From positions 1-64,000 of the forward strand of contig CAZTBP010000013.1 of NCBI GenBank assembly GCA_964612145.1: a stretch of 64,000 nt of DNA. Reading direction: 5' to 3'. Source of the DNA: an uncultured Ignavibacteriales bacterium (GTDB lineage: Bacteria > Zixibacteria > MSB-5A5 > GN15 > FEB-12). The translations under genes were made by a program, and so were the position numbers. The notes beneath the pieces were generated by a model that was given only the letters and a program-made list of their open reading frames with translations, ran no database searches and was not told where the DNA came from. This document shows positions 1-64,000 of this stretch, in pieces. Each line of letters starts with the position of its first letter. The stretch's first letter is position 1.

Positions 1-15
1 CACCAGGCGGCCTGA

Positions 16-450
16 TTATGAAACAATTTGTCTCATTTCTATTGACACATTCCAGGCGCCCGGGCTATTTGGGTGCTTTGTTCCCGTCCCGTTGCGAATA
101 GTAAAGCCGAGTAGTACCGACGTGCTATCTTCGCCCGCATTGAATGTAACTACGGTACCCGAGTCATTGTGCTGTGGATTGCTGCCATCTATAATCGAGC
201 TATCAATGTGAGCCAAATCTCCGGAGTGTACGAACTCACTGGACAACACGATTCCCTTACCCCGGAAGTGGATGTTTTCGAAATATGTACCGGGTGCAAC
301 CAGCACCGTATCTCCATCCATCGCCGCATCAATGGCAGCTTGTATCGTCGGCTGGTCGGCTGGAACATGAATAGTGGCAGCAGTAGTAAATGAAACGAAA
401 ATGCCCCACGTCAGAAGGCAGATAACAAGACGCATAAACTCTCCCCGCAT
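16..450 (-). CDS. Short secreted protein (144 aa) with a signal peptide and the N-terminal start of a right-handed beta-helix fold. Paralogous to the N-terminus of the 43020..44465 protein. Possibly a truncated gene or pseudogene remnant.
   Basis: Signal peptide MRLVICLLTWGIFVSFTTAA. The motif TIHVPADQPTIQAAIDAAMDGDTVLVAPGTY matches TIRVPADQPNIQAAVDACDGDDTVLIADGIY of the 43020 protein. The ORF stops after 144 aa, whereas the paralog is 481 aa. Confidence 0.4.
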   Translation of the reverse strand: MRGEFMRLVICLLTWGIFVSFTTAATIHVPADQPTIQAAIDAAMDGDTVLVAPGTYFENIHFRGKGIVLSSEFVHSGDLAHIDSSIIDGSNPQHNDSGTVVTFNAGEDSTSVLLGFTIRNGTGTKHPNSPGAWNVSIEMRQIVS

Positions 451-1019
451 GTTTAGATTGGTCGGAACTGCTCCAAGATAACAGAATCGACAGATTTGTC
501 AACGGTCAGATTCCTTGGCTGGATTCCTTGACAGCCGCCCGATTCTGCCCGATATTGCAAGTCCTCAAGGCCCCGCTGGTCCCCCTCCCGTGTGCTCAAG
601 CCCAACCAGCGGGGCCGTCCTTTGCCTGAACGTGGAGACCAGAGGGACTTCGAAGCCGATGTGGAACCTGATCTACCTCTGGTGAGTGCCGCGAATACTC
701 AGTAGAATCGATTGTCGAGAACTTGTCCCGACGGTCCAGGCGGAAATGCAAACTTTGACGTTTGGTCAACAATCTAAGACTTTAGAGTGCAAGTTGTTAG
801 TAAAACGACTGTGCCAGTTCGCCAACTACCAACTACCTGCATAACAACTGAAAAATCACTTGCTATCAGCGACGGGAAAGGCGATATTATGCCTCAGGAA
901 AAGGCTTGTCTTGTGTGCTGGCTCAATCAAAGTGCACTCGCAGGGTAGCCAAACTTTTGATATTCGGGACAATTTCTGCCTTGGTATTGAGGTAGGAGAC
1001 ATTGCCGGAGATACATTGA

Positions 1020-1292
1020 GTGAATGGTGAAGGGACCTTCGTTGCTTTTCTAATCGTGTTCGCGGGTATCCCCCTTATGGGCATGTTCCTGTTGCACTTG
1101 TTATTGGGCGACAAGGCGTATCAAATCTTTAAGGCTCATGCGGCAATTGCCCTTATTCGTTTTTTAGTCCTCGCTCCGATTAAAGTCGTGGCGTACTTTT
1201 TTAAGGTCATATTTGAAGCTTGGGTAAAGTACAAATCGAGCTTTGTTGCGTCGGGAGCTTCGTTTCTGCAGTTCTTGAAAAAGTTAATTTGA
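1020..1292 (+). CDS. Small hydrophobic membrane protein (90 aa), hypothetical
   Basis: ORF with two predicted TM helices in an AT-rich 850-bp otherwise non-coding stretch. No recognisable homology. Confidence 0.2.
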   Translation: MNGEGTFVAFLIVFAGIPLMGMFLLHLLLGDKAYQIFKAHAAIALIRFLVLAPIKVVAYFFKVIFEAWVKYKSSFVASGASFLQFLKKLI

Positions 1293-1314
1293 CTCTATCT
1301 TGTGGAGAAAACGT

Positions 1315-1983
1315 ATGGTAAAGGATAGAACAGTCGATCTGAAGTCCAATAACAAAGAAAAGAAGCACGAGGACAATCCCCATCCCGAAGGCCATGTTGA
1401 TAACATGCCGTCAAACCAAAATAAGGATAATTCCGTTGAGCGTAACAGAAGTAGCGAAGTTCTCGATCTGCTGGAGAAGCTGTACTGCCTTACCGAGAAG
1501 AACCAAACTTCAGTAGCCGCAGTCGCGGCAAATATGGAGCAATCCAGTAAGCAAGGAGACTTGATAAAGAGCTTGTTTGCTAAGGTGGATTCATTAGAAC
1601 GAGATACGGTATTTCGCGACAGAATCCGGCCCGTACTCCTCGACATGATCCGACTTTATGATCGCGTTGAATTGATGTGCGGTGAGATAGCAGAACCTGT
1701 CGCTGATAACGAGGCGCTTAGTGTTCGGTTAAACAGCATTCGGAGCGAGTTATCTCAGATCCTGAAACGAAATGGTGTTGAGGAGCTCGATGTGTTGCAC
1801 AGGCCATTTGATGAATCTTTCAGCGAGGCGGCAGACAAAAAGCGGGTAAACGACCCGGCGTTACATATGAAGACAGTTGAGGTCTTAAGAAAGGCCTTTT
1901 TGTGCCATGGGCGATTGCTTAGACCAGCATTGGTACTGGTCGGCGAGTGCAAACCTGAGAACGGAGATGTGTCGGATGAGTAA
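1315..1983 (+). CDS. grpE: GrpE-like nucleotide exchange factor
   Basis: C-terminal GrpE signatures VNDPALHMKTVEV (DPxxHxA) and RKAFLCHGRLLRPALVLVGE (GYxLxxRxLRPAxVxV). GGAG lies 7 nt upstream of the ATG at 1315. The stop overlaps the Hsp70 start by 8 nt. Confidence 0.6.
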   Translation: MVKDRTVDLKSNNKEKKHEDNPHPEGHVDNMPSNQNKDNSVERNRSSEVLDLLEKLYCLTEKNQTSVAAVAANMEQSSKQGDLIKSLFAKVDSLERDTVFRDRIRPVLLDMIRLYDRVELMCGEIAEPVADNEALSVRLNSIRSELSQILKRNGVEELDVLHRPFDESFSEAADKKRVNDPALHMKTVEVLRKAFLCHGRLLRPALVLVGECKPENGDVSDE

Positions 1984-3502
1984 AGTGCTTGGAATCGATT
2001 TGGGCACAACAAACTGTTGTATGGCGGTTCTGAATGAATATGGTCGGCCCAAAGTGATTACTAACTCTGAAGGGCACAACACTACTCCTTCCGTAGTGCT
2101 ATTTCGGGGCGAGGAGCGAGTCGTTGGTGTACGGGCGAAGCGAGCACGGGTTGCTCAGGCAAATAATGTCGCCATGCTTATGAAGAGGTATATACTCAAA
2201 GAACATTGGCGGTTCATCGGACCTGATGGCAAAGAATACTCTCCTGAAGAGCTGTCCGCTATAGTGCTTCGGAAACTGAAACAGGATGCAGAAAAGGCCC
2301 TCGGTGAAGAAATCAAACAAGCTGTTATAACAGTACCTGCATATTTTGGCGATTTGGAGAGGAATCGAACAAAAGCCGCGGGCGAAATGGCCGGGTTAGA
2401 CGTCCTGCGGATAATAAACGAGCCAACCGCAGCAGCTTTGGCCTATGGGCTCGATCAAGCCGAAAGCGAACAGACAATCCTCGTCTACGATCTGGGTGGG
2501 GGGACATTCGATGTGACGATTATGAAAGTAACCGGTTCAAAAATCCAGGTTATCACATCCGGTGGGAACAAGTCTCTCGGGGGAGCCGATTTCGATCAAG
2601 CGATTGTTGAGCATATGAAGGAGCAGTTCATTGCCACACACCAAGTTGACCCAACCAAGGGGGGCGAGAGTCTAGGCGTTTTACAGGACTTTCTGGATAA
2701 GGCTGAACAAGCCAAATTTGACTTGTCAGCAGATACAGAAACAGATATAAACCTTTCGGCAGAAGGGCAAGTACTTGATCTCAACCTGAATAGGCAAACG
2801 TTTGAGTCTCTTATCGCAAATTACATCGAAGAAACTAAGGGCTATATGGACCAGGCACTAAGCGATGCGAGTATGACCTGGGGCGATATAGACCGCGTAT
2901 TGCTTGTTGGGGGGTCTGTGAGAATACCGGCAGTCAAGAAGATGGTAGAAGAGGCTTCGGGCAAGACAGCTGAAGGTGGAGTCAATCCGGACGAAATCGT
3001 TGCCGAAGGCGCGGCAATTGTCGGGGCTTCTGAGGTAGGTCAAACCATCCGTAAAGAAACTGGAGAAGAGGTGTCGGGGCTCGAAGTAAGAGATGTTACC
3101 GCACACTCGTTCGGCGTCAAAGCAAAAGAAGGGGGAGCACATGTGAACTCGATAATCCTTCCGAAGGACACTTCGATTCCGGCCTCCCGTACGCGAAACT
3201 TCACGACCCCTGAAGATAACCAGACATCAGTGGAGATTATAGTTCTCGAGGGTGAAGAGTTAGACCCCGATCTTTGCGAACAGCTGGGTGCGCTCCATAT
3301 CGAGGGACTTCCGCCTAAACCGAAAGGTGTACCCAAAATCGAAGTAACCATGACTTATACGAGAGAGGCCATCATTCAGGTTACTGCCCGGGAGCTAACC
3401 ACCGGCCTTGAAATCAAGGGTGAAGTAAAGGGGTCAGGACGGACTACAGCTGCAGACATTGCAGCCGTTCAGGGGGATATTGAAAAACTAAAAATCAAAT
3501 AG
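1976..3502 (+). CDS. Hsp70-family ATPase of about 508 aa that lacks the helical lid (HscC-like non-canonical Hsp70)
   Basis: Hsp70 motifs are present: VLGIDLGTTNCCMAV, ITVPAYFGDLERNRTKAAGEMAGLDVLRIINEPTAAALAYG and VYDLGGGTFDVTIM. The protein ends right after the SBD-beta region (about 508 aa versus about 640 for DnaK). The ATG at 1976 gives the canonical N-terminus MSKVLGIDLG. Confidence 0.85.
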   Translation: MSKVLGIDLGTTNCCMAVLNEYGRPKVITNSEGHNTTPSVVLFRGEERVVGVRAKRARVAQANNVAMLMKRYILKEHWRFIGPDGKEYSPEELSAIVLRKLKQDAEKALGEEIKQAVITVPAYFGDLERNRTKAAGEMAGLDVLRIINEPTAAALAYGLDQAESEQTILVYDLGGGTFDVTIMKVTGSKIQVITSGGNKSLGGADFDQAIVEHMKEQFIATHQVDPTKGGESLGVLQDFLDKAEQAKFDLSADTETDINLSAEGQVLDLNLNRQTFESLIANYIEETKGYMDQALSDASMTWGDIDRVLLVGGSVRIPAVKKMVEEASGKTAEGGVNPDEIVAEGAAIVGASEVGQTIRKETGEEVSGLEVRDVTAHSFGVKAKEGGAHVNSIILPKDTSIPASRTRNFTTPEDNQTSVEIIVLEGEELDPDLCEQLGALHIEGLPPKPKGVPKIEVTMTYTREAIIQVTARELTTGLEIKGEVKGSGRTTAADIAAVQGDIEKLKIK

Positions 3503-3518
3503 TGTAAGGCAGACCTAT

Positions 3519-4352
3519 ATGTCGCGTGAGTATCTTCGACGAATCGGTCTTCCGTCATCGGCCACAGAAAAGCAGATCGAAAATCGCATGACCGAACTGA
3601 TTCGCAAGCTGCAGAATAAACTCAATAGCCCTGTTATCTCGCATCGCGATCAAATTGAGAAGGAACTTGAAGAGTTGTTTCAGATTCGTGCCGCTCTGCG
3701 GGTTGGAAATAAAGAGGCTGGGTTGCAAGACGACGAAGAGAATTCTTCGTCCGATGAGAGCCTCGAGATATCTTATGGGGAGTTAACCGAAGGACTGGGA
3801 ATTGAGGAAAACTGTGAACCCTCAACTTCCAATGTTGGCTTGCTAATCGATACCTCTGGTAGCATGTCTGGCACAAAGCTGAAGGATGCCAAAATTGCGC
3901 TGGAGTCCTTTCTGAGTAACCTTGATGGCAACCAGATTATGGTTGGGCTCGCGGAATTTGGCAATACCATAAGTGTGGTTAGTGATCAAACATCCGAATT
4001 GGACCGGGTCAGGTCATCTATTGGCGAGCTTGTTTGTGGTGGAAGCACACCGCTATATGAGACTCTTGAGCTGGCTAGTAGCAAATGGTCATCCTTCTTG
4101 GGACAGAGTTTTTTATTCATTGTCGCGACAGACGGCCATCCTAACGGTTCCACTGAGCGCATTCTATCTCTCGCCGAGGAGATTAAAGAGCGGGGGGTTA
4201 GATTTATTACAATTGGCATCGGTTCCGATGTTAACGTCAAATTTCTGCAGGATTTGGCATCTACTCCAGAGGATTATTACTTTGCAGAGGCTAGTATACA
4301 ATTAGAGAGCATTTATCGACAAATTTCAGATGGGCTTGCGAGTTTAGACTAG
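3519..4352 (+). CDS. von Willebrand factor A (vWA/MIDAS) domain protein with an N-terminal degenerate J-like helical domain
   Basis: MIDAS motif LLIDTSGSMSG plus downstream GGSTPLYETL and ATDGHPNG. Residues 1-60 (EYLRRIGLPSSATEKQIENRMTELIRKL...SHRDQIEKELEELFQIRAAL) resemble J-domain helices II and III, with HRD in place of HPD. Confidence 0.65.
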   Translation: MSREYLRRIGLPSSATEKQIENRMTELIRKLQNKLNSPVISHRDQIEKELEELFQIRAALRVGNKEAGLQDDEENSSSDESLEISYGELTEGLGIEENCEPSTSNVGLLIDTSGSMSGTKLKDAKIALESFLSNLDGNQIMVGLAEFGNTISVVSDQTSELDRVRSSIGELVCGGSTPLYETLELASSKWSSFLGQSFLFIVATDGHPNGSTERILSLAEEIKERGVRFITIGIGSDVNVKFLQDLASTPEDYYFAEASIQLESIYRQISDGLASLD

Positions 4353-4370
4353 ATAAGGGAAACGATCGCT

Positions 4371-6521
4371 ATGGGTAAGTTCATAGACTATTTTGCGGAG
4401 CTCAACGAGGCGAAACTGCAGGGTGTTGGCAAGCTGATTCTGCGGTTAGATGCTAGACAGACAAACTTGGAGATTATAGAGAAGATCAAAATTCGACTAG
4501 GCAATAATCCCAGTAAACAGGCTGAGTATCTGCAGGGGCTTGCTCGAGAAGCTCGACCCATTTTCGAGGATAATAAGAAATACGCGGATTACTTTAAAGC
4601 GTATATTAGTTATGTGATTGAGACAAAGGTTAAAGAGGCACTTCTTGACGGGGAAGTTTCGCAAAAGGAGCTATCGATAATAGTTCAAGCAGCACGTGAG
4701 TTAGGTGAGTCAGATGAAAAGACTATAAAAACAATAAAAGATCTTGTCGAGGATGCGCATGGCATCATTGAAGATCCTCGGTCGGATGGGGGAAGAGAAT
4801 TTAGCACGCCATCCCGCAGTAAGTTCACGGACTATTTTGCTGAGCTAAATGGTGCCAAACTCGCTGGTATTAGCAAGCTGGTTCCAAAGTTGGATGCTAG
4901 ACTTACCAATTTGGAAATTATTGGGAAAATGAAGATTCGATTAGGTAATAATCCTAGTAAGCAAGCTGAGTACTTGCAGGGACTTGCGCGGGAGGCGCGT
5001 CTTATTTTCGAGGACGATAAGAAATACAGGGAGTACTTGATAGCTTACGTTGGATATGTGATTGAGACGAAGGTTCAATGGGCACTCGGCCTGGACGGAA
5101 AAATATCGCAAGAGGAACTGTCTATAATAATCCAGTCGGCACGAGACTTAGGCGTGTCCCATGAAGTTGCTTTAAAGACAATAAAAGTCCTTGTTAAGAA
5201 CGCAGGCGGTACCATTGAAAGCCCTGGGTCTGGGGGGAGAAGAGAATTTGGGAAGCCACCTCCAAAAACTCAGCCACAACCGAAAGCGCCACCGCAGCCT
5301 GGCGCCGGACAGAGGCAGCAATCGGGTGCCGGAGCGGGGTCGTCAACATCCGGTTCAGGAACGACCTTCGGTTTAGACAACTTGACCCCGGTCGAGAAGG
5401 CTAACATAGCCACCAGTATCGCTGGAACGCTTGGATTGCTCTACGTTCTTCTCAAAGTCACCTGGGTACCGCTGAATTGGTGGGGATTGCTGATTCCTGC
5501 GATCGCAGCGATTATCTCTATCAAAAATGCGAATTTGCCCGTGAAGAGGCACGCATGGAGCCTGGTAGCAATTCTATTCTTGTATTTCTGGAATGCTGCT
5601 CTACTATTAGTGCTCCTACCGACTTTTCTCCTTTGGCACTGGAGTCCAGTAATCTTCGCAAAGCTGAAACTGAAGCCGTCATATGTCTGGATTTTGCCCA
5701 TTGTCCTCTGCCTCGGCGTATATTCAACGTCATACGCAGTTAAACGTGTTCCCAGGAGAACCAGTAACATGGGATTTGTACAGCCAGCACCTAAACCTCC
5801 AGTCCAGCAGCAAGCTCCGCGGCAAGAGCGAAATACGCAAAATCGACCGGCGCAGACCAAGCCTGTGCCACAGTCATCCTCGGGCCAGTCACAACCGACT
5901 CAGACACGAAGGTCACAAACCACTTCGCCTCCCACGAACACGGTGAAGACAACAAAACCACCGACAACATCGGTGCCGCCAAAGACACAGGAGCCTAAGC
6001 CCCCAGCGACACGTACTCAGCCGAAGTCGGTTACATATGTATTCAATGCAGACAGCAGTGCATTCGAGCTATACTCGTCCGAGGGGATTCAAGGGACCGG
6101 AATAGTCGTCAACCAGGGTGACAGTATCATTATTGATGTTAGCGATAAGACGACTGTGGTTTGGAGTGAGGGCGAAGACCCGGTTGGGCCGGCCGGTTCG
6201 TCAGCCATCGCGTTGAGTCGAAATAATGGGACGGAGTTTTTAATTCCACAATCGCCATGCGGTGCCGTCATCGGTAGAATCGGTCAGGCAGGCAAGTGGT
6301 TCTGCATTGGACAGAAGTATCGTGCGCAAGCTGATAGAGAGGGCGAGCTTTTCTTGACAATCAATGACCGGCCGAACGGATTTGCTGACAATTTTGGCTT
6401 TTTCGGACTAAGTATAATCGTCAAGAGAAGGGTACCAAAGACTGCCAGCCTATTCGCTCCGGATTCAAAGCACGTCTTCGCGCAGGACGTTGAAATTTAC
6501 GAGATTAGGGGTGCAATTTGA
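4371..6521 (+). CDS. Multidomain membrane protein with 2x TerB-like about 148-aa tandem repeats (cytoplasmic), a PGS-rich linker, 4-5 TM helices, a P/T/Q-rich linker and a C-terminal PA-IL/LecA-like lectin domain
   Basis: Two about 75%-identical repeats, KFIDYFAELN...ELSIIVQAARELGES and KFTDYFAELN...ELSIIIQSARDLGVS. A hydrophobic block lies at aa 340-455. The C-terminus (GDSIIIDVSDKTTVVWSEG...GAVIGRIGQAG...NDRPNGFADNFGFFGLSI) parallels LecA (DVITIVAAGWASYGP...GALVMKIGNSG...NDVPGTYGNNSGSFSV). Confidence 0.6.
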   Translation: MGKFIDYFAELNEAKLQGVGKLILRLDARQTNLEIIEKIKIRLGNNPSKQAEYLQGLAREARPIFEDNKKYADYFKAYISYVIETKVKEALLDGEVSQKELSIIVQAARELGESDEKTIKTIKDLVEDAHGIIEDPRSDGGREFSTPSRSKFTDYFAELNGAKLAGISKLVPKLDARLTNLEIIGKMKIRLGNNPSKQAEYLQGLAREARLIFEDDKKYREYLIAYVGYVIETKVQWALGLDGKISQEELSIIIQSARDLGVSHEVALKTIKVLVKNAGGTIESPGSGGRREFGKPPPKTQPQPKAPPQPGAGQRQQSGAGAGSSTSGSGTTFGLDNLTPVEKANIATSIAGTLGLLYVLLKVTWVPLNWWGLLIPAIAAIISIKNANLPVKRHAWSLVAILFLYFWNAALLLVLLPTFLLWHWSPVIFAKLKLKPSYVWILPIVLCLGVYSTSYAVKRVPRRTSNMGFVQPAPKPPVQQQAPRQERNTQNRPAQTKPVPQSSSGQSQPTQTRRSQTTSPPTNTVKTTKPPTTSVPPKTQEPKPPATRTQPKSVTYVFNADSSAFELYSSEGIQGTGIVVNQGDSIIIDVSDKTTVVWSEGEDPVGPAGSSAIALSRNNGTEFLIPQSPCGAVIGRIGQAGKWFCIGQKYRAQADREGELFLTINDRPNGFADNFGFFGLSIIVKRRVPKTASLFAPDSKHVFAQDVEIYEIRGAI
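4377..5264. repeat. In-frame tandem duplication (2 x 444 bp) that encodes the two TerB-like repeats
   Basis: DNA and protein near-identity between 4377-4820 and 4821-5264. Example pair: gcaataatcccagtaaacaggctgagtatctgcagggg versus gtaataatcctagtaagcaagctgagtacttgcaggga. Confidence 0.8.
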
Positions 6522-6740
6522 TTCGTCAACAGTGACTAAACGTTCACAGTTTTTGACTGGAGTGTTAACGCAGGTGCAAATAGACACCAAATGTCAGTAC
6601 GCAGGGCATTAGATAGGACCTCTTCTCAGACGGAGAACATGTCCCTTTGCGTAACGTCGCACATGACAGATAAAGTCTATGTGCTTGCCACAAAGAAACG
6701 TCGACTGAGTAGATACACATACATCTGGAGGCATGGTCTC

Positions 6741-7937
6741 ATGAAGTACTTACGGGTCTTCGCCCTGTTCTGTCTGGTTCTTTCATACGCTGGATGCGGT
6801 GGTCCTAAAACGCTACGAGCACCAGTTCCTTATGAAAGTCAGAACGAATATACCGTCGATGATGTCATCACGGAAATGGTAACTGAAGCCTGCAGTCGCT
6901 TGCAGACAGAAGGGGCTAAAGGGAGGGTTGCTCTCCTGGACTGCTACAGTGCGTCGGGCAAATCTACCTCCTTGGAGGGCCGCATAAGTAATGTTCTTCT
7001 CGCAAAGTTTAGTGAATGTGCTACATCCGGAAGAACTTCTTTTAGCATTGTTCAGCCTCAAGTTATCGCATCCAATATGGCAGCACTTGATCTGTCGGCT
7101 CGAGCCGCGAATATCAAAAATAACGCTGACACGTGGAAGAGACTGGGGGTCCAAATGGTGGCCTCATGTCGTTGGCTACCGAATCCAAACGAGTCAATCA
7201 AGGTAATCTTTGAGTTTTTCGATGTAAGTTCGGGCGGACGACAAATTTTCACTATTGAGAGAACTCTGGAAAAAGATGACGATCTTCGAAAACTGCTCGG
7301 TGAAAAATTGCCCGGAATGCTCATAGTCGAATCGGAAACCGCCGGGTCGAGGGTGTACGTCGACGGCGAATTTAAGGGCGAGATAACTTCTGATCCGATA
7401 TCATTTGAAGTTCCCTACGGTACACACAGTCTCCGAATTGACCGGTCAGGGCACAAGTCCTTCTCTAAGAGTGTGACGATCGAAGAACGAGAGTCAGAAT
7501 ACCTGAAGGTGAAATTCACGCAGTCGCATCTGGCTCCAATGAATTCCGCCCTCTTGAGTGCGTTACTACCCGGCCTAGCATTGGCGGTCTATGGTCCGGA
7601 AGCTAAGGACAACGTTGCTTCGGCTTCTCACGGCATCGCAGCGGCGTTATTCTACACGGCTGCAATTTGCTGGGTGGTAGATGAAAGCAAAGACGATCCA
7701 TTCTTGACGCGCGACAATGACGACCGGTATAAAACTATCAAGAATATTGAGTTGTACACAGCGCTTGGCGCATATGTGGGCAATATAATTACTGGTTGGT
7801 TCGTTGGTAACGAGTACCGGAAGGAAACAAAAAGGGGGGTAGAGATCATGGCTCAAGAAATTCCGGACAGGCTGATCTTCTATGCAGATCGTAGCCACAA
7901 CGGCGACATGATTTTGAAGGTTGGCCTTAAATTCTAA
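6741..7937 (+). CDS. Lipoprotein with a PEGA domain and a C-terminal hydrophobic region
   Basis: Start at 6741 gives MKYLRVFALFCLVLSYAGCGG, a lipobox. The PEGA motif is LIVESETAGSRVYVDGEFKGEITSDPISFEVPYGTHSLRIDRSGHKSF. TM-like segments follow near aa 300-400 (LLSALLPGLALAVYG, AAALFYTAAICWVV). The 150-nt upstream extension in the ORF track has no support. Confidence 0.55.
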   Translation: MKYLRVFALFCLVLSYAGCGGPKTLRAPVPYESQNEYTVDDVITEMVTEACSRLQTEGAKGRVALLDCYSASGKSTSLEGRISNVLLAKFSECATSGRTSFSIVQPQVIASNMAALDLSARAANIKNNADTWKRLGVQMVASCRWLPNPNESIKVIFEFFDVSSGGRQIFTIERTLEKDDDLRKLLGEKLPGMLIVESETAGSRVYVDGEFKGEITSDPISFEVPYGTHSLRIDRSGHKSFSKSVTIEERESEYLKVKFTQSHLAPMNSALLSALLPGLALAVYGPEAKDNVASASHGIAAALFYTAAICWVVDESKDDPFLTRDNDDRYKTIKNIELYTALGAYVGNIITGWFVGNEYRKETKRGVEIMAQEIPDRLIFYADRSHNGDMILKVGLKF

Positions 7938-7954
7938 AAAAGTAGGTATCAGTA

Positions 7955-8323
7955 ATGAAACACATAGCTCTATTATTGGTATTGGCTCTGATGGCGAGTT
8001 TTCAAGGCTGTGCGAGTATCTTGTCTTCAGACACAGAGGTAGTTGGAGTGGCTAGATTGGAAGGTGCTCCTAGCAATGGTCATGGCGGGATACTTATCAG
8101 TAATGGACACGTAAGCGCCATTTCAGCATCAGACGGTACATTCACCCTATCGGGTCAGGTTCTCAAAGACACTGATTTCGATGTTATATTCTCAAAAGAC
8201 GGATACATATCTCAGGTGGTCAATATCTTCATCGATTATGCACCGGGAGATGATTCGGATGAGGACGATGGTCCCCTCGTAGTAGATGTTGGTACTGTTA
8301 CCTTGCCCTTGCAAAGTAAGTGA
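7955..8323 (+). CDS. Small lipoprotein with a carboxypeptidase-regulatory-like beta-sandwich domain
   Basis: Lipobox MASFQGCAS. The motif GILISNGHVSAISASDGTFTLSGQV resembles CarbopepD_reg. Confidence 0.45.
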   Translation: MKHIALLLVLALMASFQGCASILSSDTEVVGVARLEGAPSNGHGGILISNGHVSAISASDGTFTLSGQVLKDTDFDVIFSKDGYISQVVNIFIDYAPGDDSDEDDGPLVVDVGTVTLPLQSK

Positions 8324-8385
8324 TACTTACGATCTGTGGCATTCAATAGTATTGGTGAAGAGTCAGCTATAATTGGATATCTCCC

Positions 8386-9234
8386 ATGGAGCCAGTAATT
8401 AAGGACCAAGTTCGGTCATGGTCGCAGTTGAGTGCTATTCTGCAGGACGCTCGAGGGGTAGTAGATGCGGCCGGTATGAAGATGTTTTCAAATGGATACT
8501 TTCGTCCCGGGGATTTCAGTGAATTCGTTGTTGGAGCGGACCTTTTTTGTCTCGTTGGTTGGCCGATCAGTCTCCACTTGAATAGTGCGGTTGAGACTAC
8601 CGAGAAGTTTCTCAGGGCAAGTGAGAGTATCGAAAATACAGCTGGTCTAAGAAATGTATTAGCTAATTCGGTCATTCAGAGGTCCAAGGACGAGGATTCG
8701 GGTATTTTAGTGCATTGGAAGTTCATTGTGAATTCAGACAAGAAGTACTATAAGGACCGATATCGACGATACCCCGATGGCGGCTTCCTCCATACAGTCG
8801 ACACGCTTCTGTGGGAAACACACTGCCTATCAATGTGGGCATTGTCATTTTGGTATGATATCGCAGGAGCAGTACCTTCTGGCGACGCAGATCGTATAGC
8901 TGAAATCACCGACCGTCTTCTGGCCCTGATCAATGATCTTTTTCCAGACAAAGTCATCCAGGAAGACGATTCTCTCTTTGGCCTTGGTTTTGACGCTATA
9001 GACTCAGAGTTTATAATGTCAGCACTGGAAGAACACTACACTGGGAAGTCAGCACGGAAGCAGACTACTGAAGCCATGGGAAACTCTCCAACGAGTTCTT
9101 TGACCGAGGCTGAGTGGCTACAGGCAAGCGTAGGAACGTGGCGTGTTGATGGAAGATCAATTGAAGGTACTAAGTTGATGGTAATGCCGCTCTCACAGCT
9201 CGTAAAGTGGGTAGATATTCGAATTGACGGCTGA
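8386..9234 (+). CDS. Hypothetical protein (282 aa)
   Basis: Long ORF with no recognisable motif. It lies in the low-GC island. Confidence 0.4.
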   Translation: MEPVIKDQVRSWSQLSAILQDARGVVDAAGMKMFSNGYFRPGDFSEFVVGADLFCLVGWPISLHLNSAVETTEKFLRASESIENTAGLRNVLANSVIQRSKDEDSGILVHWKFIVNSDKKYYKDRYRRYPDGGFLHTVDTLLWETHCLSMWALSFWYDIAGAVPSGDADRIAEITDRLLALINDLFPDKVIQEDDSLFGLGFDAIDSEFIMSALEEHYTGKSARKQTTEAMGNSPTSSLTEAEWLQASVGTWRVDGRSIEGTKLMVMPLSQLVKWVDIRIDG

Positions 9235-9296
9235 AACTATGAGAGGAATCGAATTTTGTTGAGCAGAATTGTCGTATTTGATTCGGAGGTAAACTC

Positions 9297-9641
9297 GTGA
9301 AGTTAATTATCAAACGGGCTCAAGCCGAGCAGAAAGGGCTCTTTGGAGGGCACAAAGGAATGAAATTTACTCTGTCGTGTCAGGTTGACCTATCGGATGA
9401 AGAGAGAGGACTCCTTGAGAAATACAATGTTGAAGAGCATCCGTTGACGTACAGACAGCAAGATGGAGTAGATGTACCGGCTCTCAGAATCGGCGACTTG
9501 GTGCGTGGAAGAACTTACGAGGTAAACGACGTAAGCACGCTGCTCAATAACGAGGAAGTCATCAAGAATGCCTGTCATGACTTCAAAATGTTGTTAGAAG
9601 TTATGCGCTCCTTCGGGGGTGAGGAAGTAGTCGAAATATAA
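9297..9641 (+). CDS. Hypothetical protein (114 aa)
   Basis: ORF with no recognisable motif. It lies in the island cargo. Confidence 0.35.
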   Translation: MKLIIKRAQAEQKGLFGGHKGMKFTLSCQVDLSDEERGLLEKYNVEEHPLTYRQQDGVDVPALRIGDLVRGRTYEVNDVSTLLNNEEVIKNACHDFKMLLEVMRSFGGEEVVEI

Positions 9642-9674
9642 TAAGTGACTATTGAATTTTAGGGAGAGAAAATT

Positions 9675-9821
9675 ATGGCTGAAAAAGAATGTCCCGTATG
9701 TCATTACTCCGGAAAGTGCCCCAAATGTAATGGTAGGGGTGGTGGATTTACGACTGTTTGCTCCACCTGTAAGGGTACTAAGAAGTGTCCCCGTTGTGAC
9801 GGCAAGGGCGTAATCAAGTAA
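9675..9821 (+). CDS. 48-aa DnaJ-type zinc-finger (4 x CxxC, CxxCxGxG) mini-protein. It is not in the supplied ORF track.
   Basis: My own translation gives MAEKECPVCHYSGKCPKCNGRGGGFTTVCSTCKGTKKCPRCDGKGVIK*. The four CxxC units are CPVC, CPKCNGRG, CSTCKGTK and CPRCDGKG, which match the DnaJ cysteine-rich CxxCxGxG repeat. RBS agggagag lies 8 nt upstream. Confidence 0.55.
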   Translation: MAEKECPVCHYSGKCPKCNGRGGGFTTVCSTCKGTKKCPRCDGKGVIK

Positions 9822-9898
9822 GAGTTGGCTTAAATATAGAACATCTCCGGATTGATGGGTCCGCGTCGTAGCACCGGGGACGGACGAAGGAGTTTGAT

Positions 9899-10612
9899 AT
9901 GGATTTGGCCATTTTAAGAATTCATGCTACCAAAGCAGTCGGATCTCTTGTTGCGGGGGGGATTCGTGGCATTGCTTTCTTTGGTATTTTCGGGATGATA
10001 GTGGGAGGCACGATGTTTTTTGTAATTCAGTCCGTGACCAAACACTCCGATGGAGTCGGGAGTTTCATTCTAATGCTTGCTTGGATCGTGGTAGGACTTC
10101 TTCTTGGTGGATTTATCGGCTTCTTCCGGGGCTTACGTGGCGTCTGTCGACAATCACTGGTCAAGAGTCATTGGGTAAACGACGCGTGCGATAGACTATC
10201 ACGGGAGACAATTGGAAGGCTGCGTTCACCCCAGAAGCAGTCGAATCTACAAGTCGAGCTGAAGGAACTGGTCATGACCTGTCAACAGGAACAGGAGTTG
10301 TCAGATCAGCACGTTAAAAAAGATCGAGCCACCGGCGGTGTTGTCAGGCGAATGGTCGAGCGAATCACTGTTCTCCCCCAATTGGCTGTCCGCAAATGCT
10401 TCACCGACCTGATCAACCAAATGTCCGCAAGTATAGAATCTGACGCTGCGCTGTCAGCGCTCGTTGACCGGTTCCCCGAGGAGTTGAAGAGCCGCACGAA
10501 TTCACTTATCGACGCCTGGATTAAACAAATCTTTGCAAGGCCACTAGGAATAGCATACGTAGTTACTGGATGTGCGGTAGTCCTATTGGCTATCCTGACC
10601 GTCTTGATCTGA
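9899..10612 (+). CDS. Membrane protein, hypothetical (237 aa)
   Basis: Two N-terminal and one C-terminal TM helices. No other motif. Confidence 0.4.
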   Translation: MDLAILRIHATKAVGSLVAGGIRGIAFFGIFGMIVGGTMFFVIQSVTKHSDGVGSFILMLAWIVVGLLLGGFIGFFRGLRGVCRQSLVKSHWVNDACDRLSRETIGRLRSPQKQSNLQVELKELVMTCQQEQELSDQHVKKDRATGGVVRRMVERITVLPQLAVRKCFTDLINQMSASIESDAALSALVDRFPEELKSRTNSLIDAWIKQIFARPLGIAYVVTGCAVVLLAILTVLI

Positions 10613-10708
10613 TGTTATTTACACTCTCGTTTGTGCAATATTCCTAAGCAGCATTTAAGGTCCATAAAGGTACCAACACCCATATATATAGACACCAATT
10701 TGTGAATT

Positions 10709-11821
10709 CTAAACTTCTCCACCCCCTTCTTCAAACGGCAGTTTCTCCACCGCATTCGCCAGGTGATCCGGGCCGAGGTGGGCGTAGATCATGGTCGTTT
10801 CTATATCCGAGTGGCCCATCAGCTTCTGAACCGTTGGGAGATCGACGCCCTGCATTACCAAGTGGCTCGCGAACGTGTGGCGAAGCGTATGGACTTTCGT
10901 GAACTCCCCGATCTCGGCCTTCTTGGCGATTTTAATGAGCTCCATCCGGAGATAGTTGTGCATGTTCTTCCCTGACGACTTCACCGGAAAGACATAATCG
11001 TTCTTCGAACGGCCGTCTCGCTTCCGATGCAAGTCGGTAAGGAGCTTCAGGAGGCCATCGCTGATCGGGATGTCCCTCTCCCCCGTCTTCGGCCGCCAGT
11101 CCTTCTTCCGACGGATACTGATCTGTCGCCGCTCAAGATCGATATCGGCCCAGGTGAGATTCTCAAGCTCCGCTTTCCGCATGCCTGTATGAAGAAATGT
11201 ATAGTAGATCGGGTAGAGATTCGGCGGGCAGACGTCAAGGAACCTCCTGCATTCATTGACGGACAGAAATCGAGGCGTCTGATTTTCATCTACCTTCAGC
11301 TTCGCCACACCCTTGGTCGGATTCTCTCGAATGTATCCCCACTTGATCGCCAGGTTGAAAATTAGCCGAAGCGTATCGAGCTCAAAATTCACTGTACGCG
11401 ACTTGGCCACCTTGGGCGACCTACCCCCATTGGCATCTTCCTCGACGGCAGGACTACCGCCGTTGGCGTTCTTCCGAAACACCTTGTACTTGTCGATGAC
11501 CTCGGTCGAGACATCGGAAACATATCTGACCTTCGGCGAGGACTGGAGGAACTCCCGGAAATGATCAATCACCGCCCGATAACGGTCTGTCGTCGTCTTA
11601 CGGTGAGTAGCCTGGCTGTACTCAAGGTAGGAATCAAGAAAGTCGGTCAGCGGCATCTTGGCCTGGCCAAAACCATGCTCTTCTTTGGCAATCTTGACCT
11701 CGGCTTCCTTGAGAGCCAGCTCGGCCACTTTCTTCACCGGCCCGATTCGTCGGCGCACCCTGCGCCCATCGACCCGAATATCAAGATACCAGACTTTGCC
11801 GCGCTTATAGATTTCGCCCAT
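10709..11821 (-). CDS. int: Tyrosine site-specific recombinase / phage-type integrase
   Basis: C-terminal catalytic box [39 protein letters not shown] (R...HxxR...Y). An N-terminal SAM-like/AP2 region is present. The gene sits immediately 3' of tRNA-Leu. Confidence 0.9.
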
Positions 11822-11931
11822 ATCGACGTCTCCCCTTGGTCACAAGTTGGTCACAGCCCTGTTTTCCAAGAAGGAACGAAAGACTTAAGTCGTTGTCAAG
11901 TGGGAAGTTGAATCGGAGGGGAAAATCTAAA

Positions 11932-12015
11932 TGCCGAAGGGGGGATTCGAACCCCCACATCCTTACGGATACTGCGCCCTGAACGCAGCGCGTCTACCTG
12001 TTTCACCACTTCGGC
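11932..12015 (-). tRNA. tRNA-Leu (anticodon CAG), class II with a long variable arm
   Basis: Reverse complement reads GCCGAAGTGGTGAAACAGGTAGACGCGCTGCGTTCAGGGCGCAGTATCCGTAAGGATGTGGGGGTTCGAATCCCCCCTTCGGCA. The acceptor stem is GCCGAAG/CTTCGGC. The anticodon stem-loop is CTGCG-TTCAGGG-CGCAG. The T-arm is GGGGGTTCGAATCCCCC. Confidence 0.85.
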
Positions 12016-12164
12016 ATTCATAACGACTCCGGGGAAACACCGCAATTGCTGCCAATCACGCCCTTCCCTCGGGCCGCCGAGGCCGGTGAACCGCCTCGGT
12101 AGTCGCCAATATATACGCTCTGGCTCGTAACGCAACAGCAATTTTCAAGGCCGGAACAACAGAT

Positions 12165-14477
12165 CTACCGGCCACCTTGATTCAACGATAAACGGACTCC
12201 ATCGCCAAACCGCTTCCCCTCATAAAACAAGCCAAAGCGTAATGTCGTATACTCCGGCCGGTTCGGTATTACCGTATGTACCATGCGAACATCTTCCTTC
12301 TGCCAGTTATTGAAACGCGGCAGTGGCAAGAAGTCATGGTTGTCGAAACTATCCCCATCACCAAAAGCATGCAGGAAGATGCGGTAACTACTGGTTGGCT
12401 CCACTCGCGCATGCAATGTCAGAAATAAATGGAGACTGTCTTTTCTGTCAACCACTAGTGTATTCATCAGATCAAATCGCCCATCCAGATCATAGGCGAT
12501 AGAGTCCATCGGGAAATCACGCCATTTTGTCCAGTCGACACCCAAATACCGATCGGATTCCTCCTGAGCAGACACGTTGAGCCATTGACGTATCACCCGC
12601 CACCGAGCAAGGAAAAGCAGACTGTCACGGCTGGTGCCTTTGAACCTCCATTGCCCTTGCCCGGCAGTCGTCGGTGAGTCCACAACAGAAAAGAATCCAT
12701 CCACCTCCTGTCGTCGGAAAAACCTCTCGTCTTCGAACACCTCCGGGCTGAACTGAATTTCTTGCAGCGTGTACCGATTGGGATAGTTATCCAGGACCAT
12801 CGTCAAATACAGCACACTCTCGCGACTGCGCAGGTGGACAAAATCAACACCATCGAAAGTGTTGCTTGTCAGTGTAAGATTCAAGAGATACGGATCGTCT
12901 ATATGCTGCACCAGCGAAAGCAACCGATAGCGGCCGGTATACCGAGCCGCCGGATGACTGTAGTGATGATTAGGCGCCACAAAAAGATAAACCGGATAAA
13001 ATGACGGCAACTCTTCCCAGGCACTCAGAAATACCGTACCTCGACGCGGCACCATCCGTTCTTCACCAAAACCCCAGTTTGCCGGTTGACTTTTCCTCGC
13101 TTCCGCAATCCCTCCCGACTTCCCAACGACATTCGCCTGGTAGACAAGTGACAACAGCAACACAATACCCAAGGCTGCGAACACTCGCTGCACCCGTGGT
13201 CGCCCGTGCGCGGCCCGACTGAATGCAACCAGTGCCAATGCGATCACGGGACCGGTCACAAATGCAAGAAACTCTGCGGCCTTGATGAGATTGATCGGAC
13301 GGTCCAGGGCACCGAGAAAAGTCCCGAGCAGATAGTAACAGACTATCCCGCTAACCAGTGTTACCAGAGCCCGGTTTACGGAGGAATGGACTCTCCGCAA
13401 AGCATAAAGCAGCCCGCCCAGGAACAGAAGACCGGAAACGGTGAGAGTCATAAAACTGAAATTGACCCCCACGGAATCAATATGGTGCCACCCCGTCCCT
13501 TTGTCGACCCCGTATTTCGCGATGTCCGCCATCAATGGACCCCAGTAAAGACTGCTAACAACCGCCGCCGCCAACATGACACCTATTGCCGGCCATAGTC
13601 GAAATGAGTCGCGGACATATGGACGAATGAGACGGCTAAAAAAGACAACGCGAAGCAGTAGCAAGAATCCGCCAATGAAAAAACCGTAGAAATAGGTCAT
13701 AAAAATCAGGCCACCGATGAGGCCACCCCGCACAAAAAACGACCGGGTCGGCGCTGGATGTTTCACCTGCTCTATATAATAGAGCCACCAGGGAACGAAA
13801 AAAATATTCCCGAGCATCGCGTGCGGGACAGACAGTGCAAAGGCTCTCCCCCCTAGCAGGTAAACGAAACTCACGACCGTAATCACGGCCGCCTGACGAT
13901 CACTCACTATGCGACGCCACAAAAACCAGACAAAGAACGGGCTGACAAAGTGAATCGCCTGCGCCGCAAACTTCATCATAGCAAATGACGCAGCGTCATC
14001 AAGCCGCGCGAACAATGAAAGGACATAATACAACACCGGCGGGTAAAACGGTGAGAGGTCCTTGTAGTAAAAATCCTTCGGAACCCACCAAGTGGCAAAC
14101 TTCTCAATCATCGCGATCCGGAACTTCTGGTCCCCCCAGTATCCATTCAAACTAAACGCCGTTCCGTCAAGCAGCAGGCAGATGACGACATACCCGTACA
14201 CCGACACTACCGCGACAAGAACCGCCGACTTGATCCGCCAGGAAACTCCCGCAAGCCAAACCACCACCGTAGTCAAGACAAACAACAACCCCCACATGTC
14301 CAGCCAGATCAGGTCCCGAACCAGTAGCGTTTCTGAAAACGGCTTTGGGGTTGAACTGTACTGCCACAGATAAACAGCCATCCCCCCGAACAAGACCAAA
14401 GCAACAGCGGCAATCCAGTTCTTCGGAGTAAACCAGCGCGTGCTGTGCATCCTGTCCATCAGACCGCCTCCGTACAA
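12165..14477 (-). CDS. Large polytopic membrane protein (770 aa) with about 12 N-terminal TM helices and a C-terminal soluble domain. Possibly a GT-C-type glycosyltransferase.
   Basis: Strong hydrophobic periodicity over aa 20-480. No ATP or other motifs. Architecture only. Confidence 0.5.
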   Translation of the reverse strand: MYGGGLMDRMHSTRWFTPKNWIAAVALVLFGGMAVYLWQYSSTPKPFSETLLVRDLIWLDMWGLLFVLTTVVVWLAGVSWRIKSAVLVAVVSVYGYVVICLLLDGTAFSLNGYWGDQKFRIAMIEKFATWWVPKDFYYKDLSPFYPPVLYYVLSLFARLDDAASFAMMKFAAQAIHFVSPFFVWFLWRRIVSDRQAAVITVVSFVYLLGGRAFALSVPHAMLGNIFFVPWWLYYIEQVKHPAPTRSFFVRGGLIGGLIFMTYFYGFFIGGFLLLLRVVFFSRLIRPYVRDSFRLWPAIGVMLAAAVVSSLYWGPLMADIAKYGVDKGTGWHHIDSVGVNFSFMTLTVSGLLFLGGLLYALRRVHSSVNRALVTLVSGIVCYYLLGTFLGALDRPINLIKAAEFLAFVTGPVIALALVAFSRAAHGRPRVQRVFAALGIVLLLSLVYQANVVGKSGGIAEARKSQPANWGFGEERMVPRRGTVFLSAWEELPSFYPVYLFVAPNHHYSHPAARYTGRYRLLSLVQHIDDPYLLNLTLTSNTFDGVDFVHLRSRESVLYLTMVLDNYPNRYTLQEIQFSPEVFEDERFFRRQEVDGFFSVVDSPTTAGQGQWRFKGTSRDSLLFLARWRVIRQWLNVSAQEESDRYLGVDWTKWRDFPMDSIAYDLDGRFDLMNTLVVDRKDSLHLFLTLHARVEPTSSYRIFLHAFGDGDSFDNHDFLPLPRFNNWQKEDVRMVHTVIPNRPEYTTLRFGLFYEGKRFGDGVRLSLNQGGR

Positions 14478-14769
14478 AGTGGCTTGTCCCGTCCAGGGGC
14501 TGCTTGCAGTATCCTGATTGTTAATTTTGCCATTAGCTTGGGAAATGATAGGCTTGCCGATTGGCAGGTGTCAACAATCTTCCGGTCAAAAAGTCGTAAA
14601 CCCTTTAGAAAATGTATTGAATTGTCCAGCGTCGGGCGCTATGTTAACTTTCATAAGTCGACCGAAATTGTGCCTCTCCTGAGGCGAAGAGTGTTACGTA
14701 TCATTCAGCAAACCGGGCATTGAGCAATGGGACGGGGCCTATCTCAGTTGCTATAGTTGCTCATGGAGC

Positions 14770-16035
14770 GTGCGCATGTCAGCTTTTCTCGAAGCACTTA
14801 CCTCACATGACTCCCCAAAAAACCGAGCCCCCGCTCGACCAGCTATCTCACGTCGCGATCTGGCGGCCGTGCTGCTGCTTTCAGTCGTTTTAGCGGCGGT
14901 TTCGTACTTCGTCAACCAATACGACGGGGCCTATCTTATCCGATCCGATGCCGTATGGGAAAATAATCTCGAGTTTCACCAAACCTATCATCCCTTTGCA
15001 ACTCGAGTTTTCACTACTACTTTGATGCAGATCGGACATGAGCAATTTGGTCTCAGGCTCGTGACGGCATTCGCCATTATCCAGTATTCACTATTCATTG
15101 TTCTCGGTCCGTTATGTTTCGTCTTCCTTCGCCACGCGGGCCTTCGGCGGTCCAGCAGCTACCTCGGTGTTCTGGTTATGCTTACTGCTTATCCGATACT
15201 CGCCGCCTTTCATATGCCCATTTACACATGGGACGACTTCTGGATGTATGGCGCCATAATGCTGACGTTTACGCTTGCTTTTCGGGCCCGCCTTATCATA
15301 GCGAGCCTCGTCTTCGGTGTGGGAATCCTCGCACGAGACCCTATTATATTGTTTTATCCCATTCTGGTACTTGCTGTCTGCCAGTCGCCGGGCAGCCGAG
15401 CCACGAAGATTATTGCGGCACTTAGCCCGCTGGTCATATATTTCGTATTCATCATTTTCGCAATGGAGCCACCTGATCAGGCGCGCTGGATGAATTTCAG
15501 CAAAAACTTCCTCAAACCCGATTGGGCAAAGAATACCGCATTCTCTTTCGTCGCCGGGATGGGGATATTGTGGTTGTCCGCGCCAGTGGCTGGTGTTCGG
15601 CTCGGTCAAACCCTCCTGCGTCTGAATATCCCGCGTTTGATCCTCATTGGAGCTGCCTTCATCACGCCGCTCACAGTATTGACGGCCCTAACCATGGGGT
15701 TGGCCCGAGAAACCCGATTATTCTTCCCACCAGTCTTCTTTGCCCTCCCACTATCACTTTACCTGCTTGAATATTATACGCGATTCCATAAAAAGCCCCG
15801 GTCTTGGCTTCTAGCGGCTGGACTTGCGGCAATGGGAGCATCGGCCTGGCTTGGCATCCAAATTGCGCGATTCGTCTTTCCCCAACTCGAAGGACGTACC
15901 TGGCCGGCGTTCTTCCAGGCACATCTTGGAGTAAACATAGGTCTGGGAATTTGCTTCTTACTTTTTGTGATCTATCGGATTGTTCGAACAACGCCGCGAC
16001 TGCAGAAACCATCCTCCAGCAAGTACGTTCAGTAA
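14770..16035 (+). CDS. Polytopic membrane protein (421 aa), hypothetical
   Basis: More than 10 predicted TM helices. Adjacent to other envelope genes. Confidence 0.5.
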   Translation: MRMSAFLEALTSHDSPKNRAPARPAISRRDLAAVLLLSVVLAAVSYFVNQYDGAYLIRSDAVWENNLEFHQTYHPFATRVFTTTLMQIGHEQFGLRLVTAFAIIQYSLFIVLGPLCFVFLRHAGLRRSSSYLGVLVMLTAYPILAAFHMPIYTWDDFWMYGAIMLTFTLAFRARLIIASLVFGVGILARDPIILFYPILVLAVCQSPGSRATKIIAALSPLVIYFVFIIFAMEPPDQARWMNFSKNFLKPDWAKNTAFSFVAGMGILWLSAPVAGVRLGQTLLRLNIPRLILIGAAFITPLTVLTALTMGLARETRLFFPPVFFALPLSLYLLEYYTRFHKKPRSWLLAAGLAAMGASAWLGIQIARFVFPQLEGRTWPAFFQAHLGVNIGLGICFLLFVIYRIVRTTPRLQKPSSSKYVQ

Positions 16036-16122
16036 GACAACCCTCGTGCGCGGTTCACAGCATTGCGCACTTCCGTTTCAAAATTACGTGACAGATGCCC
16101 TGACCCCTTTATATTGATCAGC

Positions 16123-17094
16123 ATGAATGACTTCACCACGCCAACGGTCGTTATCGTCCTCATCATGCTTGCCCTCGCCGGTTGCCAGGACAAATCCCAA
16201 TCTTCCGATCTGGTGTGGAAGTCAACCCTCGCCGCCGCCAATCGCGAGTCCCAGGGCTTCGTCAATCTCTGGGGCGGCTCCCTGCCAAACACCAATATCA
16301 GCATCGAGCTCGCCCGGCAATACCAGGATCCGCTCGATAAAGACAGCATCGAGATGACCGTCTACCGAGGCGAGACCGTTTATTCACCAGTCGAATTGTG
16401 CCACCGCTGTTTCCACTTCATGGGTGCCTATCTAAAGACCAACGAAAAACATTTTCTCGAACGCGCGGAGAAATACGCGGCAAAGCTTGTCGACCTCTCT
16501 TTCGTCACCGATGACTCTGCGCGCTTTGTCGAATTTCAATACGACTATCTCCTTCACAACCGAGCAGATATGAAACTGACCGAACCCTTCAGCTCCGGCA
16601 TGGCCCAGGGCGAAATGTTGAGTGTGATGATCCGACTCTATGAATTCACTGACAACCCCCACTACCTCAATACCGCCCACGAAGTCTTTCGATCCCTGAC
16701 CCGCCTCCGCAAGACACATCCCGAGCACTGGGTGGCGCGCCTCGACTCTCTCGGTTACTACTGGCTGGAAGAATTTCCCCACAACACTGAGCCGGGGATG
16801 ACCCTCAACGGGTACATCGCAGGACTTTACGGCGTGTACGACTACTACCGTGTAACCCGGGACTCCACGGCACTATTTGTCTGGGAGGCCTCCTTAACGA
16901 CACTGAAACACTATCTCCCCGAGTTCCGGCGCCCCGGCATGAACTCTTACTACTGTCTCGGCCACAAACACGTTGCCAACGACAGCTACCACGCACTGCA
17001 TGCAAGCATGATGTACCACCTTCATCGGTTGACAGCCGACGATTACTTTGATGAAATGAAGAATTTGCTTGAGTCCGACGCTGGAAACAAGTGA
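16123..17094 (+). CDS. Lipoprotein with a D-glucuronyl C5-epimerase-like C-terminal domain
   Basis: Start at 16123 gives MNDFTTPTVVIVLIMLALAGCQ, a lipobox. C-terminal motifs GYYWLEEFPHN...NGYIAGLYGVYDYY...YYCLGHKHVANDSYHALHASMMYHL resemble the C5-epimerase C-terminal domain. Confidence 0.45.
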   Translation: MNDFTTPTVVIVLIMLALAGCQDKSQSSDLVWKSTLAAANRESQGFVNLWGGSLPNTNISIELARQYQDPLDKDSIEMTVYRGETVYSPVELCHRCFHFMGAYLKTNEKHFLERAEKYAAKLVDLSFVTDDSARFVEFQYDYLLHNRADMKLTEPFSSGMAQGEMLSVMIRLYEFTDNPHYLNTAHEVFRSLTRLRKTHPEHWVARLDSLGYYWLEEFPHNTEPGMTLNGYIAGLYGVYDYYRVTRDSTALFVWEASLTTLKHYLPEFRRPGMNSYYCLGHKHVANDSYHALHASMMYHLHRLTADDYFDEMKNLLESDAGNK

Positions 17095-17176
17095 CTGCCA
17101 ATACCAGTGATCCAGCTAACAGACTACCATCCCACTCAACCGTAACAGCCGTATTGCAAGACGCCAACTTCACCAC

Positions 17177-17205
17177 AAAAAAAGCCGCCCCAAAACGGAG
17201 CGGCC
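17177..17205 (-). terminator. Intrinsic terminator downstream of rpoD
   Basis: Minus strand reads GCCGC-tccgttttgggG-GCGGC followed by TTTTTTT. Confidence 0.4.
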
Positions 17206-17227
17206 TTCACTATCGATTCACTTGTGT

Positions 17228-18082
17228 CTAATTAAGATATGCACGCAGGGACCGGCTGCGTGACGCGTGACGGAGCCGGCGAATAGCCTTTTCCTTGATC
17301 TGCCGTACCCGCTCACGGGTCAGCGAAAACCGGGCGCCGATCTCTTCCAATGTGAGCGCCTTTTCATGGTTCAGACCAAAGTACAGGTTAATCACCTCCG
17401 CCTCGCGCGGGGTCAGTGTATCCAGCGCCTTCTCGATTTCGACACGCAGGGATTCCCGAAGCAACTGCTCATCGGGCGACGGCTGGAACTCGTCCTCGAG
17501 GACATCGATCAGAGAATTATCCTCAGATACACTGAACGGAGCATCCAACGACAAATGCGAGTTGGATATCTTCAGCGTATCGGAGACCTCATTCTCCGTC
17601 AGTTCCAGTTCCTTCGCGATCTCTTCCGGTGACGGTTCACGGCCGAGGCCCTGCTCCAGCCGGGATGAGATCTTACCGATCTTGTGCAGCGTTCCGACAC
17701 GATTGAGCGGCAGCCGAACAATACGCGACTGTTCCGCCAACGCCTGCAAAATCGCCTGTCGAATCCACCAGACAGCGTACGAAATGAACTTGAATCCACG
17801 GGTCTCGTCAAAACGCTTGGCCGCTTTGATCAGGCCTATATTGCCCTCATTAATAAGATCGGCCAGGGACAGACCCTGATTCTGATACTGCTTTGCTACC
17901 GAAACCACGAAGCGCAAATTGGCCTTGGTGAGTTTTTCCAGGGCTCGTTTATCACCCTGCTTGATTTTCCTGGCCAGGCGCACCTCTTCGTCGGCGCTGA
18001 TCAACGGAGTCTCCCCAATCTCGCGGAGATACAGATCGAGCGATCGATCCTCGTCGCGATATTTCAGGGATTGTTTAGCCAC
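17228..18082 (-). CDS. rpoD: Primary sigma factor, short FCB/Bacteroidota-type SigA (sigma-70 family)
   Basis: N-terminus [30 protein letters not shown]. Region 2 [37 protein letters not shown]. Region 4 [15 protein letters not shown]...[25 protein letters not shown]. 284 aa. Confidence 0.85.
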
Positions 18083-18188
18083 TGTTTACGACTATCTCCT
18101 TCCTATAGAAGTTAGTTGTAAACCATCCGCGCCGATTCCGACACGGCAGTTAGTTAACGTCAACATGTACACTACTCTCATATACTTC

Positions 18189-19712
18189 TCAGGGTCGCAG
18201 AACTTTCCGCGCAATCGTCCCGTCCGGCTCCTGTACAATCAAGGGCACGCGCCGGTCGCGGCTGAGCCGGGCCGTCGCCCGCTCAACCTCTTCGAGACTC
18301 TTCACGGTGTTATCGTCGATCTGGAGAATCACCGTTCCCCGGGAGATCGAAGAATTGTCCGCCGCCGAACCGGGAAACACCCGCCGGACATAAATACCCG
18401 GCACATGCTCACTCGACACCGCCGCCGCAATCTCCGGCGTAAATGTCAACAGTTCCATCCCCATCCAGCGGTAAACATCAAAATCATCGCCGGAGCCATC
18501 GGTTACCCCGGGCTGCTCCACCGACGCAAGAAAACTATCTTTGTCACCAATTCTGACGTTAATCATCATCTGCTCCCCATTCCGGCTGAGGAGAACCGGT
18601 ACCTGCTTGCCCCGACGAACCGTTGAAACCAGCACCGAAAGCTGACTGGCATTGTCAACAGCCACGCCGTTGAACGTCAAAATCACATCACCACGCTTGA
18701 TACCGGCCTTCTCCGCCGGCGAGTTCAAAAACACCGAATCGATCATGACGCCGCGCACCGCATCCAGCCCCTGGCGCTTGGCTTCCCGTTCGGTCACGTT
18801 GTTCAACCAGACACCGAGCCAGCCGCGCTGCGGCTTGCCCAGTTCGATAAGATCCGGTACAATCGCCCGTGCCAGGTTGATCGGGATCGCAAAACCAATC
18901 CCCACCGAGGCCCCCGTCGGCGACGATATCGCCGAATTCACACCGATCACCTCGCCGCGCAGATTCAACAGCGGCCCACCGGAATTACCGGGATTGATCG
19001 AGGCATCCGTCTGGATATAATACTGATAGCCGGGCGTCTCCCGGCCAAAATTTAACTGGCTCCGCCCTACCGCACTGATAACGCCCACCGTTACCGTCCG
19101 ATCAAGCCCCTGCTGCGGAAACGGGTTGCCAATGGCAATCGACCAGTTCCCTACCTTGAGATTATCCGAATCACCAAACGGAATCACCGTAACGTCGTGC
19201 TCCGGATCAACCTTCAACACCGCCAGATCAGTCTCGGGATCCGCCCCGACCAGCCGCGCTTCATATTCAAATCCGTTGGCCGTACGCACCGTCATCTCCA
19301 GCGCGCCGTCAACCACGTGGTTATTTGTCAGGATATAACCGTCCTCACGGAAAAAGAAACCGCTGCCCGATGAAGTCGCGGTACCGGACCGCTGATGCCA
19401 CCACGGCAAATCATCCTCGCGCGACCGTGCTGAGATATTAACAACCGCATTGGTTACCTTCTCAACCACCGCAACAAACGGCGACTCCATCTCACCATCC
19501 CGCTCAACCAGCGGGTACTGCATGAAATACGCCCGGTCTACCGCCCGATCCGGCGACGACTGTGCCGCAGTCGTGCCGGGGGAAACATCAAGTCCGGCTG
19601 ATATGAAAACGCCGACAGCCACGCACAGAACCGCGCCAAACGCGATCGCATACGGTGTTAGCCCCCGATTTTTGGTCTTTTCTGGGGAACGAGAGTTCCT
19701 AGTCAATGCCAA
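18189..19712 (-). CDS. htrA: HtrA/DegP-family periplasmic serine protease with two PDZ domains
   Basis: Catalytic Ser motif GNSGGPLLNLRGEVIGVNSAI. His and Asp regions are upstream. Two PDZ-like segments are present. An N-terminal TM or signal anchor is present. Confidence 0.9.
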   Translation of the reverse strand: MALTRNSRSPEKTKNRGLTPYAIAFGAVLCVAVGVFISAGLDVSPGTTAAQSSPDRAVDRAYFMQYPLVERDGEMESPFVAVVEKVTNAVVNISARSREDDLPWWHQRSGTATSSGSGFFFREDGYILTNNHVVDGALEMTVRTANGFEYEARLVGADPETDLAVLKVDPEHDVTVIPFGDSDNLKVGNWSIAIGNPFPQQGLDRTVTVGVISAVGRSQLNFGRETPGYQYYIQTDASINPGNSGGPLLNLRGEVIGVNSAISSPTGASVGIGFAIPINLARAIVPDLIELGKPQRGWLGVWLNNVTEREAKRQGLDAVRGVMIDSVFLNSPAEKAGIKRGDVILTFNGVAVDNASQLSVLVSTVRRGKQVPVLLSRNGEQMMINVRIGDKDSFLASVEQPGVTDGSGDDFDVYRWMGMELLTFTPEIAAAVSSEHVPGIYVRRVFPGSAADNSSISRGTVILQIDDNTVKSLEEVERATARLSRDRRVPLIVQEPDGTIARKVLRP

Positions 19713-20010
19713 ACCTTTCTCTACTCACAGAGCCTTGTAGTATACGAAACCTGGTGTACGGTGTCAAGGTTCAAAATAAGTTTTTCTCCCTTCCCGTTTT
19801 TCCTTCCCACTGTTATAACGTCTGAACGTTGGATTTGATTCAAGAAAGTTCCGGCTATTTGCCTATCCGACATAGAATTCCGGGCCGCCAGGTCTCCCTG
19901 ACCATCCGCCGCAGACTCCAGCGGCCAAACCACCACCGTTACCAGACGGTACGCAGGCCGCGGGCTAAGTTATTGACATCAGAGCAAAAAGCTCCTACCT
20001 TTTCTCCACC

Positions 20011-20685
20011 ATGAACTCACCCGAACAGGCAAGCCGGGCGCTCGTCGAAATTGGCCGCCTCCTCTACCAGCGAGGCATGGTGGCCGGTACCGACGGCAAC
20101 CTGTCCGTGCGACTTACCGACGGACGCATTGTCATGAGTCCGTCGGGCCTCCCAAAAGGCCGCCTTCGGCCAGACGATATGGTCATTATCGACATAGACG
20201 GCAAACACTTAGCAGGCAACCACCGGGCCTCGACCGAAGGCGCCATGCACCGCCACGTCTATGCCAAACGACCCGAAATCAACGCCTGCGTACACTCCCA
20301 CGCCACCCACGCCACCGCCTTTGCCGCCGCCGGCATCGAATTGCCCGAAGACGTTCTCCCGGAGGTCGTGGTCTTCGTCGGCCGCATCCCCCTGACCGAC
20401 TACGCCCCGCCCGGCACCAAAGCCGTCCCGGCCTCAATCGACCCGTTTCTCGGCGATTGCGACGCCTTCCTCCTGCGTAACCATGGCCTGCTGACCATCG
20501 GCCGCGACCTCGATCAGGCCTTCCATCGCCACGAAACCGTCGAACACTACGCCCGGATCCTCACCCTCACCAACCAGCTCGGCCAAACGGCACGAATCCC
20601 GGGCAACGATTTCACGCGCCTGAGCCAAATGCGCGAAAACCTGCGTCAGGCCCGCACCGGCAACGAACCACAGGCGGAGGACTAA
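20011..20685 (+). CDS. Class II aldolase/adducin-family protein (L-fuculose-phosphate aldolase / MtnB-like)
   Basis: Motifs GTDGNLSVRL, HRHVYAKRPEINACVHSHATHATAFAAAG and RNHGLLTIGRDLDQAF. Confidence 0.75.
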   Translation: MNSPEQASRALVEIGRLLYQRGMVAGTDGNLSVRLTDGRIVMSPSGLPKGRLRPDDMVIIDIDGKHLAGNHRASTEGAMHRHVYAKRPEINACVHSHATHATAFAAAGIELPEDVLPEVVVFVGRIPLTDYAPPGTKAVPASIDPFLGDCDAFLLRNHGLLTIGRDLDQAFHRHETVEHYARILTLTNQLGQTARIPGNDFTRLSQMRENLRQARTGNEPQAED

Positions 20686-20687
20686 CC

Positions 20688-21869
20688 ATGGCCTCCAAGA
20701 AAGTTATCATAGAAAAAGCCGACCGGCTCTACCAGCTGCCGCCCGAACCGACCAAATTCCTTCCCGAACACCGCCGCCGGTCTCTTATCCGCAAAATGGA
20801 AGTCCTCGATCTCGCCGGCTTTGACTGGCCCGTGCCGTTTGAGGCCAGCCACTCGCTCAAACCCACCGATCTGGCTCCCGCATCGAGTGAGTCGATCGCC
20901 GCACTCAAAGAGGAACTGGCCAACTGGTACCACCAGCACCTGCATGTCAAACTCCTCCCGGAAAAAGAAATATTCATCGGCCACAGCACCACCAACCTGC
21001 TGTACAGCCTTGCTCTGGCTTTTGTTGATCACGGTGACATCGTGTTTGTCCCCGAAGTCGGTATCCCCCTCTATCGGCGCGTCACTGTCGCCTGCGGGGC
21101 CGAACCGGTGGCCTACAGCGTGACCGGCAAAGACGGCTGGATGCCCGACTTCGAACGTGTCAACACCCGCCTCGGCCGCGTCGCCAAGATCCTGTTCCTC
21201 AATTCGCCCCACAACCCCACCGGTGCCGAACTGGGTGAAAAAGACATGACCAGCCTCGCCTTCCAGGCCGGCCGGGACAACATTATCGTCGTCAACGACG
21301 CCGCCTATATGACCGTCTCTGGCCGCAAACCGGTCTCCCTGCTCGCCGCCACCGGCGGCAAGAAAATCGGTGTCGAAGTCGGCAGCTTTTCTTACCTCTT
21401 TGGCTTGCCCCGGCTCCCCATCGGCTTTGTCGTCGGCAACCGGGACATCATCAACGGCCTTAAACAGGCCGCCCGATTGACCCCGATGACCGTCAACGAA
21501 TACCTAACCCGTCGCGCCATCAGCGCCGTCCAGCGCTTCCCCAACGAGAACCTGAAAGGTGCCCGCACCCACATCGCCTCCTCCCGGGCCGAAGCGGTCA
21601 AACTGCTCGACCTGCTCGAACTCGAACCTACCGGCTACGACACCGTTCCCTTCGTCTGGGGCCGCATCGAACGACGCCGAGGCTCCGCCTTCGCTGCCGG
21701 ACAAATGTTCCGCAGCGGGCGCATCATGGCCATTCCCGGCGTCGCCTTTGGTGAAAGCGGCGAAGGATTCCTGCGCTTCAGCCTGACCGCCGCCCCTGAT
21801 ACATATACTAAAGCGCTCGAGCGCGTCCGAAAGAAACCACGTCTCTTCAAACTGGTCAAAGAACGATGA
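20688..21869 (+). CDS. PLP-dependent aminotransferase, class I/II fold
   Basis: Motifs LNSPHNPTGAELGEKDM and IVVNDAAYMTV. The Lys region is SFSYLFGLP... Length 393 aa. Confidence 0.7.
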   Translation: MASKKVIIEKADRLYQLPPEPTKFLPEHRRRSLIRKMEVLDLAGFDWPVPFEASHSLKPTDLAPASSESIAALKEELANWYHQHLHVKLLPEKEIFIGHSTTNLLYSLALAFVDHGDIVFVPEVGIPLYRRVTVACGAEPVAYSVTGKDGWMPDFERVNTRLGRVAKILFLNSPHNPTGAELGEKDMTSLAFQAGRDNIIVVNDAAYMTVSGRKPVSLLAATGGKKIGVEVGSFSYLFGLPRLPIGFVVGNRDIINGLKQAARLTPMTVNEYLTRRAISAVQRFPNENLKGARTHIASSRAEAVKLLDLLELEPTGYDTVPFVWGRIERRRGSAFAAGQMFRSGRIMAIPGVAFGESGEGFLRFSLTAAPDTYTKALERVRKKPRLFKLVKER

Positions 21870-22264
21870 AAGACGTTATCCGAATCGGCGGCATGTCGTT
21901 CTACGGTTATCACGGCGTCTCCGAAGCCGAACGCGAAACCGGCCGCCTCTACGAGGTTGACTGCGAAGTCGAGGTCGACTTCGCCGACGCCGGACATTCC
22001 GACGACCTCTCAGATACCGTCGACTACGAAGCTGTCTACAACGTCGTCAAGGACATCGTCGAGGGCCGCTCCTTTGCCCTCCTTGAACGCCTGGCCACCG
22101 ACCTCGCCATCAAAGTCCTTGACACCTTTCCCGTTTATCGGGTAACTTTGAAGGTGCGGAAAATGACGCCCCCGATAGCCGGCCACATCAAATTTATCGA
22201 AGTTGAGATAACCCGCTATCAGGCCGATGTCTCCAAACTCATCGATAACGAAAACCGCGACTGA
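21866..22264 (+). CDS. folB: Dihydroneopterin aldolase
   Basis: Sequence IRIGGMSFYGYHGVSEAERETGRLYEVDCEVEVDF. 132 aa. The start overlaps the upstream stop by 4 nt. Confidence 0.8.
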   Translation: MKDVIRIGGMSFYGYHGVSEAERETGRLYEVDCEVEVDFADAGHSDDLSDTVDYEAVYNVVKDIVEGRSFALLERLATDLAIKVLDTFPVYRVTLKVRKMTPPIAGHIKFIEVEITRYQADVSKLIDNENRD

Positions 22265-22275
22265 CAAGGACCACT

Positions 22276-22794
22276 ATGAACGACGATAGAACCACCGTTT
22301 ACATTCTCCTCGGAGCCAACCTCGGCGACCGCGAACGAAACCTCGCTTTCGCCCTCGGTAAACTCGAACTCATTCCCGGCCTGGACATCACCGCCACTTC
22401 CGGCATCTACGCCTCCGAGGCCAAAGGCATGGACACGGACAGCCCTCCGTTTTTCAACCAGGTCATCCGCGGCGAATATACCTACCGACCCAATGAATTG
22501 CTCAGCGAACTGGAGTCCATCGAAAAAGTCCTCGGCCGCGTCGGTAAAGGCAAAATGCAGCCCCGCCCGATCGACCTCGATATCCTCCTCTTCGGCGACG
22601 AGATCATCGAAACCGACCGGCTGTCAATCCCCCACCGCGAACTGCTCAACCGACCGTTCGCCATGGTACCGCTGCTCCACATCGATCCCGAGATCGAGCA
22701 CCCGGTCACCAAACGACCCGTGAGCGAATTCCTGACCGACAAGGACCGTGAAACCGTAGTGCTGTACAAAGACCATGTCCCGAGAAATATCTGA
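22276..22794 (+). CDS. folK: 2-amino-4-hydroxy-6-hydroxymethyldihydropteridine pyrophosphokinase
   Basis: Motifs VYILLGANLGDRERNL, RPIDLDILLFGD and RPFAMVPLLHIDP. It lies immediately downstream of folB. Confidence 0.85.
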   Translation: MNDDRTTVYILLGANLGDRERNLAFALGKLELIPGLDITATSGIYASEAKGMDTDSPPFFNQVIRGEYTYRPNELLSELESIEKVLGRVGKGKMQPRPIDLDILLFGDEIIETDRLSIPHRELLNRPFAMVPLLHIDPEIEHPVTKRPVSEFLTDKDRETVVLYKDHVPRNI

Positions 22795-23437
22795 GCCCAA
22801 CTATATCGCCGTCGAAGGCGTCATCGGCGTCGGCAAAACATCCTTTGCCACTATGCTCGCCGACCGCCTCGAAGCCGACATCATCTACGAGGAGGTGTTC
22901 AACAACCCCTTCCTTGTCGATTTCTACAAGAACCGTAAGCGCTACGCGTTCTCATGCCAGATGTTTTTCCTCATGTCCCGCTTCCAGCAGCAGCAGCAAC
23001 TCATCACCCACGACCTCTTCTCAAAACGCATCGTTTCCGATTACCTTTTCGCCAAAGACTCCATCTTCGCTTCTATTAATCTCTCCGACCGTGAACTGGC
23101 CCTGTACAACAAAATCGCACCGGTCCTTGCACGCGATGTTCCCAAACCGGACCTCGTTATGTACCTCCAGGCCTCGACGCCGAAACTCCTCCAACGCATC
23201 AAGATCCGCAACTACTCCTTCGAAAAATCTATCGACGTCGAATACATTGAGGTCCTCAACAAAGCCTACGACTATTTCTTTTTTAACTATATCGAAACAC
23301 CGCTGCTGGTCGTAAAAACCGACAACATCGACTTCGTCAACAACCCGGAACATTTCGACGATCTCATCGACCAGCTGCGCAAACCGATCTCCGGCAAAAA
23401 ATATTACTCCCCTTCAGGCGAAATCTCTCGTATCTGA
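22775..23437 (+). CDS. Deoxynucleoside kinase (dGK/dAK family)
   Basis: P-loop YIAVEGVIGVGKTSF plus the downstream DRxxxxxxFAK-like region. It overlaps the folK 3' end by 20 nt. Confidence 0.75.
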   Translation: MSREISEPNYIAVEGVIGVGKTSFATMLADRLEADIIYEEVFNNPFLVDFYKNRKRYAFSCQMFFLMSRFQQQQQLITHDLFSKRIVSDYLFAKDSIFASINLSDRELALYNKIAPVLARDVPKPDLVMYLQASTPKLLQRIKIRNYSFEKSIDVEYIEVLNKAYDYFFFNYIETPLLVVKTDNIDFVNNPEHFDDLIDQLRKPISGKKYYSPSGEISRI

Positions 23438-23447
23438 ATCGAATACT

Positions 23448-24278
23448 ATGTCAAAAGTCTCGCAGAACAAAAAGAACACCATCCGCACCTTCATAAACAA
23501 GAAAGCCAAAGGCGAGAAAATCACCGTCCTGACCGCCTACGACGCTTTCACCGCCTCGCTGCTTGACGCCGCCGGTATCGACGCTGTCCTTGTCGGTGAC
23601 TCCGTCTCCAACGTCATCCACGGCTACGACTCCACTATTCCGATCACCATGGACCTCATGATTGCTCACACCGCCGCTGTCGTTCGCGGCACTCAAACCG
23701 CGCTGGTCATCGGCGACATGCCATTTATGTCCTTCCAGCCCTCCGAGGAAACCGCCATCAAGAACGCCGGACGATTCCTCAAGGAAGGCGGCGCTGAGGC
23801 CGTCAAAGTCGAAGGCGGCCTTGAAATCGCTCCGCTGGTCGCCCGCCTGATCCAGCTCGGCATCCCCGTCATGGGCCACATCGGCCTCACCCCGCAATCG
23901 ATCCATCGCTTCGGCGGGCCGAAAGTCCAGGGACGCCAGGAACGCGGCCGACAATACCTCATTGAATCCGCCCAGGCCCTCGAACAGGCCGGCTGCTTCG
24001 CGATAGTACTCGAACTGGTCCAAGCCGACACCGCCAAAGAAATCACTGAATCATTGCAAACCGCCGCAACCATAGGCATCGGCGCCGGCCCGCACTGCGA
24101 CGGCCAGGTACTCGTCATCAACGACATGCTCGGCCTCCACGAGGAAGGCTTCAAACCAAAATTCCTCCGCGAATATGCCGACCTGAAAAGCATTGTCTCC
24201 GACGCCGTCAAACGATATATTGAAGATGTCCGCTCGGGTGACTTCCCGAACGAAGACGAGTCTTTTGGTCCCAAGTAG
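23448..24278 (+). CDS. panB: 3-methyl-2-oxobutanoate hydroxymethyltransferase
   Basis: Motifs ITVLTAYDAFTASLLDAAGIDAVLVGDSVSNVIHGYDSTIPITMDLMIAHTAAV and GHIGLTPQ. Confidence 0.9.
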   Translation: MSKVSQNKKNTIRTFINKKAKGEKITVLTAYDAFTASLLDAAGIDAVLVGDSVSNVIHGYDSTIPITMDLMIAHTAAVVRGTQTALVIGDMPFMSFQPSEETAIKNAGRFLKEGGAEAVKVEGGLEIAPLVARLIQLGIPVMGHIGLTPQSIHRFGGPKVQGRQERGRQYLIESAQALEQAGCFAIVLELVQADTAKEITESLQTAATIGIGAGPHCDGQVLVINDMLGLHEEGFKPKFLREYADLKSIVSDAVKRYIEDVRSGDFPNEDESFGPK

Positions 24279-24475
24279 CATACCAGCCGCCCCCCTCACT
24301 CTCCCCGACAAAAGGGCCCTTCAAGAGTTTGCATCATACGGCATGCCTTCTATATAAGATACGCTAGGTATCCATATATGACCGGAATAACGACCACGCG
24401 GGAAATGTCTCTGCGTCGCTGACGGGGCAACCATTTGGACGATGAGGGTCAATGAACCTGTATAATGTGCAGCAC

Positions 24476-24500
24476 AAAAAAAGGCCTGCCGGTAAACCGG
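24476..24500 (-). terminator. Weak candidate intrinsic terminator after the encapsulin gene
   Basis: Minus strand reads CCGGtttaCCGGcaggcc followed by TTTTTTTT. Confidence 0.3.
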
Positions 24501-24538
24501 AAAACCGCTATGCCTATCGAAAGTCCTCAACCGAAGCA

Positions 24539-25342
24539 CTATTTCCCGGTCTGAATCGGTATGATCGCCAGACCGTCGAGAACCTGGAACGTGAATGATT
24601 CAGTAAAATACAGCCGGACCTTGTCCGCATCGGCAGAATTGAACCCGATCGACATGTCAACCCCCAACGTCAGCTTCATGTCTCCGCCCCTCACCGATAC
24701 CAGCATCGATTCTTCCAGCGATGGATTCAAAATGATCGAACTGTCAAGCAGGCGCTCCAGGTGCCGCGTCAGCGGATAGCCGCCGTTGTGGGCCGCAACA
24801 TCACGCCACAACTTGCTCCCGGCTATCAAGCGATACGGTCCCTCGACACCCGCTTTCATAAACTCGGTGATCCCGTCAGATACGGCATTGAGCAGCTTGT
24901 TCGCGTCACCAGATACCTTGATCGGCTTGTGGTCCGCACTGTCTTTCAGGCCGGTGATGTTGCCGTCCGCCAGCCCCTGGTAAATCGCCTTCTCCTCAAA
25001 CAAGGCTATCTTCCGTGCCGCTTCCTCCAGCGGCCCAAGATCGATATCCTCGGCTCCCCGGGCGGCATTATCCAGTTCCCAGACATCGAGATCAAACAAC
25101 ACCCGCGCCTCGACCAGCGGCTGCACGGTCCGAATACCGTAATCCACATCGCTCTTCGACTTGCCCTTGGCAACATCCAGCCGCCCCAGCGGCACTGCCG
25201 AAAAATCCCAGCCCTTGGGACCATCGACATCGACAAACTTCCGCGCCGAAAGACTCGCCGAAAGAATCTGTGTCGCCACCTCATTGATCTCGTCCCATGC
25301 TTCGGCGCCGATCGGCGCCAGCTTCTGTTTCAGTATATCCAT
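24539..25342 (-). CDS. Family 1 encapsulin nanocompartment shell protein (linocin M18-like)
   Basis: N-terminus MDILKQKLAPIGAEAWDEINEVATQILSASLSARKFVDVDGPKGWDFSAVPLGRL parallels T. maritima encapsulin ([20 protein letters not shown]...[21 protein letters not shown]). 267 aa. Confidence 0.85.
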   Translation of the reverse strand: MDILKQKLAPIGAEAWDEINEVATQILSASLSARKFVDVDGPKGWDFSAVPLGRLDVAKGKSKSDVDYGIRTVQPLVEARVLFDLDVWELDNAARGAEDIDLGPLEEAARKIALFEEKAIYQGLADGNITGLKDSADHKPIKVSGDANKLLNAVSDGITEFMKAGVEGPYRLIAGSKLWRDVAAHNGGYPLTRHLERLLDSSIILNPSLEESMLVSVRGGDMKLTLGVDMSIGFNSADADKVRLYFTESFTFQVLDGLAIIPIQTGK

Positions 25343-25392
25343 GGAGTGACCTCCTGACAGTCTTGTATTAACACCAAACGGAATTGGCGGCC

Positions 25393-25731
25393 TTACTTCT
25401 TCTGCCCGCCTATCCCCAGATCGGACACTCCTTCATCGTCATCGCCATGATCCTCATGTCCGATTTTACCCTCCTTGAACAGATTCTCTTTCAATTCATT
25501 ATCCCACCCAGGCATATTACGACGCAACCACTCCAGCGTCATACAGGCATGCTCGATCTCTTCATCACGATTGTGTTCGAGAATCGCTTTGAGCTGCTCA
25601 TCCTGTGTCACGGCGATTCGCTGCTGGTACCAGTCCACAGCCTCGATCTCCTCTTTCAGGCTGTTCAGCGCGCGCACGTAGTCACGGTCCTTCTGGCTCA
25701 GTTGCTCGGGCGGTTCATGATAGTCATTCAT
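25393..25731 (-). CDS. Encapsulated ferritin-like cargo protein (EncFtn) with a C-terminal cargo-loading peptide
   Basis: Ferritin-like E...EExH pattern (EEIEAVDWY, RDEEIEHACMTLEW). The C-terminal tail DDEGVSDLGIGGQKK resembles the encapsulin targeting peptide. The gene is immediately upstream of the shell gene on the same strand. Confidence 0.75.
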   Translation of the reverse strand: MNDYHEPPEQLSQKDRDYVRALNSLKEEIEAVDWYQQRIAVTQDEQLKAILEHNRDEEIEHACMTLEWLRRNMPGWDNELKENLFKEGKIGHEDHGDDDEGVSDLGIGGQKK

Positions 25732-25996
25732 CGTGTCGTCCCCTTCATATCAGGTCTTCCGACCATCGGTGGTAGTTCATTCGATTGGTCCGGCTGCAGT
25801 TATCAGTTGGATACTTCACCAATCCTGCAACAGCGGCTGGACCTGTTATATTTTTTGGAGATGCTTGGCAAGAGATGTATACCATTGTCCATGTATACTA
25901 ACGATCTGTGGAAGATCGCACAAGCGATTTTGACCGCCGGTACATCTGACAACGTGCCGGTACACCATTCTGTTCCGGGGCAATACGCTGTATGGA

Positions 25997-28000
25997 CTAG
26001 TTTCGAGCCGCCTGACGAAGACTGTCAGCCGCCGCCTGCGGATAACCCCGCCCAACCGCCCGTTGAAGATACTGCTCACCCGAGACCCGGTCCCCTGCCC
26101 CGAAAGAGTGCCGCGCCAGCTCCACCAGCACCGGCACAGGCGGTTCCGACTTGGAAGCTCCCTCACGAAGCGCCGCCATCCGCGCCGACGAATCGTTGCG
26201 CCGCGACGCGGTCTCGGCCAGCCCGGCCCAGAACTGCCACTCCGTCGGATCAATCGATATTGCTTTTCGAAGCATCTCTTCAGCCCCGTCAATATCCCCC
26301 TCCGCCAACCGCAGCCACGCGAGATTGTTCATAACAGCCGGACTGTACGGATTTACACCCTGCGCAACTGTAAGATACCACCGGGCGCTGTCCAATTGTC
26401 CCTGCTGCAGGTAGATATTTCCTATATTGGAATACGCCGAACCAAATAACGGATTGATATCAAGCACCCGCTCAAAGGTCGCCTTGGCCTCCCGCATCCG
26501 TCCCTGCCGGAGCATATCCAGACCGAGACGGGTCAGGTCATGCTCCCGATGAACATTCGACCACTCAAATATCTCCTGTTGCCGAATGGCCGGATCGGAG
26601 TGCTTTTCATGATATGCCGACACCAGCGCCAGGGTGTTTGACCCGCGCGCCGGATCCCAGGCAACATACTGTTCCAACTGCGCAAACTGCCGTTCCTCGG
26701 AATTGATCAACACTACCCTGGGCGCAATGAAGAACAGGTTGATTGCAACCGCCAGCACGATTACGCCGCCGGCCACACGCCGTGACCGCCACCGCAGCGC
26801 AACATAAACCGCCAGCAGCCCTGGCCCTACCGATGCAAACGAAAAAAGATCCCAGTCACGCGGCATTCCTATGCGCGCATCAAACAGAAATGCCGCCGCC
26901 AGTCCGCATACCGATAACACCAGAAGAAAACGCGCCCCGAAGTCTTTCCATACCTCCCGCGTCCCGCCAAAAAGAACCGTAACCATCAACACCAACCCGC
27001 CCGGTACCAGCATGACCACCAGATTGATCACGTCGGCAATATGCCGCAACGAAAACATCGTGTAGCCATCGACAACAAACCGACTCCCCGCCAACGGCAC
27101 CAGCGCCAGCCGAAGAAACACCGACTGCGAATACCAGTACCAGAGAATCCCCACCGCCCCAGCCAAACCCACGACCGCGAGTCCGACTCTGACCGACAGT
27201 GATAACCGTCCTGATAGTCGCCCGAGTTTCGACCGCGCAATCAGCAGATACACGACCGCCGGCAAAAAGACAACTCCCAGCACATGCAGCAACGGCGCCG
27301 CGACAGCCGGTATCACAATCCACCAGCGCGAGATTTTCCCGCTCGCCGCCACCGCCCCCACCAGTCCCAGAATCGCCAGCGATGTCACAAACAGAGAGTA
27401 ATACTCAACATACCCGAAATACAGCATCACCCAGCCCATACTGCTCAACAGCAGCACCGCCCCCACCTGACGCCCCCGATCCTCAAACAACCGAACCGAT
27501 CCCCACCATACGGCCGCGATATACACAATTCCGGATACAATCGACAGCACTCGAAAACTCGCCAGCGCCGCCGCCTCGGTCGGCCCGCCCAAAAGATCCC
27601 TCGCCCACACGTGAGACAAAGACTCCCCGATTTCACGCGACTTGATAATAGGCGTCTCGCTCGCCAGCGAACTCAGAACCGTGTAGCCATCTCCCAAAAA
27701 ATGCGCCTCTGCCCGAAAGCAATAAAACAGTCCCGCCATCACCAGCCCGTGCACCACTACCAACCCTGCCGTCGATGTCCGACTCAACGCATCAACTGTT
27801 GGCCCTCGACCTATCCACACCAGCACCCCAGTTACGACCGTCACCGCCAACAGGACATACATCCATACCGAATCAACAAAGGCGTAATTCGACAACCCCC
27901 ACCAGTACTTTCCTGGCGCAAACCCAGCTGCCACCAGGCCCAGCACAAGCACCCAGTACGTTACAAATCCGGATAGCCAGCGACCGTTCGACTCATTCAT
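25997..28000 (-). CDS. Membrane protein with an N-terminal polytopic domain (about 12 TM) and C-terminal TPR repeats
   Basis: Hydrophobic N-terminal 440 aa. TPR-like segments AYSNIGNIYLQQGQLDSARWYLTVAQGVNPYSPAVMNNLAWLRLAEGDIDGAEEMLRKAISIDP. Confidence 0.6.
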   Translation of the reverse strand: MNESNGRWLSGFVTYWVLVLGLVAAGFAPGKYWWGLSNYAFVDSVWMYVLLAVTVVTGVLVWIGRGPTVDALSRTSTAGLVVVHGLVMAGLFYCFRAEAHFLGDGYTVLSSLASETPIIKSREIGESLSHVWARDLLGGPTEAAALASFRVLSIVSGIVYIAAVWWGSVRLFEDRGRQVGAVLLLSSMGWVMLYFGYVEYYSLFVTSLAILGLVGAVAASGKISRWWIVIPAVAAPLLHVLGVVFLPAVVYLLIARSKLGRLSGRLSLSVRVGLAVVGLAGAVGILWYWYSQSVFLRLALVPLAGSRFVVDGYTMFSLRHIADVINLVVMLVPGGLVLMVTVLFGGTREVWKDFGARFLLVLSVCGLAAAFLFDARIGMPRDWDLFSFASVGPGLLAVYVALRWRSRRVAGGVIVLAVAINLFFIAPRVVLINSEERQFAQLEQYVAWDPARGSNTLALVSAYHEKHSDPAIRQQEIFEWSNVHREHDLTRLGLDMLRQGRMREAKATFERVLDINPLFGSAYSNIGNIYLQQGQLDSARWYLTVAQGVNPYSPAVMNNLAWLRLAEGDIDGAEEMLRKAISIDPTEWQFWAGLAETASRRNDSSARMAALREGASKSEPPVPVLVELARHSFGAGDRVSGEQYLQRAVGRGYPQAAADSLRQAARN

Positions 28001-28117
28001 TGCGAAGATCCGCTCCTGTACTGCAAGCGATTATTCGTCCTTTTAGATGAAACAGTATATCCGGTGTGACTCGCGTGAGCAACCGTTTAGCAAGACTTCC
28101 AATGAGAAGAAAAGGTC

Positions 28118-29839
28118 TTACCCGAACACGCCCGAGATCCCGAGCGTGATAATAATCGTAATCAGTACTCCGGCCGCAACCGCAACATACAACCACACCG
28201 GCGCCTGCTTGGTCTTCCGGGGCGCCGCCGGCGTCGACTCGGTCCTGCGCCGGGCGTCCTCTTCACGCCGCCGCTCGAAATCCTCCCAGTCCAGCAGGAA
28301 CTCTTCGGCACTCGCGTATCGACGCGTTACCCGGATTGCCAGCAGACGCGACAGCATCTGGCAGACCTCTTCCGGAAGCTCCCGCCGAACATCTTCCAGC
28401 ACCAGGTTATCACCCGAATCATACTGCGGCAAACGGCCCGTCAACAGCTGGTGAAGAACCACGCCCATCCCGTAGATATCCCCCTGCCGCGACACCTTGC
28501 GTTCCGGCGGGCTGTACCAGTTCCGCTTCTTGGGACCATCGTAGTGAACCGGCAGCGCGAAGTCGGTCAGCTTCACCACATCCTCGGCGTCGAACAGGAT
28601 ATTCGACGGCCTCAAATTCCCGTGCACGATATTGTTCTTGTGCGCAAAATCGACCCCGCCGGCAACCTGCAAAATGATCTTAAACGCCTTCTCCCAGTCA
28701 TACCGCCGAACCATCCGATCCGCAAGTGACCCGCCCTGCGCGTACTCTGCGATTATCACCGTCGAACGACGATCCCCGCCGGCGCCATATATATCGACAA
28801 TATTCTGCTGCTTGAGCGTCGATAGAAGCTTCGCCTCTTTTCGTCCCGCCTCACCCTTGTGATGTTTCTTGATGACATATAACCGCTTGGTCACCCGGTT
28901 TTCAACCAGGATCGTCGACCCATACCGCGTTTCCCGAATAGTATCAAGATAACGGCACTTGCCCAAAAACGACTCCGTCCCCGATACCTTCAACGCCTCC
29001 GGATCCGTCCGGACACTCCCACCGCCTATCGCCTCCAGCAGCGCATCTTTCAACTCCACTGCTGTCTGGTAACGATCACTGCGATCCTGCGCCAGGCACT
29101 TCGACACGATATTGTCATACGCCGTACCCAGCTCGGAGTTAAGCTCCGACGGCAACTTGAATCGGCCCAGCGGCTTCTTTCCGCACAGGATTTCGTAGAG
29201 AATCACCCCCACCGCATAAATGTCGGTCGTCTGGTCGACATTGGCTGAACTAACTTTCTGCTCCGGCGACATATACGACAACGTCCCCATCACCACGTCC
29301 GAGGCCGTCATCTCCGCTTCGGGCGTCCCCACGATCTGCGCGATACCAAAGTCAGCCACCAGCGCATTGGCCTGACGATCAATCAGGATGTTCGCCGGCT
29401 TAATGTCCCGGTGAATCACGCCATTCTTGTGCGCGTAGTCCAGCGCCTTGCATACCTGCACGACCATCTCGATCTTGGTGTGCAGCTGAATCTTGTCCGA
29501 ATCTATGACCTCCCGAAGCGAGGTGCCGTCGATAAAATCCATAACAAAGTAGTACCGACCGCCGGCCTGCCCTTTATCAATAATATGAACAATATTCGGG
29601 TGATTTAGCCGCGCCACGACCATCGACTCCCGCTCGAACCGGCGCACGATATCAGGATCATTGGAAAGCTTGGGCGAAAGAATCTTGATCGCAACATCAC
29701 GGTCCAGCGACTCCTGCCGCCCTTTGTAAATGACCGCAATTCCTCCCTGCCCGATTTTTCCCGTCAGGAGATACGGTCCGATCTTGACGACCTTTGGCGT
29801 CGCTCCGGCTTTCTTCTGATCTTTAACTGCTTCAGTCAT
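28118..29839 (-). CDS. Ser/Thr protein kinase (Hanks-type) followed by a second degenerate kinase-like domain and a C-terminal TM anchor
   Basis: GKIGQGGIAVIYKG...AIKIL, HRDIKPANILID and DFGIA in domain 1. Domain 2 has NIVHGNLRPSNILF...DFALP, with a degenerate Gly-loop. C-terminal TM is VWLYVAVAAGVLITIIITL. Confidence 0.8.
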   Translation of the reverse strand: MTEAVKDQKKAGATPKVVKIGPYLLTGKIGQGGIAVIYKGRQESLDRDVAIKILSPKLSNDPDIVRRFERESMVVARLNHPNIVHIIDKGQAGGRYYFVMDFIDGTSLREVIDSDKIQLHTKIEMVVQVCKALDYAHKNGVIHRDIKPANILIDRQANALVADFGIAQIVGTPEAEMTASDVVMGTLSYMSPEQKVSSANVDQTTDIYAVGVILYEILCGKKPLGRFKLPSELNSELGTAYDNIVSKCLAQDRSDRYQTAVELKDALLEAIGGGSVRTDPEALKVSGTESFLGKCRYLDTIRETRYGSTILVENRVTKRLYVIKKHHKGEAGRKEAKLLSTLKQQNIVDIYGAGGDRRSTVIIAEYAQGGSLADRMVRRYDWEKAFKIILQVAGGVDFAHKNNIVHGNLRPSNILFDAEDVVKLTDFALPVHYDGPKKRNWYSPPERKVSRQGDIYGMGVVLHQLLTGRLPQYDSGDNLVLEDVRRELPEEVCQMLSRLLAIRVTRRYASAEEFLLDWEDFERRREEDARRRTESTPAAPRKTKQAPVWLYVAVAAGVLITIIITLGISGVFG

Positions 29840-29921
29840 ATTTCGCCCAGCTTAAACAAAAAAACAGGGATGGCGGAGAATCTCGCCATCCCTGTAATAA
29901 TCGGCAGTTTCGCCGGATTTC

Positions 29922-30779
29922 TTATTTGATCAGGGTCATTTTCCTCGTTTCAACCCCCTCGGCATGGACCAACCGGTAGAAATATATCCCGCTCGGCTTG
30001 TCGCCCGCATCAAACTCTATCCGGTGCACTCCGGCACTAAGCCTCCGATCCACGAGGGTCTGAACTTCCTGCCCCAAAATATTAAACACCACCAGCTCAA
30101 TTTGGCCAGCGTGAGGCAGCGAAAACTCGATAGTAGTCATCGGGTTAAACGGATTCGGATAATTTTGAGCCAGGCTGAATTCACCCGGCAACGGCGAATC
30201 ATCACCGTCATTGATATCCAGCGTCATATCAACGTTCACCCCGCCCTTCACGACATCCGGGAAAAGTGACTGGCCTAGAGGATCAGACGCGTTTACCCAC
30301 CGGAAATCCGGGCCAATCCCGCTGATAACCGTATCCAGCGCAATCGAATCAATTTCATTCAGTCCCGGATCAACTGCTCCGCCAACCGTAAACCAAATAG
30401 TCGCAATAACGCCGTTCGGCGAGCTGAGCGCCGGAAGGCTCCCGCCGCTGAAATACGGCAGGATCGAAATCTGGAGCGTATCTTCGATATCCGTCGCCGG
30501 CAAAACCGCCCAGTAGAAATCGTTCGTGATAAAACTGTCATTTACCTGAACGGAGTCAACCTTAATATCCGGATTCGGCTCTATCCACAGCGGAATCTGC
30601 AGCGCCGAAATATCCGCCGTGTTGTCCAGCAGGCGGATCGGCACACCCACCTCAGTGCCCGGGGCGGCCAGAACCGTGTCAACCTGGATTGTCGCCGACC
30701 AGTTCTGCTGGGGCGACTGCGCCAGGGCCAGACTGCTTAACGCTATCAGTGCAAAAACCATTATCGAAATCTGTTTCAT
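29922..30779 (-). CDS. Secreted protein with a T9SS C-terminal sorting domain
   Basis: Signal peptide MKQISIMVFALIALSSLALA. C-terminal CTD LAQNYPNPFNPMTTIEFSLPHAGQIELVVFNILGQEV...GIYFYRL. Confidence 0.7.
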   Translation of the reverse strand: MKQISIMVFALIALSSLALAQSPQQNWSATIQVDTVLAAPGTEVGVPIRLLDNTADISALQIPLWIEPNPDIKVDSVQVNDSFITNDFYWAVLPATDIEDTLQISILPYFSGGSLPALSSPNGVIATIWFTVGGAVDPGLNEIDSIALDTVISGIGPDFRWVNASDPLGQSLFPDVVKGGVNVDMTLDINDGDDSPLPGEFSLAQNYPNPFNPMTTIEFSLPHAGQIELVVFNILGQEVQTLVDRRLSAGVHRIEFDAGDKPSGIYFYRLVHAEGVETRKMTLIK

Positions 30780-31068
30780 AGGTGCGTTCCTTTCAACCCT
30801 ATACCACGTCTCGTTTTCTTTCCTCTGGTGCGCCGCGTGAGTCTGCGGGGCTGTCCAACCCCTGTTTTTGCAAGCGGCATGCCAGCCTTTCAATACGTCG
30901 CCGAGCCGGCCCCGAAATCCCGGAGCCTCTCCTAATCACTTAAACTGTATGGTTTTATACTACTGTAGAACCTTTACGCAGCACTCTTTCTACCAAATAC
31001 TGCATCTGAAGTATCACAGAAAGTATGCATCGGGTTGCGAACCTGCAAACGTCAGCTCTCCAACATAC

Positions 31069-31107
31069 AAAAAAAGGCCGGCCTCATGCAAGGCCGGCCC
31101 AAAAAAA
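31069..31107 (-). terminator. Strong bidirectional intrinsic terminator
   Basis: AAAAAAA-GGCCGGCC-tcatgcaa-GGCCGGCC-c-AAAAAAA. An 8-bp perfect GC stem is flanked by A7/T7 on both sides. It lies just downstream of the minus-strand gene ending at 31127. Confidence 0.8.
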
Positions 31108-31126
31108 TCTCACGTCCGTCAGTCGA

Positions 31127-32569
31127 TCATTCCCAGTCCGTCTGCAAATTGACAAACATCGTCTTGCCCGCCCGCCAGACAAACAGAATCACCTCACGCG
31201 GCTTGGCCTCCATCACAGCCTCCATAGCCAGCTCGACATCAAGCACCGATTCAACACCGGTATTGCCAATTCGCTGAATAATATCCCCGATCCGCAGGCC
31301 GCTGACATCAGCCAGACCACCCATCTCGATCTCGGATACCACCGCCCCTTTGAACTCATCCGGATCCTGATTGGTGATCATATAGTCGGAAAACACCATG
31401 TTGCGGACCTTGAACTCAAACTCCTTAACCTCATACTCCTCGGCATCAGCAGCCGCGATCGGCGCCTCTCCCAGTGTTACCAGTACCTGCAACGTATCCA
31501 CTGTCTCGCCCCCCCGTCGCAGGACTCCCATCTCAACCGAGGCCCCCGGACCCAACTCAGAAATCAGCCGCTGGAAGACCGGCAGTTTCTCTTCCTTGTC
31601 CACCTCCACCGGCTGACCGTTGATCACGTATATGATGTCCTCCACCTCCAGCCCCGCCTGATCGGCCGGCGAGTCCTTCACGACGTCGTTCACGATTATC
31701 CCGCCCGGAACGTCAAGCCCCCAGAACTCCGCCATATCGGTCGTCAACGCCTGCAGCGTGATCCCCAGCCAGCCCCGGTCAATTTCACCCTCGAGCGGCG
31801 GATCGGCAATCAGCTTTTCCAGCCGCTCGGCTGAAATCACGCCCAGCATCGGAATGCCAAACTGCCCGAATGACTCCAGCATTCCCGATGCATCAGCCGA
31901 CCCGGAACCCGGATCCATCAGCGCACCCAGAACCCCTACCGCCTCCAGCTTCTCGTTAAACAACACCGAGATCATCTGGAGTGAATTGAACCCGACCGTC
32001 AGCGCAAACTCCTCGGGCTCCTCAACCAGCGTCGACACCATCCCGACATCAGCCGCGATCGGCGGACTCACAAAGTCCGGCAGGAGCATGTACAATCCAA
32101 GCCACTGCCCCACCTGGAACGTCTGCCCCCTCCGGAACTGAACGTACGGAAACAACTTATCCTCGGCCTTGACGTTCAAAAACCCGATATTCGTATACCG
32201 GTCATATCCGAGATACTCCGCGTCATATGTCTCCCCATCCATCGTAGTCACTTTGATATTGGTTGGCACCGTCTTTACCGAAAACCCACTGAAACTCGGA
32301 AAATCCCCAGCCGCCCCAATCGATGTCGCATCAAAAATCACCAGCCCGCTATCGGCCACGATCGTTCCCAGATACCGCTCGGATTCCTCGTTCGTATGAA
32401 TCCCGAACGATACCTCGAGATCCATTTCTATTATCACCGAGAACTCCTCCACCTTGTCCTGAAGCCGGGCGAAATCAAAATTCTGCGCCTTTGCCGATGG
32501 CGCCACTGCCGCCAGGACCAAAAGCACGACCGCCAAAACAGTTGTTATGATAATCCTATGATCACTCAT
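31127..32569 (-). CDS. Secreted PDZ-domain protein (HtrA-like but without a recognisable catalytic Ser motif)
   Basis: Signal or anchor IIITTVLAVVLLVLAAVAPSAKA. PDZ segments GWLGITLQALT...GGIIVNDVVKDSPADQAGLEVEDIIYVINGQPV and DVSGLRIGDIIQRIGN. No GNSGGP motif. Start at 32569 overlaps the upstream HtrA stop by 8 nt. Confidence 0.6.
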   Translation of the reverse strand: MSDHRIIITTVLAVVLLVLAAVAPSAKAQNFDFARLQDKVEEFSVIIEMDLEVSFGIHTNEESERYLGTIVADSGLVIFDATSIGAAGDFPSFSGFSVKTVPTNIKVTTMDGETYDAEYLGYDRYTNIGFLNVKAEDKLFPYVQFRRGQTFQVGQWLGLYMLLPDFVSPPIAADVGMVSTLVEEPEEFALTVGFNSLQMISVLFNEKLEAVGVLGALMDPGSGSADASGMLESFGQFGIPMLGVISAERLEKLIADPPLEGEIDRGWLGITLQALTTDMAEFWGLDVPGGIIVNDVVKDSPADQAGLEVEDIIYVINGQPVEVDKEEKLPVFQRLISELGPGASVEMGVLRRGGETVDTLQVLVTLGEAPIAAADAEEYEVKEFEFKVRNMVFSDYMITNQDPDEFKGAVVSEIEMGGLADVSGLRIGDIIQRIGNTGVESVLDVELAMEAVMEAKPREVILFVWRAGKTMFVNLQTDWE

Positions 32570-33947
32570 GGAACGATGCCTCCTCCTGGTCCTTCTCAAC
32601 CTTCAGCAAAACAAACCGCGTGGACCCGGTACGGTTGACCGTCAGCAAAACCTTCTCCGCCTCCCCGGCCACAAGATCACGATAGATGGCCGCAAAATCC
32701 GGAAGACTGCTCACCACGGTCTGATTGACCTCCTCAATAACGTCGCGAGAACGCAGTCCGCCCGAACCGGCCGGCCCCGTTCGCTTCACGCCCGTTACTA
32801 TTACGCCCACTGTATCCTCAAGCGTGTTTTCAATCTGCATCTGACGGGTAATCGCTTTGACGGCAAAGCCCCACTCTTTAGCCTCAAAATCCTCACCCTG
32901 CAATTCACCCAGCCGCTTCGTCGTCACCGTCACAGGGAACTTCTGGCCGTTTCGACGAACCGCCAGTTCAACGTCCGTTCCCGGCGGGATCTCGGCAATC
33001 TCGTTATAAAAAGCCGGCAGCTCCTCGATAAACCGCGCCGACACCGGTTCACCATTGACTGCGAGAATGATATCACCCGCTTTCAAAAAGCGCCCTTCAG
33101 CCGGCGAGCCCGGATCAATCGATGCCACCAGCACCCCTTCCCCGGTGTCCGCATCGAAAAAGTTCTCCAACTCCTGCAACGCCTGGGCATGGATACCCAG
33201 CCAGGATCGATCCACCCCGCCGTGATCCAGTATCGCCGCCGTCACTTCCTTGACCACATTGACTGGAATCGCAAAACCGATATTGTTCGCAAACAGCGTC
33301 GCCCGCGAGTTGATACCAACAACCCGCCCGTTTAGATCAACCAGCGGCCCCCCGGAATTACCCGGATTGATCGCCGCATCGGTCTGGAGCCACAGGTTGT
33401 ACTTCCCTGTCCTCTCGCCCGACGGCAACCGCACGTCGGCATCGAAATACCGATCCCGCGTCGAAATCACGCCCGCCGATACCGATCGTGACAGCGAAAG
33501 CGGTGACCCCATCGCCAGCACATACTGCCCGACCTGGATCGAATCGGAATCCCCAAACTCCGCCACGTTCAACGGCTTGTCGTATTCCGATAAATCCAGC
33601 TTGATCACCGACAGGTCCGTCATCGGATCACCACCGACAAATTCAGCACTGACCTGTTCCTTATCATTAAGCGTACAGATAATCCGCTCCGCCTTTCCAG
33701 CTACATGATAATTCGTAACCACATAACCGTCCGCGTGAAAAATCACGCCCGAGCCGATCACAGCCTGCTTCTCGAGCTCTCCGGTGTTATAGTTCTTAAT
33801 TACCGGCTGGATATGCACCAGCGCCGGCAGGACTTTGTCGCGAGCTTCAAATATCTGCTGTTGAATCTCTGCAGTCGGGGGAGCGGCAAGAACGCTGACT
33901 GCCATCAAAAGAGCCAGCAGGACACCCGGTATCTGCCATCTATACAT
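32562..33947 (-). CDS. HtrA/Do-family serine protease with two PDZ domains
   Basis: GNSGGPLVDLNGRVVGINS. The His region is VVTNYHVAG. Signal peptide MYRWQIPGVLLALLMAVSVLAAP. Confidence 0.9.
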   Translation of the reverse strand: MYRWQIPGVLLALLMAVSVLAAPPTAEIQQQIFEARDKVLPALVHIQPVIKNYNTGELEKQAVIGSGVIFHADGYVVTNYHVAGKAERIICTLNDKEQVSAEFVGGDPMTDLSVIKLDLSEYDKPLNVAEFGDSDSIQVGQYVLAMGSPLSLSRSVSAGVISTRDRYFDADVRLPSGERTGKYNLWLQTDAAINPGNSGGPLVDLNGRVVGINSRATLFANNIGFAIPVNVVKEVTAAILDHGGVDRSWLGIHAQALQELENFFDADTGEGVLVASIDPGSPAEGRFLKAGDIILAVNGEPVSARFIEELPAFYNEIAEIPPGTDVELAVRRNGQKFPVTVTTKRLGELQGEDFEAKEWGFAVKAITRQMQIENTLEDTVGVIVTGVKRTGPAGSGGLRSRDVIEEVNQTVVSSLPDFAAIYRDLVAGEAEKVLLTVNRTGSTRFVLLKVEKDQEEASFHE

Positions 33948-34154
33948 GCATTCTCCTTATTATATTGCCATATCGTGACCCTTATAACACGCCGGACCCC
34001 ACTTTGTTCGACCCGGCCGCCGGGGAGATCGTCGCCAGTATAGACCGGCCCGCAAGCCGGCACAAGTTTTTACACCAACCGCCACCTGCGCAAAGAAAAA
34101 GGCGGCCGAAGCCGCCTTCAACACGTCAGCGCGTGTCTGGAGAAGTGGATGGGG

Positions 34155-35012
34155 TTATTTGAAATTGATATCGGTCGAACCCACGCCAACATCCAATCGA
34201 ACGAGTATACGGGTCTCGGCAGATTCGTAATCGTCGGACTCCCAGCTGTCGTCACGATACCGCAAATCCCGGCCGTGCACCTCAACCGAGGACAGAAAAC
34301 CGGCTTCTTCGGCCACAATACGAACCGGCACATCATCGGGCAAGACGATATCCACCGAACCAAAACCAACTTCGAGCACAATCTCCGACTTTCCTCGGTA
34401 TTCGCCCCGGAAATCCAGATCAAAAGATCCGGCCCCGCCTTCAAACTCGAACAAGTCAAAATTGGCGTTGCCAACATCACGCATATCCAGCGAGGCCGCT
34501 CCGGCCTCGATCCGTATCTCCCGAAGACGCGTTTCGTTGCGCCGTGAAAATTCTATGGCCGCCGAGGCCGCCCCCACTTCCAGATCAAGTTTTTCCAGCA
34601 TCAACCCCCCAAGATCAAACTCGGCGTCACAAGCGCCAATCTTTATCTCAATGGCCAACGGATACCGCGTCGACAAATCGATCCGCCACTCGTTCGCCTC
34701 CGTGTCCAGATTCGTATCCTCAAGCATATTGCTTTTGGCCTCAATCCAGCCGGTCCCGTTTCGGACCTCATAGTCAACGTGATACTCAATCGACCGCGTA
34801 TCATAAGTAATATCGAATATCGCAGCCTCGGCCTGATCGCTCGAATTGATCCAGATCTCTCCAGCGCCGAATTCAAGGTCCAGCACGATCCGTTCGGCTC
34901 CGTCCGCATCGACTTTTACCTCCGACTGCTCAACTTCCGCCAGGACCGGAACCGCTCCCAGCAAAAAACCCGGAATCGCAATTAACGTGAATAACTTAAC
35001 GGCTAGACGCAT
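34155..35012 (-). CDS. Secreted beta-rich protein, possible DUF4097/toast-rack-like
   Basis: Signal peptide MRLAVKLFTLIAIPGFLLGAVPVLA. Repetitive beta-strand pattern. It lies in the ECF sigma cluster. Confidence 0.4.
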   Translation of the reverse strand: MRLAVKLFTLIAIPGFLLGAVPVLAEVEQSEVKVDADGAERIVLDLEFGAGEIWINSSDQAEAAIFDITYDTRSIEYHVDYEVRNGTGWIEAKSNMLEDTNLDTEANEWRIDLSTRYPLAIEIKIGACDAEFDLGGLMLEKLDLEVGAASAAIEFSRRNETRLREIRIEAGAASLDMRDVGNANFDLFEFEGGAGSFDLDFRGEYRGKSEIVLEVGFGSVDIVLPDDVPVRIVAEEAGFLSSVEVHGRDLRYRDDSWESDDYESAETRILVRLDVGVGSTDINFK

Positions 35013-35077
35013 CTCTGCCTCCCACTTTAATTACACATGGTTACCTGTCTCTGGAGTGAGTATACGGAAGGATCCGG

Positions 35078-36406
35078 CTATTGTTGCCGGTTATCTTCAT
35101 CGGACTGCGGCCGACGGAGATCCGATGGATCCGGCGGGGCCGGAGGAGGCGGCACCGGACCGGGTGTAACAATCGGTGGCGGCTGTTGCAGCGGCGGTGG
35201 GGCCGGAGCCGGCGGCTCCTCGCGCGTGACTCGTCGATCCGCAAGGGGACGGTACGGATGGAACCCGAACCGGGTCAACAAGGCCGCACCAACGCCGGTA
35301 CACACCGGGAACGATGTCACACAAATAGAAAGGACCAAAAACGCTATTCCAAACCCGTAAAGCACACCCGTCCCGCTGCCAAACAGCAGGATGGTTATAA
35401 TCCAAAGCGAATCCAGCAGAAACACACCCGTTAGAATATGTACAAAGATTCCTATACGTGACTTGAACAGCTTCCGCAGAACGTACCCGCCAAGAAGCGA
35501 TGAAAACGTGATGCACCCCAGCGTGATCGCCGCCAGATACACCAGCGGAACAAACGGCACCAAAATCAATCCTAAAATCGTAATCGTCAGCAGGACAATA
35601 ACCACCGGCAGCAGCAGCAAGAACAACAACCCCACCAAATAACACTTTACCTTGTGCTCTGACTGACAGTCAGCAATAGACTCCAACTGTTGCGGCATCA
35701 CAACCGCAGCTAAAAAGCCAAAGAAAATAAGAAGAATCGCAACCACGACCATCGCGACAATGGCGTCGACTGAGACCGTCTGACGGATCTGGTCAATACC
35801 TATCGGCTCGTCCGTCTCATTCATCCGGCCAAGAACCTCGCCCCCGTCCCGCACAACTATCTCCGGCGCCGTGACGTCCCCATCGACCCGCCCCGATGCG
35901 GTAACCAACACCCGATTGTTGTACGACGTCACGTCCCCCTTGACCCAGCCCCGTACCGTCACCCGGTTATACGCCACCACATCCCCATCTACATACTCAT
36001 CGGCGCCAATGAGCACCGTCCCCTCGATCCCGCGAATCTTCCGCTCCACCGTGGCCCGCTGCTCTACCGGTGTTTCGTCCGATCCGGTCCGGGGCTCGGT
36101 CCGGCCCGGCCCTTCAGGATAATCCAGCAACTCAACGAATACATTGCTCTCAAAATCGTAACGCCACTCGTACCCTGCCGTATCAATGGCGATAACGCCC
36201 CGCTCATCGAGCACTATTTTAGTGTAAAGAAGATCGAAATCGGCAGTATCGGGAATGATGATCGTCGTATTGACACGACCCGGCTCGTCCGCAAAAAGAT
36301 CACTCTCCGACTCAACCGTTTGCGCCACAACCAGCGAACAAAGCAGCACAACTGCCGGCAATAAAGTGATGAGCCAATAACGGCCTGTGCGAACGGCATA
36401 ACTCAT
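35078..36406 (-). CDS. Membrane protein with bactofilin-like beta-helix repeats, TM helices and a Pro-rich C-terminal tail. Candidate ECF anti-sigma partner.
   Basis: Signal-anchor at the N-terminus. Bactofilin-like segment YVDGDVVAYNRVTVRGWVKGDVTSYNNRVLVTASGRVDGDVTAPEIVVRDGGEV. Four TM helices. C-terminus PAPAPPPLQQPPPIVTPGPVPPPPAPP. Confidence 0.5.
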   Translation of the reverse strand: MSYAVRTGRYWLITLLPAVVLLCSLVVAQTVESESDLFADEPGRVNTTIIIPDTADFDLLYTKIVLDERGVIAIDTAGYEWRYDFESNVFVELLDYPEGPGRTEPRTGSDETPVEQRATVERKIRGIEGTVLIGADEYVDGDVVAYNRVTVRGWVKGDVTSYNNRVLVTASGRVDGDVTAPEIVVRDGGEVLGRMNETDEPIGIDQIRQTVSVDAIVAMVVVAILLIFFGFLAAVVMPQQLESIADCQSEHKVKCYLVGLLFLLLLPVVIVLLTITILGLILVPFVPLVYLAAITLGCITFSSLLGGYVLRKLFKSRIGIFVHILTGVFLLDSLWIITILLFGSGTGVLYGFGIAFLVLSICVTSFPVCTGVGAALLTRFGFHPYRPLADRRVTREEPPAPAPPPLQQPPPIVTPGPVPPPPAPPDPSDLRRPQSDEDNRQQ

Positions 36407-36442
36407 AAGACATCCTATGTTGAGCGCCGGTAAGAGAGATGT

Positions 36443-37381
36443 TTAAAACTGGGCTACGGTCACGTCGCCCGAGGAGGTCGTCAACTTTATCCTCGGTCCG
36501 CCGTCACCAAATGCCCCAACCAGCTGAGTCCGCGTGACCGATTTGATGATAATCGGGATATCCGTCTTGATACCGCCGCTGGCCGTTTCCACATCCAGCT
36601 CCCCGGAAGCTGCCGGCGGTATCGCAAACGTTATCTCTCCACTGGTCGTCTCGACAAAAAAGTCACGCGGACTGTCAAGCTCTGTCCGGATATGAACCTC
36701 GCCGGTGTGGGTAGCAATGTCAAGCGCCCCCACAATCTGGTTGACCACTATCGTCCCGGTCGTCGCCTTCACCCGAATGTCACCCTCAATCCATTGAAGG
36801 TCAACATCACCGTGCGGCTGACTCACCGTAACCGGACCAAAAATATACTCCGCCTTGGCCGTTCCGGTTTCATTCTCTATATCCAGTCCGCCCTCAATCG
36901 AGGATACGTAAATCTCCGAACTAAGGCTGGAAATTTTTACAGTCGTCTGAATCGGTACCGTGATCGTATACTCCACCTGGCCGTAAGAATCCGACCCCGA
37001 TCCCAGCAGCTTCTGCCAGAACGAGCGCCCCCGGTTGATCATCCTGAGGTAATTCGTTTGAATCTCCACCCGTTCCCCTGATTCCCCCACCTTGATCTCG
37101 ATATGATCGGCCACTTCCTGCGCCTCGTTGTAGTTACTCGCCCGTACCCGCTTGACCGCATTGATAATGATCCGGTGATCCTCGCCCCCATCAATCCTGA
37201 CCGTACCCCGGACCAGCCGCATATCAAGCGTTACCTGCTGCTTTAGATCGATAATTTTCTGGTAATCAAACGAGAATTCATCGGCCGCGACCTCACGCCC
37301 TGCTGTCAGCAGGACAAGGACAATCAACAGGGCCGAAATCGTGCCAAATAGCCGAGTCATACGGAGACACTCCTTTACCAT
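36443..37381 (-). CDS. DUF4097 (toast-rack) domain protein of the kind commonly paired with ECF sigma factors
   Basis: Repeated motifs of G-x-I/V-x-V with TxSG spacing (VSSIEGGLDIENETGTAKAEY, GDVDLQWIEGDIRVKATTGTIVVNQIVGALDIATHTGEVHIRT, TTSGEITFAIPPAASGELDVETASGGIKTD). N-terminal signal or TM. Confidence 0.55.
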   Translation of the reverse strand: MVKECLRMTRLFGTISALLIVLVLLTAGREVAADEFSFDYQKIIDLKQQVTLDMRLVRGTVRIDGGEDHRIIINAVKRVRASNYNEAQEVADHIEIKVGESGERVEIQTNYLRMINRGRSFWQKLLGSGSDSYGQVEYTITVPIQTTVKISSLSSEIYVSSIEGGLDIENETGTAKAEYIFGPVTVSQPHGDVDLQWIEGDIRVKATTGTIVVNQIVGALDIATHTGEVHIRTELDSPRDFFVETTSGEITFAIPPAASGELDVETASGGIKTDIPIIIKSVTRTQLVGAFGDGGPRIKLTTSSGDVTVAQF

Positions 37382-37386
37382 CCTGA

Positions 37387-37962
37387 TCAGAATGATGATT
37401 TAAGCTTCTTCTTCAGAAGCTCCCGCGCCCGGAATATCCGGGCTTTTACGGTACCAATCGGTATATCCAGTAGATCGGCTATTTCTTCGTATGATTTATC
37501 ATCCTTGTGACGATAGACAATAACCTCCCGGTACTTCTTCGGAAGAGAATCAATCGCCTCCTCAATGCTGAAACGCTGCTCTTTCCGGACCAGATCACGC
37601 TCCGGATGATAGGAATAGTCGGGAACATCAATGGTACGAGACTCGGAATCGTCGTTAAACTGCCCCTCCAGCGACAAAACCTGGATCCGCTTCTTACGCA
37701 AGTGGTCGATGGAACAGTTAGCCGCGATTTTATACAACCACGTGGAAAACCGGTACTCCGAACGGTACGACGCCAGCGACGAGAAAGCCTTCATGAAAGT
37801 CTCCTGCACAAGGTCATTGGCCGTCTCCCTGTCGCGGACTATCTTGAACACGACATGGAAAACGGCTCCCTTGTGACGCTCGGTGAGACTACGGTACGCC
37901 TGCTGATTGCCGGCCAGAGCCTGTTCGATTAACTGGGCGTCGTCGTTTTCCTTCACCTTCAT
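37387..37962 (-). CDS. ECF-type RNA polymerase sigma factor (sigma-70 regions 2 and 4)
   Basis: Region 2 DLVQETFMKAFSSLASY...FSTWLYKIAANCSIDHLRKK. Region 4 LPKKYREVIVYRHKDDKSYEEIADLLDIPIGTVKARIFRARELLKK. The start at 37962 (MKVKENDDAQLIEQALAGN) is preferred over the ORF-track extension. Confidence 0.85.
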   Translation of the reverse strand: MKVKENDDAQLIEQALAGNQQAYRSLTERHKGAVFHVVFKIVRDRETANDLVQETFMKAFSSLASYRSEYRFSTWLYKIAANCSIDHLRKKRIQVLSLEGQFNDDSESRTIDVPDYSYHPERDLVRKEQRFSIEEAIDSLPKKYREVIVYRHKDDKSYEEIADLLDIPIGTVKARIFRARELLKKKLKSSF

Positions 37963-38114
37963 TCCTTCAGAGCAATACGCATGGCCCTCCGGCCGGTTTC
38001 GCCATAACATCGAAGAATATAAAACGGGACAGTCACTTACAAGCGAAAAACTACGGCCGCATTACCCCCGCCGCCGGCCAGACCAGGCATCATCCGAGAT
38101 AGACTACAACCGGC

Positions 38115-38145
38115 AAAAAGCCGGCGCCTGAATCCAGACGCCGGC
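38115..38145 (-). terminator. Intrinsic terminator after the lipoprotein gene 38173..38823
   Basis: Minus strand reads GCCGGCG-tctggattcagg-CGCCGGC followed by TTTTT. Confidence 0.6.
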
Positions 38146-38172
38146 CCGCAGAATTCTCTGTATTCGTGTGCC

Positions 38173-38823
38173 TTACGCTTTTTCAATAGCCTTGATCATT
38201 GCCAGAAACTCATCTCCCATCGCCTCGGCCGTCCGCTTCGGACCCGTCAGCTTGAAAAAGACGTTCCCCTCCGGACCCTCCACAACAGCGCCAATCAAAT
38301 GATACCCCTCGGAGGCATCCGTCGCGCCGCCCATACCGCCGCCGCCCATCGACCCGGTATAGGCACCATCAGCCGTCACCACATGCACCGGCATCCCGGC
38401 GGTTTCCATGTTATACCGCTCCGCCGATGCCTTCGGATCGCTGCCGTCCGCCTGCACCATCTGGCTCACCCAGCGGTCGATATTCGCATCGATCGAACCA
38501 CCGCCGGTCGGACCAAAGTAGAAAACCGTTACCGTCCCTGAATCCGTATCACCCTCAGCCGGGCCGAAATAATACGATGCTTTCCGCATCCCCGACGGTC
38601 CCGTGTCTGTCCAGTCTCCCGGGGGCGTAAACGTAATCCCGGCCAATGTGACCGGCTGGCCGCTCAAGTCATAGTCGGCCGGATCAATAGCCGGTGCCGA
38701 GGTTTTCTCCACCGTGGCTTCACCCGCCTGCCCCGCATCACTCTGACCTGCTTCCTGATCACCGGACGAACAGGCCGTGGTCAGCAGTGCAATCATTGCA
38801 AACAACGCAACCAATCTCATCAT
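38173..38823 (-). CDS. Lipoprotein, hypothetical (216 aa)
   Basis: Lipobox MMRLVALFAMIALLTTACSSG. Gly-rich C-terminus. Confidence 0.5.
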   Translation of the reverse strand: MMRLVALFAMIALLTTACSSGDQEAGQSDAGQAGEATVEKTSAPAIDPADYDLSGQPVTLAGITFTPPGDWTDTGPSGMRKASYYFGPAEGDTDSGTVTVFYFGPTGGGSIDANIDRWVSQMVQADGSDPKASAERYNMETAGMPVHVVTADGAYTGSMGGGGMGGATDASEGYHLIGAVVEGPEGNVFFKLTGPKRTAEAMGDEFLAMIKAIEKA

Positions 38824-38997
38824 AACTACTTATTCCTTTCCAACTCTTTCTTTCAGTTGTCATCGAACGCATAGCAACGCTTCAACGCCGGATTGGTTCG
38901 GAAAATAGGTAAAACCAGTCCGCTTCGCAACGTCTCAAACAAAAAAACGCCCCCGCGCGAAACGGGGGCGTTTCTCAGTCAAGCTACATCCAGCGCA

Positions 38998-41900
38998 TTA
39001 CCACGGGCAATCAATCGGAGCCGGCCCCTGTCTAAAGAGGTAATCAACCAGGTATGTCAGGTCAGCCACATCGACCGGAGGTCCACTGGCATTAACATCA
39101 CCTTCCTCAGCACATGGCAGATCGGGGCCCTGGCGGAAAAGATAATCGACCATGTACGTCAGGTCATCCACCTGAACCTTGTCTTCCACATCACCGTTGA
39201 CATTGCCGCGAATTCCTTCACAGCAGCCGTCGCAGGCATCGCCCAAACCATCCCCATCAGTGTCCTCCTGACCCGGGTTGTACACCTCCGGACAGTTGTC
39301 GCATACATCGCCGATACCGTCCGGACCACCATTTTCCGGCAGCTCACTCTCTACCTGATCGGCGTTGGCATCCAACGGACAGTTGTCACACAGATCCCCG
39401 ACACCGTCGGCATCAACGTCTAGCTGATCCGGGTTATTGACCATCGGACAATTATCACAGGCATCGCCGAATTCATCGTTATCGGAATTGGTTTGGTCTG
39501 TATTCGCTGTATTCAGACAGTTGTCGCAAACGTCACCAACGTTGTCACCGTCAGCATCGGCTTGCGTGTCGTTGAATGTAGTCGGGCAGTTGTCTACGTC
39601 GCCACAAACCCCGTCACCATCGATGTCATTATCGGGATCATTGGGACACTGATCGCAGACATCACCGATACCATCACCATCAGCGTCAGCCTGATCGGTG
39701 TTCGCGTCATCCGGACAGTTGTCACAAACATCTCCGATACCGTCAGCATCGACATCCGCCTGGTTGCGGTTCCACTCTTCCGGACAGTTATCGCAGACAT
39801 CACCTACCGTATCGAAATCCTGGTCAGCCTGATCCGCATTGGCATTATCCGGACAATTGTCACAGGCATCACCGGTCCCGTCCCCGTCTATGTCGGACTG
39901 ATCCGTGTTCGCCGTATCCGGACAGTTATCGCAGACATCGCCGATATTATCCGCGTCAACGTCGCTCTGATCGGAGTTCGGATCCGACGCACAGTTGTCG
40001 CATTGGTCGCCCCAGCCGTCGTCATCGAAATCGGACTGGAACTGGTTGGCCACCGTCGGACAATTGTCGCACGCATCGCCGACACCGTCACCATCGACAT
40101 CCGCCTGATCCGTATTCGGCGTGCTCGGACAATTGTCGCAGATATCACCTTTCCCATCATCGTCCGCATCCAGTTGATCCGTGTTGGCTTCGTCCGGACA
40201 GTTATCACAGACATCACCGATTCCGTCGCCGTCCACATCCGACTGGTCGGCATTCGACGTAGTGGGGCAGTTGTCGACATCACCACAGACGCCGTCACCA
40301 TCTATGTCATTATCCGGATCATCCGGGCACTGGTCACATAGATCACCGATTCCGTCAGCGTCAGCGTCTTCCTGAAGCGGATTGGACACGGTCGGACAGT
40401 TGTCACACAAATCGCCAATCCCGTCACTGTCACCATCCGCCTGATCGGCATTAGCCACTGTCGGACAATTGTCGCAAACATCCCCAACCCCGTCGCCGTC
40501 AGCGTCAAGCTGATCACTGTTTGGCTCATTCGGGCAGTTGTCGCACACATCACCAACACTATCGCCGTCCCCATCCAGCTGGTCCGGATTGGCATCGGCC
40601 GGGCAGTTGTCACAGATGTCGCCCACACCGTCAGCGTCACCATCCGCCTGATCCGTATTCGCATCGGTCGGACAGTTATCACAGACATCCCCGATACCGT
40701 CGCTGTCTACATCGGACTGATCGACATTGGCGTCCGTCGGACAGTTATCGCAGTCGTCACCAATACCGTCAGCGTCACCGTCAAGCTGATCCGGATTCGG
40801 ATCACTTGGACAGTTATCACAAAGATCACCGACCGAGTCAGCATCGACATCAGACTGATCGCTGTTGGCATCGTCAGGACAGTTGTCACAGACATCACCA
40901 ACGCCGTCACCATCGACATCCGATTGGTCAGCGTTCGGCGTATCCGGACAGTTATCGACATCACCACAGACTCCGTCGCCATCTATATCATTCTCGGGAT
41001 CATTCGGACACTGGTCACACAGATCACCGATGCCGTCTCCGTCGCTGTCAAGCTGATCCGGATTAGCGACATCGGGACAGTTGTCGCAGAGATCCCCTAT
41101 ACCATCGCCATCCGTATCCAACTGATTCGGATTGAACACTCCCGGACAGTTGTCACAGACATCACCGATACCGTCGTTGTCGGCATCGTTCTGATCCGGG
41201 TTCGGCGTGGTCGGACAGTTATCACACAGATCTCCCACACCGTCACCGTCAGCATCTACCTGATCCGGATTGGCAACCGTCGGGCAATTGTCACAGGCGT
41301 CACCGAGCCCGTCACCATCGACATCCGCCTGATCCGAATTCGGCGTCGTCAGACAGTTATCGCACACATCCCCGACGCCGTCGTTATCAGTATCGAGCTG
41401 ATCGGTATTCGGTGTTGTCGGACAGTTGTCACAGGCGTCGCCAATCCCGTCGCCGTCGGAATCCAGCTGGTCCGGGTTAAACACTGTCGGACAGTTGTCA
41501 CATAGATCTCCAATCCCGTCACCATCAGCATCGGCCTGGTCGGAATTCGGAATTGTCGGACAGTTGTCGCAGAGGTCACCCACTCCGTCACCGTCTGAAT
41601 CAAGCTGGTCCGGATTGGCAACCGTCGGACAATTATCGCAGGCATCACCAAATCCGTCGCCATCGCTATCGGCCTGGTCCGGATTGAACACGGTCGGGCA
41701 GTTGTCAGGCGGGCAGTTCTGGCCCGGTACCGTCGGATCCCCAAACCCGTCGCCGTCCGGGTCGAGACAAAACTGACACTGGTCACCGATGTATTCGGTG
41801 CCGTCCCAGATCGGCTGAAACACGATCTGGCCCGTTGGCGAGTTCGAGTTCATAACGTATTCGGTGCCGTTGGAATATGTCGCCGTGTCGATGATGATCA

Positions 41901-42351
41901 GATCATCAGAATCCCAGCTTGAAAGTGTGAAGTAGTAAGTTGCCCAGTGTTGTCGAGCAGTTAGATTGGAGTCAACCCCGTCGCCCATCAATTGTGAACC
42001 ACCAACCAAAAATCGCTGGTTCGCATTTGTCGTCGCCAGGTCATTGTTCTCGTAGAAAAACGGCCCGATCTCAAACCCGTCGATCAACAGTTGCGTACCA
42101 ACCGCACTGTCCATCTGAAGGTTCGGGTTGTCCCACGTAAACCCGGCCGATCCGCCGCTGATATTCTCGTCGTGGTACATCCACAATTCCACCTCGACCT
42201 TCGCCTGGCCGGTCGAGGCATCGGGACAAAGCGTTGTGACGAGAATCAACGTGTCGGTATTCCCCGGATCGTCGGGATCTTGGGCGTTGACGGTTGCAGC
42301 CAGCAATAACGCACCCATCAGCAGTGCTGCCGGCAAGAGAGTCTTCCTCAT
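38998..42351 (-). CDS. Giant secreted protein (1117 aa) made of about 45 thrombospondin type-3-like calcium-binding repeats, with a C-terminal tandem dockerin-like module
   Basis: Signal peptide [23 protein letters not shown]. Iterated D-x-D-x-D-G-x-G-D-x-C-D-N-C-P-x-x-x-N-x-D-Q units. C-terminus [19 protein letters not shown]...[24 protein letters not shown]. Confidence 0.85.
39320..41740. repeat. Coding tandem-repeat array (about 45-bp TSP3 units with an about 650-bp higher-order repeat containing CDQCPNDP(E/D)[16 protein letters not shown], present 3 times)
   Basis: The 15-aa periodicity is obvious in the translation. The many spurious opposite-strand ORFs across this span are the artefact signature of a high-GC periodic repeat. 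Confidence 0.8.
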
Positions 42352-43019
42352 AGAGCCACCTCCCTGATCGCGTGTGAGGAGATTAGAATGTTAGAAATTT
42401 AAAAACAGGATAACCCGTAAAAAGAGCGTCGCGTGTGCGGGCGCAAAAGATAGGACTCTTTCCACGGCAAATCACCGGATATTGGCCTCCCGGTTACCGA
42501 ATCTATTCAGAGATTTTGTACCGGTTCAGATTTGTTGAATCAGAATGGAAACGTACCCTCAGGCTTCTCTGAACTGGCGGATCTACTAATAATCTAATGT
42601 GGATGTCAAAGTCTGTCAAGACGTATGTCAAGGCGTATTTGCCCCTCGGGGCCACACCTTAACCGCCTGCCTCTAAAAGACCCCGGCGGGAACTTTAGTA
42701 CGTCTCCACCGGTTGTTCAAGCGCCGGGTCAAAGGCTGAGTATCGGATATTCGTCAGGCGTTCACTTCGATCAGAAGATTTACCATTTATCAACCGATAA
42801 ACTATATAGATAGCGAAGTGCCGACGACGTCACCTAAGAAACTTCTCTCCGCGTTTGAACCCCAACGGCCTTGTGAAGATTTGGCAAGCTATTTTGAAAC
42901 GCAGAATTTACAGCAGCCTAACGAATGGTTGGATACTCGGAATCTGGTCGTATATTTTACTTGGTGAGTGTTAACTCGTCTGGATTCTGCGTGGGGATGT
43001 CCGGAGACACAGGTTTGGA

Positions 43020-44465
43020 ATGAACAAGTATCTGTCCGTCAAAGCATTACTGGCTCTTGCGATCGTCACACCGACCCTCGTGGACGGAGCCACCATACGG
43101 GTACCGGCCGACCAGCCGAACATTCAGGCAGCGGTCGACGCCTGTGACGGCGACGATACAGTTCTCATTGCCGACGGCATCTACTCCGGCACCGGCAACC
43201 ACGACGTTATCATTCCCGACACCAACCTGACCATCCGCTCCGAAAACGGCCCCGAATTCACCATCATCGACCTCGCCGGTACCGCCGACCACAAGGGCTT
43301 CATCCTCGGCTCCGGCGCACTTGGAACCAGCCGCAACGTAGTATTCAGCCTCGAAGACCTCACTATTCAAAACGGCGACGGCGTCAACGGCGGTGTCCTC
43401 GAAGCGACCACCTGGCGCCTCAGTATAGATAACTGCCATTTTGAGAATAACCGTGCCGACAACGGCGCCGTACTCTACCTCGACAGTTGCGTGGCCGAAA
43501 TCACCAATTGCCGGTTCAACTCCAATGTCGCCGTCAACACCGGCGGCGCCATCTATGGCCTCGATTCGACCAGCCGCATCTCCGCCACACGATTTGACTT
43601 CAACATTGCCGACCGCGGCGGCGCCCTGGCCAACTACACCGGCATCGACATCGAGAACTGCGTCTTCCTGCAAAATCAGGCCACCTGGGGTGCCGCCATG
43701 TTCTCCCAGCGCGAAAACGCCCATTTCACCCTTACCGGCACCTTCTTTACCCGCAACTCAGGCGCCCCCGCTATCTACATGTGGAAGTCCGCTGCAGCGG
43801 TCGACCACTGCACCTTCTTCGGCAACGACGGCGTCTTTGAACTCAACTCCTCATCGCCCGTCTCCACCAACACCATCTTCGCCGATAACAGCGGAATGAC
43901 CCTCACCTGCAACGACTCCTTCCCCGGCAGCGAAAGCAACCCCGACCTCGACTACTGCATCGTCTCCGACTCCGGCCTGGATTTCCCCGGCTGCCCGGTC
44001 TCTATCATCCAGATGCCGAACAACTACATCGGCGACCCCATGTTCTGCGATACCGCATCTAACGACTTCCGCCTCCAGTCCGGCTCGCCGGCCGAGGGCA
44101 ACGCCTCCGACGGCTCTACTATAGGTGCCGCCCCGGTTGGCTGCCTCCCGACCGATGTCGAGGATTCCGACCCGATTCTCCCGAACGCCTTTACGCTCCA
44201 CCAGAACCATCCCAACCCGTTCAACCTCGAAACCACCATTGTCTTTGACCTCCCCCGAACCTCAGCCGCCCGGCTTGATATCTACAACTCTCTGGGTCAA
44301 CTCGTCCGCACCATAGATCTTGGCCGACATTCGGCCGGAACCCACCGCGTTGAATGGGACGGTACCGCCTCCGACGGATCCGTCGTCGCCAGCGGTCTAT
44401 ACCTCTACCGCCTCATAACGGACAACGAGTCCTCTGATTCAAAGAAGATGCTGTTGTTGAAGTAG
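43020..44465 (+). CDS. Secreted right-handed parallel beta-helix (pectate-lyase fold) protein with a T9SS C-terminal sorting domain
   Basis: Signal peptide MNKYLSVKALLALAIVTPTLVDGA. PbH1-type repeats (NNRADNGAVLYLDSC, NSNVAVNTGGAIYGLDS, NIADRGGALANYTG). CTD FTLHQNHPNPFNLETTIVFDLPRTSAARLDIYNSLGQLVRTI...GLYLYRL. Confidence 0.8.
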   Translation: MNKYLSVKALLALAIVTPTLVDGATIRVPADQPNIQAAVDACDGDDTVLIADGIYSGTGNHDVIIPDTNLTIRSENGPEFTIIDLAGTADHKGFILGSGALGTSRNVVFSLEDLTIQNGDGVNGGVLEATTWRLSIDNCHFENNRADNGAVLYLDSCVAEITNCRFNSNVAVNTGGAIYGLDSTSRISATRFDFNIADRGGALANYTGIDIENCVFLQNQATWGAAMFSQRENAHFTLTGTFFTRNSGAPAIYMWKSAAAVDHCTFFGNDGVFELNSSSPVSTNTIFADNSGMTLTCNDSFPGSESNPDLDYCIVSDSGLDFPGCPVSIIQMPNNYIGDPMFCDTASNDFRLQSGSPAEGNASDGSTIGAAPVGCLPTDVEDSDPILPNAFTLHQNHPNPFNLETTIVFDLPRTSAARLDIYNSLGQLVRTIDLGRHSAGTHRVEWDGTASDGSVVASGLYLYRLITDNESSDSKKMLLLK

Positions 44466-44641
44466 CCCTGTATCCCCGCGATGTACAAAAAAGTGAGCGA
44501 AACCCGAAGCGGTTCTGCCGGCAGGTCGCGCACCCACAATGCGTAAACATATCTTCGCAACTCAACCCCCCCTGTGAAGCCTGACAGAGTCACCCTGAAC
44601 GCAGCCGAAGCGTGACAAGTGTCACCGCTCCCCTCTCTTCC

Positions 44642-46519
44642 CTAACACACCGGCGGCGGGCCACTATTAAACAAGTAATCCACAAGATACGTCAAATCTG
44701 CAACATTCGGCGCACCTCCGGAACCATTCAAATCGGAATTTTCCGACACCGCCGGCGCCGCGCCGCCACGGAACAGGTAGTCTACCAGATACGCCAAATC
44801 CGCAATATCCGGTCCGTCACCGTCATCATCAAAATCCCCGACCCGGCAGAAATCAACCGAACCACCCACCAGCACAGGCTCATACACCCCGGCCTGGGCC
44901 GTAAACGACGGCGAGTAGCCGGCCACACTGGTTATCTCAATCGGGTTCGGCCCCTCGGTCGCATTATACGACACCGTAAAAAACAAACTCATCACCGCCC
45001 CGGTATCCGGCGCCAAAAGAGGCTGAGAACCATCCGCCGAGGTTACAATACTGTATGCCGCCCGCCTGTTGACATTATCCGACACGATCTTCTGGAAAAT
45101 ATCGACATACTCCGTCCGAAGTCCCGCGACCGATCCTGAATCCAGCATCATATCGAACGTCCCCCCATACGAAAACGGAATGATCATACTCCGCAGCGGC
45201 AGCCGATTATTTGCATACACATCAACCCGTACCTGCTTCCCCGGCGTCGCCGCCGCTTCCTCGATATCAACCGTATCCGCATACGCCGCGATATAATCAC
45301 CCGCTACCGTCGAGTACGGTCCGTCCGGCGTCTGAATCGTCACCGCCACATCATACAACCCACCCTCCGTATACGTGTACGTCGGGTTCTGCACCGTTGC
45401 ACTACCACCGTCGCCAAAATCCCATTCCCAACTGGTCGCCGACTTCGGTGTCGATGCGGCAAAATTCACTTCCAGCGGCACCGGACCCAAAACCGTGTCC
45501 GCCGCTATCTTCACATTGAGCTGCCAGCTCGTGAGCACTTCGTTCATCCAGCAATGCATCCGCCCCCACTGCTGCATCGAAAACTGATCCCGGCAACCTC
45601 CGTATCCCATATGGTTCTCCGGATTCGTCGGCCCCCACGTTTCAAACGAACACTGGTCGACCCCGTCCGGCGCACCGCAGCCATAGTTAGTCGGCGTCGG
45701 ATCCGTATCCGAACAGAAATCCCCACGGTCATCAGCCGGCGTCCGGGCATACTCGTAGCACGGCCCGCACGGCGTCACCTCGTCAACCCCGTGATGCGTA
45801 TGCCACAACCCCAGATTATGACCAATCTCATGCGTCAGCGTCCGATCATTGAACGGTGGAAACTGCGTGTTATTCATGACAATTCCGCCCGTCTTACCCA
45901 GCGCGTCAGCACTCCACGGAAACGTCCCGAACGAAAACACCGAACCATCGACATTCACCGACGCCACCCACACATTCAACTGCGAGTCCGGCGCAATGGC
46001 ATAGGCATTCTTCATCTGGTCAAACTCGGCATTCGACGTCAGGTACCGGAACTGCGACGAATTCACGAACCGCATCTCGTATTCAAATTGGATCCGCAAC
46101 GGAAGGTAATGCCCGTTGATATCCTCCACCGCGTCCGCAACATTCTGCTCGGTTACAGCCGGATTACTGCCGTCATCCGCTCGCATCACGTGGAAATAGA
46201 TCTTGAGAATCGTCATCGCATCGCTTGAATCCGGAATCCACCAGTCACGCACACCGGCGATATCGCAATCTCCCAGTAAGTTGCACGCCAACCCGCTCTC
46301 CTTCAACTGCGGATTCTCCATATCCCAGAAGACCTGCGTATAGCACTGGTCATGCTCCGGACCGGTCGCGTCAAGCGCATCGGCTTTAACCAACGTACCG
46401 GCGAGGACTATTAGAAACAATCCGGTAAGAATAGATAGTTGAAAAAAAGCGGGAAAAGTCGACGGTTTGGTGAGAGCCGAAACTTTCGAGGCAGGCTGCG
46501 GCGCACGCTGAGCTTTCAT
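44642..46519 (-). CDS. M43-family (pappalysin/cytophagalysin-like) zinc metalloprotease with a PKD domain and a C-terminal tandem dockerin-like module
   Basis: Zinc site LTHEIGHNLGLWHTHHG (HExxHxxGxxH). PKD segment WEWDFGDGGSATVQNPTYTYTEGGLYDVAVTIQTPDG. C-terminus [19 protein letters not shown]...[21 protein letters not shown]. Confidence 0.8.
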   Translation of the reverse strand: MKAQRAPQPASKVSALTKPSTFPAFFQLSILTGLFLIVLAGTLVKADALDATGPEHDQCYTQVFWDMENPQLKESGLACNLLGDCDIAGVRDWWIPDSSDAMTILKIYFHVMRADDGSNPAVTEQNVADAVEDINGHYLPLRIQFEYEMRFVNSSQFRYLTSNAEFDQMKNAYAIAPDSQLNVWVASVNVDGSVFSFGTFPWSADALGKTGGIVMNNTQFPPFNDRTLTHEIGHNLGLWHTHHGVDEVTPCGPCYEYARTPADDRGDFCSDTDPTPTNYGCGAPDGVDQCSFETWGPTNPENHMGYGGCRDQFSMQQWGRMHCWMNEVLTSWQLNVKIAADTVLGPVPLEVNFAASTPKSATSWEWDFGDGGSATVQNPTYTYTEGGLYDVAVTIQTPDGPYSTVAGDYIAAYADTVDIEEAAATPGKQVRVDVYANNRLPLRSMIIPFSYGGTFDMMLDSGSVAGLRTEYVDIFQKIVSDNVNRRAAYSIVTSADGSQPLLAPDTGAVMSLFFTVSYNATEGPNPIEITSVAGYSPSFTAQAGVYEPVLVGGSVDFCRVGDFDDDGDGPDIADLAYLVDYLFRGGAAPAVSENSDLNGSGGAPNVADLTYLVDYLFNSGPPPVC

Positions 46520-46789
46520 GATAGTCTTTCCTTATGTCTTTCAGGCGGAGGTCAACATAACTAACCGTCAATATAATAAAAAAATCCGAGATTGTGGTTC
46601 AAAATAGGAGATTTTTTCTATTTCTGCATTTTCGCCCCTACTCCGCCCCCCACAACCACTTATCAGACCTTCCGCCACCTCCACCGCCATTGACTTTCCC
46701 CACCCATGTCGTATATTTCGGCTACAAACACCAATCACACCGGAGACACGCAGAGCTGACCAACCACCCTGCGCGACGAGGGGCCGGCC

Positions 46790-47590
46790 ATGCATGAGGA
46801 CCACTACGAATTCTTAAAAGATGTCAACGACCCCGATCTGATCGAGACCCTCGCCTTTAAACTGACTGACTACCGCGACGACGCCCAGGCGGCGCTGTGG
46901 ACTGTCGCCTCGGAACGCAGAATAACCAGGTCCTCAATCACCGACCTCCGCCGCGAACGGTTCGCAGACTTTGATAAAAACATGAACTGTGTCGGCTGCA
47001 ACGAAGCTATCGTACTGGACAATCCGGAATTCATCAGCGGCCGGTACCACTGTCCAACCTGCGGCCTTTCATTCTTGATCCCGTACCAGGCCCTCCGGAC
47101 GATACGCCAAAAACCTATTACGCCGCCGCGAGAACTAACCGCACCCCCGGACGATGAACTCCGAGGCATCGGCGGATGGCTCATTGTCGTGGCGATCGGC
47201 CTCTGCCTGACCGGACTCTCATATCTCAAACAGGCCATTTTGCTTACCGGGAACCCGGAAATGGTGCTCGATGCTCTTGTGTCGTGGCTCTATTTCGGAT
47301 ACATCGCCATCGTGCTCTACCACCTGTTCACAAAGTCCCGGCATTTCCGGGAGCTGTTCATTGCCGGCTTAATCGCCAACCTTGTCCTGGCCTTGGAATT
47401 TGTAATTCACGTCGGGATCACGCCGGAAAGTCTCAAATTTGTGTCGCGGGCAGCTATCTATGCTTTGATCTGGATCCCGTACACGAAACTATCCCAACGA
47501 GTCCAGAACACGTTCCACGCCCCGCCTCAAGAACCGCCAGCCGGCCCTCCTCAACACCCTTCCAGCCAACCACCCGCCCCCCAACCCTGA
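46790..47590 (+). CDS. Zinc-ribbon (CxxC...CxxC) protein fused to a polytopic membrane domain with a Pro-rich tail, hypothetical
   Basis: CVGCNEAIVLDNPEFISGRYHCPTCG. Four TM helices. C-terminus PPQEPPAGPPQHPSSQPPAPQP. Confidence 0.5.
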   Translation: MHEDHYEFLKDVNDPDLIETLAFKLTDYRDDAQAALWTVASERRITRSSITDLRRERFADFDKNMNCVGCNEAIVLDNPEFISGRYHCPTCGLSFLIPYQALRTIRQKPITPPRELTAPPDDELRGIGGWLIVVAIGLCLTGLSYLKQAILLTGNPEMVLDALVSWLYFGYIAIVLYHLFTKSRHFRELFIAGLIANLVLALEFVIHVGITPESLKFVSRAAIYALIWIPYTKLSQRVQNTFHAPPQEPPAGPPQHPSSQPPAPQP

Positions 47591-47746
47591 CAGCGTGGAT
47601 ATTTTTCGAGCCGATCGAGACCCCTGCGGTCCTGACGTAGCCCACACACCCATAATACGTAGCATGTTTCTTAGCAGATCAATATTCCTGTGACCTTGAG
47701 AAAGTCACGTTGGGCGAAGTCGAAAGGTGACACGTCTCTCATCTCG

Positions 47747-49747
47747 CTACTTCGCCTCCGCCTTCCCCTCCACCTCCTGCCGAAGACTCATCTTCCCCGG
47801 AAACTGCTTAATCGCACGCTGGTCGATCTCACGCCCCGTTCCCTTTGCAATCGGCGACGCCTCCGGAATCACAAACTTTTCATTCGGCAGCGTGTCACTG
47901 TACGCCAGTGCCGCCGTCGCCGCGGTCCGCATGCTCTGGTCCGCATGCTGCGTCAGCCGCGCGATGTTCTCCTTGACCGCCACCTCTGCCATGTCAAGAA
48001 AATGCAGTGCCGCCGCCTTATCGCGCTCAAATTTGGGCCCGGACTCACCGTCGCGAATCTGCATGTCCAGCTTCGCCAGCGTGCACACCGACACATGCAG
48101 CCACATCGTATTTTCACTGATCCGCTGCTGGATCGTCTGCTTCTCCAGCACCCGCTCCATGTGCCGCTTGCTCACCAGCTTGAACTGGTGGCTGTGCTCC
48201 CGCACCAACTCACCCAGCCGGTCAGCCTGCTCGCGCAACGACTCATGGATCTTGCCGATGGTCGGAGCGGAACCTTTCCGCCCGAAAAACAACTCCAGCC
48301 CCAGCGGTACCGCCACCGAAAGAACCTTCGGGTTCAACCCGTTCTTGAGCATCCGGCCGATATTTCCGCCGAACCCCTGCTCACTGTTCCACAACAGCGC
48401 CTCCTGCACCGACACCATCTGCTCGGCCAGCTGCTTGCCGCCGTAGCCGAACACAAACGTGTGCATGACCTCGTTAGCCCCCTCGACAATCGTGTTAATC
48501 CGGCTGTCCCGCATCGCGCGCTCGACCTCGTTCTCGGTCATGTACCCCTCACCACCCATGATCTGAATCGCATCGTTGACCACGGTCCAGCCCATCTCGG
48601 AGTTGAATATTTTACAGATCGCCGTCTCGAGCATTATATCCTTATCCTGGCGGTCCAGTATCCCGGTCGTCATATACAGCACCGCATCCATCGCGTACGT
48701 CAACGCCGCCATTCGCGCGATCCGCTCCTGTACCAGATCAAACGCAGCCAGCGGCCGCCCGAACTGGTAGCGCGTCTGCGCCCACTTCGTCGCCTGGTCA
48801 GCACACTTGCGCGCCGAACCCAGCATCCCGGCCGAAAGCGTGCAGCGGCCGTAGTTCAGGCAGGTCAGGGCCACATTCAGCCCCTTCCCCTCCTTGTGCA
48901 GAAGGTTCTCTTTGGGCACCTTGACATCTTTCAGGCGGATCCGCGCCTGCCAGGTCCCTCGAATACCGCACTTGGAACGGTTCTTTTCGAAAATATCGAC
49001 CCCTTCCATATCCGGCGTGCAAACCAGCGCCGTGACACGGTCCTTGGTCTTGCCGGTCTTTGGATCCGTAATCGCCTGCTTCGCCATCACCGTAAACAAC
49101 GCCGAAAGCGCCCCCGAAGTCGACCACTTCTTCTCGCCATTGAGGATGTAATAAGAACCGTCCTCGGACAGCTCGCACCGCGTCTCCTGCCCGCCTGCAT
49201 CACAGCCAACATTCGGCTCTGAAAGACAAAACGCCGATAACGACTCGGTCGCCATCTTCGGCAGCCAGCGCTTCTTCTGCTCCTCCGATCCAAACAGCAT
49301 CACCGCCTTGCAACCAATCGACTGATGCGCCGAAACAATCACCGCCGTCGAGGCACACGTCTTGCCAATCCGCTCCAGCACCCTGTTATACGACGTTACC
49401 CCCAGCCCCAGACCGCCGTACTCCTTTGGTATCGTCATCCCCAGCACACCTATCTCGAACAGCCTGTCAATCACCCGGCGCGGCGTCTCCTGCTCTTCAT
49501 CGATCTGAACCGCCGGGTGCTCCTCGGTCAGGTACTGATCAAGCTTCTCCAGCAGTTCATCACACTGCTTCCGCTCCTCTGCCGTTTCTTCAGGATACGG
49601 AAAGACTATCTCTTCACGCAGCCGCCCCCAAAACATGTTCTTGACAAACCCCGTCTCCTCGGGCTCCGGCCCGAACATGACCTCGGCGTCAGCTATCATC
49701 TTTCGGTCACTCTCGGATATACTCTTCAGCTTTTTCAAATCGGCCAT
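47747..49747 (-). CDS. Acyl-CoA dehydrogenase, long type (ACAD N/M/C domains plus a C-terminal extension)
   Basis: Motifs EYGGLGLGVTSYNRVLERIG, FCLSEPNVGCDAGG and GGEGYMTENEVERAMRDSRINTIVEGANEVMH. 666 aa. Confidence 0.8.
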   Translation of the reverse strand: MADLKKLKSISESDRKMIADAEVMFGPEPEETGFVKNMFWGRLREEIVFPYPEETAEERKQCDELLEKLDQYLTEEHPAVQIDEEQETPRRVIDRLFEIGVLGMTIPKEYGGLGLGVTSYNRVLERIGKTCASTAVIVSAHQSIGCKAVMLFGSEEQKKRWLPKMATESLSAFCLSEPNVGCDAGGQETRCELSEDGSYYILNGEKKWSTSGALSALFTVMAKQAITDPKTGKTKDRVTALVCTPDMEGVDIFEKNRSKCGIRGTWQARIRLKDVKVPKENLLHKEGKGLNVALTCLNYGRCTLSAGMLGSARKCADQATKWAQTRYQFGRPLAAFDLVQERIARMAALTYAMDAVLYMTTGILDRQDKDIMLETAICKIFNSEMGWTVVNDAIQIMGGEGYMTENEVERAMRDSRINTIVEGANEVMHTFVFGYGGKQLAEQMVSVQEALLWNSEQGFGGNIGRMLKNGLNPKVLSVAVPLGLELFFGRKGSAPTIGKIHESLREQADRLGELVREHSHQFKLVSKRHMERVLEKQTIQQRISENTMWLHVSVCTLAKLDMQIRDGESGPKFERDKAAALHFLDMAEVAVKENIARLTQHADQSMRTAATAALAYSDTLPNEKFVIPEASPIAKGTGREIDQRAIKQFPGKMSLRQEVEGKAEAK

Positions 49748-49765
49748 GATATCCTCCTCGCTCCC

Positions 49766-50176
49766 TTAACTCGACTGCTCCGCCGACGGCGTCCCCTCAC
49801 TCAGCTTTCGCTGCTTACGCGCCTTCACAAACGACGTAATCGCTGCTCCTAAATATGCGCCGGAAAGTAAAGCCATGATCGACTGCGAAATCGCCGCCGC
49901 CGGACGAGCCACTTCACCGCCGCCAAGCATGGCCGCGAGCTTGGAGAACCCGGATACGGTTGCAATAAAGCCGACCAACGCCAGCCCGGCCGCAAGGTGC
50001 ATTGCCAGCGCCCGACGTTTCTCACTGCGCGCCCACAGCCCCAGACCAAAAATGATAATTCCAAAAAAACTCGGTATCAGCGCCGTTACACTCGCCGCAC
50101 CGGTAGCAAAAAAGCCAACAATCCCCAGCGCAACCAGGATAAGCCCATAAATGACGGTTGTTTTCGACATATTCAT
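49766..50176 (-). CDS. Small membrane protein (about 136 aa, 4 TM), hypothetical
   Basis: Hydrophobic helices throughout. It overlaps the acyl-CoA DH start region closely, so the two may be an operon. Confidence 0.4.
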   Translation of the reverse strand: MNMSKTTVIYGLILVALGIVGFFATGAASVTALIPSFFGIIIFGLGLWARSEKRRALAMHLAAGLALVGFIATVSGFSKLAAMLGGGEVARPAAAISQSIMALLSGAYLGAAITSFVKARKQRKLSEGTPSAEQSS

Positions 50177-50359
50177 AAACTCTGCACCTTCCAAGTGTGT
50201 ATGTGAGGTTAATAACTTGCTACTGCTGTAACATACCGACCAACCGAGAGTTTCTCATTCCAGTCCAATTCTGGACTAAGTCTGTCTGCGATTGGTCGAG
50301 CCGCACAACACTGAAATTTGTATTTGTGTTTGACCCCAAATGTACCATACAGTGTTATT

Positions 50360-51355
50360 ATGAGTGGTAAATTTCCCTTCAGTTCCTGTGTCGTCATCGG
50401 CGCCGGCATCTCCGGCCTCATTGCGGCCCGCACTCTCGAATCAGCCGGTATCGATGTCGTTGTTATCGACAAAGCACGCGGAGTGGGCGGCCGCATGGCC
50501 ACCCGACGCATCGACGGCGCCCGAATCGACCACGGCGCCCAGTTTTTCACCGTGCGCAACGACGCCTTCGAGGCAATGGTAACCGACTGGCTCGACAACG
50601 GCCTCATCCACGAGTGGAGCAAAGGATTCCCGATCGCCGGGAGCGAATACAAAGCCGACGGCCATTCACGCTACGTTGGCTCCGACGGCATGACAACCGT
50701 GCCCAAATACCTCGCTATCCCGCTCGACCTGCGGCTACAAACCCGAATCGAAGCCATCGTACCGGGCGACGAGCGTTGGATCCTCCGTTCGGCCTCCGAC
50801 GAAGAAATCGAGGCCGAAGCCTTGATCGTGACCGTCCCAATTCCCCAGGCGCTGGCATTACTCGAAGCCGGCGAGGCCTACCTCCCCGAGGACATCATGG
50901 GCCAACTCAAAAATATCCGGTACGACCCCTGCATTGCTGTCATGGCCGTCTTCAACGAACCGGTCAACCTTCCCGAGCCCGGCGCCGTTCGCCTCGAACA
51001 AGGTCCCGTTACCTGGATCGCCGACAACAACGCCAAAGGTATCTCGCCGCACATTCACACTGTCACGATCCACACCTCCCCTCAATTCAGTCGCGAACAT
51101 CTCAAAAGCGAAAACCAAAATATCATCGAACGGGTCATCGACTCCGTCCGCGAGTATCTGCCGGGTCGACCCGAAACCGTCCAGGTTCACCGCTGGCACT
51201 ACAGCCAGCCAGTCGTCGCCCACCAGAAAGCGTTTCTCATGATCGATGTCCCGGCGCCGCTAGTGTTTGCCGGCGACGGCTTCGATGGTTCCAAAATCGA
51301 GGGTGCGGCCCTCTCCGGTCTGGCCGCCGCCAAAGCCCTCCTGACCAGAGCGTGA
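50360..51355 (+). CDS. FAD/NAD(P)-binding oxidoreductase (renalase / amine-oxidase-like)
   Basis: Rossmann dinucleotide motif CVVIGAGISGLIAARTLESAGIDVVVIDKARGVGGR. The C-terminal FAD region is VFAGDGF. Confidence 0.7.
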   Translation: MSGKFPFSSCVVIGAGISGLIAARTLESAGIDVVVIDKARGVGGRMATRRIDGARIDHGAQFFTVRNDAFEAMVTDWLDNGLIHEWSKGFPIAGSEYKADGHSRYVGSDGMTTVPKYLAIPLDLRLQTRIEAIVPGDERWILRSASDEEIEAEALIVTVPIPQALALLEAGEAYLPEDIMGQLKNIRYDPCIAVMAVFNEPVNLPEPGAVRLEQGPVTWIADNNAKGISPHIHTVTIHTSPQFSREHLKSENQNIIERVIDSVREYLPGRPETVQVHRWHYSQPVVAHQKAFLMIDVPAPLVFAGDGFDGSKIEGAALSGLAAAKALLTRA

Positions 51356-52251
51356 ACCTCTTCCCTGGTACAATAAACAAGCACCCGTCCGTCTGGCGAC
51401 GAGTATCATCGCTACTCGTCTGGCTCGGCATCGCCCTGCTGGTGATCTTTGCCTTCCTCGGCATTATCGGCGGCGGCTGGTCAAACAAACCGCCGCTGCC
51501 CGCCCCACTTGCCGATGCTCCGCGGCCACTGCTGCTTTCCCACCGAGGCGTCACCACGCAGTACCCCGAGAACTCCCTCGGCGCCATCCACGCCGCCGAC
51601 AGCATTGGTTTCCCCGGGCTGGAAATAGATATCCAGTACACTCATGACAGTGCCTTCGTCGTGCTTCACGATTACGACATGAAACGCATGTTCAACTACG
51701 CCGGAATCGCCTCTGAAATGACCCTCGCACAGCTCCGCACCCTCCCCCTTCTGCACGCCGACACCGCCACCGACCAGACTGTCCCGGCTCTCACCGACGT
51801 CATCGAGCGATACTCCAACAAATTTGTCTTCTACTTCGACATGAAACGCCACGGTCACGACGGCAAAATCCCGCTGGCCGCCGATATCGCCCGCTTCATC
51901 GACAGCGCCGGAATTACAAACCGAACCATGGTCGCCTCCGCCCACGTCTGGTTTATCTGCTGGCTCGAATACAACTACCCCCAGATCGTAACCGTCCTGG
52001 AGGGAATCGACCCCGGCGCACCCTGGCTCTATACCGTTTTGCCGACCCGCTTCCGCCCGGACTTAATCGCTTCCCGCTACAACACCGTCAGCGAGGGTCT
52101 TGCCAACTGGCTGGTCGAAACCGGCCTCAACGAACGCTACGTCACCTATCACATCGAGCCCGAGGAACTCCCCGCAGCTCTCAACCGCGGACTGACCATG
52201 TTTATCATCGACTACGAGCAGCCCCTCAACCGCTGGCTGCACAATGAGTAA
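51352..52251 (+). CDS. Glycerophosphodiester phosphodiesterase-family protein with an N-terminal TM anchor
   Basis: GDPD catalytic region LLLSHRGVTTQYPENSLGAIHAADSIGFPGLEIDIQYTHDSAFVVLHDYDM. A GTG start at 51352 overlaps the upstream stop (GCGTGA). The first 738 nt of the ORF-track frame overlap the oxidoreductase gene and are not coding. Confidence 0.65.
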   Translation: MNLFPGTINKHPSVWRRVSSLLVWLGIALLVIFAFLGIIGGGWSNKPPLPAPLADAPRPLLLSHRGVTTQYPENSLGAIHAADSIGFPGLEIDIQYTHDSAFVVLHDYDMKRMFNYAGIASEMTLAQLRTLPLLHADTATDQTVPALTDVIERYSNKFVFYFDMKRHGHDGKIPLAADIARFIDSAGITNRTMVASAHVWFICWLEYNYPQIVTVLEGIDPGAPWLYTVLPTRFRPDLIASRYNTVSEGLANWLVETGLNERYVTYHIEPEELPAALNRGLTMFIIDYEQPLNRWLHNE

Positions 52252-52945
52252 AATCGACCCCCGAATACAGGAGATCTTCCGCTCCCTCAAGAACTCTCCC
52301 CCATCCGACGACATCTTCAATCCCTGGTGGGAAATCGATCCCGTCAATGAAATCGGAGCCGATGGTCCCGCCATCCGCCGTCGCCAATACGGAGCCTACC
52401 TGAGCGAACGAATCGGCCGCGCGAAATACCTGCTCGTCGGCGAGGCTCCCGGCTACCAGGGTGGCCACTTCTCCGGCATCCCCATGACCTCCGAACGGAT
52501 CCTCCTCGGCCACATGAGCCACAAGCACCTCCATCCCGAACGTGTCTTCACCTCGTTCAAACCCCGACGCACCAGTAAACCGGCAATCAAACTCAACGGA
52601 TTCTCCGAGCCAACCGCAACCATCGTCTGGGGCCATCTGGCTGAAATGAATATAGACACCTACGAGGTCGTCATCTGGAACGGCTGCCCCTGGCACCCGT
52701 TCGATCCTCGCAAGGGCATGCTGTCCAATCGCACACCTCGTGAACCCGAAGTTCGTGCCGGCGAACCGATGCTGGCCCGGCTGCTTAAAATCATGCAGAT
52801 CGAACACATCGTCGCCGTCGGCAACAAAGCCCACGGCCTTCTGAGTTTCATGGGGTACGACGTTCCCAAGGTCCGCCATCCGGCCAGCGGCGGCGTTCCC
52901 GCGTTCAAAAACCAGTTCACCACCTGGATTGATTCGCTCCGATAA
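52244..52945 (+). CDS. Uracil-DNA glycosylase superfamily protein (family 4/5-like)
   Basis: Motif LLVGEAPGYQGGHFSGIPMTSE (GEAPG motif A). The distal His region is MQIEHIVAVGNKAHGLL. It overlaps the upstream gene by 8 nt. Confidence 0.65.
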   Translation: MSKIDPRIQEIFRSLKNSPPSDDIFNPWWEIDPVNEIGADGPAIRRRQYGAYLSERIGRAKYLLVGEAPGYQGGHFSGIPMTSERILLGHMSHKHLHPERVFTSFKPRRTSKPAIKLNGFSEPTATIVWGHLAEMNIDTYEVVIWNGCPWHPFDPRKGMLSNRTPREPEVRAGEPMLARLLKIMQIEHIVAVGNKAHGLLSFMGYDVPKVRHPASGGVPAFKNQFTTWIDSLR

Positions 52946-52996
52946 AAAAGGGCCGCCCGCTTCCACGGACGGCCCGGTCTTTCTCGCACCGGCGAA

Positions 52997-55771
52997 TTAC
53001 CGCACAGTGGCCGGCGTAGTCTGACAATTCAACGGCAGACCACCCCGGAAGAGGAAGTCCACAAAATACGTCAGGTCCGAAACATTAATGCCGCCATCAC
53101 CATTCACATCACCTGCTGTCTGATCCGGTGACGGTCCCCCACGGAACAGGAAGTCGACCAGATACGTGAGATCGGACACATTTGGCCCCTCACCATTCCC
53201 ATCCATATCACCGCAGATAAACGCTGATTCCACTGTGATCGAGATAATTTCTTCATCGATCAAACTGCCGTCATCCGCCACGAACTGAATTCCGCTGTGC
53301 GTGCCCGTATCGCTTTCAGTCGGCGTCCACTCAACCGTGGCCGTGTACCGCAGCAACCCGGCATCCCAGCCGTTCTCGGTCAGCGTCGCACCGGACGGTA
53401 GATTCTCCGTCCAGAACATGACAATGTCGCCGTTCTGGTCGTGGGCAGCAATCTCAAACGTCAGCAGTTGTCCGGCTGCCGCTGTCTGATCCCCAATCGG
53501 GTCGAGCACCGGCGCTACATTGCCCTCGGACACACTAATAGTCACCAGCTCACTATCGGCCAGCGAACCGTCAAAGGCACTGAACAGCACATTATGATCG
53601 CCGACATCACCGGACTGCGGCGTCCAGTTAAAATCGGCCGTCCCATCGCCATTATCGGCAAACGTAGCACCCGCCGGTAACGAATCGACCAGAAGTTGCG
53701 GAACATTACCATCCGGATCGGAGCCCGTTATCGTAAGATTCAGATTATTGTCGACTACGGCGTTCTGCGCCCCTATCGGATCAAGTACCGGTGCCCGATT
53801 CACGTTGTTTACCGTGATCGCCACTATTTCCGTATCCGCCGCCAATGAATCATCCTCGGCGATAAAATACACACTGTACTCACCCGATTGCTCGAACGCC
53901 GGCGTCCAGTCAAACGTCCCGGTCCCATCACCGTTATCAGCAAACGTCGCTCCGTTCGGCAGCGAATCGGCCCGTAGCGTCGGCGTCGTCCCATCAGGAT
54001 CCGTCGCACTGACCGTGAAATTCAACAGGCTGCCCTCGTCGACTGTTTTCGGACCGATCGGATCAATGATCGGCGCCGAATTTCCCGCTATCGGCGTTAC
54101 CGTGACTGTCTGGCTGTTCATCATTTCCGGCGTTGATTTGCCGTTGGCCGCCCAGAGATCATACAGCGTCTGTCCCCAGTGATCGGTCACGTTCTCATCG
54201 CGGAGAAATTCAACATATTCTTTCGTTGTTGTCTGGTAATAGATCGTCACTTCAACCTCGGCAGTCGCTCCCGGAAGCAAATACTCGGTATAGTCCCAAT
54301 ACTGGCCATCGGCATAGGTATAGTCCACCGGCGGCGACTGGATGCTATCAAACGCGGCATTGGTGAATCCTCGCGGGGGAATACGGTTGTCACTGAAGAT
54401 CGTATCGTTCAACACAAAATGGAACCCCGGCCCGGCCGAAAAACCGACCACCGGCGCGAGCGTGTTGGACAACCCCGGCTTAATCTCGTAAATCTTTACA
54501 TCGGCATCGCGCGTGAGAACCGCCGTCGAAGTATCGTACGCCCCCGACTCGTACAGCAGCGTCCCCCCGGAACCATACGCCCGCACGTTTATCCAGATCC
54601 GACGGCCTTCGGGGTAACCCGACGGCAACTTGTGGCCGGTCTCGTTGGTCACTTTAACACTGCATCGGTGCTGCGAACCATCCGGCGTCACACTGACATC
54701 GAGCGACGTGGCCAACTGAAGCATCCGCCGAGCCCGGACGATCCCCGAATCAAGCGCATCGGTTGGTGTCTCGCCGGGAAAAACGTCGTCTACAATTCTC
54801 GGTATGAACGTATTGCCGCCGGTCATGTCATGAATCGCCAGATCGTCACGCAATGGCGCATCGTTCTTATCGCAACCGTGACCGGTGGTATCACGCATGT
54901 GACAGTCCTGGCAGCTGCGAACGGTATCGAGATTGCCCCCGAACTGTGGTGCGTACACGCCTTCGAGTGTGTTGTACGCCGATACCTTCCACTCCGAAAA
55001 CGTCCGCTCAATCGGGAACATCGCATACGGATTGGCCGAATCCGGATGCGGCGCATCAAACGTATTCGGAACGTACTTCCCATTGGCATCCTTGCTGAAC
55101 ACCGGATTGCTCACGTCATGACAAGTACCGCAGAGATCCGATTCACTGTGAAACGGCGAATAGAGAAAAGCGTGGCGAGCCACTGTCTCCGCATACGGCC
55201 CGCGTTTGGGATTAGCATCGGAATCAACTACATAGCCGCCGTTGGACTCCCCCTCCGGTATCGCTGTCAATGTCGCCAGGTAAGTCTGATCAAAATTGTA
55301 TGTCGTCGCTGTATAAATCGAGTCATCCGGATACGGGTTCTCACCGACATGAGCCGGCTTCACAGCACGGTGACAGAAATCGCACAAAATCGATTCGCGA
55401 TCGTCTGCCGTTAACGCCGAACCGTCCGTCGGCTCCGAACGCCCTTCCAGCCAACCCTTCGGTGAATGGCACCGAATACACAGATCGCCCGATCCCGGCG
55501 CATCCTGTTCGGCAATCGTCATACAGGCGAAAAACAGCGGATCGCGCGCCGCCTGGGACATCATGCTGCCGCGCCAGTTAAAGCCCGGCTCGACCGGCTG
55601 ATCGTAGCCGCCATGACAGTTTTCACAGCGATCGGGTTTTTCAAGTGTTCCGGATTGGTTCGGCTGTGAACCGGGCAGGAACATATCGTTGATTGTTGTC
55701 GGCGCCTGGGCGAAACTTCCGCTCGCCTGAGTGACAATCAGCCACAAAGCGATTGGTATCAAGCGACGCAT
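52997..55771 (-). CDS. Extracellular multihaem c-type cytochrome (at least 5 CxxCH) fused to three Ig/cadherin-like repeats and a C-terminal tandem dockerin-like module
   Basis: Signal peptide MRRLIPIALWLIVTQASGSFAQA (start 55771, GGAGG RBS). Haem motifs CENCH, CIRCH, CDFCH, CGTCH and CQDCH. Three about 95-aa repeats (APIIDPIGPKTVDEG..., APVLDPIGAQNAVVDNN..., APVLDPIGDQTAAAG...). C-terminus NVSDLTYLVDFLFRGGPSP...DVNGDGGINVSDLTYFVDFLFRGGLPLNC. Confidence 0.8.
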   Translation of the reverse strand: MRRLIPIALWLIVTQASGSFAQAPTTINDMFLPGSQPNQSGTLEKPDRCENCHGGYDQPVEPGFNWRGSMMSQAARDPLFFACMTIAEQDAPGSGDLCIRCHSPKGWLEGRSEPTDGSALTADDRESILCDFCHRAVKPAHVGENPYPDDSIYTATTYNFDQTYLATLTAIPEGESNGGYVVDSDANPKRGPYAETVARHAFLYSPFHSESDLCGTCHDVSNPVFSKDANGKYVPNTFDAPHPDSANPYAMFPIERTFSEWKVSAYNTLEGVYAPQFGGNLDTVRSCQDCHMRDTTGHGCDKNDAPLRDDLAIHDMTGGNTFIPRIVDDVFPGETPTDALDSGIVRARRMLQLATSLDVSVTPDGSQHRCSVKVTNETGHKLPSGYPEGRRIWINVRAYGSGGTLLYESGAYDTSTAVLTRDADVKIYEIKPGLSNTLAPVVGFSAGPGFHFVLNDTIFSDNRIPPRGFTNAAFDSIQSPPVDYTYADGQYWDYTEYLLPGATAEVEVTIYYQTTTKEYVEFLRDENVTDHWGQTLYDLWAANGKSTPEMMNSQTVTVTPIAGNSAPIIDPIGPKTVDEGSLLNFTVSATDPDGTTPTLRADSLPNGATFADNGDGTGTFDWTPAFEQSGEYSVYFIAEDDSLAADTEIVAITVNNVNRAPVLDPIGAQNAVVDNNLNLTITGSDPDGNVPQLLVDSLPAGATFADNGDGTADFNWTPQSGDVGDHNVLFSAFDGSLADSELVTISVSEGNVAPVLDPIGDQTAAAGQLLTFEIAAHDQNGDIVMFWTENLPSGATLTENGWDAGLLRYTATVEWTPTESDTGTHSGIQFVADDGSLIDEEIISITVESAFICGDMDGNGEGPNVSDLTYLVDFLFRGGPSPDQTAGDVNGDGGINVSDLTYFVDFLFRGGLPLNCQTTPATVR

Positions 55772-56125
55772 CTGAAACCTCCGTGTGCCTGACGCCGAAT
55801 ACTCCCCACTGAAACCGACCCAGGCTTTTACCACCGTTACTATTGTCGGCAAGTAGACCGATAAGACTATTTACAATTTAAATAAAGCGGATATATTTAG
55901 CAATGTTTTTTCGATGGCAACCGCACAACTCTTTGCTAAGAACAGTCACCCCCTTATCTTAACTGACACACTTTTCAATCTTGACTAAAAGGTGAAGATT
56001 CTTCATTGTCCGGATAGCTGCCTGATCGAGTAGGCACGAATGAAAACTGGCAGCCTGCAGCCCCGACCGGAGTATTTCGTATATATACACGCCCGTGTGC
56101 CGGGCACCATGTTCTGGGAGATATT

Positions 56126-57577
56126 ATGCACCGCACAATCGCTTTGTCACTGGGGATCCTGATCATTCTCGCATTACTGAATCCCCCGTCCGCACTCGCC
56201 GATGACACTCTGCATGAACTCTACACCGGCGCCGGACAAATGTTGGAGGCCGGCGAGCTTGACAGCGCCCGCGCCCTCTACCTCCGAGTCTATGACTCGG
56301 ACCCACACTATAAAGACGTTCAGGAAAAACTTGCGGAAACATATAAGTTCATTGGAGTCACAGCATATGGTAGCGAGGACCTGGCCGCGGCCATTGCGGC
56401 CTGGGAAACAGCCGCCACCTTCGACCCGGACAACCAGGAGATTGCCGGCTATATCGCCCGCGCCAAGGCCGAACAGCGTGGACTTGCCCGGATCTCCGAT
56501 CGCCCGGCCGATGCCGTATCACCACCATCTCCCGATACCGAGCCAACCGACAATACACTTCAGGAGATGATCGACAGTATCAGCGTTCTCGTGAAAATGT
56601 TTGAATCCAAACCCGAAGCCGACGACGTCGTCGACTGGTCTGACCGGATATCCCTGAGCGGCTTTATCGATGCTGTCCACTACGGGGACTGGAATACGAA
56701 TGTGAACAGCTTCGAAGCAAGTACCGTCGAACTCGACATCGCCGCACAGCTCTCAGACAACGCCTCGGCCCGGGTCGACCTCGATTACGGACCCGGCAAC
56801 CTGACCGACTACGACGTCCGGATCGAACAGGCGTATGCCTCGTTTGTTACCGGCGAATCCATCGTCTGGGATTTCACCTTCGGCCGCTTCAACGCCCCGA
56901 TGGGCCTGGAATCAATCGACGCCGCCGATCGAGCCTTCTTCAGCCGCTCGGCTCTTTCCGGCGCCGCTACACCCGACAATCTGACCGGCCTGATGATAAC
57001 CGCAACGCTGTCCCCCCATGTCCTGCTGTCCGCTGTCGCGGCCAATGGCTGGGACCGCAATACCGATAACAACAGCGATAAGTCCTTCGGCGGACGACTC
57101 TCCTTTATCGCCACTACCTTTGCCTCCGGTAACATCGCGGCCCTCTACGGCCCCGAACAAGACGACATCAACAGCTTCAAACGGCTCGTTATCGACGGTG
57201 ACCTGGTGATCGTACCGGCGCCCGGCTGGTGGTTCGGCGCAGAGATAAACTACGGCAAGGAGACCCAAGCCGCCGGACTCGACGGCGAGGATGCCGAATG
57301 GCGCGGAACTATGCTCTCCGCAGAAACCGCCCTCTCAGAAAGCGTCAGCCTCGCTGCCCGCTTTGACTATCTTGACGATGAACATGGCTTGTTGACCGGC
57401 AACGCTACTTCTTTTTGGGCTATTGCCGTCGCCCCCTCGGTCAACCTGTTCGAATCGCTCGAGTTGCGATTCGAATGGCAAATCGAGACCGCGGATGAGC
57501 CGGTCTACCCTCAGGCCGGTAGCGACCCCAAAGATAGTCGGCACACTACTGCGCTTGAGTTGGTGGCTGTCTTCTAG
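56126..57577 (+). CDS. Outer-membrane beta-barrel protein with an N-terminal TPR-like helical region
   Basis: Signal peptide MHRTIALSLGILIILALLNPPSALA. Alternating amphipathic beta pattern. The C-terminal ...LELVAVF ends with the aromatic residue typical of OMPs. Confidence 0.55.
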   Translation: MHRTIALSLGILIILALLNPPSALADDTLHELYTGAGQMLEAGELDSARALYLRVYDSDPHYKDVQEKLAETYKFIGVTAYGSEDLAAAIAAWETAATFDPDNQEIAGYIARAKAEQRGLARISDRPADAVSPPSPDTEPTDNTLQEMIDSISVLVKMFESKPEADDVVDWSDRISLSGFIDAVHYGDWNTNVNSFEASTVELDIAAQLSDNASARVDLDYGPGNLTDYDVRIEQAYASFVTGESIVWDFTFGRFNAPMGLESIDAADRAFFSRSALSGAATPDNLTGLMITATLSPHVLLSAVAANGWDRNTDNNSDKSFGGRLSFIATTFASGNIAALYGPEQDDINSFKRLVIDGDLVIVPAPGWWFGAEINYGKETQAAGLDGEDAEWRGTMLSAETALSESVSLAARFDYLDDEHGLLTGNATSFWAIAVAPSVNLFESLELRFEWQIETADEPVYPQAGSDPKDSRHTTALELVAVF

Positions 57578-57735
57578 ACCACAGCCGGCTGTGAAATCTC
57601 CCGGTACAACTGCTCGTGAACGATCAGCGGCAAAAGGCGTTATACCACTAACAAAGGAACACTGTCGGCAGCCCGTCTTTCCACCCAATTGCCGGCCTCC
57701 CCTCAAGCCGATAGAGTAGTTCCAAAGCAAGACGG

Positions 57736-58839
57736 ATGAGGCCTTCCCTGTCTCCTCCGCCCGAACCAGGTATGCCACGAAACACTAGCAGTAATGACGC
57801 TAATGCCTTCCGCCGCCGCACGGTAACGATGGCGTTGGCGGCCTTACTCGTCATTGTAGCCCTCTTTTTCTTGAAGAATGTCGTCGAAACACTGTTGGTA
57901 ATCTTCGCCGGTGTGCTGTTTGGTGTCCTGCTCAACGCGTTTTCACAACGCCTCGCCAGTCGCTTGCATATCAGTCACGGCATCGGACTGGCAATAATCG
58001 TACCCATCGTTCTTGGGCTGCTCGTCGGACTGGGCTGGCTCCTCGGCCCCGGTATCGCCGACCAGGTCGACCAAATGAACCAGCGAATCCCCGAGGCCGT
58101 CGAGCAACTCAAACTCACCTTGAAGAAACATGAATTCGGCCGGGTCCTGGTCGAAAACATGCCCGGAACCAAAGACATCCTCCCGTTTGGTGAAAAACAA
58201 CTCTTCAGCGCCCCCGAGGCCTTTTCCAGCTTCGTCGGCGCCATCCTCAACCTCCTGATCATCCTCTTTATTGGGTTTTACCTGGCTGCGAGCCCGCGTC
58301 ACTACTTCGAAAACTCCCTGAAACTGATCCCCAAAAAGCATCGGGACAGAGTCGGCGAGGTGCTCCACACTATCAACGAAGTCCTCCAGCGCTGGCTGAT
58401 CGGTCGAGTTGCCTCCATGATCGTAGTTGGAATCCTCACTTCAATCGGCCTCTGGCTGGCCGGCGTACCGCTGGCCATTACCCTCGGCCTCATCGCTGCC
58501 GTGCTCAGCTTTGTCCCGTTCATCGGTCCCATGGTGTCTACCATCCCGGCGATCCTGGTTGCTCTCGGCGAAGATCCAATTCTCATCCTCTATGTCTTAA
58601 TCATCTTCGCCATCGTCCAAACGGTGGAAAGCTATATCGTTACCCCCCTTATCCAGAAACGGGCCGTGTCGATCCCCCCCGCCCTCCTTATCTCCTTCCA
58701 AATTCTTATGGGCGCCGTGTTTGGAGCTCTCGGCGTTTTCCTGGCCACCCCCACTGCAGTAATTGTGATTCTGGCAGTGCAGATGTTCTATATTGAGGAC
58801 GTTTTAGGCGACAAAATCAGTGTTCTTGGACACCATTGA
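57736..58839 (+). CDS. AI-2E family (UPF0118/PerM-like) transporter
   Basis: 8 TM. Conserved C-terminal region ILILYVLIIFAIVQTVESYIVTPLIQKRAVSIPPALLISFQILMGAVFGALGVFLATP. Confidence 0.75.
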   Translation: MRPSLSPPPEPGMPRNTSSNDANAFRRRTVTMALAALLVIVALFFLKNVVETLLVIFAGVLFGVLLNAFSQRLASRLHISHGIGLAIIVPIVLGLLVGLGWLLGPGIADQVDQMNQRIPEAVEQLKLTLKKHEFGRVLVENMPGTKDILPFGEKQLFSAPEAFSSFVGAILNLLIILFIGFYLAASPRHYFENSLKLIPKKHRDRVGEVLHTINEVLQRWLIGRVASMIVVGILTSIGLWLAGVPLAITLGLIAAVLSFVPFIGPMVSTIPAILVALGEDPILILYVLIIFAIVQTVESYIVTPLIQKRAVSIPPALLISFQILMGAVFGALGVFLATPTAVIVILAVQMFYIEDVLGDKISVLGHH

Positions 58840-58907
58840 GTATCAAAACCCGGTCCGTCGGTACCCCGATTCGACCAACACTAAGAACACTATCAAGCCC
58901 GATACTT

Positions 58908-58943
58908 AATCACAAACATAGACATGTGACAATGTTTGTGATT
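58908..58943. promoter_or_regulatory. Perfect 12-bp inverted repeat (AATCACAAACAT-N12-ATGTTTGTGATT), a candidate operator. It is followed by the palindrome ATTACGTAAT. A third TCACAAACA copy lies at about 58975.
   Basis: Read directly from the AT-rich intergenic region between the AI-2E transporter gene and the FeS/NrfD/cytochrome operon. Confidence 0.4.
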
Positions 58944-59098
58944 ACGTAATAGGTTAAACATAAACAACTTCCATAGTCACAAACAATCGCGGCACAGACC
59001 TGCTTGTGCTTTTTATCACTAAATTCATCCGATTTGCCTTGACAATTCAGCCTATTGATGGTAAATTTAATCCACAATTGATATTTTTTCGTAGTTTA

Positions 59099-59114
59099 TG
59101 TGAATTTTTTCACA
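59099..59114. promoter_or_regulatory. CRP/FNR-family binding site TGTGA-N6-TCACA. It sits within a perfect 10-bp IR TTTATGTGAA-tttt-TTCACATAAA (59095..59118).
   Basis: Exact match to the CRP-type half-site consensus. It is centred about 57 bp upstream of the ATG at 59164. An upstream TTGACA-N17-TAAATT lies at 59039..59067. Confidence 0.5.
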
Positions 59115-59163
59115 TAAAATGCCGTATTAGTAAATGTAGGAAACGTTAACTGAGGATAAAAAC

Positions 59164-60063
59164 ATGGCTCTGACCAGACGAAACTTCCTCGGACTCGCCG
59201 CAGCCGGCTCTACCGCCCTGCTGACCGGAAGCAACGCTGCCGGCAGTTCCGAAGAGCCGTTCGACTGCCGCGAAAGCTACGCGGTGCTGGTCGATACTGT
59301 CAACTGCATTGGCTGCCGGAAATGCGAAGCCGCCTGTAGCCGGCAGAACAAACTGAACGCCGGGTCGGAATCCTCTTTTGAAGATAAATCAGTCCTCAAC
59401 CAGCATCGCCGCCCCCACGAAGACGCCTATACTGTCGTCAACCGCTTCAGCAGTCCGGACCACCCCGACAAGTCCTGGACCATGAAAGTCCAGTGCATGC
59501 ACTGTAATCAACCGGCCTGCGTCTCAGCCTGTATCGTAGGGGCGCTCACAAAAACCGAAAACGGACCGGTTGTCTACGACGCCTGGAAATGCATCGGCTG
59601 TCGTTACTGCATGATCGCCTGCCCCTTCCAGATCCCAGCCTACCAGTATCACAACGCACTGGATCCGCAGATCCGCAAATGCACATTCTGCGCCGACCGG
59701 CTCGCCGAGGGCCAGACCCCGGCCTGCGTGAGCATCTGCCCCAACGAAGCGATGATATTCGGGCAGCGTGAGCGCCTGATTGCCGCCGCCCGCGCCCGGA
59801 TCAAGACTTTCCCCGACCGCTACGTGGACCATATCTACGGCGAACATGAAATCGGCGGGACCGCCTGGATGTACCTCGCCCCGATCGACTTCGCCAATAC
59901 CGAACTGCCCAAACTGCCGGTGGAACCGATTCCGGAACGGACCGAGAAAATCCAGCACGGCATTTTCAAGTCCTTTGTACCACCGCTGGCCCTCTACGGC
60001 CTGCTGGGCCTGATCATGCACTCTCTGCGTGACAAACCCGAGGGCGAGGAGGTAGAATCATGA
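59164..60063 (+). CDS. TAT-exported 4Fe-4S ferredoxin-type subunit (NrfC/PsrB/HybA-like electron-transfer subunit)
   Basis: Twin-arginine signal MALTRRNFLGLAAAGSTALLTGSNAAG. Multiple CxxCxxCxxxCP clusters (CIGCRKCEAAC, CMHCNQPACVSAC, CIGCRYCMIACP, CTFCADR...CVSICP). Confidence 0.85.
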   Translation: MALTRRNFLGLAAAGSTALLTGSNAAGSSEEPFDCRESYAVLVDTVNCIGCRKCEAACSRQNKLNAGSESSFEDKSVLNQHRRPHEDAYTVVNRFSSPDHPDKSWTMKVQCMHCNQPACVSACIVGALTKTENGPVVYDAWKCIGCRYCMIACPFQIPAYQYHNALDPQIRKCTFCADRLAEGQTPACVSICPNEAMIFGQRERLIAAARARIKTFPDRYVDHIYGEHEIGGTAWMYLAPIDFANTELPKLPVEPIPERTEKIQHGIFKSFVPPLALYGLLGLIMHSLRDKPEGEEVES

Positions 60064-61334
60064 GCAGCACCCATGTCCACGAAATCCCCGTCCCGATTCG
60101 CACCAAGTTCTTCACCACCGGGACCAAAATTATCTTCGGCGTCATGCTCCTGGGTGTCGCCGCCTATATCTACCGGCTGATTGTCGGCCTGGGCGCTGCC
60201 ACCAACCTCAACGATCAGTACCCCTGGGGGATCTGGATCGCTATTGATGTCGCCTCCGGCGTAGCTTTAGCCGCCGGCGGGTTCACAACCGCAGCCCTGG
60301 CTGATATCTTCCATAAAGAACGCTACCACGTCATCACCCGCCCGGCGCTGCTCACCGCCATGCTCGGCTACACCTTCGTCGTGATCGGCCTGCTGGCCGA
60401 CCTCGGCCGCTACTACAATGTCTGGCACCCCATCATGCCGTCGATGTGGCAGGGCAACTCGGTTCTGTTCGAAGTCGGCCTGTGCGTGATGATCTACCTC
60501 AGCGTCCTCTACATCGAATTCCTCCCCATTATCGTCGAGAAATTCAAGGGCCACGTCAACCTGCCCAAGGGCCTTTCATTCCTCAACCGTGTTATTGAGT
60601 CATGGCTCCACACTGCGCATCAGTTCCTCGGCCGGTTCATCTCCATTTTTATCATCGCCGGCGTAGTACTCTCATGCCTCCACCAGTCCTCGCTGGGTAC
60701 CCTGATGGTTATCGCCCCGACCAAACTCCACCCGCTCTGGTACACCCCCATCTCGCCCCTGCTGTTCTTGCTCTCGGCGATCGCCGTTGGATTCCCGATG
60801 GTCATATTTGAGTCGATTCTCGCCTCGAAATCATTCAAGCTCAAACCCGAAACCGGCATCCTCTCATCTATCGCCCGCTATACGCCGGTCATCCTCGGAA
60901 TCTATTTTGCCATCAAGATCGGCGATATCACCCTGCGCGATGCCTGGCCGTACGTCTGGGCGTTCTCGACCGAATCAATCTTCTGGCACATCGAAATGAT
61001 AGCCGGTGTTCTCCTGCCGGTCGTCATCCTCGCCAGCCCGACCCGGCGCAAATCAATCAAGTGGCTCTTCACCGGCGCCTCGCTGGTCGTCTTTGGAGTG
61101 ATCCTCAACCGGATCAACGTCTTCCTGATCGGTTATGAACCACTCTATCCCAACGGCGGCTACTTCCCATCGATTTTCGAGATCGCCGTCACCCTCGGCC
61201 TCGGTGCCGGCCTGATCCTCGTCTACCGCTGGATCGTCATGACCTTCCCGATCATCTCGGTCCCGACAGACGAGTCCAAACACCCGGTCAGAACTAAACC
61301 CATCGGAAAGCCGACCTACACTGGGACCAAATAA
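60060..61334 (+). CDS. NrfD/PsrC-family polytopic membrane quinol-interacting subunit
   Basis: About 10 TM helices. Length 424 aa. The start overlaps the FeS gene stop (ATGA). This is the typical partner of NrfC-like FeS proteins. Confidence 0.75.
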   Translation: MSSTHVHEIPVPIRTKFFTTGTKIIFGVMLLGVAAYIYRLIVGLGAATNLNDQYPWGIWIAIDVASGVALAAGGFTTAALADIFHKERYHVITRPALLTAMLGYTFVVIGLLADLGRYYNVWHPIMPSMWQGNSVLFEVGLCVMIYLSVLYIEFLPIIVEKFKGHVNLPKGLSFLNRVIESWLHTAHQFLGRFISIFIIAGVVLSCLHQSSLGTLMVIAPTKLHPLWYTPISPLLFLLSAIAVGFPMVIFESILASKSFKLKPETGILSSIARYTPVILGIYFAIKIGDITLRDAWPYVWAFSTESIFWHIEMIAGVLLPVVILASPTRRKSIKWLFTGASLVVFGVILNRINVFLIGYEPLYPNGGYFPSIFEIAVTLGLGAGLILVYRWIVMTFPIISVPTDESKHPVRTKPIGKPTYTGTK

Positions 61335-61335
61335 G

Positions 61336-62493
61336 ATGAAATACACAGCATACATATTCACGTTCGGTTTGACACTCGCGTTGAGCATGATTGGCCCGAT
61401 ATCCGGCTCAAGCACCCAAGACGCGATCCAGGAAGCCACCCACCTGGACTGCTCCCAATGCCACGACTGCCAAGAACCAACACCCGAAGACCCCTGCCTG
61501 AAAGCCTGCCCGACCCATTCCATGACGCGGCAGACCGCCAGCCACGGACTCACCGAGGCCCCGGATAGACTGCTGCTTGACAAGTTGGCCGAACAGTACA
61601 AGCCGGTGTCGTTTAACCATAAACTCCACGCCGAGATGGCCGAAATGGGCTCCGACTGCGCCACCTGTCACCACTACAGTCCGCCGGGACAAATCCCGCC
61701 GTGCGCCGAGTGCCACGACAGTGAGACCAACTCAACCAATCTTCGGCAGCCAAGCCTCAAAGGAGCCTATCACCGCCAGTGCCTCTCCTGCCACCGGGAA
61801 TGGAGCCATGACACCAAGTGCGTCGTCTGCCACCTCCCCGCCGACTTAGCGTCTGCCTCCGCCCAGGACTACGACACCACCGACATCATAGGCGTGCCGC
61901 ACCCGGTCATCCAGGAACCGACCAAAAAGGTCTACCGCACTCCCTACGAACAGGCCCCGATCGTCACCTTCTACCATGAAGAACATATCCACCTCTTTGA
62001 TTTAACCTGCGCCAACTGCCATAAGCAGGAGAATTGCAGCTACTGCCACGACCTGCAGAGAGAATCGCGTACGTCCAAAACGCAGGAAGAAATCCACGCC
62101 ATGTGCGACGGCTGCCACGAAACCGACAACTGCGCCAAATGTCATGACACCAAGCAACGTCCCGGCTTCACCCACTCTGCCTCAGCCTGGACCAAAACCG
62201 AGTACCACCAAGACCTCCCCTGCAGAGGCTGCCACCCGACCGGGAAAAAGATCGGGCATATCGACGGCAACTGCGCCTCCTGCCACGCCGGCTGGAATCC
62301 CGACAACTTCAATCACGCCGTGACCGGATTCCAGCTCGATGAATACCACGTCGAGTTCGACTGCGAGTATTGCCATACAAACCTCGCTTTCACCGAAACA
62401 CCCGACTGCTCCAACTGCCACGACGACGAGCGGACTCACGAGGACGCTCCTCCGGGATACGAAATCGAACCGCTGCAGGCTCACTCAAATTAG
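61336..62493 (+). CDS. Periplasmic multihaem cytochrome c with 13 CxxCH motifs
   Basis: Signal peptide MKYTAYIFTFGLTLALSMIGPISG. CxxCH motifs: CSQCH, CATCH, CAECH, CLSCH, CVVCH, CANCH, CSYCH, CDGCH, CAKCH, CRGCH, CASCH, CEYCH, CSNCH. Confidence 0.85.
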   Translation: MKYTAYIFTFGLTLALSMIGPISGSSTQDAIQEATHLDCSQCHDCQEPTPEDPCLKACPTHSMTRQTASHGLTEAPDRLLLDKLAEQYKPVSFNHKLHAEMAEMGSDCATCHHYSPPGQIPPCAECHDSETNSTNLRQPSLKGAYHRQCLSCHREWSHDTKCVVCHLPADLASASAQDYDTTDIIGVPHPVIQEPTKKVYRTPYEQAPIVTFYHEEHIHLFDLTCANCHKQENCSYCHDLQRESRTSKTQEEIHAMCDGCHETDNCAKCHDTKQRPGFTHSASAWTKTEYHQDLPCRGCHPTGKKIGHIDGNCASCHAGWNPDNFNHAVTGFQLDEYHVEFDCEYCHTNLAFTETPDCSNCHDDERTHEDAPPGYEIEPLQAHSN

Positions 62494-62523
62494 CACACGC
62501 GTTTCCTACAACGTGCGCTTGGC

Positions 62524-62560
62524 GGGCCCCTCGAGACTACCCGAGGGGCCCTTCTCTTTT
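62524..62560 (+). terminator. Strong intrinsic terminator after the cytochrome operon
   Basis: GGGCCCCTCG-agactac-CGAGGGGCCC followed by TTCTCTTTT. Confidence 0.8.
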
Positions 62561-62618
62561 CAGGCGTGAACTTCCCGACGCAAATTCCTGTTCCGATTGC
62601 CAAAGGAGGCCGTGCCAG

Positions 62619-63113
62619 ATGAAACGGAAAAAAATCGAACCCGGCTCGGGACAGGAATCAGTGTGGGATTACCCCCGTCCCCCAGCCCTCGAAGACACCG
62701 GCAGGAACATTAGGATCATATTCAACGGCGTCACCATCGCCCGGACCAATCGGGCCAAACGAGTACTCGAGACCAGCCACCCGCCCGTCTATTACATTCC
62801 CCCACAGGATATCGCGTCCAATGTCCTGGAAGCCGTTCCCGGAACCTCCTGGTGCGAATGGAAAGGCAAGGCTCGCTACTTCAATGTTCGCGTCGGCAAC
62901 TCCGTCGCCGAGCGGGCCGCCTGGTCATACCCGTCGCCCAGCGAACGCTTCGCTTTACTGCGCGACTCTATCGCCTTTTATCCGAGCTGCATGGATGCCT
63001 GTTATGTCGACAGCGAACAGGTCCGGGCCCAGGACGGCGATTTCTACGGCGGCTGGATCACCTCGGACATTGTCGGACCGTTCAAAGGTGGCCCGGACAC
63101 CCTCGGCTGGTAA
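62619..63113 (+). CDS. DUF427-domain protein
   Basis: Start at 62619 (aaaggagg RBS) gives MKRKKIEPGSGQESVWDYPRPPALE...YYIPPQDIASNVLEAVPGTSWCEWKGKARYFNV...SIAFYP, which is DUF427-like. The 249-nt upstream ORF-track extension has no support. Confidence 0.55.
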   Translation: MKRKKIEPGSGQESVWDYPRPPALEDTGRNIRIIFNGVTIARTNRAKRVLETSHPPVYYIPPQDIASNVLEAVPGTSWCEWKGKARYFNVRVGNSVAERAAWSYPSPSERFALLRDSIAFYPSCMDACYVDSEQVRAQDGDFYGGWITSDIVGPFKGGPDTLGW

Positions 63114-63190
63114 GATCGTAGCGCCTCGCCATAGGAAAGGCCCGCTCGCGACTGCGAACAGGCCTTTCTCTATTAAATCACGATAGCTCC

Positions 63191-64000
63191 TTACGGACAC
63201 GGTACCGGCGGCGGACCACCCCTGAAGAGATAGTCGACCAGCGCCGTCAGATCTGAGACATTGACCGTCCCATCACCGTTGACGTCCGCTTCCGGCAGAC
63301 ACGGTGGTGTCGGACCGCCTCGGAAGAGGTAATCGACCAGATTTGTAAGATCAGAGACGTTAAGTGTCCCGTCATGATTAGCGTCTCCCCGCAGTACACA
63401 GCAGGAGGCCCGTGGCACATGCACCAAATACCCATACCCGTTCGTTTCACTGCTGTGAGCTTCGGCCGAATCGACCATGCCGTTAGTCGGATCACTGGTA
63501 CCACTATTCGTCGTCACCCAGCGATCCCAGACATCCGGACTCGCATTATCAAACTGGAACCGGAATGGACTGAAAATAGCGTTCGTGCAGGTCGGATCCC
63601 ACCACGAGACATACCAGTCCGTGCCAACCTTATGGACCGCATGTGTCCAGCCGACCGGCTCAACCCAGTTACTATAATTGCCGGCAATACTGTCATGCGT
63701 GCGAACGTGGAAATCACACCGTCCCGTACCACCGCCCGGCGTCACATCATACCAGTACGTCGGCGGATGCGTAGGATTAGTTCCGCCCTGCGGCTCACAT
63801 TCAACCTTATCAGCCGTGTCCGGGCATATCACCAGGGCCGCCTCGATCACCGGGTATACAACTCCGCCGCCCCACGGCGCGTAGTCGGTACCCCGGTTCA
63901 TCCCGAGGAAATTGCCGAGGATATTCGCATTGTACGGGTAATTGATCACCTCCACCGGACCGGTCATACCCGGCAGCGTCATCACCTGGCACTGATACGG
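63191..64000 (-). CDS. Secreted protein with a C-terminal tandem dockerin-like module. The N-terminus may run off the window end.
   Basis: C-terminus GDANHDGTLNVSDLTNLVDYLFRGGPTPPCLPEADVNGDGTVNVSDLTALVDYLFRGGPPPVPCP. The reading frame is open to the window edge. Confidence 0.6.
   Translation of the reverse strand, partial: PYQCQVMTLPGMTGPVEVINYPYNANILGNFLGMNRGTDYAPWGGGVVYPVIEAALVICPDTADKVECEPQGGTNPTHPPTYWYDVTPGGGTGRCDFHVRTHDSIAGNYSNWVEPVGWTHAVHKVGTDWYVSWWDPTCTNAIFSPFRFQFDNASPDVWDRWVTTNSGTSDPTNGMVDSAEAHSSETNGYGYLVHVPRASCCVLRGDANHDGTLNVSDLTNLVDYLFRGGPTPPCLPEADVNGDGTVNVSDLTALVDYLFRGGPPPVPCP

Follow-up and report, generated by a model that had tools for sequence, protein, structure and literature searches.

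Genomic islands that integrate at tRNA and tmRNA genes have been catalogued in Islander, where the displaced tRNA fragment (attR) defines the island (PMC4383910). Chaperone-type NTPases and vWA proteins are known from other settings. Kaur, Burroughs, Iyer and Aravind described MoxR-vWA 'ternary' NTP-dependent conflict systems in 2020 (PMC7159879), and the same work covers GAP1-N2 GTPase systems with HSP70 and GrpE, which occur mainly in Actinobacteria and Firmicutes (PMC7159879). CoCoNuT type III systems bring together McrB/McrC homologues, an Hsp70-like NBD/SBD with degenerate ATPase motifs and a TerY-like vWA protein (PMC11090510).

Here, a bacterial contig segment of 64,000 nt, the whole stretch of DNA analysed (the window), is compared with these systems. 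Positions 1-11945 are probably the tRNA-proximal part of a genomic island that was integrated at the 3' end of tRNA-Leu(CAG) and carries foreign cargo. The kind of island is ordinary, i.e. an integrase-marked genomic island beside tRNA-Leu. The cargo, a rare operon whose centre is formed by an additional Hsp70, a GrpE and a J-like-vWA protein, is mildly novel and matches no known defence system.

The tRNA-Leu(CAG) gene and its integrase

The features of the attachment region are as follows.

10709-11821, minus strand: tyrosine integrase, 370 aa (PF00589, Phage_integrase, E 6.6e-33; PF13102 SAM-like N-domain; phrog_1, E 2e-74)
11822-11930, minus strand: tRNA-integrase spacer with a conserved TTGACAA box and a tandem TGTGACCA-N3-TGTGACCA at 11837-11854
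11922-11945, strand not applicable: candidate att core, 24 nt, of which 15 nt are the end of the tRNA and 9 nt follow it (overlap of two Logan contigs)
11931-12016, minus strand: intact tRNA-Leu(CAG) (ARAGORN; Rfam RF00005, 49.2 bits)

The integrase is full length when compared with 120 homologues at 98% coverage, its catalytic set R-K-H-R-H-Y is complete (R215, K245, H311, R314, H337 and Y346) and its composition is host-like (GC 54.5%, GC3 0.69). The 3' end of the tRNA, at 11931, is on the side facing the integrase, whose start codon lies 109 nt beyond it. Both genes are on the minus strand. The initial annotation, which had placed a tyrosine integrase directly 3' of tRNA-Leu, is confirmed. 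The core side of tRNA-Leu is a variable glycosyltransferase locus too.

The integrase family is large and is found in Zixibacteria/Calditrichota-type genomes. In all loci examined, comprising three contexts besides the window, a family member lies ~110 nt 3' of a Leu or Ser tRNA, and the tRNAs concerned (Leu-CAG, Ser-CGA and Ser-GGA) are all of the long-variable-arm type. Loci L084-86, from a sister lineage, have tRNA-Leu(CAG) with the integrase 110 nt on and the same core synteny as the window. In L087, tRNA-Ser(CGA) is followed by the integrase, two giant secreted proteins and a PriCT_1 primase, and in L092-94 tRNA-Ser(GGA) is followed by the integrase, beta-helix/T9SS cargo, HTH_17 and AAA_25. 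Where 10 kb downstream could be read, the cargo is antiparallel to the integrase and a primase or excisionase-like module is distal. The window, L084/L086, L087 and L092 all have the spacer motifs, although one copy has degenerated in L092; the motifs are probably the integrase promoter/operator or arm-type sites.

Between the window and L084 the integrases are 73% identical at the amino acid level, against 57-97% for the flanking core genes; at the nucleotide level the figures are 72% for tRNA plus integrase and 68-75% for the core. The GC content of the integrase differs from that of the adjacent core by at most 4 points in L087 and L092, and is 8 points lower in L084, where a duplicated integrase 3' fragment is also present. 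The comparison with relatives proposed in the initial annotation was achieved in part: L084-86, which are nearest in synteny, share the tRNA and the integrase, and the gene after the integrase in L084 differs from, and is unrelated to, that in the window (the L084-86 contigs stop 0.85 kb past the integrase). No insertion-free relative was recovered, as two genome-collection scans and a metagenome scan gave no usable tRNA-flank relative from which to read an empty site. The integrase is core-like in composition, and the sister lineage also has it, diverged about as much as core genes and beside another neighbour gene, which argues that the tRNA-integrase junction is probably old and the cargo more recent. 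The cargo would then have been replaced, either through recombination of related elements with each other or through a secondary insertion.

Composition and content of the cargo

Past the integrase, the DNA has a foreign composition. Positions 1-10708 have a GC content of 47.9% compared with 55.9% for the core (12017-64000), in which every 10.7-kb window has at least 54.7%; GC3 is 0.41-0.54 in the cargo genes versus 0.66-0.77 in housekeeping genes, and island windows have a tetranucleotide distance of 26-30 from the core, while 10-17 is typical of core windows. Composition changes at ~10.7 kb, i.e. at the integrase stop and not at the tRNA. The initial annotation had estimated by eye a GC content of about 48% on the left against about 60% for the core. 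The drop itself is borne out by GC, GC3 and tetranucleotides alike, but it amounts to 8 points, not 12, and takes in the cargo while leaving out the core-like integrase. An 850-bp stretch described there as AT-rich and non-coding is not particularly AT-rich, and part of it may code: 451-1299 has 47.9% GC like the rest of the island and contains a 90-aa ORF.

The following features were identified in this region.

16-450, minus strand: 144-aa ORF, signal peptide and start of a right-handed beta-helix protein (GC3 0.50), cut or truncated at the contig end
451-1019, strand not applicable: ORF-free spacer, 569 nt, 50.1% GC; at 569-616 a perfect hairpin of 12 bp
1020-1292, plus strand: first operon gene, for a hydrophobic protein of 90 aa (2-3 TM segments; also a gene call on an independent Logan contig)
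1315-1983, plus strand: GrpE-like nucleotide-exchange factor, 222 aa (PF01025, E 3e-14; far under NCBIfam equivalog cut-offs)
1976-3502, plus strand: Hsp70/DnaK-like ATPase, 508 aa (PF00012, E 4e-140)
3519-4352, plus strand: vWA protein, 277 aa (PF00092, E 1e-18; MIDAS DTSGS..T..D intact, read directly)
4371-6521, plus strand: 716-aa orphan membrane protein with TM segments and an internal repeat at 4375-5258 (PF07828, 26 bits)
6741-7937, plus strand: 398-aa predicted lipoprotein, PEGA domain (PF08308, E 8.6e-11), C-terminal part hydrophobic (start per Logan gene call)
7955-8323, plus strand: 122-aa predicted lipoprotein (lipobox by eye; faint CarboxypepD_reg-like beta-sandwich match)
8386-9234, plus strand: 282-aa protein (no family match; AF2 model unusable)
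9297-9641, plus strand: 114-aa protein (no family match)
9675-9821, plus strand: 48-aa protein with four CxxCxGxG motifs, DnaJ-type zinc finger (direct reading; also a Logan gene call)
9899-10612, plus strand: 237-aa membrane protein with TM at both ends, last operon gene (no family match)

The cargo forms a tight 11-gene co-directional operon that runs antiparallel to the integrase. Its regulatory region is presumably housed in 451-1019, where no RNA family match was found in Rfam, and the ORF at 16-450 is a paralogue of a T9SS-type protein encoded at 43020-44465. The GrpE-like gene overlaps the start of the Hsp70 gene by 8 nt. The Hsp70 retains the nucleotide-binding domain, with intact ATPase motifs, and the beta substrate-binding domain; the helical lid is absent. 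It is 46-48% identical to canonical DnaK and covers positions 1-513 of 625 of the DnaK model, scoring 472 bits versus an equivalog cut-off of 648 bits.

The N-terminal ~70 aa of the vWA protein, for which only 9 homologues were found, make up a J-like domain that lacks the HPD motif (hhalign against J domains, 81.9%, E 1.1e-5). The 716-aa protein begins with two helical modules of 148 aa each, has ~4 TM segments between residues 346 and 457 as well as P/T/Q-rich linkers, and ends in the PA-IL-like lectin fold matched by PF07828. Its 148-aa module has only 2 matches among 1.84 billion representatives. These N-terminal modules are possibly J-like as well (hhalign against J domains, 41%), both hhalign scores being against a J-domain alignment compiled by hand. 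The match of the 48-aa protein to PF00684 (E 7e-4) is under the family cut-off.

Parts of the operon recur elsewhere. The Hsp70-vWA-716-aa order is found in L089, a 48.6%-GC contig, at 60-73% identity; an Hsp70-vWA pair lies beside a HerA-like ATPase in L090, and L095 has GrpE-Hsp70 together with a protein bearing the same N-terminal module as the 716-aa protein. No defence system was matched in PADLOC-DB 2.0, where the sole marginal match was of the Hsp70 to PDC-M61B (E 0.005), and no recognisable effector domain was found in the cargo proteins. The cargo may tentatively be viewed as a dedicated Hsp70 machine coupled to membrane and envelope proteins and serving as a device for defence or inter-cellular conflict. 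The machine would comprise the lid-less Hsp70, its own GrpE, the HPD-less J-like-vWA protein as adaptor and the zinc-finger mini-protein, and the coupled envelope parts would be the lectin-ended 716-aa membrane protein, the two lipoproteins and the two small membrane proteins. If the analogy to the chaperone and co-chaperone of MoxR-vWA conflict systems holds, the Hsp70 ATPase cycle would gate assembly or activation of the membrane components.

Extent of the island and competing explanations

The window start is a contig end: the NCBI contig is 109,299 nt long and the Logan contig stops at position 26. At the other side of the island, two Logan contigs from run SRR7048227, which match the window at 100% identity, stop at 11945 and 11922, and the 24-nt segment 11922-11945 is the sole sequence common to them where they meet. 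Logan assembles with k=31 and does not report contigs shorter than 150 bp; at this k, a 24-nt overlap corresponds to exactly 6 junction-specific 31-mers, i.e. a 36-nt linker that falls under the reporting limit. The assembly graph of SRR7048227 is thus broken on both sides of the 24-nt segment, exactly at the tRNA 3' end, which suggests, indirectly, that the sample contains alternative junctions side by side, whether from the empty site, from a circle after excision or from a different island.

No second copy of the tRNA-Leu(CAG) 3' end is present in 1-64000, as judged by 31-mer and 24-mer searches with up to 3 mismatches, 16-mer searches with up to 2 and blastn-short with word size 7; the best match was 11 nt long at chance level (E 3.8). 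The initial annotation had likewise seen no distal repeat by eye, and L087 and L092 gave no att repeat over 10 kb either. As attR was not found in the window, the island has no defined far boundary; the contig ends at the window start, so the distal end is probably absent from it. Furthermore, no excisionase, replication or transfer genes were detected in 1-10708 with Pfam and PHROGs, and since the primase or excisionase-like module is missing here the island probably extends beyond position 1. By comparison with other family members, the unseen distal part should hold an excisionase-like and a primase/helicase module, and the island should finish in a ~24-nt repeat of the tRNA 3' end. The far end had been proposed to lie in or beyond 451-1299, or past the window start; no repeat was found at 451-1299, and the second placement is the one favoured here. 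The idea of a classical tRNA-targeted integrative element stands as regards the integrase and the foreign cargo. The features that do not fit that picture are the missing attR, an integrase outside the low-GC block and the 850-bp stretch, which is not especially AT-rich and not entirely free of ORFs.

A fixed remnant that is no longer mobile could equally account for an integrase with core-like composition at a shared position. The integrase would then be ancestral and possibly domesticated, and the low-GC operon a variable region acquired by other means and unrelated to it. Its GC3 of 0.69, its presence at the same site in the sister lineage with core-like divergence, the att repeat and mobility genes both missing from the window, and the variable glycosyltransferase locus on the core side of the tRNA all agree with this explanation, which is nevertheless considered unlikely. 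Mobility is required for the same integrase family to occupy three different tRNAs, no catalytic residue has been lost, and other members carry HTH_17 and primase modules. The graph breaks on both sides exactly at the tRNA 3' end also count against a relic, as does L084, where the duplication of an integrase 3' fragment points to replacement of elements at the site.

Genes for capsid, terminase, tail, packaging and lysis functions are absent from the window part of the island, where the PHROGs matches other than that of the integrase are weak and to families of unknown function (the vWA and 122-aa proteins), and IMG/VR essentially lacks the integrase family, with a single relative at 31%. A prophage or phage-satellite remnant is therefore very improbable, despite the integrase match to phrog_1 and the primase plus HTH_17 module of other family members, an arrangement that presumably resembles satellites. 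More far-fetched still is a chimera of assembly or binning, in which the conserved tRNA sequence would have linked the core contig to a low-GC contig of foreign origin. Although the independent Logan assembly does leave the two sides unjoined, with contig ends at 11945 and 11922, the tRNA-to-integrase join recurs with the same core synteny in the contigs of three independent relatives, the compositional break at ~10.7 kb lies within a continuous Logan contig, away from the contig junction, and the 24 nt common to both contigs reach 9 nt past the tRNA. An island integrated at tRNA-Leu(CAG) remains the preferred explanation.

Comparison with described systems

In common with Islander islands, the locus has a tyrosine integrase immediately 3' of a tRNA and transcribed away from it, foreign cargo and insertion at the tRNA 3' end. 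It differs in that attR was not found, and in that the integrase is host-like and kept in position in the sister lineage whereas the cargo is not. Of the genes that mark an integrative conjugative element, relaxase, coupling protein and T4SS had no Pfam match in the window part of the island.

The cargo resembles the canonical grpE-dnaK-dnaJ arrangement, i.e. GrpE comes first and an Hsp70 that has kept its ATPase motifs next, with J-related and CxxCxGxG zinc-finger elements as well. Unlike in that arrangement, the Hsp70 has no lid and a sub-equivalog score, HPD is missing from the J-like domain, a 48-aa protein of its own provides the zinc finger, and vWA, membrane proteins and lipoproteins have been added. 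GAP1-N2 systems likewise have an extra dedicated Hsp70 and GrpE with DnaJ-related partners in a non-housekeeping operon, but their GTPase, tubulin and FNIII-repeat protein were not detected in the window cargo.

With MoxR-vWA systems the cargo shares a chaperone-type NTPase, a MIDAS vWA co-chaperone and variable partners in a mobile or variable context. The NTPase of the window, however, is an Hsp70 with its own GrpE and not a MoxR AAA+ or TRAFAC GTPase (neither an AAA+ nor a GTPase domain was found in any cargo protein), the vWA protein has a J-like N-terminus, and there is no effector-associated domain or recognisable effector. Finally, the window Hsp70 is DnaK-like (E 1e-140) and McrBC is absent here, unlike in CoCoNuT type III systems; what is shared with these predicted defence operons is that Hsp70-like and vWA proteins are found together.

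Integrase and composition at the tRNA-Leu junction

At the left end of the window lies a genomic island linked to tRNA-Leu, present only in its tRNA-proximal part; the element is of a well-known kind and in itself ordinary. The sole tRNA found in the window by ARAGORN is tRNA-Leu(CAG) at 11931-12016 on the minus strand, in agreement with Rfam (49 bits), and nothing else in 1-12400 matched Rfam even at a permissive threshold. As the initial annotation stated, a tyrosine integrase lies directly 3' of this tRNA, its start codon 109 nt beyond the tRNA 3' end. The 370-aa recombinase (10709-11821, minus strand; Phage_integrase E 6.6e-33, with a SAM-like N-domain; phrog_1 of PHROGs, E 2e-74) carries the complete catalytic set R215, K245, H311, R314, H337 and Y346.

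A marked GC drop had been claimed for everything to the left of the tRNA. The drop is real but smaller than described, with GC of 47.9% in 1-10708 versus 55.9% in 12017-64000, where 10.7-kb core windows never fall below 54.7%. Cargo genes have GC3 of 0.41-0.54 versus 0.66-0.77 for housekeeping genes, and tetranucleotide distances to the core are likewise larger for island windows (26-30) than for typical core windows (10-17). The integrase is core-like in composition (GC 54.5%, GC3 0.69) and the compositional break therefore falls at about 10.7 kb, not at the tRNA; low GC holds from that point leftward. The supposed 850-bp AT-rich non-coding stretch was not borne out, as its GC is 47.9%, the same as the remaining island, and part of it (1020-1292) is a hydrophobic ORF of 90 aa, also gene-called in an independent assembly. 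Within the core the sole tetranucleotide outlier, at 37.5-42.5 kb, is a thrombospondin-repeat gene (38998-42351, minus strand) whose 1117-aa product carries thrombospondin type 3 repeats (E 2e-114).

More than 1296 homologues of the integrase were found at E<1e-20, and the best 120 of these are all about 365 aa long, 56-73% identical and, where an organism name is attached, assigned to Zixibacteria or just 'bacterium'. The family is essentially absent from IMG/VR, where nothing relevant was found, and a plasmid collection held no close relatives. Its genomic context was examined in three sets of loci.

Contexts of related integrases, with identity to the window integrase
L084-86 (L084 is a sister lineage): 73%; the core synteny of the window, tRNA-Leu(CAG) (9807-9891 in L084), integrase 110 nt on
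L087: 61%, 3.98-Mb genome; tRNA-Ser(CGA) (9798-9885), integrase, two giant FG-GAP/Big_5 proteins, PriCT_1 primase-type protein
L092-94: 57%; core genes, tRNA-Ser(GGA) (9799-9890 in L092), integrase, beta-helix/BNR T9SS-type proteins, HTH_17 (excisionase-like), PC4-like, AAA_25

The synteny common to the window and L084-86 is HPPK-FolB-aminotransferase-aldolase-HtrA-sigma-glycosyltransferases. In every context examined the integrase starts about 110 nt past the tRNA end, and the adjoining tRNAs (Leu-CAG, Ser-CGA and Ser-GGA) are class II throughout, with a long variable arm, for which the family may have a preference. The tRNA-integrase spacer keeps a tandem TGTGACCA-N3-TGTGACCA (11837-11854, minus strand, in the window) and, upstream of it, a TTGACAA box in all four lineages, although the integrases share only 57-73% identity; the motifs are probably arm-type or operator sites of the integrase. 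Contexts at three tRNAs, together with the conserved spacer motifs, establish the family as genuine tRNA-targeting integrases of integrative elements. Both L087 and L092-94, read for 10 kb beyond the integrase, carry antiparallel cargo with an excision/replication module at the far end. The window has the integrase and antiparallel cargo without the distal module, which fits an island running on to the left past position 1.

Age of the junction and extent of the island

The window integrase is 73% identical to that of L084, and flanking orthologues span a similar range (sigma 97%, FolB 75%, HtrA 74%, HPPK 63%, aldolase 60%, aminotransferase 57%). The sister-lineage integrase is also on record from a 601-kb contig (accessions HOY58807.1, HPM38261.1 and others). 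At the DNA level the tRNA plus integrase block is 72% identical, versus 75% and 68% for two core blocks, and in other hosts the GC of the integrase lies within 8 points of the adjacent core (0.45/0.48, 0.54/0.55 and 0.57/0.65). The gene following the integrase in L084 encodes a DUF5122/dockerin-type secreted protein unrelated to that of the window. Directly after the intact L084 integrase is a 43-aa duplicate of its C-terminus (11094-11222), 70% identical to residues 323-365 of the window integrase, which looks like a scar left when recombination replaced the integrase or the element. Read most simply, the comparison means either that the junction of tRNA and integrase is older than the lineage split or that elements and hosts diverge together, with turnover of the cargo in both cases. 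The tRNA-targeted element proposed initially stands in tempered form, with a junction that is probably old and a cargo that looks younger. The main rival, a fixed relic integrase beside a variable region that was acquired by other means, is considered improbable.

An assembly or binning chimera is unlikely, since the tRNA-integrase join is repeated in relatives and the compositional break falls within a single continuous contig of Logan, an independent assembly. The exact integrase protein is on record in a 109,299-nt NCBI contig and in Logan run SRR7048227, where window 26-11945 is matched at 100% identity by contig SRR7048227_9043 and the core side, likewise without mismatch, by contig _26814, whose end lies at 11922. 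These two contigs overlap by 24 nt (11922-11945), comprising the last 15 nt of the tRNA and 9 nt downstream. Logan is assembled at k=31 and reports only contigs >150 bp (PMC12424806). A 24-nt segment common to alternative junctions on both sides would leave 31-24-1 = 6 junction-specific 31-mers, giving a 36-nt linker below the reporting limit, and this matches the observed contig ends. A SNP pair or a random coverage gap would not yield ends symmetric about the tRNA 3' end. This symmetry is indirect evidence that other junctions, such as an empty site, an excised circle or a different island, coexist in the sample, and it makes 11922-11945 a candidate att core.

The initial annotation had found no distal att repeat by eye, and none emerged when the window was searched for a direct repeat of the tRNA 3' end with several patterns, several mismatch levels and blastn-short; a match of 11 nt at 9956-9966 was dismissed as chance (E 3.8). 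No att repeats were found within 10 kb in L087, L092 or L093, and IMG/VR held nothing relevant for window positions 1-50 or for the candidate att core. The window start is almost certainly a contig end, and this leaves the island undelimited; exact-protein look-ups with the 144-aa, 90-aa and GrpE products yielded no source contig reaching further left. At this edge the window reaches just 25 nt past the Logan k=31 contig, an offset expected if two assemblers using different k met one shared graph branch. The offset suggests that near position 55 a stretch begins which another locus or variant also carries; neither the window nor IMG/VR yielded a further copy. Also at this edge, a 144-aa ORF (16-450, minus strand) stops 15 nt from the contig end, has island-like GC3 and encodes a signal peptide with the opening turns of a beta-helix protein. 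Over 32 aa it shares 69% identity with the N-terminus of a core protein of 481 aa with a Beta_helix/FlgD_ig/T9SS-tail architecture (43020-44465, plus strand); the gene is either truncated or interrupted by the break in the assembly.

On the core side, 12165-17094 encodes an AftA-like glycosyltransferase, a 419-aa protein and a C5-epimerase-like protein with intermediate GC3 (0.55-0.69), where the sister lineage has other glycosyltransferase genes (PMT_2, 813-861-aa protein). Here a second variable locus for envelope glycans borders directly on the tRNA. The AftA-like protein had no relative in the genome collection and one 42% relative in the metagenome collection, on a contig that ends before any tRNA. 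The closest relatives by sigma factor, L003 and L005, lie on contigs that run only 0.9-2.1 kb past sigma and reach no tRNA; the other sigma-factor loci scanned in the genome collection showed no tRNA-Leu.

A rare Hsp70 operon as island cargo

The cargo comprises 11 co-directional genes separated by gaps of -8 to 77 nt, except for 219 nt before the PEGA gene.

Genes of the cargo operon
1020-1292 (+), 90-aa membrane protein
1315-1983 (+), GrpE-like protein (Pfam E 3e-14; far under NCBIfam equivalog cut-offs)
1976-3502 (+), DnaK-like Hsp70, 508 aa, ATPase motifs intact, no helical lid
3519-4352 (+), vWA protein, MIDAS motif intact
4371-6521 (+), 716-aa protein: two 148-aa N-terminal modules, about 4 TM segments, C-terminal PA-IL-like lectin domain
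6741-7937 (+), PEGA lipoprotein
7955-8323 (+), 122-aa lipoprotein
8386-9234 (+), 282-aa protein, no family match
9297-9641 (+), 114-aa protein, no family match
9675-9821 (+), 48-aa protein, four CxxCxGxG motifs, DnaJ-type zinc finger
9899-10612 (+), 237-aa membrane protein

The Hsp70 covers model positions 1-513 of 625 and is 46-48% identical to canonical DnaK. In profile-profile comparison by hhalign, with a hand-typed J-domain alignment as target, the N-terminal ~70 residues of the vWA protein span the whole J domain (81.9% probability, E 1.1e-5, 61 columns) but do not conserve the HPD motif; given that target, the match supports a J-like N-terminus without being definitive. The 148-aa module of the 716-aa protein gave a weaker full-length J-like alignment (41%, E 2.8e-4; 10.9% before two more distant homologues were added), which is not conclusive. 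Neither the module nor the vWA N-terminus had a significant match among PDB sequences, and the structures predicted for the module (pLDDT 59.5) and the 282-aa protein (38.9) were too poor for a fold search. Sites resembling promoters or terminators did not exceed the expectation from shuffled sequence. The spacer upstream of the operon holds a perfect 12-bp inverted repeat, GGCCCCGCTGGT / ACCAGCGGGGCC, with a 24-nt loop (569-616) and no Rfam family match.

Relatives of the cargo are few. The vWA protein has 9 homologues in a search of 5.8 billion proteins, only two of them full length, and the 716-aa module has two matches among 1.84 billion representatives, one being itself. The Hsp70-vWA-716-aa order recurs at L089 with 60-73% identity, on a contig of 48.6% GC. 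L090 holds a distant Hsp70-vWA pair (3183-4631; 38% and 45% identity) followed by a multi-TM protein, a coiled-coil protein and a HerA/FtsK-like (HerA/DUF87-type) ATPase, which suggests that the pair combines with differing partner modules. At L095, GrpE-Hsp70 accompanies a protein with the same N-terminal module as the 716-aa protein, without vWA, next to fragments read as transposase-like from their translations alone. The plasmid collection contained no close vWA relatives, and a Meiothermus vWA neighbourhood lacked Hsp70. A prophage is excluded for the visible part, which has no structural genes; PHROGs revealed no phage genes in the cargo, and PADLOC defence models gave no significant cargo match (best E 0.005).

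Possible function and known Hsp70 and vWA systems

The operon could encode a private Hsp70 cycle that controls the assembly or activation of membrane or envelope proteins. GrpE would act as exchange factor and the zinc-finger mini-protein as client-binding element, while the J-like-vWA protein would be an adaptor that binds Hsp70 and, lacking HPD, may not stimulate it. By analogy with MoxR-vWA systems, the cargo may be a conflict or defence device, a tentative reading held at somewhat below even probability. A possible alternative is a specialised role in envelope assembly, for which Myxococcus SglK/GrpS in exopolysaccharide production would be a precedent. Rather doubtful is the broader proposal that the cargo is an undescribed Hsp70-driven system, an Hsp70 analogue of MoxR-vWA carried as exchangeable island cargo, in which Hsp70-vWA with changing partners (the 716-aa protein in the window and L089, the HerA-like ATPase in L090) would form a new defence or conflict family.

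The island itself adds little, being another integrase island at a tRNA, from an uncultured and little-studied lineage (labelled Calditrichota or Zixibacteria), albeit a clean illustration of recently exchanged cargo at an old, host-adapted integrase-tRNA junction. Its cargo operon, built on Hsp70, GrpE and the J-like-vWA protein with orphan membrane proteins as partners, is self-contained and very rare. The published Hsp70-containing conflict systems are the GTPase-based GAP1-N2 systems (PMC7159879) and the McrBC-based CoCoNuTs (PMC11090510); the cargo has neither GTPase nor McrBC, and readings as a GTPase-Hsp70 system or, with no McrB present, as a CoCoNuT were rejected. Its arrangement is analogous to that of the MoxR-vWA chaperone/co-chaperone conflict systems. 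Were it a conflict or envelope-remodelling machine, it would offer a tractable case in which a specialised bacterial Hsp70 is paired with a J-like protein lacking HPD, and would extend the chaperone/co-chaperone logic of MoxR-vWA to Hsp70.

Follow-up and report, generated by a model that had tools for sequence, protein, structure and literature searches.

A cassette of four genes, encoding a GrpE, an Hsp70 that ends before the helical lid, a fusion of a J-like domain with a vWA domain and a 716-aa membrane protein, was found in a 64,000-nucleotide stretch of DNA (the window), in a region for which the evidence supports an integrative island. The reading of this cassette as a self-contained, envelope-spanning Hsp70-vWA chaperone/co-chaperone machine, likened to the MoxR-vWA conflict systems, is given about even chances. 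Four forward-strand ORFs appeared in the ORF listing at 1315-1983, 1976-3502, 3519-4352 and 4371-6521, and these are called genes on the record with matching protein lengths of 222, 508, 277 and 716 aa, respectively. The GrpE and Hsp70 ORFs overlap by 8 nt (ATGAGTAA), and the gaps that follow are of 16 nt (Hsp70 to J-like/vWA) and 18 nt (J-like/vWA to membrane protein), in keeping with the initial annotation, which had described four co-directional, tightly spaced or overlapping genes. Promoter and terminator scans of the locus gave results near the shuffle expectation, so the operon is not defined by them. All the cassette proteins were singletons at 90% identity.

The GrpE (1315..1983, + strand, 222 aa) is a private, divergent nucleotide-exchange factor that matched Pfam GrpE (PF01025) with an E-value of 3e-14 and 53.5 bits (cut-off 25.8), profile positions 50-164 of 165 being covered. 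It is translationally coupled to the lidless Hsp70, and the overlap of the two genes was also found in loci L004 and L007. The Hsp70 (1976..3502, + strand, 508 aa), composed of a nucleotide-binding domain and SBD-beta, matched Pfam HSP70 (PF00012) with an E-value of 3e-140 and 468.7 bits (cut-off 20.6), up to profile position 517 of 599, and its ATPase motifs GIDLGTTN, NEPTAAA and DLGGGTFD are intact. When aligned with the Geobacillus DnaK (PDB 2v7y), it covers residues 1-480 and stops at the onset of lid helix A, its tail (...EKLKIK) lying at the first turn of this helix. No lid-like coding sequence was found near the gene in any frame, which bears out the claim that the protein stops after SBD-beta and disposes of a lid encoded in a missed frame; no second Hsp70 was found in the window.

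A dnaK-grpE pair of the ordinary housekeeping or stress kind, lying beside unrelated genes and deprived of its lid by an assembly or frameshift error, would fit the 46-50% identity of the Hsp70 to canonical DnaKs, and the database does contain one housekeeping dnaK with a genuine frameshift (P0134, 529 aa, rejected as a lidless Hsp70). This explanation is nevertheless scarcely credible, considering that no frame holds a lid sequence, that the stop position is common to independent lidless homologues (507-537 aa), that the order is grpE-hsp70 without dnaJ, compared with the dnaK-grpE-dnaJ-hspR-clpB operon of P0134, and that the genes lie in a low-GC island near an integrase. Both proteins also fell below the NCBIfam equivalog cut-offs, with values for the Hsp70 of 472.8 bits versus 648 and 469 versus 822 (DnaK models, NF001413 / TIGR02350) and a best value for the GrpE of 34 bits versus 176 among all the GrpE models, as expected from the proposed dedicated, non-housekeeping cassette. 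The lidless Hsp70s end at one common alignment column, and the canonical DnaKs form a separate tight clade. In the lidless subfamily the linker signature LEVRDVTAHSFG replaces the canonical VLLLDVTPLSLG, the derived linker common to its members being phi-x-phi-x-D-V-T-[AS]-H-S-[LF]-G. One candidate member, P0017, was rejected, with a canonical VLLLDVTPLSLG-type linker and a position among the DnaKs. The description of the Hsp70 as HscC-like found no support, since the protein was placed in this separate subfamily with its own linker signature, and no HscC model was present among its NCBIfam matches. The matches to the Hsp70 in the phage collection were ordinary DnaKs from megaphages or host DNA.

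In the 277-aa protein, a probable degenerate J-like domain is fused to a MIDAS-containing vWA domain, in agreement with the initial annotation. The vWA domain (aa 105-267; 3831..4319, + strand) matched Pfam VWA with an E-value of 1e-18 and 68.6 bits (cut-off 23.8), and its MIDAS (DxSxS...T...D) is complete, with D111, S113, S115, T177 and D205 invariant in the vWA family alignment A2. For the J-like domain (aa 1-65; 3519..3713, + strand), a profile of three J-vWA N-termini gave DnaJ J-domains as top PDB matches (E = 0.0019, co-linear 3-65 to 4-61), and comparison with canonical J domains by hhalign gave probabilities of 80-86% (E = 4.9e-6 at 86%); no Pfam match was obtained at E <= 0.1. The HPD position reads QNK in this domain, and neither HPD nor HPE occurs in any J-like domain that is linked to a lidless Hsp70. 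Such HPD-less domains may be without any action on Hsp70, a point counted against the reading of the cassette as a machine.

Only about ten related loci were found in all, most of them on short contigs. In the linkage search, started from the vWA protein alone, a lidless Hsp70 was found directly upstream of close vWA relatives in seven independent loci (L001, L002, L003, L006, L007, L029 and L030), and in L007 and L030 the two proteins are fused into a single ORF (706 and 695 aa, respectively), with the vWA domain where the lid would be. In this window, L001 and L002 the vWA domain is joined to an N-terminal HPD-less J-like domain. The set of genes is found again in unrelated bacteria, and the Hsp70-vWA linkage is far above chance in other (meta)genomes, the two fusions included. 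Members of the same vWA clade (43% identity) were also found in L026 and L027 after a canonical HPD J-domain protein, on a contig without an Hsp70. A further candidate locus, L008, was rejected, its 35% vWA match sitting within an unrelated 1487-aa secreted protein. A vWA alignment scan of viral contigs found no relatives, and the plasmid collection gave no match.

The 716-aa membrane protein (4371..6521, + strand; ORF and hydropathy) consists, in this order, of two cytoplasmic modules, a Pro/Gln-rich linker, about five transmembrane (TM) segments, a Pro/Thr-rich linker and a PA-IL lectin domain. Module 2 (aa 148-285; 4812..5225, + strand) is a duplicate of module 1 (aa 1-135; 4371..4775, + strand), seen as a direct repeat of 268 nt (4375-4642 / 4819-5086) with 77% DNA identity and 69% aa identity. 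The modules had been annotated as two near-identical TerB-like repeats; the duplication is real, but "near-identical" slightly overstates 69% identity, and "TerB-like" is supported by no more than a weak DjlA match, and not by Pfam TerB (PF05099), for which no match was obtained in the modules at E <= 0.1. The DjlA match comprises 47 residues in the second half of the TerB-like region (DjlA residues 129-175), with E-values of 0.0067 (NCBIfam) and 7.7e-5 (hhalign). The HPD position reads LGN, the Pfam DnaJ and TerB thresholds were not reached, and the membrane-type module profile gave no significant J or TerB match when compared with the PDB or, by hhalign, with canonical J domains. Each repeat is more likely to be a very divergent, HPD-less J-like domain followed by a single DjlA/TerB-type helical hairpin than a TerB domain.

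DjlA acts with DnaK and GrpE at the membrane, and the DjlA-type hairpin after each J-like domain would suit a DjlA-like module for envelope-stress signalling, with the membrane protein recruiting Hsp70/GrpE so that a host stress pathway is activated, and with the vWA protein in an accessory role. TerB-DnaJ is, in addition, a major known J-protein architecture (PMC10410713), and DjlA shares with the 716-aa protein its membrane anchoring and the presence of both a J-type domain and a TerB-type helical element. This alternative is improbable, however, in view of the missing Pfam TerB match, the domain order, which is reversed relative to DjlA (J-like first, then hairpin, and duplicated), and the loss of HPD. 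The 716-aa protein also differs from DjlA in the placing of its TM block in the middle, with the lectin domain C-terminal. No linked kinase or regulator gene was detected in the island with Pfam or NCBIfam, and the vWA protein is the most strictly linked partner, even fused to Hsp70, and thus no side component.

The TM region (aa 344-457; 5400..5741, + strand), with about five hydrophobic segments in the hydropathy scan, is weakly similar to, and co-linear with, the TM region of a 737-aa protein of L030 (E = 0.007). Hydropathy and this L030 orthologue suggest a membrane topology in which the lectin domain probably faces outward. The PA-IL/LecA-type domain that had been proposed (aa 571-686; 6081..6428, + strand) was recovered above the Pfam cut-off (PF07828, E = 9.7e-6, 26.1 bits versus 22.5), with PDB matches to PllA (5odu, E = 2.8e-5) and LecA (E = 0.002-0.019). 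Its motif LTINDRPNGFADNFG keeps ND...DN in the alignment to LecA and PllA, and the Asp and the Asp/Asn-Asn pair of the motif, which bind Ca in the LecA structure, are predicted from this alignment to do so here. An orthologue of the 716-aa protein, 60% identical, is present in L001, and both P0140 and the 737-aa protein of L030 have a related architecture. A word-indexed homologue search with the whole protein returned the query only, probably an effect of low-complexity linkers that crowded the list of candidates, and an exhaustive HMMER search with aa 1-290 gave only the query and P0140 (two matches in 1.84 billion representatives).

The placing of the cassette on a putative low-GC island is supported by the drop in GC content (0.445-0.51 over 1-11 kb and 0.51-0.62 beyond), a tyrosine integrase at the right end (10709..11821, - strand; Pfam Phage_integrase 6.6e-33 and SAM-like domain 6.8e-11) and a tRNA-Leu(CAG) gene (11931..12016, - strand; ARAGORN, Rfam tRNA 49.2 bits), the probable integration site, whose 3' end points toward the integrase. 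A search of 1-12100 gave neither an att repeat nor any direct repeat of the tRNA end, which puts the far (left) end of the island outside the window, where further components, such as a GTPase, may lie. Between the cassette and the integrase lies a PEGA-domain lipoprotein with a hydrophobic C-terminal region (6741..7937, + strand; Pfam PEGA 8.6e-11), whose ORF opens at 6591 and whose probable start is Met51, with the lipobox LSYAGC. It is 37% identical to the gene at the same position in L030 (E = 1e-35), an orthologue that also matches FlgO, LpoB and CsgG-type N-domains. The small lipoprotein that follows (7955..8323, + strand, 122 aa, lipobox FQGC), probably a beta-sandwich, shares 33% identity (E = 1e-12) with the L030 gene that comes next after the PEGA one, a copy that weakly resembles CarboxypepD_reg. 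A co-directional 282-aa protein (8386..9234, + strand) had no match in Pfam, NCBIfam, PADLOC or PHROGs and no homologue in the related loci, a 114-aa protein (p114; 9297..9641, + strand) recurs beside the Hsp70-vWA gene in L007, and a 237-aa protein with about three TM segments by hydropathy (9899..10612, + strand), the last gene before the integrase, had no family match in the same four collections. The conserved unit takes in more than the four genes: both lipoproteins, PEGA and small, are found again in L030, and the 114-aa protein in L007. In PADLOC-DB 2.0 the sole match was a weak one of the Hsp70 to PDC-M61B (E = 0.0045), with none for the other eight proteins, and no toxic effector was evident in the window.

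With partners of this kind, a chaperone devoted to the assembly of some surface structure has also to be weighed, in which Hsp70/GrpE would fold, insert or assemble lectin, PEGA and other envelope proteins with no signalling or conflict role, similarly to MxDnaK2 (SglK). The partners that are conserved belong to the envelope (PEGA, FlgO/LpoB/CsgG-like lipoproteins, SH3b, CarboxypepD_reg and lectin), and in L005 (Thermoflavimicrobium) a triad of GrpE, lidless Hsp70 and J-like-TPR protein lies directly upstream of Tad-pilus genes. A precedent comes from Myxococcus xanthus, in which a GrpE gene is found upstream of the specialised DnaK paralogue MxDnaK2 and both affect social behaviours (PMC11019930). 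Such a role was nonetheless considered rather unlikely. The cassette lies on a mobile island and is fast-evolving, its proteins being singletons and its module so rare, and the outer domains of the module-bearing membrane proteins, which carry one or two J-like/DjlA-type cytoplasmic modules in these neighbourhoods, vary by locus (PA-IL lectin here, SH3b and CarboxypepD_reg in L030, TPR in P0140), a pattern more in line with sensors or effectors than with an invariable structure. Moreover, the Hsp70-vWA core of L003 and L029 is paired with a HerA-type ATPase on a recombinase-carrying element, and L007 additionally holds a caspase and two FGE-sulfatase (FGS) proteins, which are typical in the conflict systems of Kaur, Burroughs, Iyer and Aravind (eLife, 2020; PMC7159879).

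The combination of Hsp70, GrpE, vWA and TerB/lectin proteins had been thought undescribed, and no description was found in the searchable literature, even though part of it is already published: Hsp70+GrpE+DnaJ-fusion themes within GTPase-centred conflict systems (PMC7159879 section 29), and the vWA protein as co-chaperone of MoxR in "ternary" conflict systems, for which RavA-ViaA and midasin are cited (PMC7159879). The GAP1-N2 systems resemble the cassette in their own Hsp70 and GrpE, in J-domain or TPR fusions on the partner, in a membrane-proximal arrangement with PEGA/SH3b/beta-sandwich domains past the TM segments, and in related themes that include vWA and FGS proteins. They differ in that, in the cassette, the vWA protein is the obligate partner of the Hsp70 and is joined either to a J-like domain or to the Hsp70 itself, the J-like domains are without HPD, and the Hsp70 is lidless with SBD-beta kept. 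No GTPase, GAP1 or FNIII-repeat protein was found among the island ORFs within the window, to which the left part of the island does not belong, or in the complete-looking L030 between flanking unrelated genes. The MoxR-vWA systems likewise combine an ATP-driven chaperone and a MIDAS-bearing vWA protein with variable effector/sensor partners, some of them peptidoglycan-associated (PEGA), but their engine is an AAA+ MoxR ring, whereas that of the cassette is Hsp70 with GrpE; no match to MoxR/AAA+, VMAP or iSTAND was obtained for the island ORFs within the window. HscC with DjlB/DjlC (PMC8215388) and MxDnaK2 are comparable as specialised Hsp70s with their own membrane-anchored or linked co-chaperones; they have not been reported as lidless, however, their J proteins keep HPD or HPE (PMC10410713), and no vWA partner has been described.

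In the Hsp70-vWA machine proposed here, the J-like modules would hold the Hsp70 beneath the membrane, at the cytoplasmic end of a sensor or anchor that is exposed on the surface, and the missing HPD and the altered interdomain linker would jointly insulate the system from the housekeeping DnaK/DnaJ. The vWA MIDAS may capture an acidic or extended client peptide, and a lidless, fast-cycling Hsp70, reset by GrpE, could then remodel or gate the vWA-client complex. The Hsp70 would thus play for the vWA protein the role of MoxR in the "ternary" systems, in an arrangement that would also resemble the membrane-signalling DjlA-DnaK-GrpE module. The role of the cassette would most likely be a mobile-element-borne response to cell-surface events, either conflict and containment or envelope stress. 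A broader generalisation is possible, if doubtful: a hitherto unrecognised, cross-phylum class of lidless Hsp70 and GrpE, vWA co-chaperone and HPD-less tethers might form a mobile, DnaK/DnaJ-orthogonal engine that gates an envelope response to invaders or surface cues. Among vWA-based conflict systems, this would be the third type of NTPase "thresholding" engine, after MoxR and the GTPases.

In the usual picture, Hsp70 is a folding machine of general use, directed by J proteins that carry HPD. The present cassette departs from this picture with an Hsp70 subfamily without a lid, with a rewired interdomain linker, and with an Hsp70 hard-wired both to partners that span the envelope and, through fusion or an HPD-less J-like tether, to a vWA protein. 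HPD-less adaptors of this type may have been overlooked because a large J-protein survey discarded sequences without the full HPD motif (PMC10410713). The cassette would carry the logic of a chaperone plus vWA co-chaperone from the MoxR AAA+ ATPases over to Hsp70. If it responds to phage or surface cues, the bacterial conflict systems would gain a member driven by Hsp70, and the cassette would serve as a naturally occurring case of an insulated, orthogonal Hsp70/co-chaperone circuit.

Within the first 12 kb of the window, nine ORFs were found to lie co-directionally on the + strand; beyond them come an integrase gene in convergent orientation and a tRNA gene. The four-gene cassette proposed in the initial annotation is real, with ORFs at 1315–1983 (GrpE), 1976–3502 (Hsp70, 508 aa), 3519–4352 (J-like/vWA protein, 277 aa) and 4371–6521 (membrane protein, 716 aa), all on the + strand and all with Pfam domains; genes encoding proteins of these four lengths have been called on a 109-kb contig. 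The GrpE (Pfam GrpE, 3e-14, 53.5 bits) and Hsp70 genes overlap by 8 nt (ATGAGTAA) and are translationally coupled, and the gaps of 16 nt (Hsp70 to J-like/vWA) and 18 nt (J-like/vWA to membrane protein) each contain a Shine-Dalgarno-like sequence. These genes are followed by a PEGA lipoprotein (ORF 6591–7937, +), a small lipoprotein (7955–8323, +) and a 114-aa protein (9297–9641, +). Two hydrophobic segments mark a 90-aa ORF (1020–1292, +), which gave no match in family searches, ends 22 nt ahead of the GrpE start and may be either the first gene of the operon or spurious.

The tyrosine integrase (10709–11821, − strand; Phage_integrase, 6.6e-33) abuts a tRNA-Leu(CAG) gene (11931–12016, −), and the GC content was 0.445–0.51 across the first 11 kb versus 0.51–0.62 further right. 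No repeat of the tRNA end was found within 1–12100, so the other end of the island lies to the left of the window. A 144-aa ORF at the left window edge (16–450, −) has a signal-peptide-like N-terminus and no Pfam match; it is still low in GC, indicating that the island continues leftward. To the right of the tRNA the genes are ordinary chromosomal ones, including an AftA-like glycosyltransferase, a C5-epimerase, a sigma-70 factor and HtrA. The AftA-like arabinofuranosyltransferase-family membrane protein and the glucuronyl C5-epimerase-like protein lie directly beside the tRNA (12165–17094), which places the insertion next to envelope-polysaccharide genes. Further along the host chromosome, a PknB-like Ser/Thr protein kinase (28118–29839, −; 1e-111) adjoins a 667-aa TPR protein with PilW/PrsT-like repeats (25997–28000, −), and a 1117-aa protein (38998–42351, −) carries many thrombospondin type-3-like repeats; 17 stretches of it match the NCBIfam model for MtsC cell-cell cohesion (3e-199), and an Omp28-related selenoprotein model matches it as well. 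Together with multihaem-cytochrome-like matches among the flanking genes, these might, very tentatively, point to a lineage of deltaproteobacterial type.

The window Hsp70 presented 46–50% identity to canonical DnaKs, with 472.8 bits on the NCBIfam DnaK model (cut-off 648), and reached the Pfam HSP70 profile (3e-140) only to position 517 of 599. As the initial annotation had claimed, it ends after SBD-beta: the alignment to Geobacillus DnaK covers residues 1–480 and stops where lid helix A begins. A lid encoded in a missed frame, the alternative named there, was sought with DnaK lid queries, which returned nothing near the gene, and no second Hsp70 was found within the window. Independent homologues from related (meta)genome loci (L-numbers) stop at the same alignment column, with lengths of 511 aa (L004), 507 aa (L005), 508 aa (L029) and 537 aa (L007 and L030). 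Where DnaK has its interdomain linker and the first strand of the SBD (VLLLDVTPLSLG), the lidless Hsp70s instead carry phi-x-phi-x-D-V-T-[AS]-H-S-[LF]-G, with an invariant His and with extra residues following; the standard linker motif was kept in 12 of 12 canonical DnaKs, which form a tight clade apart from the lidless proteins. The window Hsp70, whose ATPase motifs are intact and which keeps R167, is a member of a separate lidless subfamily. The protein record P0134, considered as a lidless relative, was rejected as a frameshifted housekeeping dnaK in a dnaK-grpE-dnaJ-hspR-clpB operon, unlike which the cassette has the order grpE-hsp70 without dnaJ. The lidless Hsp70s of the window (3440–3502), L004, L005, L007, L029 and L030 end in short hydrophobic/charged tails (EKLKIK, EGLKVK, GKLAIG, QSLEVE, NKIAVTG and KSLEVS) resembling an Hsp70 client motif; such a tail could bind SBD-beta in cis or trans, leading to self-inhibition or polymerisation, or could dock the vWA MIDAS.

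In the third protein, the vWA domain (VWA, 1e-18, residues 105–267) was found to contain an intact MIDAS, with D111, S113, S115, T177 and D205 all invariant in a six-member family alignment. The degenerate J-like domain described as fused to it was also recovered, in the first 65 residues: the best PDB matches of a profile built from three J-vWA N-termini only were DnaJ J-domain structures (E 0.0019, co-linear across the whole domain), and hhalign against canonical J domains gave E values of 4.9e-6 (86% probability) and, in a second comparison, 1.3e-5. The HPD position is occupied by QNK and the Pfam DnaJ threshold was not reached by this N-terminus, which is therefore J-like and not a member of the J-domain family.

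Searches seeded with the vWA protein alone recovered loci with a lidless Hsp70 immediately upstream, and the gene linkage was seen to recur in L001, L002, L003, L006, L007, L029 and L030. Identities were highest in L001 (Hsp70 72%, vWA 64%, membrane protein 60%), followed by L002 (48% and 40% for Hsp70 and vWA), where two small J-like/hairpin proteins come next, and L003 (38% and 45%); in L029 (Hsp70 ~37%) and in L006, which comes from a Paceibacterota MAG and contains the last Hsp70 residues only, the vWA identities were 36–37%. In L007 and L030 (Hsp70 ~37–40%, vWA 37%), the two proteins form a single ORF of 706 and 695 aa, respectively, with the vWA at the lid position; the fusion gene is accompanied by a GrpE and by another, unfused lidless Hsp70. 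L030 reproduces the window layout almost completely, gene by gene, in the order GrpE, Hsp70-vWA fusion, second Hsp70, 127-aa J-like protein, 737-aa protein (a J-like module, hairpin, five TM segments and outer domains), PEGA lipoprotein and small lipoprotein; the envelope partners are thus conserved, the window lipoproteins being 37% (PEGA) and 33% (small) identical to their counterparts. In L007 a homologue of the window 114-aa protein is directly upstream of the fusion gene, and the Hsp70-vWA/GrpE/Hsp70/J-like core is flanked (688–3585 and 13427–17603) by a 965-aa caspase (Peptidase_C14)-CARDB protein, two FGE-sulfatase proteins and a CsgG-like lipoprotein.

In L026 (2073–3478) and L027 (735–2820), a vWA of the same clade (43% identity) directly follows a coiled-coil protein whose C-terminus is a canonical J domain with HPD. 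Neither contig showed an Hsp70; these loci look like a version of the system that borrows the host DnaK. Upstream in L026 lies a TM protein that has beta-propeller-like repeats. Three arrangements, namely J-like fusion, neighbouring J protein and Hsp70 fusion, therefore tie the vWA clade to Hsp70. In the loci seen, the J-like domains next to a dedicated lidless Hsp70 all lacked HPD; L026 and L027, which have no dedicated Hsp70, keep the motif. A second variant (L003, 2141–4631; L029, 10648–13752; L006, 1029–2125) combines the lidless Hsp70 and a vWA without a J-like domain with a multi-TM protein, a coiled-coil protein and a HerA (DUF87)-type ATPase; GrpE was seen in L029, where the element that carries this variant also encodes tyrosine and serine recombinases. 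In a wider class, GrpE and a lidless Hsp70 are accompanied by a J-like protein whose C-terminal domain differs, as with the 250-aa J-like protein of L004 and the triad of L005 (Thermoflavimicrobium dichotomicum, 7222–17524), in which GrpE, the 507-aa Hsp70 and a J-like-TPR-TM protein are flanked by a HATPase_c_3 (MORC-like) gene on one side and a Tad-pilus cluster (CpaE-like, prepilin peptidase, CpaF, TadB/C) on the other. About ten related loci were seen, mostly on short metagenomic contigs. In sequence, the family is rare and evolves fast.

The 716-aa membrane protein contains a direct repeat of 268 nt (77% DNA identity), giving two modules (aa 1–135 and 148–285) with 69% mutual identity. 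The duplication noted initially is thus real; its assignment to TerB was not borne out, since the protein had no TerB match in Pfam and only a DjlA-type hairpin was found, at aa 79–124 (DjlA positions 129–174, NCBIfam, E 0.0067; hairpin profile versus E. coli DjlA 129–175, E 7.7e-5). The modules matched the small proteins of L002 and of the single protein record P0140 (hhalign E 1.3e-11), which matched canonical J domains (E 1.9e-4), and a merged eight-sequence profile aligned with canonical J over 67 columns (E 2.2e-6, 89% probability) with LGN at the HPD position. Compared directly with J domains, the window modules gave no significant match (0.099), and a modules-only profile found no J domain in the PDB. 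Each module probably combines a highly divergent J-like domain with a single DjlA/TerB-type hairpin C-terminal to it. About five hydrophobic segments were predicted from hydropathy at aa 344–457, a region showing weak co-linearity (E 0.007) with the TM block of the L030 737-aa protein, whose C-terminal SH3b and CarboxypepD_reg domains are of types normally extracytoplasmic. The C-terminal PA-IL/LecA-type domain was supported (PA-IL, 9.7e-6, 26.1 bits versus a Pfam threshold of 22.5) and matched PllA (E 2.8e-5) and LecA, retaining the ND...DN motif that binds Ca in the LecA structure. With a cytoplasmic N-terminus and five TM segments, this lectin domain would face outward.

In the mechanism proposed, the lidless Hsp70, reset by GrpE, would act as an ATP-driven engine, and the vWA would serve as its co-chaperone or client adaptor, brought to it through either the J-like tether or a fusion. 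The J-like/DjlA-type modules of the membrane protein may hold this engine under the surface-exposed lectin, the PEGA and small lipoproteins may anchor the assembly to the wall, and HPD loss together with the altered linker may insulate the circuit from the housekeeping DnaK/DnaJ. Conflict/containment, envelope-stress signalling and surface-structure assembly are candidate outputs. PADLOC found no system for the cassette, no effector was recognisable in the window, the element was not found in a plasmid set and no relative of the vWA protein was found in a viral contig set. The only PADLOC signal was a weak match (E 0.0045) of the Hsp70 NBD (1976–3502) to PDC-M61B, a protein of a candidate system; it hints that one candidate defence system already includes an ATPase of the actin/Hsp70 fold.

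The cassette parallels the logic of MoxR-vWA chaperone/co-chaperone pairs as well as GAP1-N2 GTPase systems with their Hsp70/GrpE/DnaJ-fusion theme (Kaur et al. 2020, PMC7159879), but it contains neither the defining MoxR of the former nor the GTPase, GAP1 and FNIII of the latter. None of these proteins was found among the window island ORFs or in L030, and the part of the island within the window therefore shows the defining features of neither group. Full-text literature searches returned only the papers by Kaur et al. and general reviews on Hsp70 and J proteins, none of which describes an Hsp70-vWA couple or HPD-less J-like tethers, in agreement with the initial view of the four-gene combination as undescribed; from a large survey of J proteins, sequences lacking the complete HPD motif had been explicitly excluded (PMC10410713). 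The cassette is best seen as an NTPase chaperone and vWA couple with a dedicated Hsp70/GrpE/J module, and there is a real chance that the Hsp70-vWA system defines a class of its own.

What the first reader, a model, noticed from the sequence alone, without database searches (positions are those of the whole stretch)
3519..3700. J-domain-like N-terminus with HRD replacing the catalytic HPD, fused to a vWA domain
Residues 3-60 of the vWA protein align by eye to J-domain helices II and III (xYLRRIGLPSSATEKQIENRMTELIRKL ... SHRD QIEKELEELFQIRAAL, versus DYYEILGV...KAYRKLAMKYHPD...AEEKFKEI.EAYEVL). The invariant HPD tripeptide is replaced by HRD. That may abolish or alter Hsp70 ATPase stimulation. 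A regulated or pseudo-J adaptor that delivers vWA-bound clients to the adjacent lidless Hsp70 is one possibility.
Basis: inference. Interest (0 to 1): 0.55.

Follow-up and report, generated by a model that had tools for sequence, protein, structure and literature searches.

The report
HPD-less J domain tethering vWA to Hsp70
The first 67 residues of this vWA protein are a real but highly diverged J domain that has lost the catalytic HPD motif; it belongs to a bacterial family always encoded beside a short, lid-less, remodelled Hsp70, which suggests a private chaperone circuit rather than ordinary protein folding.

Summary
ORF 3519-4352 (277 aa) has an N-terminal helical domain (aa 1-67), an acidic linker and a vWA domain with a complete MIDAS motif. 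It sits in a tight grpE-hsp70-vWA operon.

J-domain homology is real. A 3-sequence profile hits only J domains at the top of the PDB (E 6e-4). A 45-member family profile hits 53 J domains and nothing else (best E 1.3e-15).

"HRD replaces HPD" is wrong in register. HPD aligns with Q32-N33-K34. H42-R43-D44 lies across a 5-residue loop insertion, at the start of helix III. H42 is not conserved, and R43 is nearly invariant in the family.

None of the 45 family domains has HPD. They are fused to vWA, TPR, RHS, WD40 or AAA+ modules. In all nine loci with context they lie beside a short Hsp70, usually with GrpE.

These Hsp70s keep the catalytic residues. They lack the helical lid, have a remodelled J-binding face (E206, E217, D477) and have changed the VLLL linker. 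The closest vWA relatives elsewhere are Hsp70-vWA fusions.

Best reading: a co-evolved docking adaptor that couples a MIDAS vWA module to a dedicated Hsp70. I rate it a new variant of a known kind.

The parts
1300..1983 (+). GrpE-like nucleotide exchange factor. It is the first gene of the operon and overlaps the hsp70 start by 8 nt.
   Evidence: Pfam GrpE E 3e-14, aa 99-215. Many NCBIfam GrpE models hit it.
1976..3502 (+). DnaK-type Hsp70 of 508 aa. It has the NBD, SBD-beta and the start of helix A, but no helical lid. Its J-binding face and interdomain linker are remodelled.
   Evidence: Pfam HSP70 E 3e-140 to profile position 517/599, and NCBIfam DnaK 1-513/625. Catalytic D8, K70, P143, E171 and T199 are kept. 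E206 is K, E217 is Q, D477 is T, Q378 is V, the linker VLLLD is LEVRD, and there is a ~14-aa insertion before the linker.
3519..3719 (+). HPD-less J-like domain, aa 1-67 (helix I 2-8, helix II 17-35, loop 36-42, helix III 43-67). Helix IV is degenerate in this copy.
   Evidence: Profile hits to PDB J domains, hhalign 90%, leave-out family HMM 58.9 bits, and AF2 pLDDT 82.6.
3612..3620 (+). Q32-N33-K34, the positional equivalent of H33-P34-D35 of DnaJ.
   Evidence: HMMER and hhalign alignments. Q32 is invariant in the 11 J-vWA orthologues.
3624..3632 (+). N36-S37-P38, the family 'NSP' loop motif. It opens a 5-residue insertion relative to canonical J domains.
   Evidence: Family alignment consensus ..Q.r.NSPd...RqeAE.
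3642..3650 (+). H42 is variable, R43 is nearly invariant in the family, and D44 sits in a Q/E/D column. The tripeptide is at the N-cap of helix III.
   Evidence: (R29 and R43 are the only columns conserved at 90% or more).
3720..3830 (+). Acidic, Ser-rich linker (aa 68-104). It is variable among orthologues.
   Evidence: Read from the sequence. AF2 pLDDT is below 50 from aa 68. The alignment is gapped here.
3831..4352 (+). vWA domain with a complete MIDAS motif (D111-x-S113-x-S115, T177, D205). The coordinates run to the stop codon.
   Evidence: Pfam VWA E 1e-18. The MIDAS residues are invariant in 11 orthologues.
4371..6521 (+). 716-aa membrane protein. It has two tandem ~134-aa cytoplasmic repeats, each starting with a probable second type of HPD-less J-like domain (aa 1-81 and 149-229) followed by a TerB/DjlA-like helical piece. 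About 4-5 TM helices follow (aa ~343-460), then a P/T/Q-rich spacer and a PA-IL lectin-like C-terminus (aa 571-686).
   Evidence: hhalign gives 85% against J domains and 89% against the J-like family. The PDB sequence search was not convincing. Homologues follow the J-vWA gene in L001, L002, L008 and L009.
6591..7937 (+). PEGA-domain envelope protein. An internal lipoprotein-like signal (MKYLRVFALFCLVLSYAGC) suggests a later start.
   Evidence: Pfam PEGA E 9e-11. A PEGA-like end also occurs on the J-like membrane protein of the Hsp70-vWA fusion locus L013.
10709..11821 (-). Tyrosine integrase bounding the low-GC segment that carries the operon.
   Evidence: Pfam Phage_integrase E 7e-33.
11931..12016 (-). 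tRNA-Leu(CAG). Its 3' end faces the integrase, so it is the probable integration site.
   Evidence: ARAGORN. GC is 0.46-0.49 for 1-10 kb against about 0.55 beyond.

Best explanation
Residues 1-67 form a diverged class-C J domain that has lost HPD. I propose that it works as a dedicated docking module.

Proposed mechanism:
- The J-like domain binds the lid-less DnaK-type Hsp70 encoded two genes upstream. It binds at the usual junction of NBD, linker and SBD-beta, through a rewired interface. The conserved hot-spot is now the Arg pair R29/R43 and the Q-x-x-x-N-S-P loop, in place of H-P-D.
- On the Hsp70 side, the acidic J-binding patch and the hydrophobic VLLL linker have changed in step.
- The acidic linker then presents the MIDAS-competent vWA domain as the partner-binding arm, much as vWA proteins serve MoxR-type AAA+ ATPases.
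- The ATP/GrpE cycle of the Hsp70 would thereby control assembly, remodelling or release of a membrane-proximal complex. That complex would include the downstream 716-aa membrane lectin protein, which probably carries two further J-like domains, and the PEGA protein.

Shown here:
- J-domain homology and loss of HPD.
- Family membership.
- Obligate synteny with short Hsp70s, usually with GrpE.
- Remodelling of the Hsp70 interface.
- Hsp70-vWA fusions in relatives.

Inferred:
- Physical docking.
- The nature of the interface.
- The effect on ATPase activity.
- The cellular role.
For: (1) Homology. J domains top the PDB list with the 3-sequence profile. The 45-sequence profile gives E 1.3e-15 and hits only J domains. 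32 of 45 members hit Pfam DnaJ on their own. hhalign gives 90%. The leave-out score is 58.9 bits against at most 12.1 for 5000 shuffles.

(2) HPD is absent from the helix II-III loop of all 45 domains. The only columns conserved at 90% or more are R29 and R43, which flank the hairpin tip.

(3) Synteny. All nine loci with context have a short Hsp70 0-3 genes away: the window, L001, L002, L005, L008, L009, L089, L090 and L091. L008, L089, L090 and L091 were found through the J-like domain alone. GrpE is present in six of the nine.

(4) No canonical J domain was found in the window, and it encodes only one Hsp70.

(5) The partner Hsp70s keep D8, K70, P143, E171 and T199. They differ from canonical DnaKs exactly at the published J contacts E206, E217, D477 and Q378, and in the linker (VLLLD becomes LEVRD, LKVRD, INVQD and similar, with an insertion before it). 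All lack the lid. The contact list comes from PMC8215388.

(6) The two J-like subtypes (L-Q-x3-N and W-x2-R-x-N) track two Hsp70 clades.

(7) Rosetta stone. The closest vWA relatives in 185k genomes are Hsp70-vWA fusion proteins, followed by GrpE, a second Hsp70 and an HPD-less J-like membrane protein.

(8) The MIDAS residues are invariant.
Against: - No physical or biochemical data exist.
- The window copy is among the most diverged members. It has no Pfam hit on its own and a degenerate helix IV.
- H33Q and D35N abolish J function in every canonical system tested (PMC8215388), so the domain may bind without stimulating, or not bind at all.
- I found no simple residue-by-residue covariation across the roughly nine J/Hsp70 pairs.
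- R167 of the Hsp70 is retained in the window but not in several relatives.
- The family members were collected with a profile seeded on this protein, so the leave-out test is not fully independent.
Confidence: 0.6

Rival explanations
1. Homotypic or heterotypic adaptor, in the manner of Tim16/Pam16 or an effector-associated domain. The HPD-less J-like domains of the vWA protein and of the membrane protein bind each other to assemble a complex. In related loci the RHS, TPR, WD40 and AAA+ proteins would take part in the same way. The Hsp70 acts on that assembly through its substrate-binding domain rather than by docking the J-like domain on its NBD.
Against: No canonical HPD partner domain exists in any of the loci. 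The Hsp70 J-binding face and linker are specifically remodelled, which is hard to explain if the J-like domain never touches them. J-like subtypes co-segregate with Hsp70 clades.
Confidence: 0.2
2. Decayed relic. The domain descends from a J domain but no longer has any Hsp70-related role, and serves only as a helical N-terminal extension of a vWA protein.
For: HPD is lost. The window copy is undetectable by Pfam alone. Helix IV is degenerate.
Against: R29, Q32, N36 and R43 are conserved across orthologues that share 32-64% identity. The family has 40 representatives at E<=1e-3 among 1.84 billion proteins. Synteny with Hsp70 is invariable.
Confidence: 0.1
3. Ordinary co-chaperone. A functional J domain recruits the housekeeping DnaK to vWA-bound clients.
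For: It shows J-domain homology.
Against: There is no HPD in any register. The H position holds Q, the classic null substitution (PMC8215388). The basic helix-II residues R22, K26 and R27 are E21, T25 and E26 here. A dedicated Hsp70 and GrpE are encoded in the same operon.
Confidence: 0.04
4. Chance resemblance of a generic helical hairpin or coiled coil to J domains.
For: Structure searches do not discriminate. Single-sequence Pfam search is negative.
Against: The profile E-values are 6e-4 and 1.3e-15, with exclusively J-domain hits and full-length alignment. The best of 5000 shuffles scores 12.1 bits against 58.9 observed.
Confidence: 0.02

Closest known systems
Class C J-domain proteins (Pfam PF00226), for example E. 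coli DjlA (TerB + J) and DjlB/DjlC with HscC
   Same: It has the same fold and detectable sequence homology over helices I-III. The domain is N-terminal and is joined by a flexible linker to a targeting domain. It pairs with a specialised, shortened Hsp70, as DjlC does with HscC. The neighbouring membrane protein combines J-like and TerB-like pieces, as DjlA does.
   Different: HPD, or the HPE of DjlB/DjlC, is entirely absent and the position reads Q-N-K. There is a 5-residue loop insertion carrying an NSP motif. The helix-II basic face is not conserved. The partner Hsp70 lacks the lid altogether and keeps GrpE, whereas HscC is thought not to use GrpE (PMC8215388).
Eukaryotic HPD-less J-like proteins (Tim16/Pam16, DNAJB13)
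   Same: They have a J fold without HPD and act as regulators or structural partners in an Hsp70 machine.
   Different: Tim16 works by pairing with the true J protein Tim14, and no HPD partner is encoded here. There is no specific sequence relationship. This case is bacterial, fused to vWA, and its Hsp70 is itself remodelled.
MoxR AAA+ / vWA chaperone-adaptor pairs and the MoxR-vWA 'ternary' conflict systems (Kaur et al. 2020, PMC7159879)
   Same: A MIDAS vWA protein is encoded next to an ATP-driven chaperone. Variable effector or sensor modules are attached through small adaptor domains. The vWA here scores best against chelatase-D/CobT-type vWA domains, which partner AAA+ ATPases.
   Different: The ATPase is an Hsp70 with GrpE, not a MoxR AAA+. 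Coupling is through a J-like domain, or by direct fusion to the Hsp70 in relatives.
GAP1-N2 GTPase-centric systems, Hsp70/GrpE/DnaJ theme (Kaur et al. 2020)
   Same: They contain Hsp70 + GrpE + DnaJ-domain or TPR proteins in membrane-proximal neighbourhoods that also feature PEGA and vWA domains.
   Different: Pfam detected no GAP1-N2 GTPase or FNIII-repeat protein in the window operon. That paper does not report loss of HPD or of the lid.
Myxococcus xanthus StkA (540-aa non-heat-shock Hsp70 regulating exopolysaccharide)
   Same: It is a short, non-housekeeping bacterial Hsp70 used as a regulator of a cell-surface process (PMC4319316).
   Different: Its operon partners are different (SCP2-like StkB and StkC). 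No vWA or J-like partner is described.

Membership tests
J domain (PF00226) | Sequence-profile similarity across helices I-III/IV | tested here: met
   PDB profile searches give E 6e-4 with 3 sequences and 1.3e-15 with 45 sequences, and only J domains are hit. hhalign gives 90%. The window copy alone is below detection.
J domain (PF00226) | Helix II-loop-helix III hairpin with a short helix I and helix IV | tested here: inconclusive
J domain (PF00226) | Invariant HPD tripeptide at the end of helix II | tested here: not met
   The aligned position is Q32-N33-K34. None of the 45 family domains has HPD or HPE in the loop.
J domain (PF00226) | Stimulates the ATPase of a partner Hsp70 | not testable with these tools
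   This needs an in-vitro ATPase assay with the 1976-3502 product.
J domain (PF00226) | Functional or genetic association with an Hsp70 | tested here: met
   An Hsp70 is adjacent in all nine loci with context.
Tim16-type pseudo-J regulator | Pairs with a bona fide HPD J domain encoded or acting alongside it | tested here: not met
   No canonical J domain was found in the window or in any related locus scanned.
vWA / MIDAS domain | DxSxS ... T ... D metal-ion-dependent adhesion site | tested here: met
   D111, S113, S115, T177 and D205 are invariant in 11 orthologues. Pfam VWA E 1e-18.
Canonical DnaK-type Hsp70 (the partner) | NBD catalytic residues (D8, K70, E171, T199) and SBD-beta | tested here: met
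Canonical DnaK-type Hsp70 (the partner) | Helical lid (SBD-alpha), hydrophobic VLLL linker and acidic J-binding patch E206/E217/D477 | tested here: not met
   The protein ends at about DnaK model position 513/625. The linker is LEVRD. E206 is K, E217 is Q and D477 is T.
MoxR-vWA ternary conflict system | MoxR-type AAA+ ATPase gene next to the vWA gene | tested here: not met
   Pfam and NCBIfam scans of the operon genes show GrpE and Hsp70 and no AAA+.
GAP1-N2 GTPase-centric system (Hsp70 theme) | GAP1-N2 GTPase(s) and an FNIII-repeat protein in the neighbourhood | tested here: not met
   No GTPase or FNIII hit in ORFs 1-10.7 kb. Four small ORFs without any hit leave some room for doubt.
Known anti-phage defence systems (PADLOC 2.0) | A significant match of any operon protein to a defence-system model | tested here: not met
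   Only a weak Hsp70 hit to PDC-M61B (E 0.0045). Relatives gave nothing specific.

The most novel reading that the evidence does not exclude
The operon is a member of an undescribed class of Hsp70-centred, membrane-proximal conflict or toxin-deployment systems, analogous to the MoxR-vWA ternary systems. In this reading the HPD-less J domain has been repurposed as an effector-associated adaptor. It plugs interchangeable modules (vWA, RHS toxins, TPR, WD40, AAA+) into a lid-less Hsp70 whose allosteric linker has been rewired, so Hsp70 ATPase control would work without HPD.
Probability: 0.35. Interest if true: 0.8.

Novelty: new variant of a known kind. Interest (0 to 1): 0.62.

Why it matters
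HPD is treated as the defining and indispensable feature of J domains. Large surveys discard sequences that lack it (PMC10410713).

A coherent bacterial family has replaced HPD while staying locked to its own GrpE and lid-less Hsp70. That Hsp70 has changed its J-contact residues and its VLLL linker. The pair is a natural experiment on Hsp70 allostery: it asks whether ATP hydrolysis can be triggered, or deliberately not triggered, through a different interface.

The work also links vWA/MIDAS adaptors to Hsp70 in the way they are linked to MoxR AAA+ ATPases. This happens both through the J-like tether and through outright Hsp70-vWA fusions.

The same adaptor occurs on RHS toxins, and the window's operon lies on a low-GC segment bounded by an integrase next to a tRNA gene. 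Both points hint at a role in biological conflict or cell-surface remodelling.

An orthogonal J/Hsp70 pair could also be useful as an engineering part.

Tried and rejected
- Single-sequence Pfam and NCBIfam scans of aa 1-74 gave no DnaJ hit at E<=1. This was rejected as evidence against homology once profiles were available.
- I first thought of a simple charge swap between helix II and the Hsp70 acidic patch. It holds for the window pair (E21/E26 against K206/Q217), but the family keeps a basic residue at the R22 position. I report it only as remodelling.
- A PDB search with a profile of the downstream protein's N-terminal repeats was unconvincing. It gave one J hit at E 0.1 among noise, and the family HMM does not hit these repeats. 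Only hhalign supports J-likeness (67%, rising to 85-89% with more sequences).
- A search for a second att copy of the tRNA-Leu 3' end found none in the window.
- The promoter and terminator scan was uninformative.
- PADLOC found no known defence system.
- Plasmid and phage collections matched only the vWA part, or nothing.
- The genome scan did not recover the source genome.
- Literature searches found no description of this system. Barriot et al. 2020 is not held.
- The last word-indexed protein search with the family profile returned only 6 proteins.
Full report
**1. What is at the coordinates**

ORF 3519-4352 (+) encodes 277 aa. Residues 1-60 read MSREYLRRIGLPSSATEKQIENRMTELIRKLQNKLNSPVISHRDQIEKELEELFQIRAAL. 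H42-R43-D44 lies at nt 3642-3650.

- Pfam places a vWA domain at aa 105-267 (E 1e-18).
- The MIDAS residues D111, S113, S115, T177 and D205 are all present.
- The gene sits in a tightly packed co-directional cluster:
  - a GrpE-like gene at 1300-1983 (Pfam GrpE 3e-14);
  - an Hsp70 at 1976-3502, whose start overlaps the grpE stop;
  - the vWA gene, 17 nt after the hsp70 stop;
  - a 716-aa membrane protein at 4371-6521, 19 nt further on;
  - a PEGA-domain protein at 6591-7937.
- The Hsp70 matches DnaK models only to position ~513 of 625 and Pfam HSP70 to 517 of 599. It therefore stops just after the beta-sandwich and lacks the helical lid.

**2. Is the N-terminus a J domain?**

On its own, aa 1-74 gives no DnaJ hit at E<=1. 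Only two proteins in the 5.8-billion-sequence collection share the whole architecture closely: P0002 (64% identity) and P0003 (40%).

- A profile of these three N-termini, searched against all PDB sequences, places J domains at the top. T. thermophilus DnaJ2 scores E 6e-4, DNAJB8 0.009 and E. coli DnaJ 0.06. The alignments cover aa 3-67 against J-domain residues 4-63.
- An exhaustive HMMER search of 1.84 billion representatives with the same 3-sequence profile found 40 proteins at E<=1e-3.
- I extracted 45 domains from these and from related loci.
  - Their profile hits 53 PDB sequences at E<=1e-3. All 53 are J domains, and the best scores E 1.3e-15.
  - 32 of the 45 hit Pfam DnaJ individually, the best at 7.7e-12.
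- The window copy scores 58.9 bits against a family HMM built without it and its two close relatives. The best of 5000 shuffles of its sequence scores 12.1 bits.
- AF2 with the 43-sequence alignment gives pLDDT 82.6 and helices at 2-8, 17-35 and 43-67.

**3. Where HPD should be**

Every profile alignment pairs H33-P34-D35 of DnaJ with Q32-N33-K34 of the window protein, and DnaJ N37 with N36.

- A five-residue insertion follows (S37-S41; the family motif is 'NSP').
- H42-R43-D44 then aligns with the residues just before helix III of canonical J domains.
- In the AF2 model, HRD is the N-cap of helix III, at the far end of the loop from where HPD sits.
- H42 is D and T in the two closest homologues, and the column is variable across the family.
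- R43 is one of only two columns conserved at 90% or more. The other is R29.

- None of the 45 domains has HPD or HPE in the loop.
- In the vWA/RHS subtype the motif is R-x-[LVI]-Q-x-x-x-N. Q32 is invariant in the 11 J-vWA orthologues.
- H33Q is the classic substitution that abolishes J function in every system tested (PMC8215388).
- A second subtype reads R-x-W-x-x-R-x-N.

**4. The family and its neighbourhoods**

The same domain is fused to varied partners:

- vWA in 8 of 36 representatives;
- TPR plus TM segments in 9;
- giant RHS/YD-repeat proteins in 3 (for example P0144, 1521 aa);
- WD40, Sel1 or AAA+ modules;
- it also occurs alone or in tandem.

Every locus with usable context has a short Hsp70 0-3 genes away.

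- *Window:* GrpE, then Hsp70, then J-vWA.
- *L001 and L002:* Hsp70 immediately upstream. The contigs are truncated further up.
- *L005 (Thermoflavimicrobium dichotomicum):* GrpE, a 507-aa Hsp70, then J-like-TPR.
- *L008:* ABC ATPase, TPR, GrpE, Hsp70, a 277-aa J-vWA, a 276-aa membrane protein, then J-like-RHS.
- *L009 (Spirochaetales):* the same order through the 290-aa protein.
- *L089:* J-like-TPR, a 506-aa Hsp70, then GrpE.
- *L090:* a 504-aa Hsp70, J-like-AAA+, WD40, then J-like-WD40.
- *L091:* GrpE, a 509-aa Hsp70, a 583-aa protein, then a tandem J-like protein.

L008, L089, L090 and L091 were reached through the J-like domain alone, so their Hsp70 linkage is an independent observation. 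Neither the window nor the related loci I scanned contain a canonical J domain, and the window has only one Hsp70.

**5. The Hsp70 partner has changed in step**

I aligned the system Hsp70s with E. coli DnaK and canonical DnaKs.

- They retain D8, K70, P143, E171 and T199, so they should still hydrolyse ATP.
- They differ from all canonical sequences at the published J-domain contacts (PMC8215388):
  - E206 becomes K, K, R, R, N, R or Q;
  - E217 becomes Q, Q, R, V, F, V, D or T;
  - D477 becomes T, G, E, K, R, S, A or L;
  - Q378 is often V, Y, I or L.
- The hydrophobic linker VLLLD becomes an alternating pattern: LEVRD in the window, and LKVRD, INVQD, VRIKD, VEIRD and similar elsewhere. An 8-25-residue insertion precedes it.
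- R167, the partner of D35, is kept in the window but is G, K, A or S in several relatives.
- A rough NJ tree places these Hsp70s outside the tight canonical DnaK clade. They fall in two groups that match the two J-like subtypes.

Both sides of the canonical J-Hsp70 interface have therefore been rebuilt. This argues for a private, co-evolving pair.

**6. Rosetta-stone fusions**

I scanned one genome per species (185k species) with the J-vWA alignment. The closest vWA relatives, at 33-40% identity, lie in Latescibacterota, Deltaproteobacteria, Myxococcota and Nitrospirota. They are the C-terminal domains of Hsp70-vWA fusion proteins.

- In L013 the fusion is 666 aa, with Pfam HSP70 at 5-475 and VWA at 498-647.
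- It is followed by GrpE, a second Hsp70 and a 591-aa protein.
- That 591-aa protein carries HPD-less J-like domains (…RYRWARTLKD…), TM segments and a PEGA-like end.

The vWA thus takes the place of the lid in cis, which supports a physical Hsp70-vWA partnership. In the window the J-like domain would supply that partnership in trans.

**7. The rest of the operon and its setting**

The 716-aa protein begins with two ~134-aa repeats that are 71% identical.

- Each repeat starts with a 'DYFAEL…' domain. With seven homologues this domain aligns full-length to J domains (hhalign 85%) and to the J-like family (89%), again without HPD.
- A PDB sequence search and the family HMM do not confirm this, so I call it probable.
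- A weak DjlA/TerB-like match follows. Then come 4-5 TM helices and a PA-IL lectin-like end.
- Homologues of this protein follow the J-vWA gene in L001, L002, L008 and L009.

The cluster lies in a segment with GC 0.46-0.49, against about 0.55 for the rest of the window. The segment is bounded by a tyrosine integrase at 10709-11821 that abuts the 3' end of tRNA-Leu(CAG) at 11931-12016. The second att copy is not in the window. This looks like an integrated island.

**8. Mechanism**

Most likely (0.6), the J-like domain docks the vWA protein on the cognate lid-less Hsp70 at the usual NBD-linker-SBD-beta junction, through a rewired interface. The conserved hot-spot is still at the hairpin tip (R29, Q32, N36-S37-P38, R43). 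The MIDAS vWA binds a partner or client, and the ATP/GrpE cycle drives remodelling or assembly of a membrane-proximal complex.

Whether hydrolysis is stimulated, unaffected or inhibited is open.

The rivals are:

- homotypic pairing in the manner of Tim16 or an effector-associated domain (0.2);
- a functionless relic (0.1);
- an ordinary DnaK co-chaperone (0.04);
- chance resemblance (0.02).

**9. Comparison with what is known, and novelty**

It fails the defining HPD test for a canonical J domain but is a clear homologue.

- It resembles Tim16/DNAJB13-type J-like proteins in lacking HPD, but it has no HPD partner.
- It resembles DjlC-HscC in pairing a class-C J protein with a shortened Hsp70, but here the lid is absent and GrpE is retained.
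- At system level it parallels MoxR-vWA pairs and the Hsp70/GrpE/DnaJ theme of GAP1-N2 systems (PMC7159879). It lacks their MoxR ATPase or GTPase and FNIII components.

Public annotation calls a relative a 'DnaJ domain-containing protein'. I found no paper describing the HPD-less family, its lid-less Hsp70 partner or the Hsp70-vWA fusions. A large survey of J-domain proteins explicitly removed sequences without HPD (PMC10410713). Barriot et al. 2020 could not be consulted.

I rate it a new variant of a known kind, with interest 0.62.

Noticed in passing
window 1-12016: The grpE-hsp70-vWA cluster lies in a low-GC segment (0.46-0.49, against about 0.55 for 12-64 kb). The segment ends at a tyrosine integrase (10709-11821, minus strand) abutting the 3' end of tRNA-Leu(CAG) (11931-12016). 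This is probably an integrated island whose other end lies outside the window. No second copy of the tRNA 3' end was found.
   Followed up: partly
window 4371-6521: The 716-aa protein has two tandem ~134-aa repeats (71% identical). Each has a 'DYFAEL' domain that aligns to J domains without HPD, followed by a piece with a weak DjlA/TerB-like match. Then come 4-5 TM helices, a P/T/Q-rich spacer and a PA-IL (LecA-type) lectin-like C-terminus.
   Followed up: partly
L010-L022, e.g. L013:1856-3856: Hsp70-vWA fusion proteins (~660-730 aa, with the vWA in place of the lid) occur in Latescibacterota, Deltaproteobacteria, Myxococcota, Nitrospirota and others. Each is followed by GrpE, a second short Hsp70 and a membrane protein with HPD-less J-like domains ('RYRWAR[STG]L[KR]D') and a PEGA-like end.
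   Followed up: partly
L008:10001-14566 (P0144); also P0154 and P0146: Giant RHS/YD-repeat proteins, typical of polymorphic toxins, carry the same HPD-less J-like domain at their N-terminus. In L008 the RHS gene lies in the same operon as GrpE, Hsp70 and J-vWA. This would be an unusual N-terminal 'trafficking' domain for an RHS protein.
   Followed up: no
L008:2250-5828 and L009:3682-7366: A tandem-ABC ATPase and a ~610-aa TPR protein precede GrpE-Hsp70-J-vWA in two unrelated genomes. The window lacks them. The L008 ATPase scores E 1e-50 against the PADLOC 'mad3' model, which may only reflect general ABC-ATPase similarity.
   Followed up: no
L090:1-9230: This variant system has a DUF87/HerA-like ATPase, a 504-aa Hsp70, a J-like domain fused to a double AAA+ (IetA/TRIP13-like PADLOC hits), a WD40 protein and a J-like-WD40 protein.
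   Followed up: no
L005:5841-20000: In Thermoflavimicrobium dichotomicum the GrpE / lid-less Hsp70 / J-like-TPR module sits between a HATPase_c_3 (MORC-like) protein and a Tad/Flp-type pilus cluster (CpaE-like, prepilin peptidase, T2SSE, T2SSF).
   Followed up: no
window 7955-10612: Four ORFs lie between the PEGA gene and the integrase: a 122-aa lipoprotein-like protein, a 282-aa protein, a 114-aa protein and a 237-aa TM protein. None has a Pfam or PADLOC match.
   Followed up: partly
window 6591-7937: The longest ORF of the PEGA protein probably starts too early. An internal Met followed by LRVFALFCLVLSYAGC looks like a lipoprotein signal peptide, which suggests a start near nt 6741.
   Followed up: no
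window 12165-19712: Beyond the tRNA the genes look like core envelope functions: an AftA-like arabinofuranosyltransferase (12165-14477, minus strand), a glucuronyl C5-epimerase-like protein (16063-17094) and an HtrA-type protease with two PDZ domains (18189-19712, minus strand).
   Followed up: no
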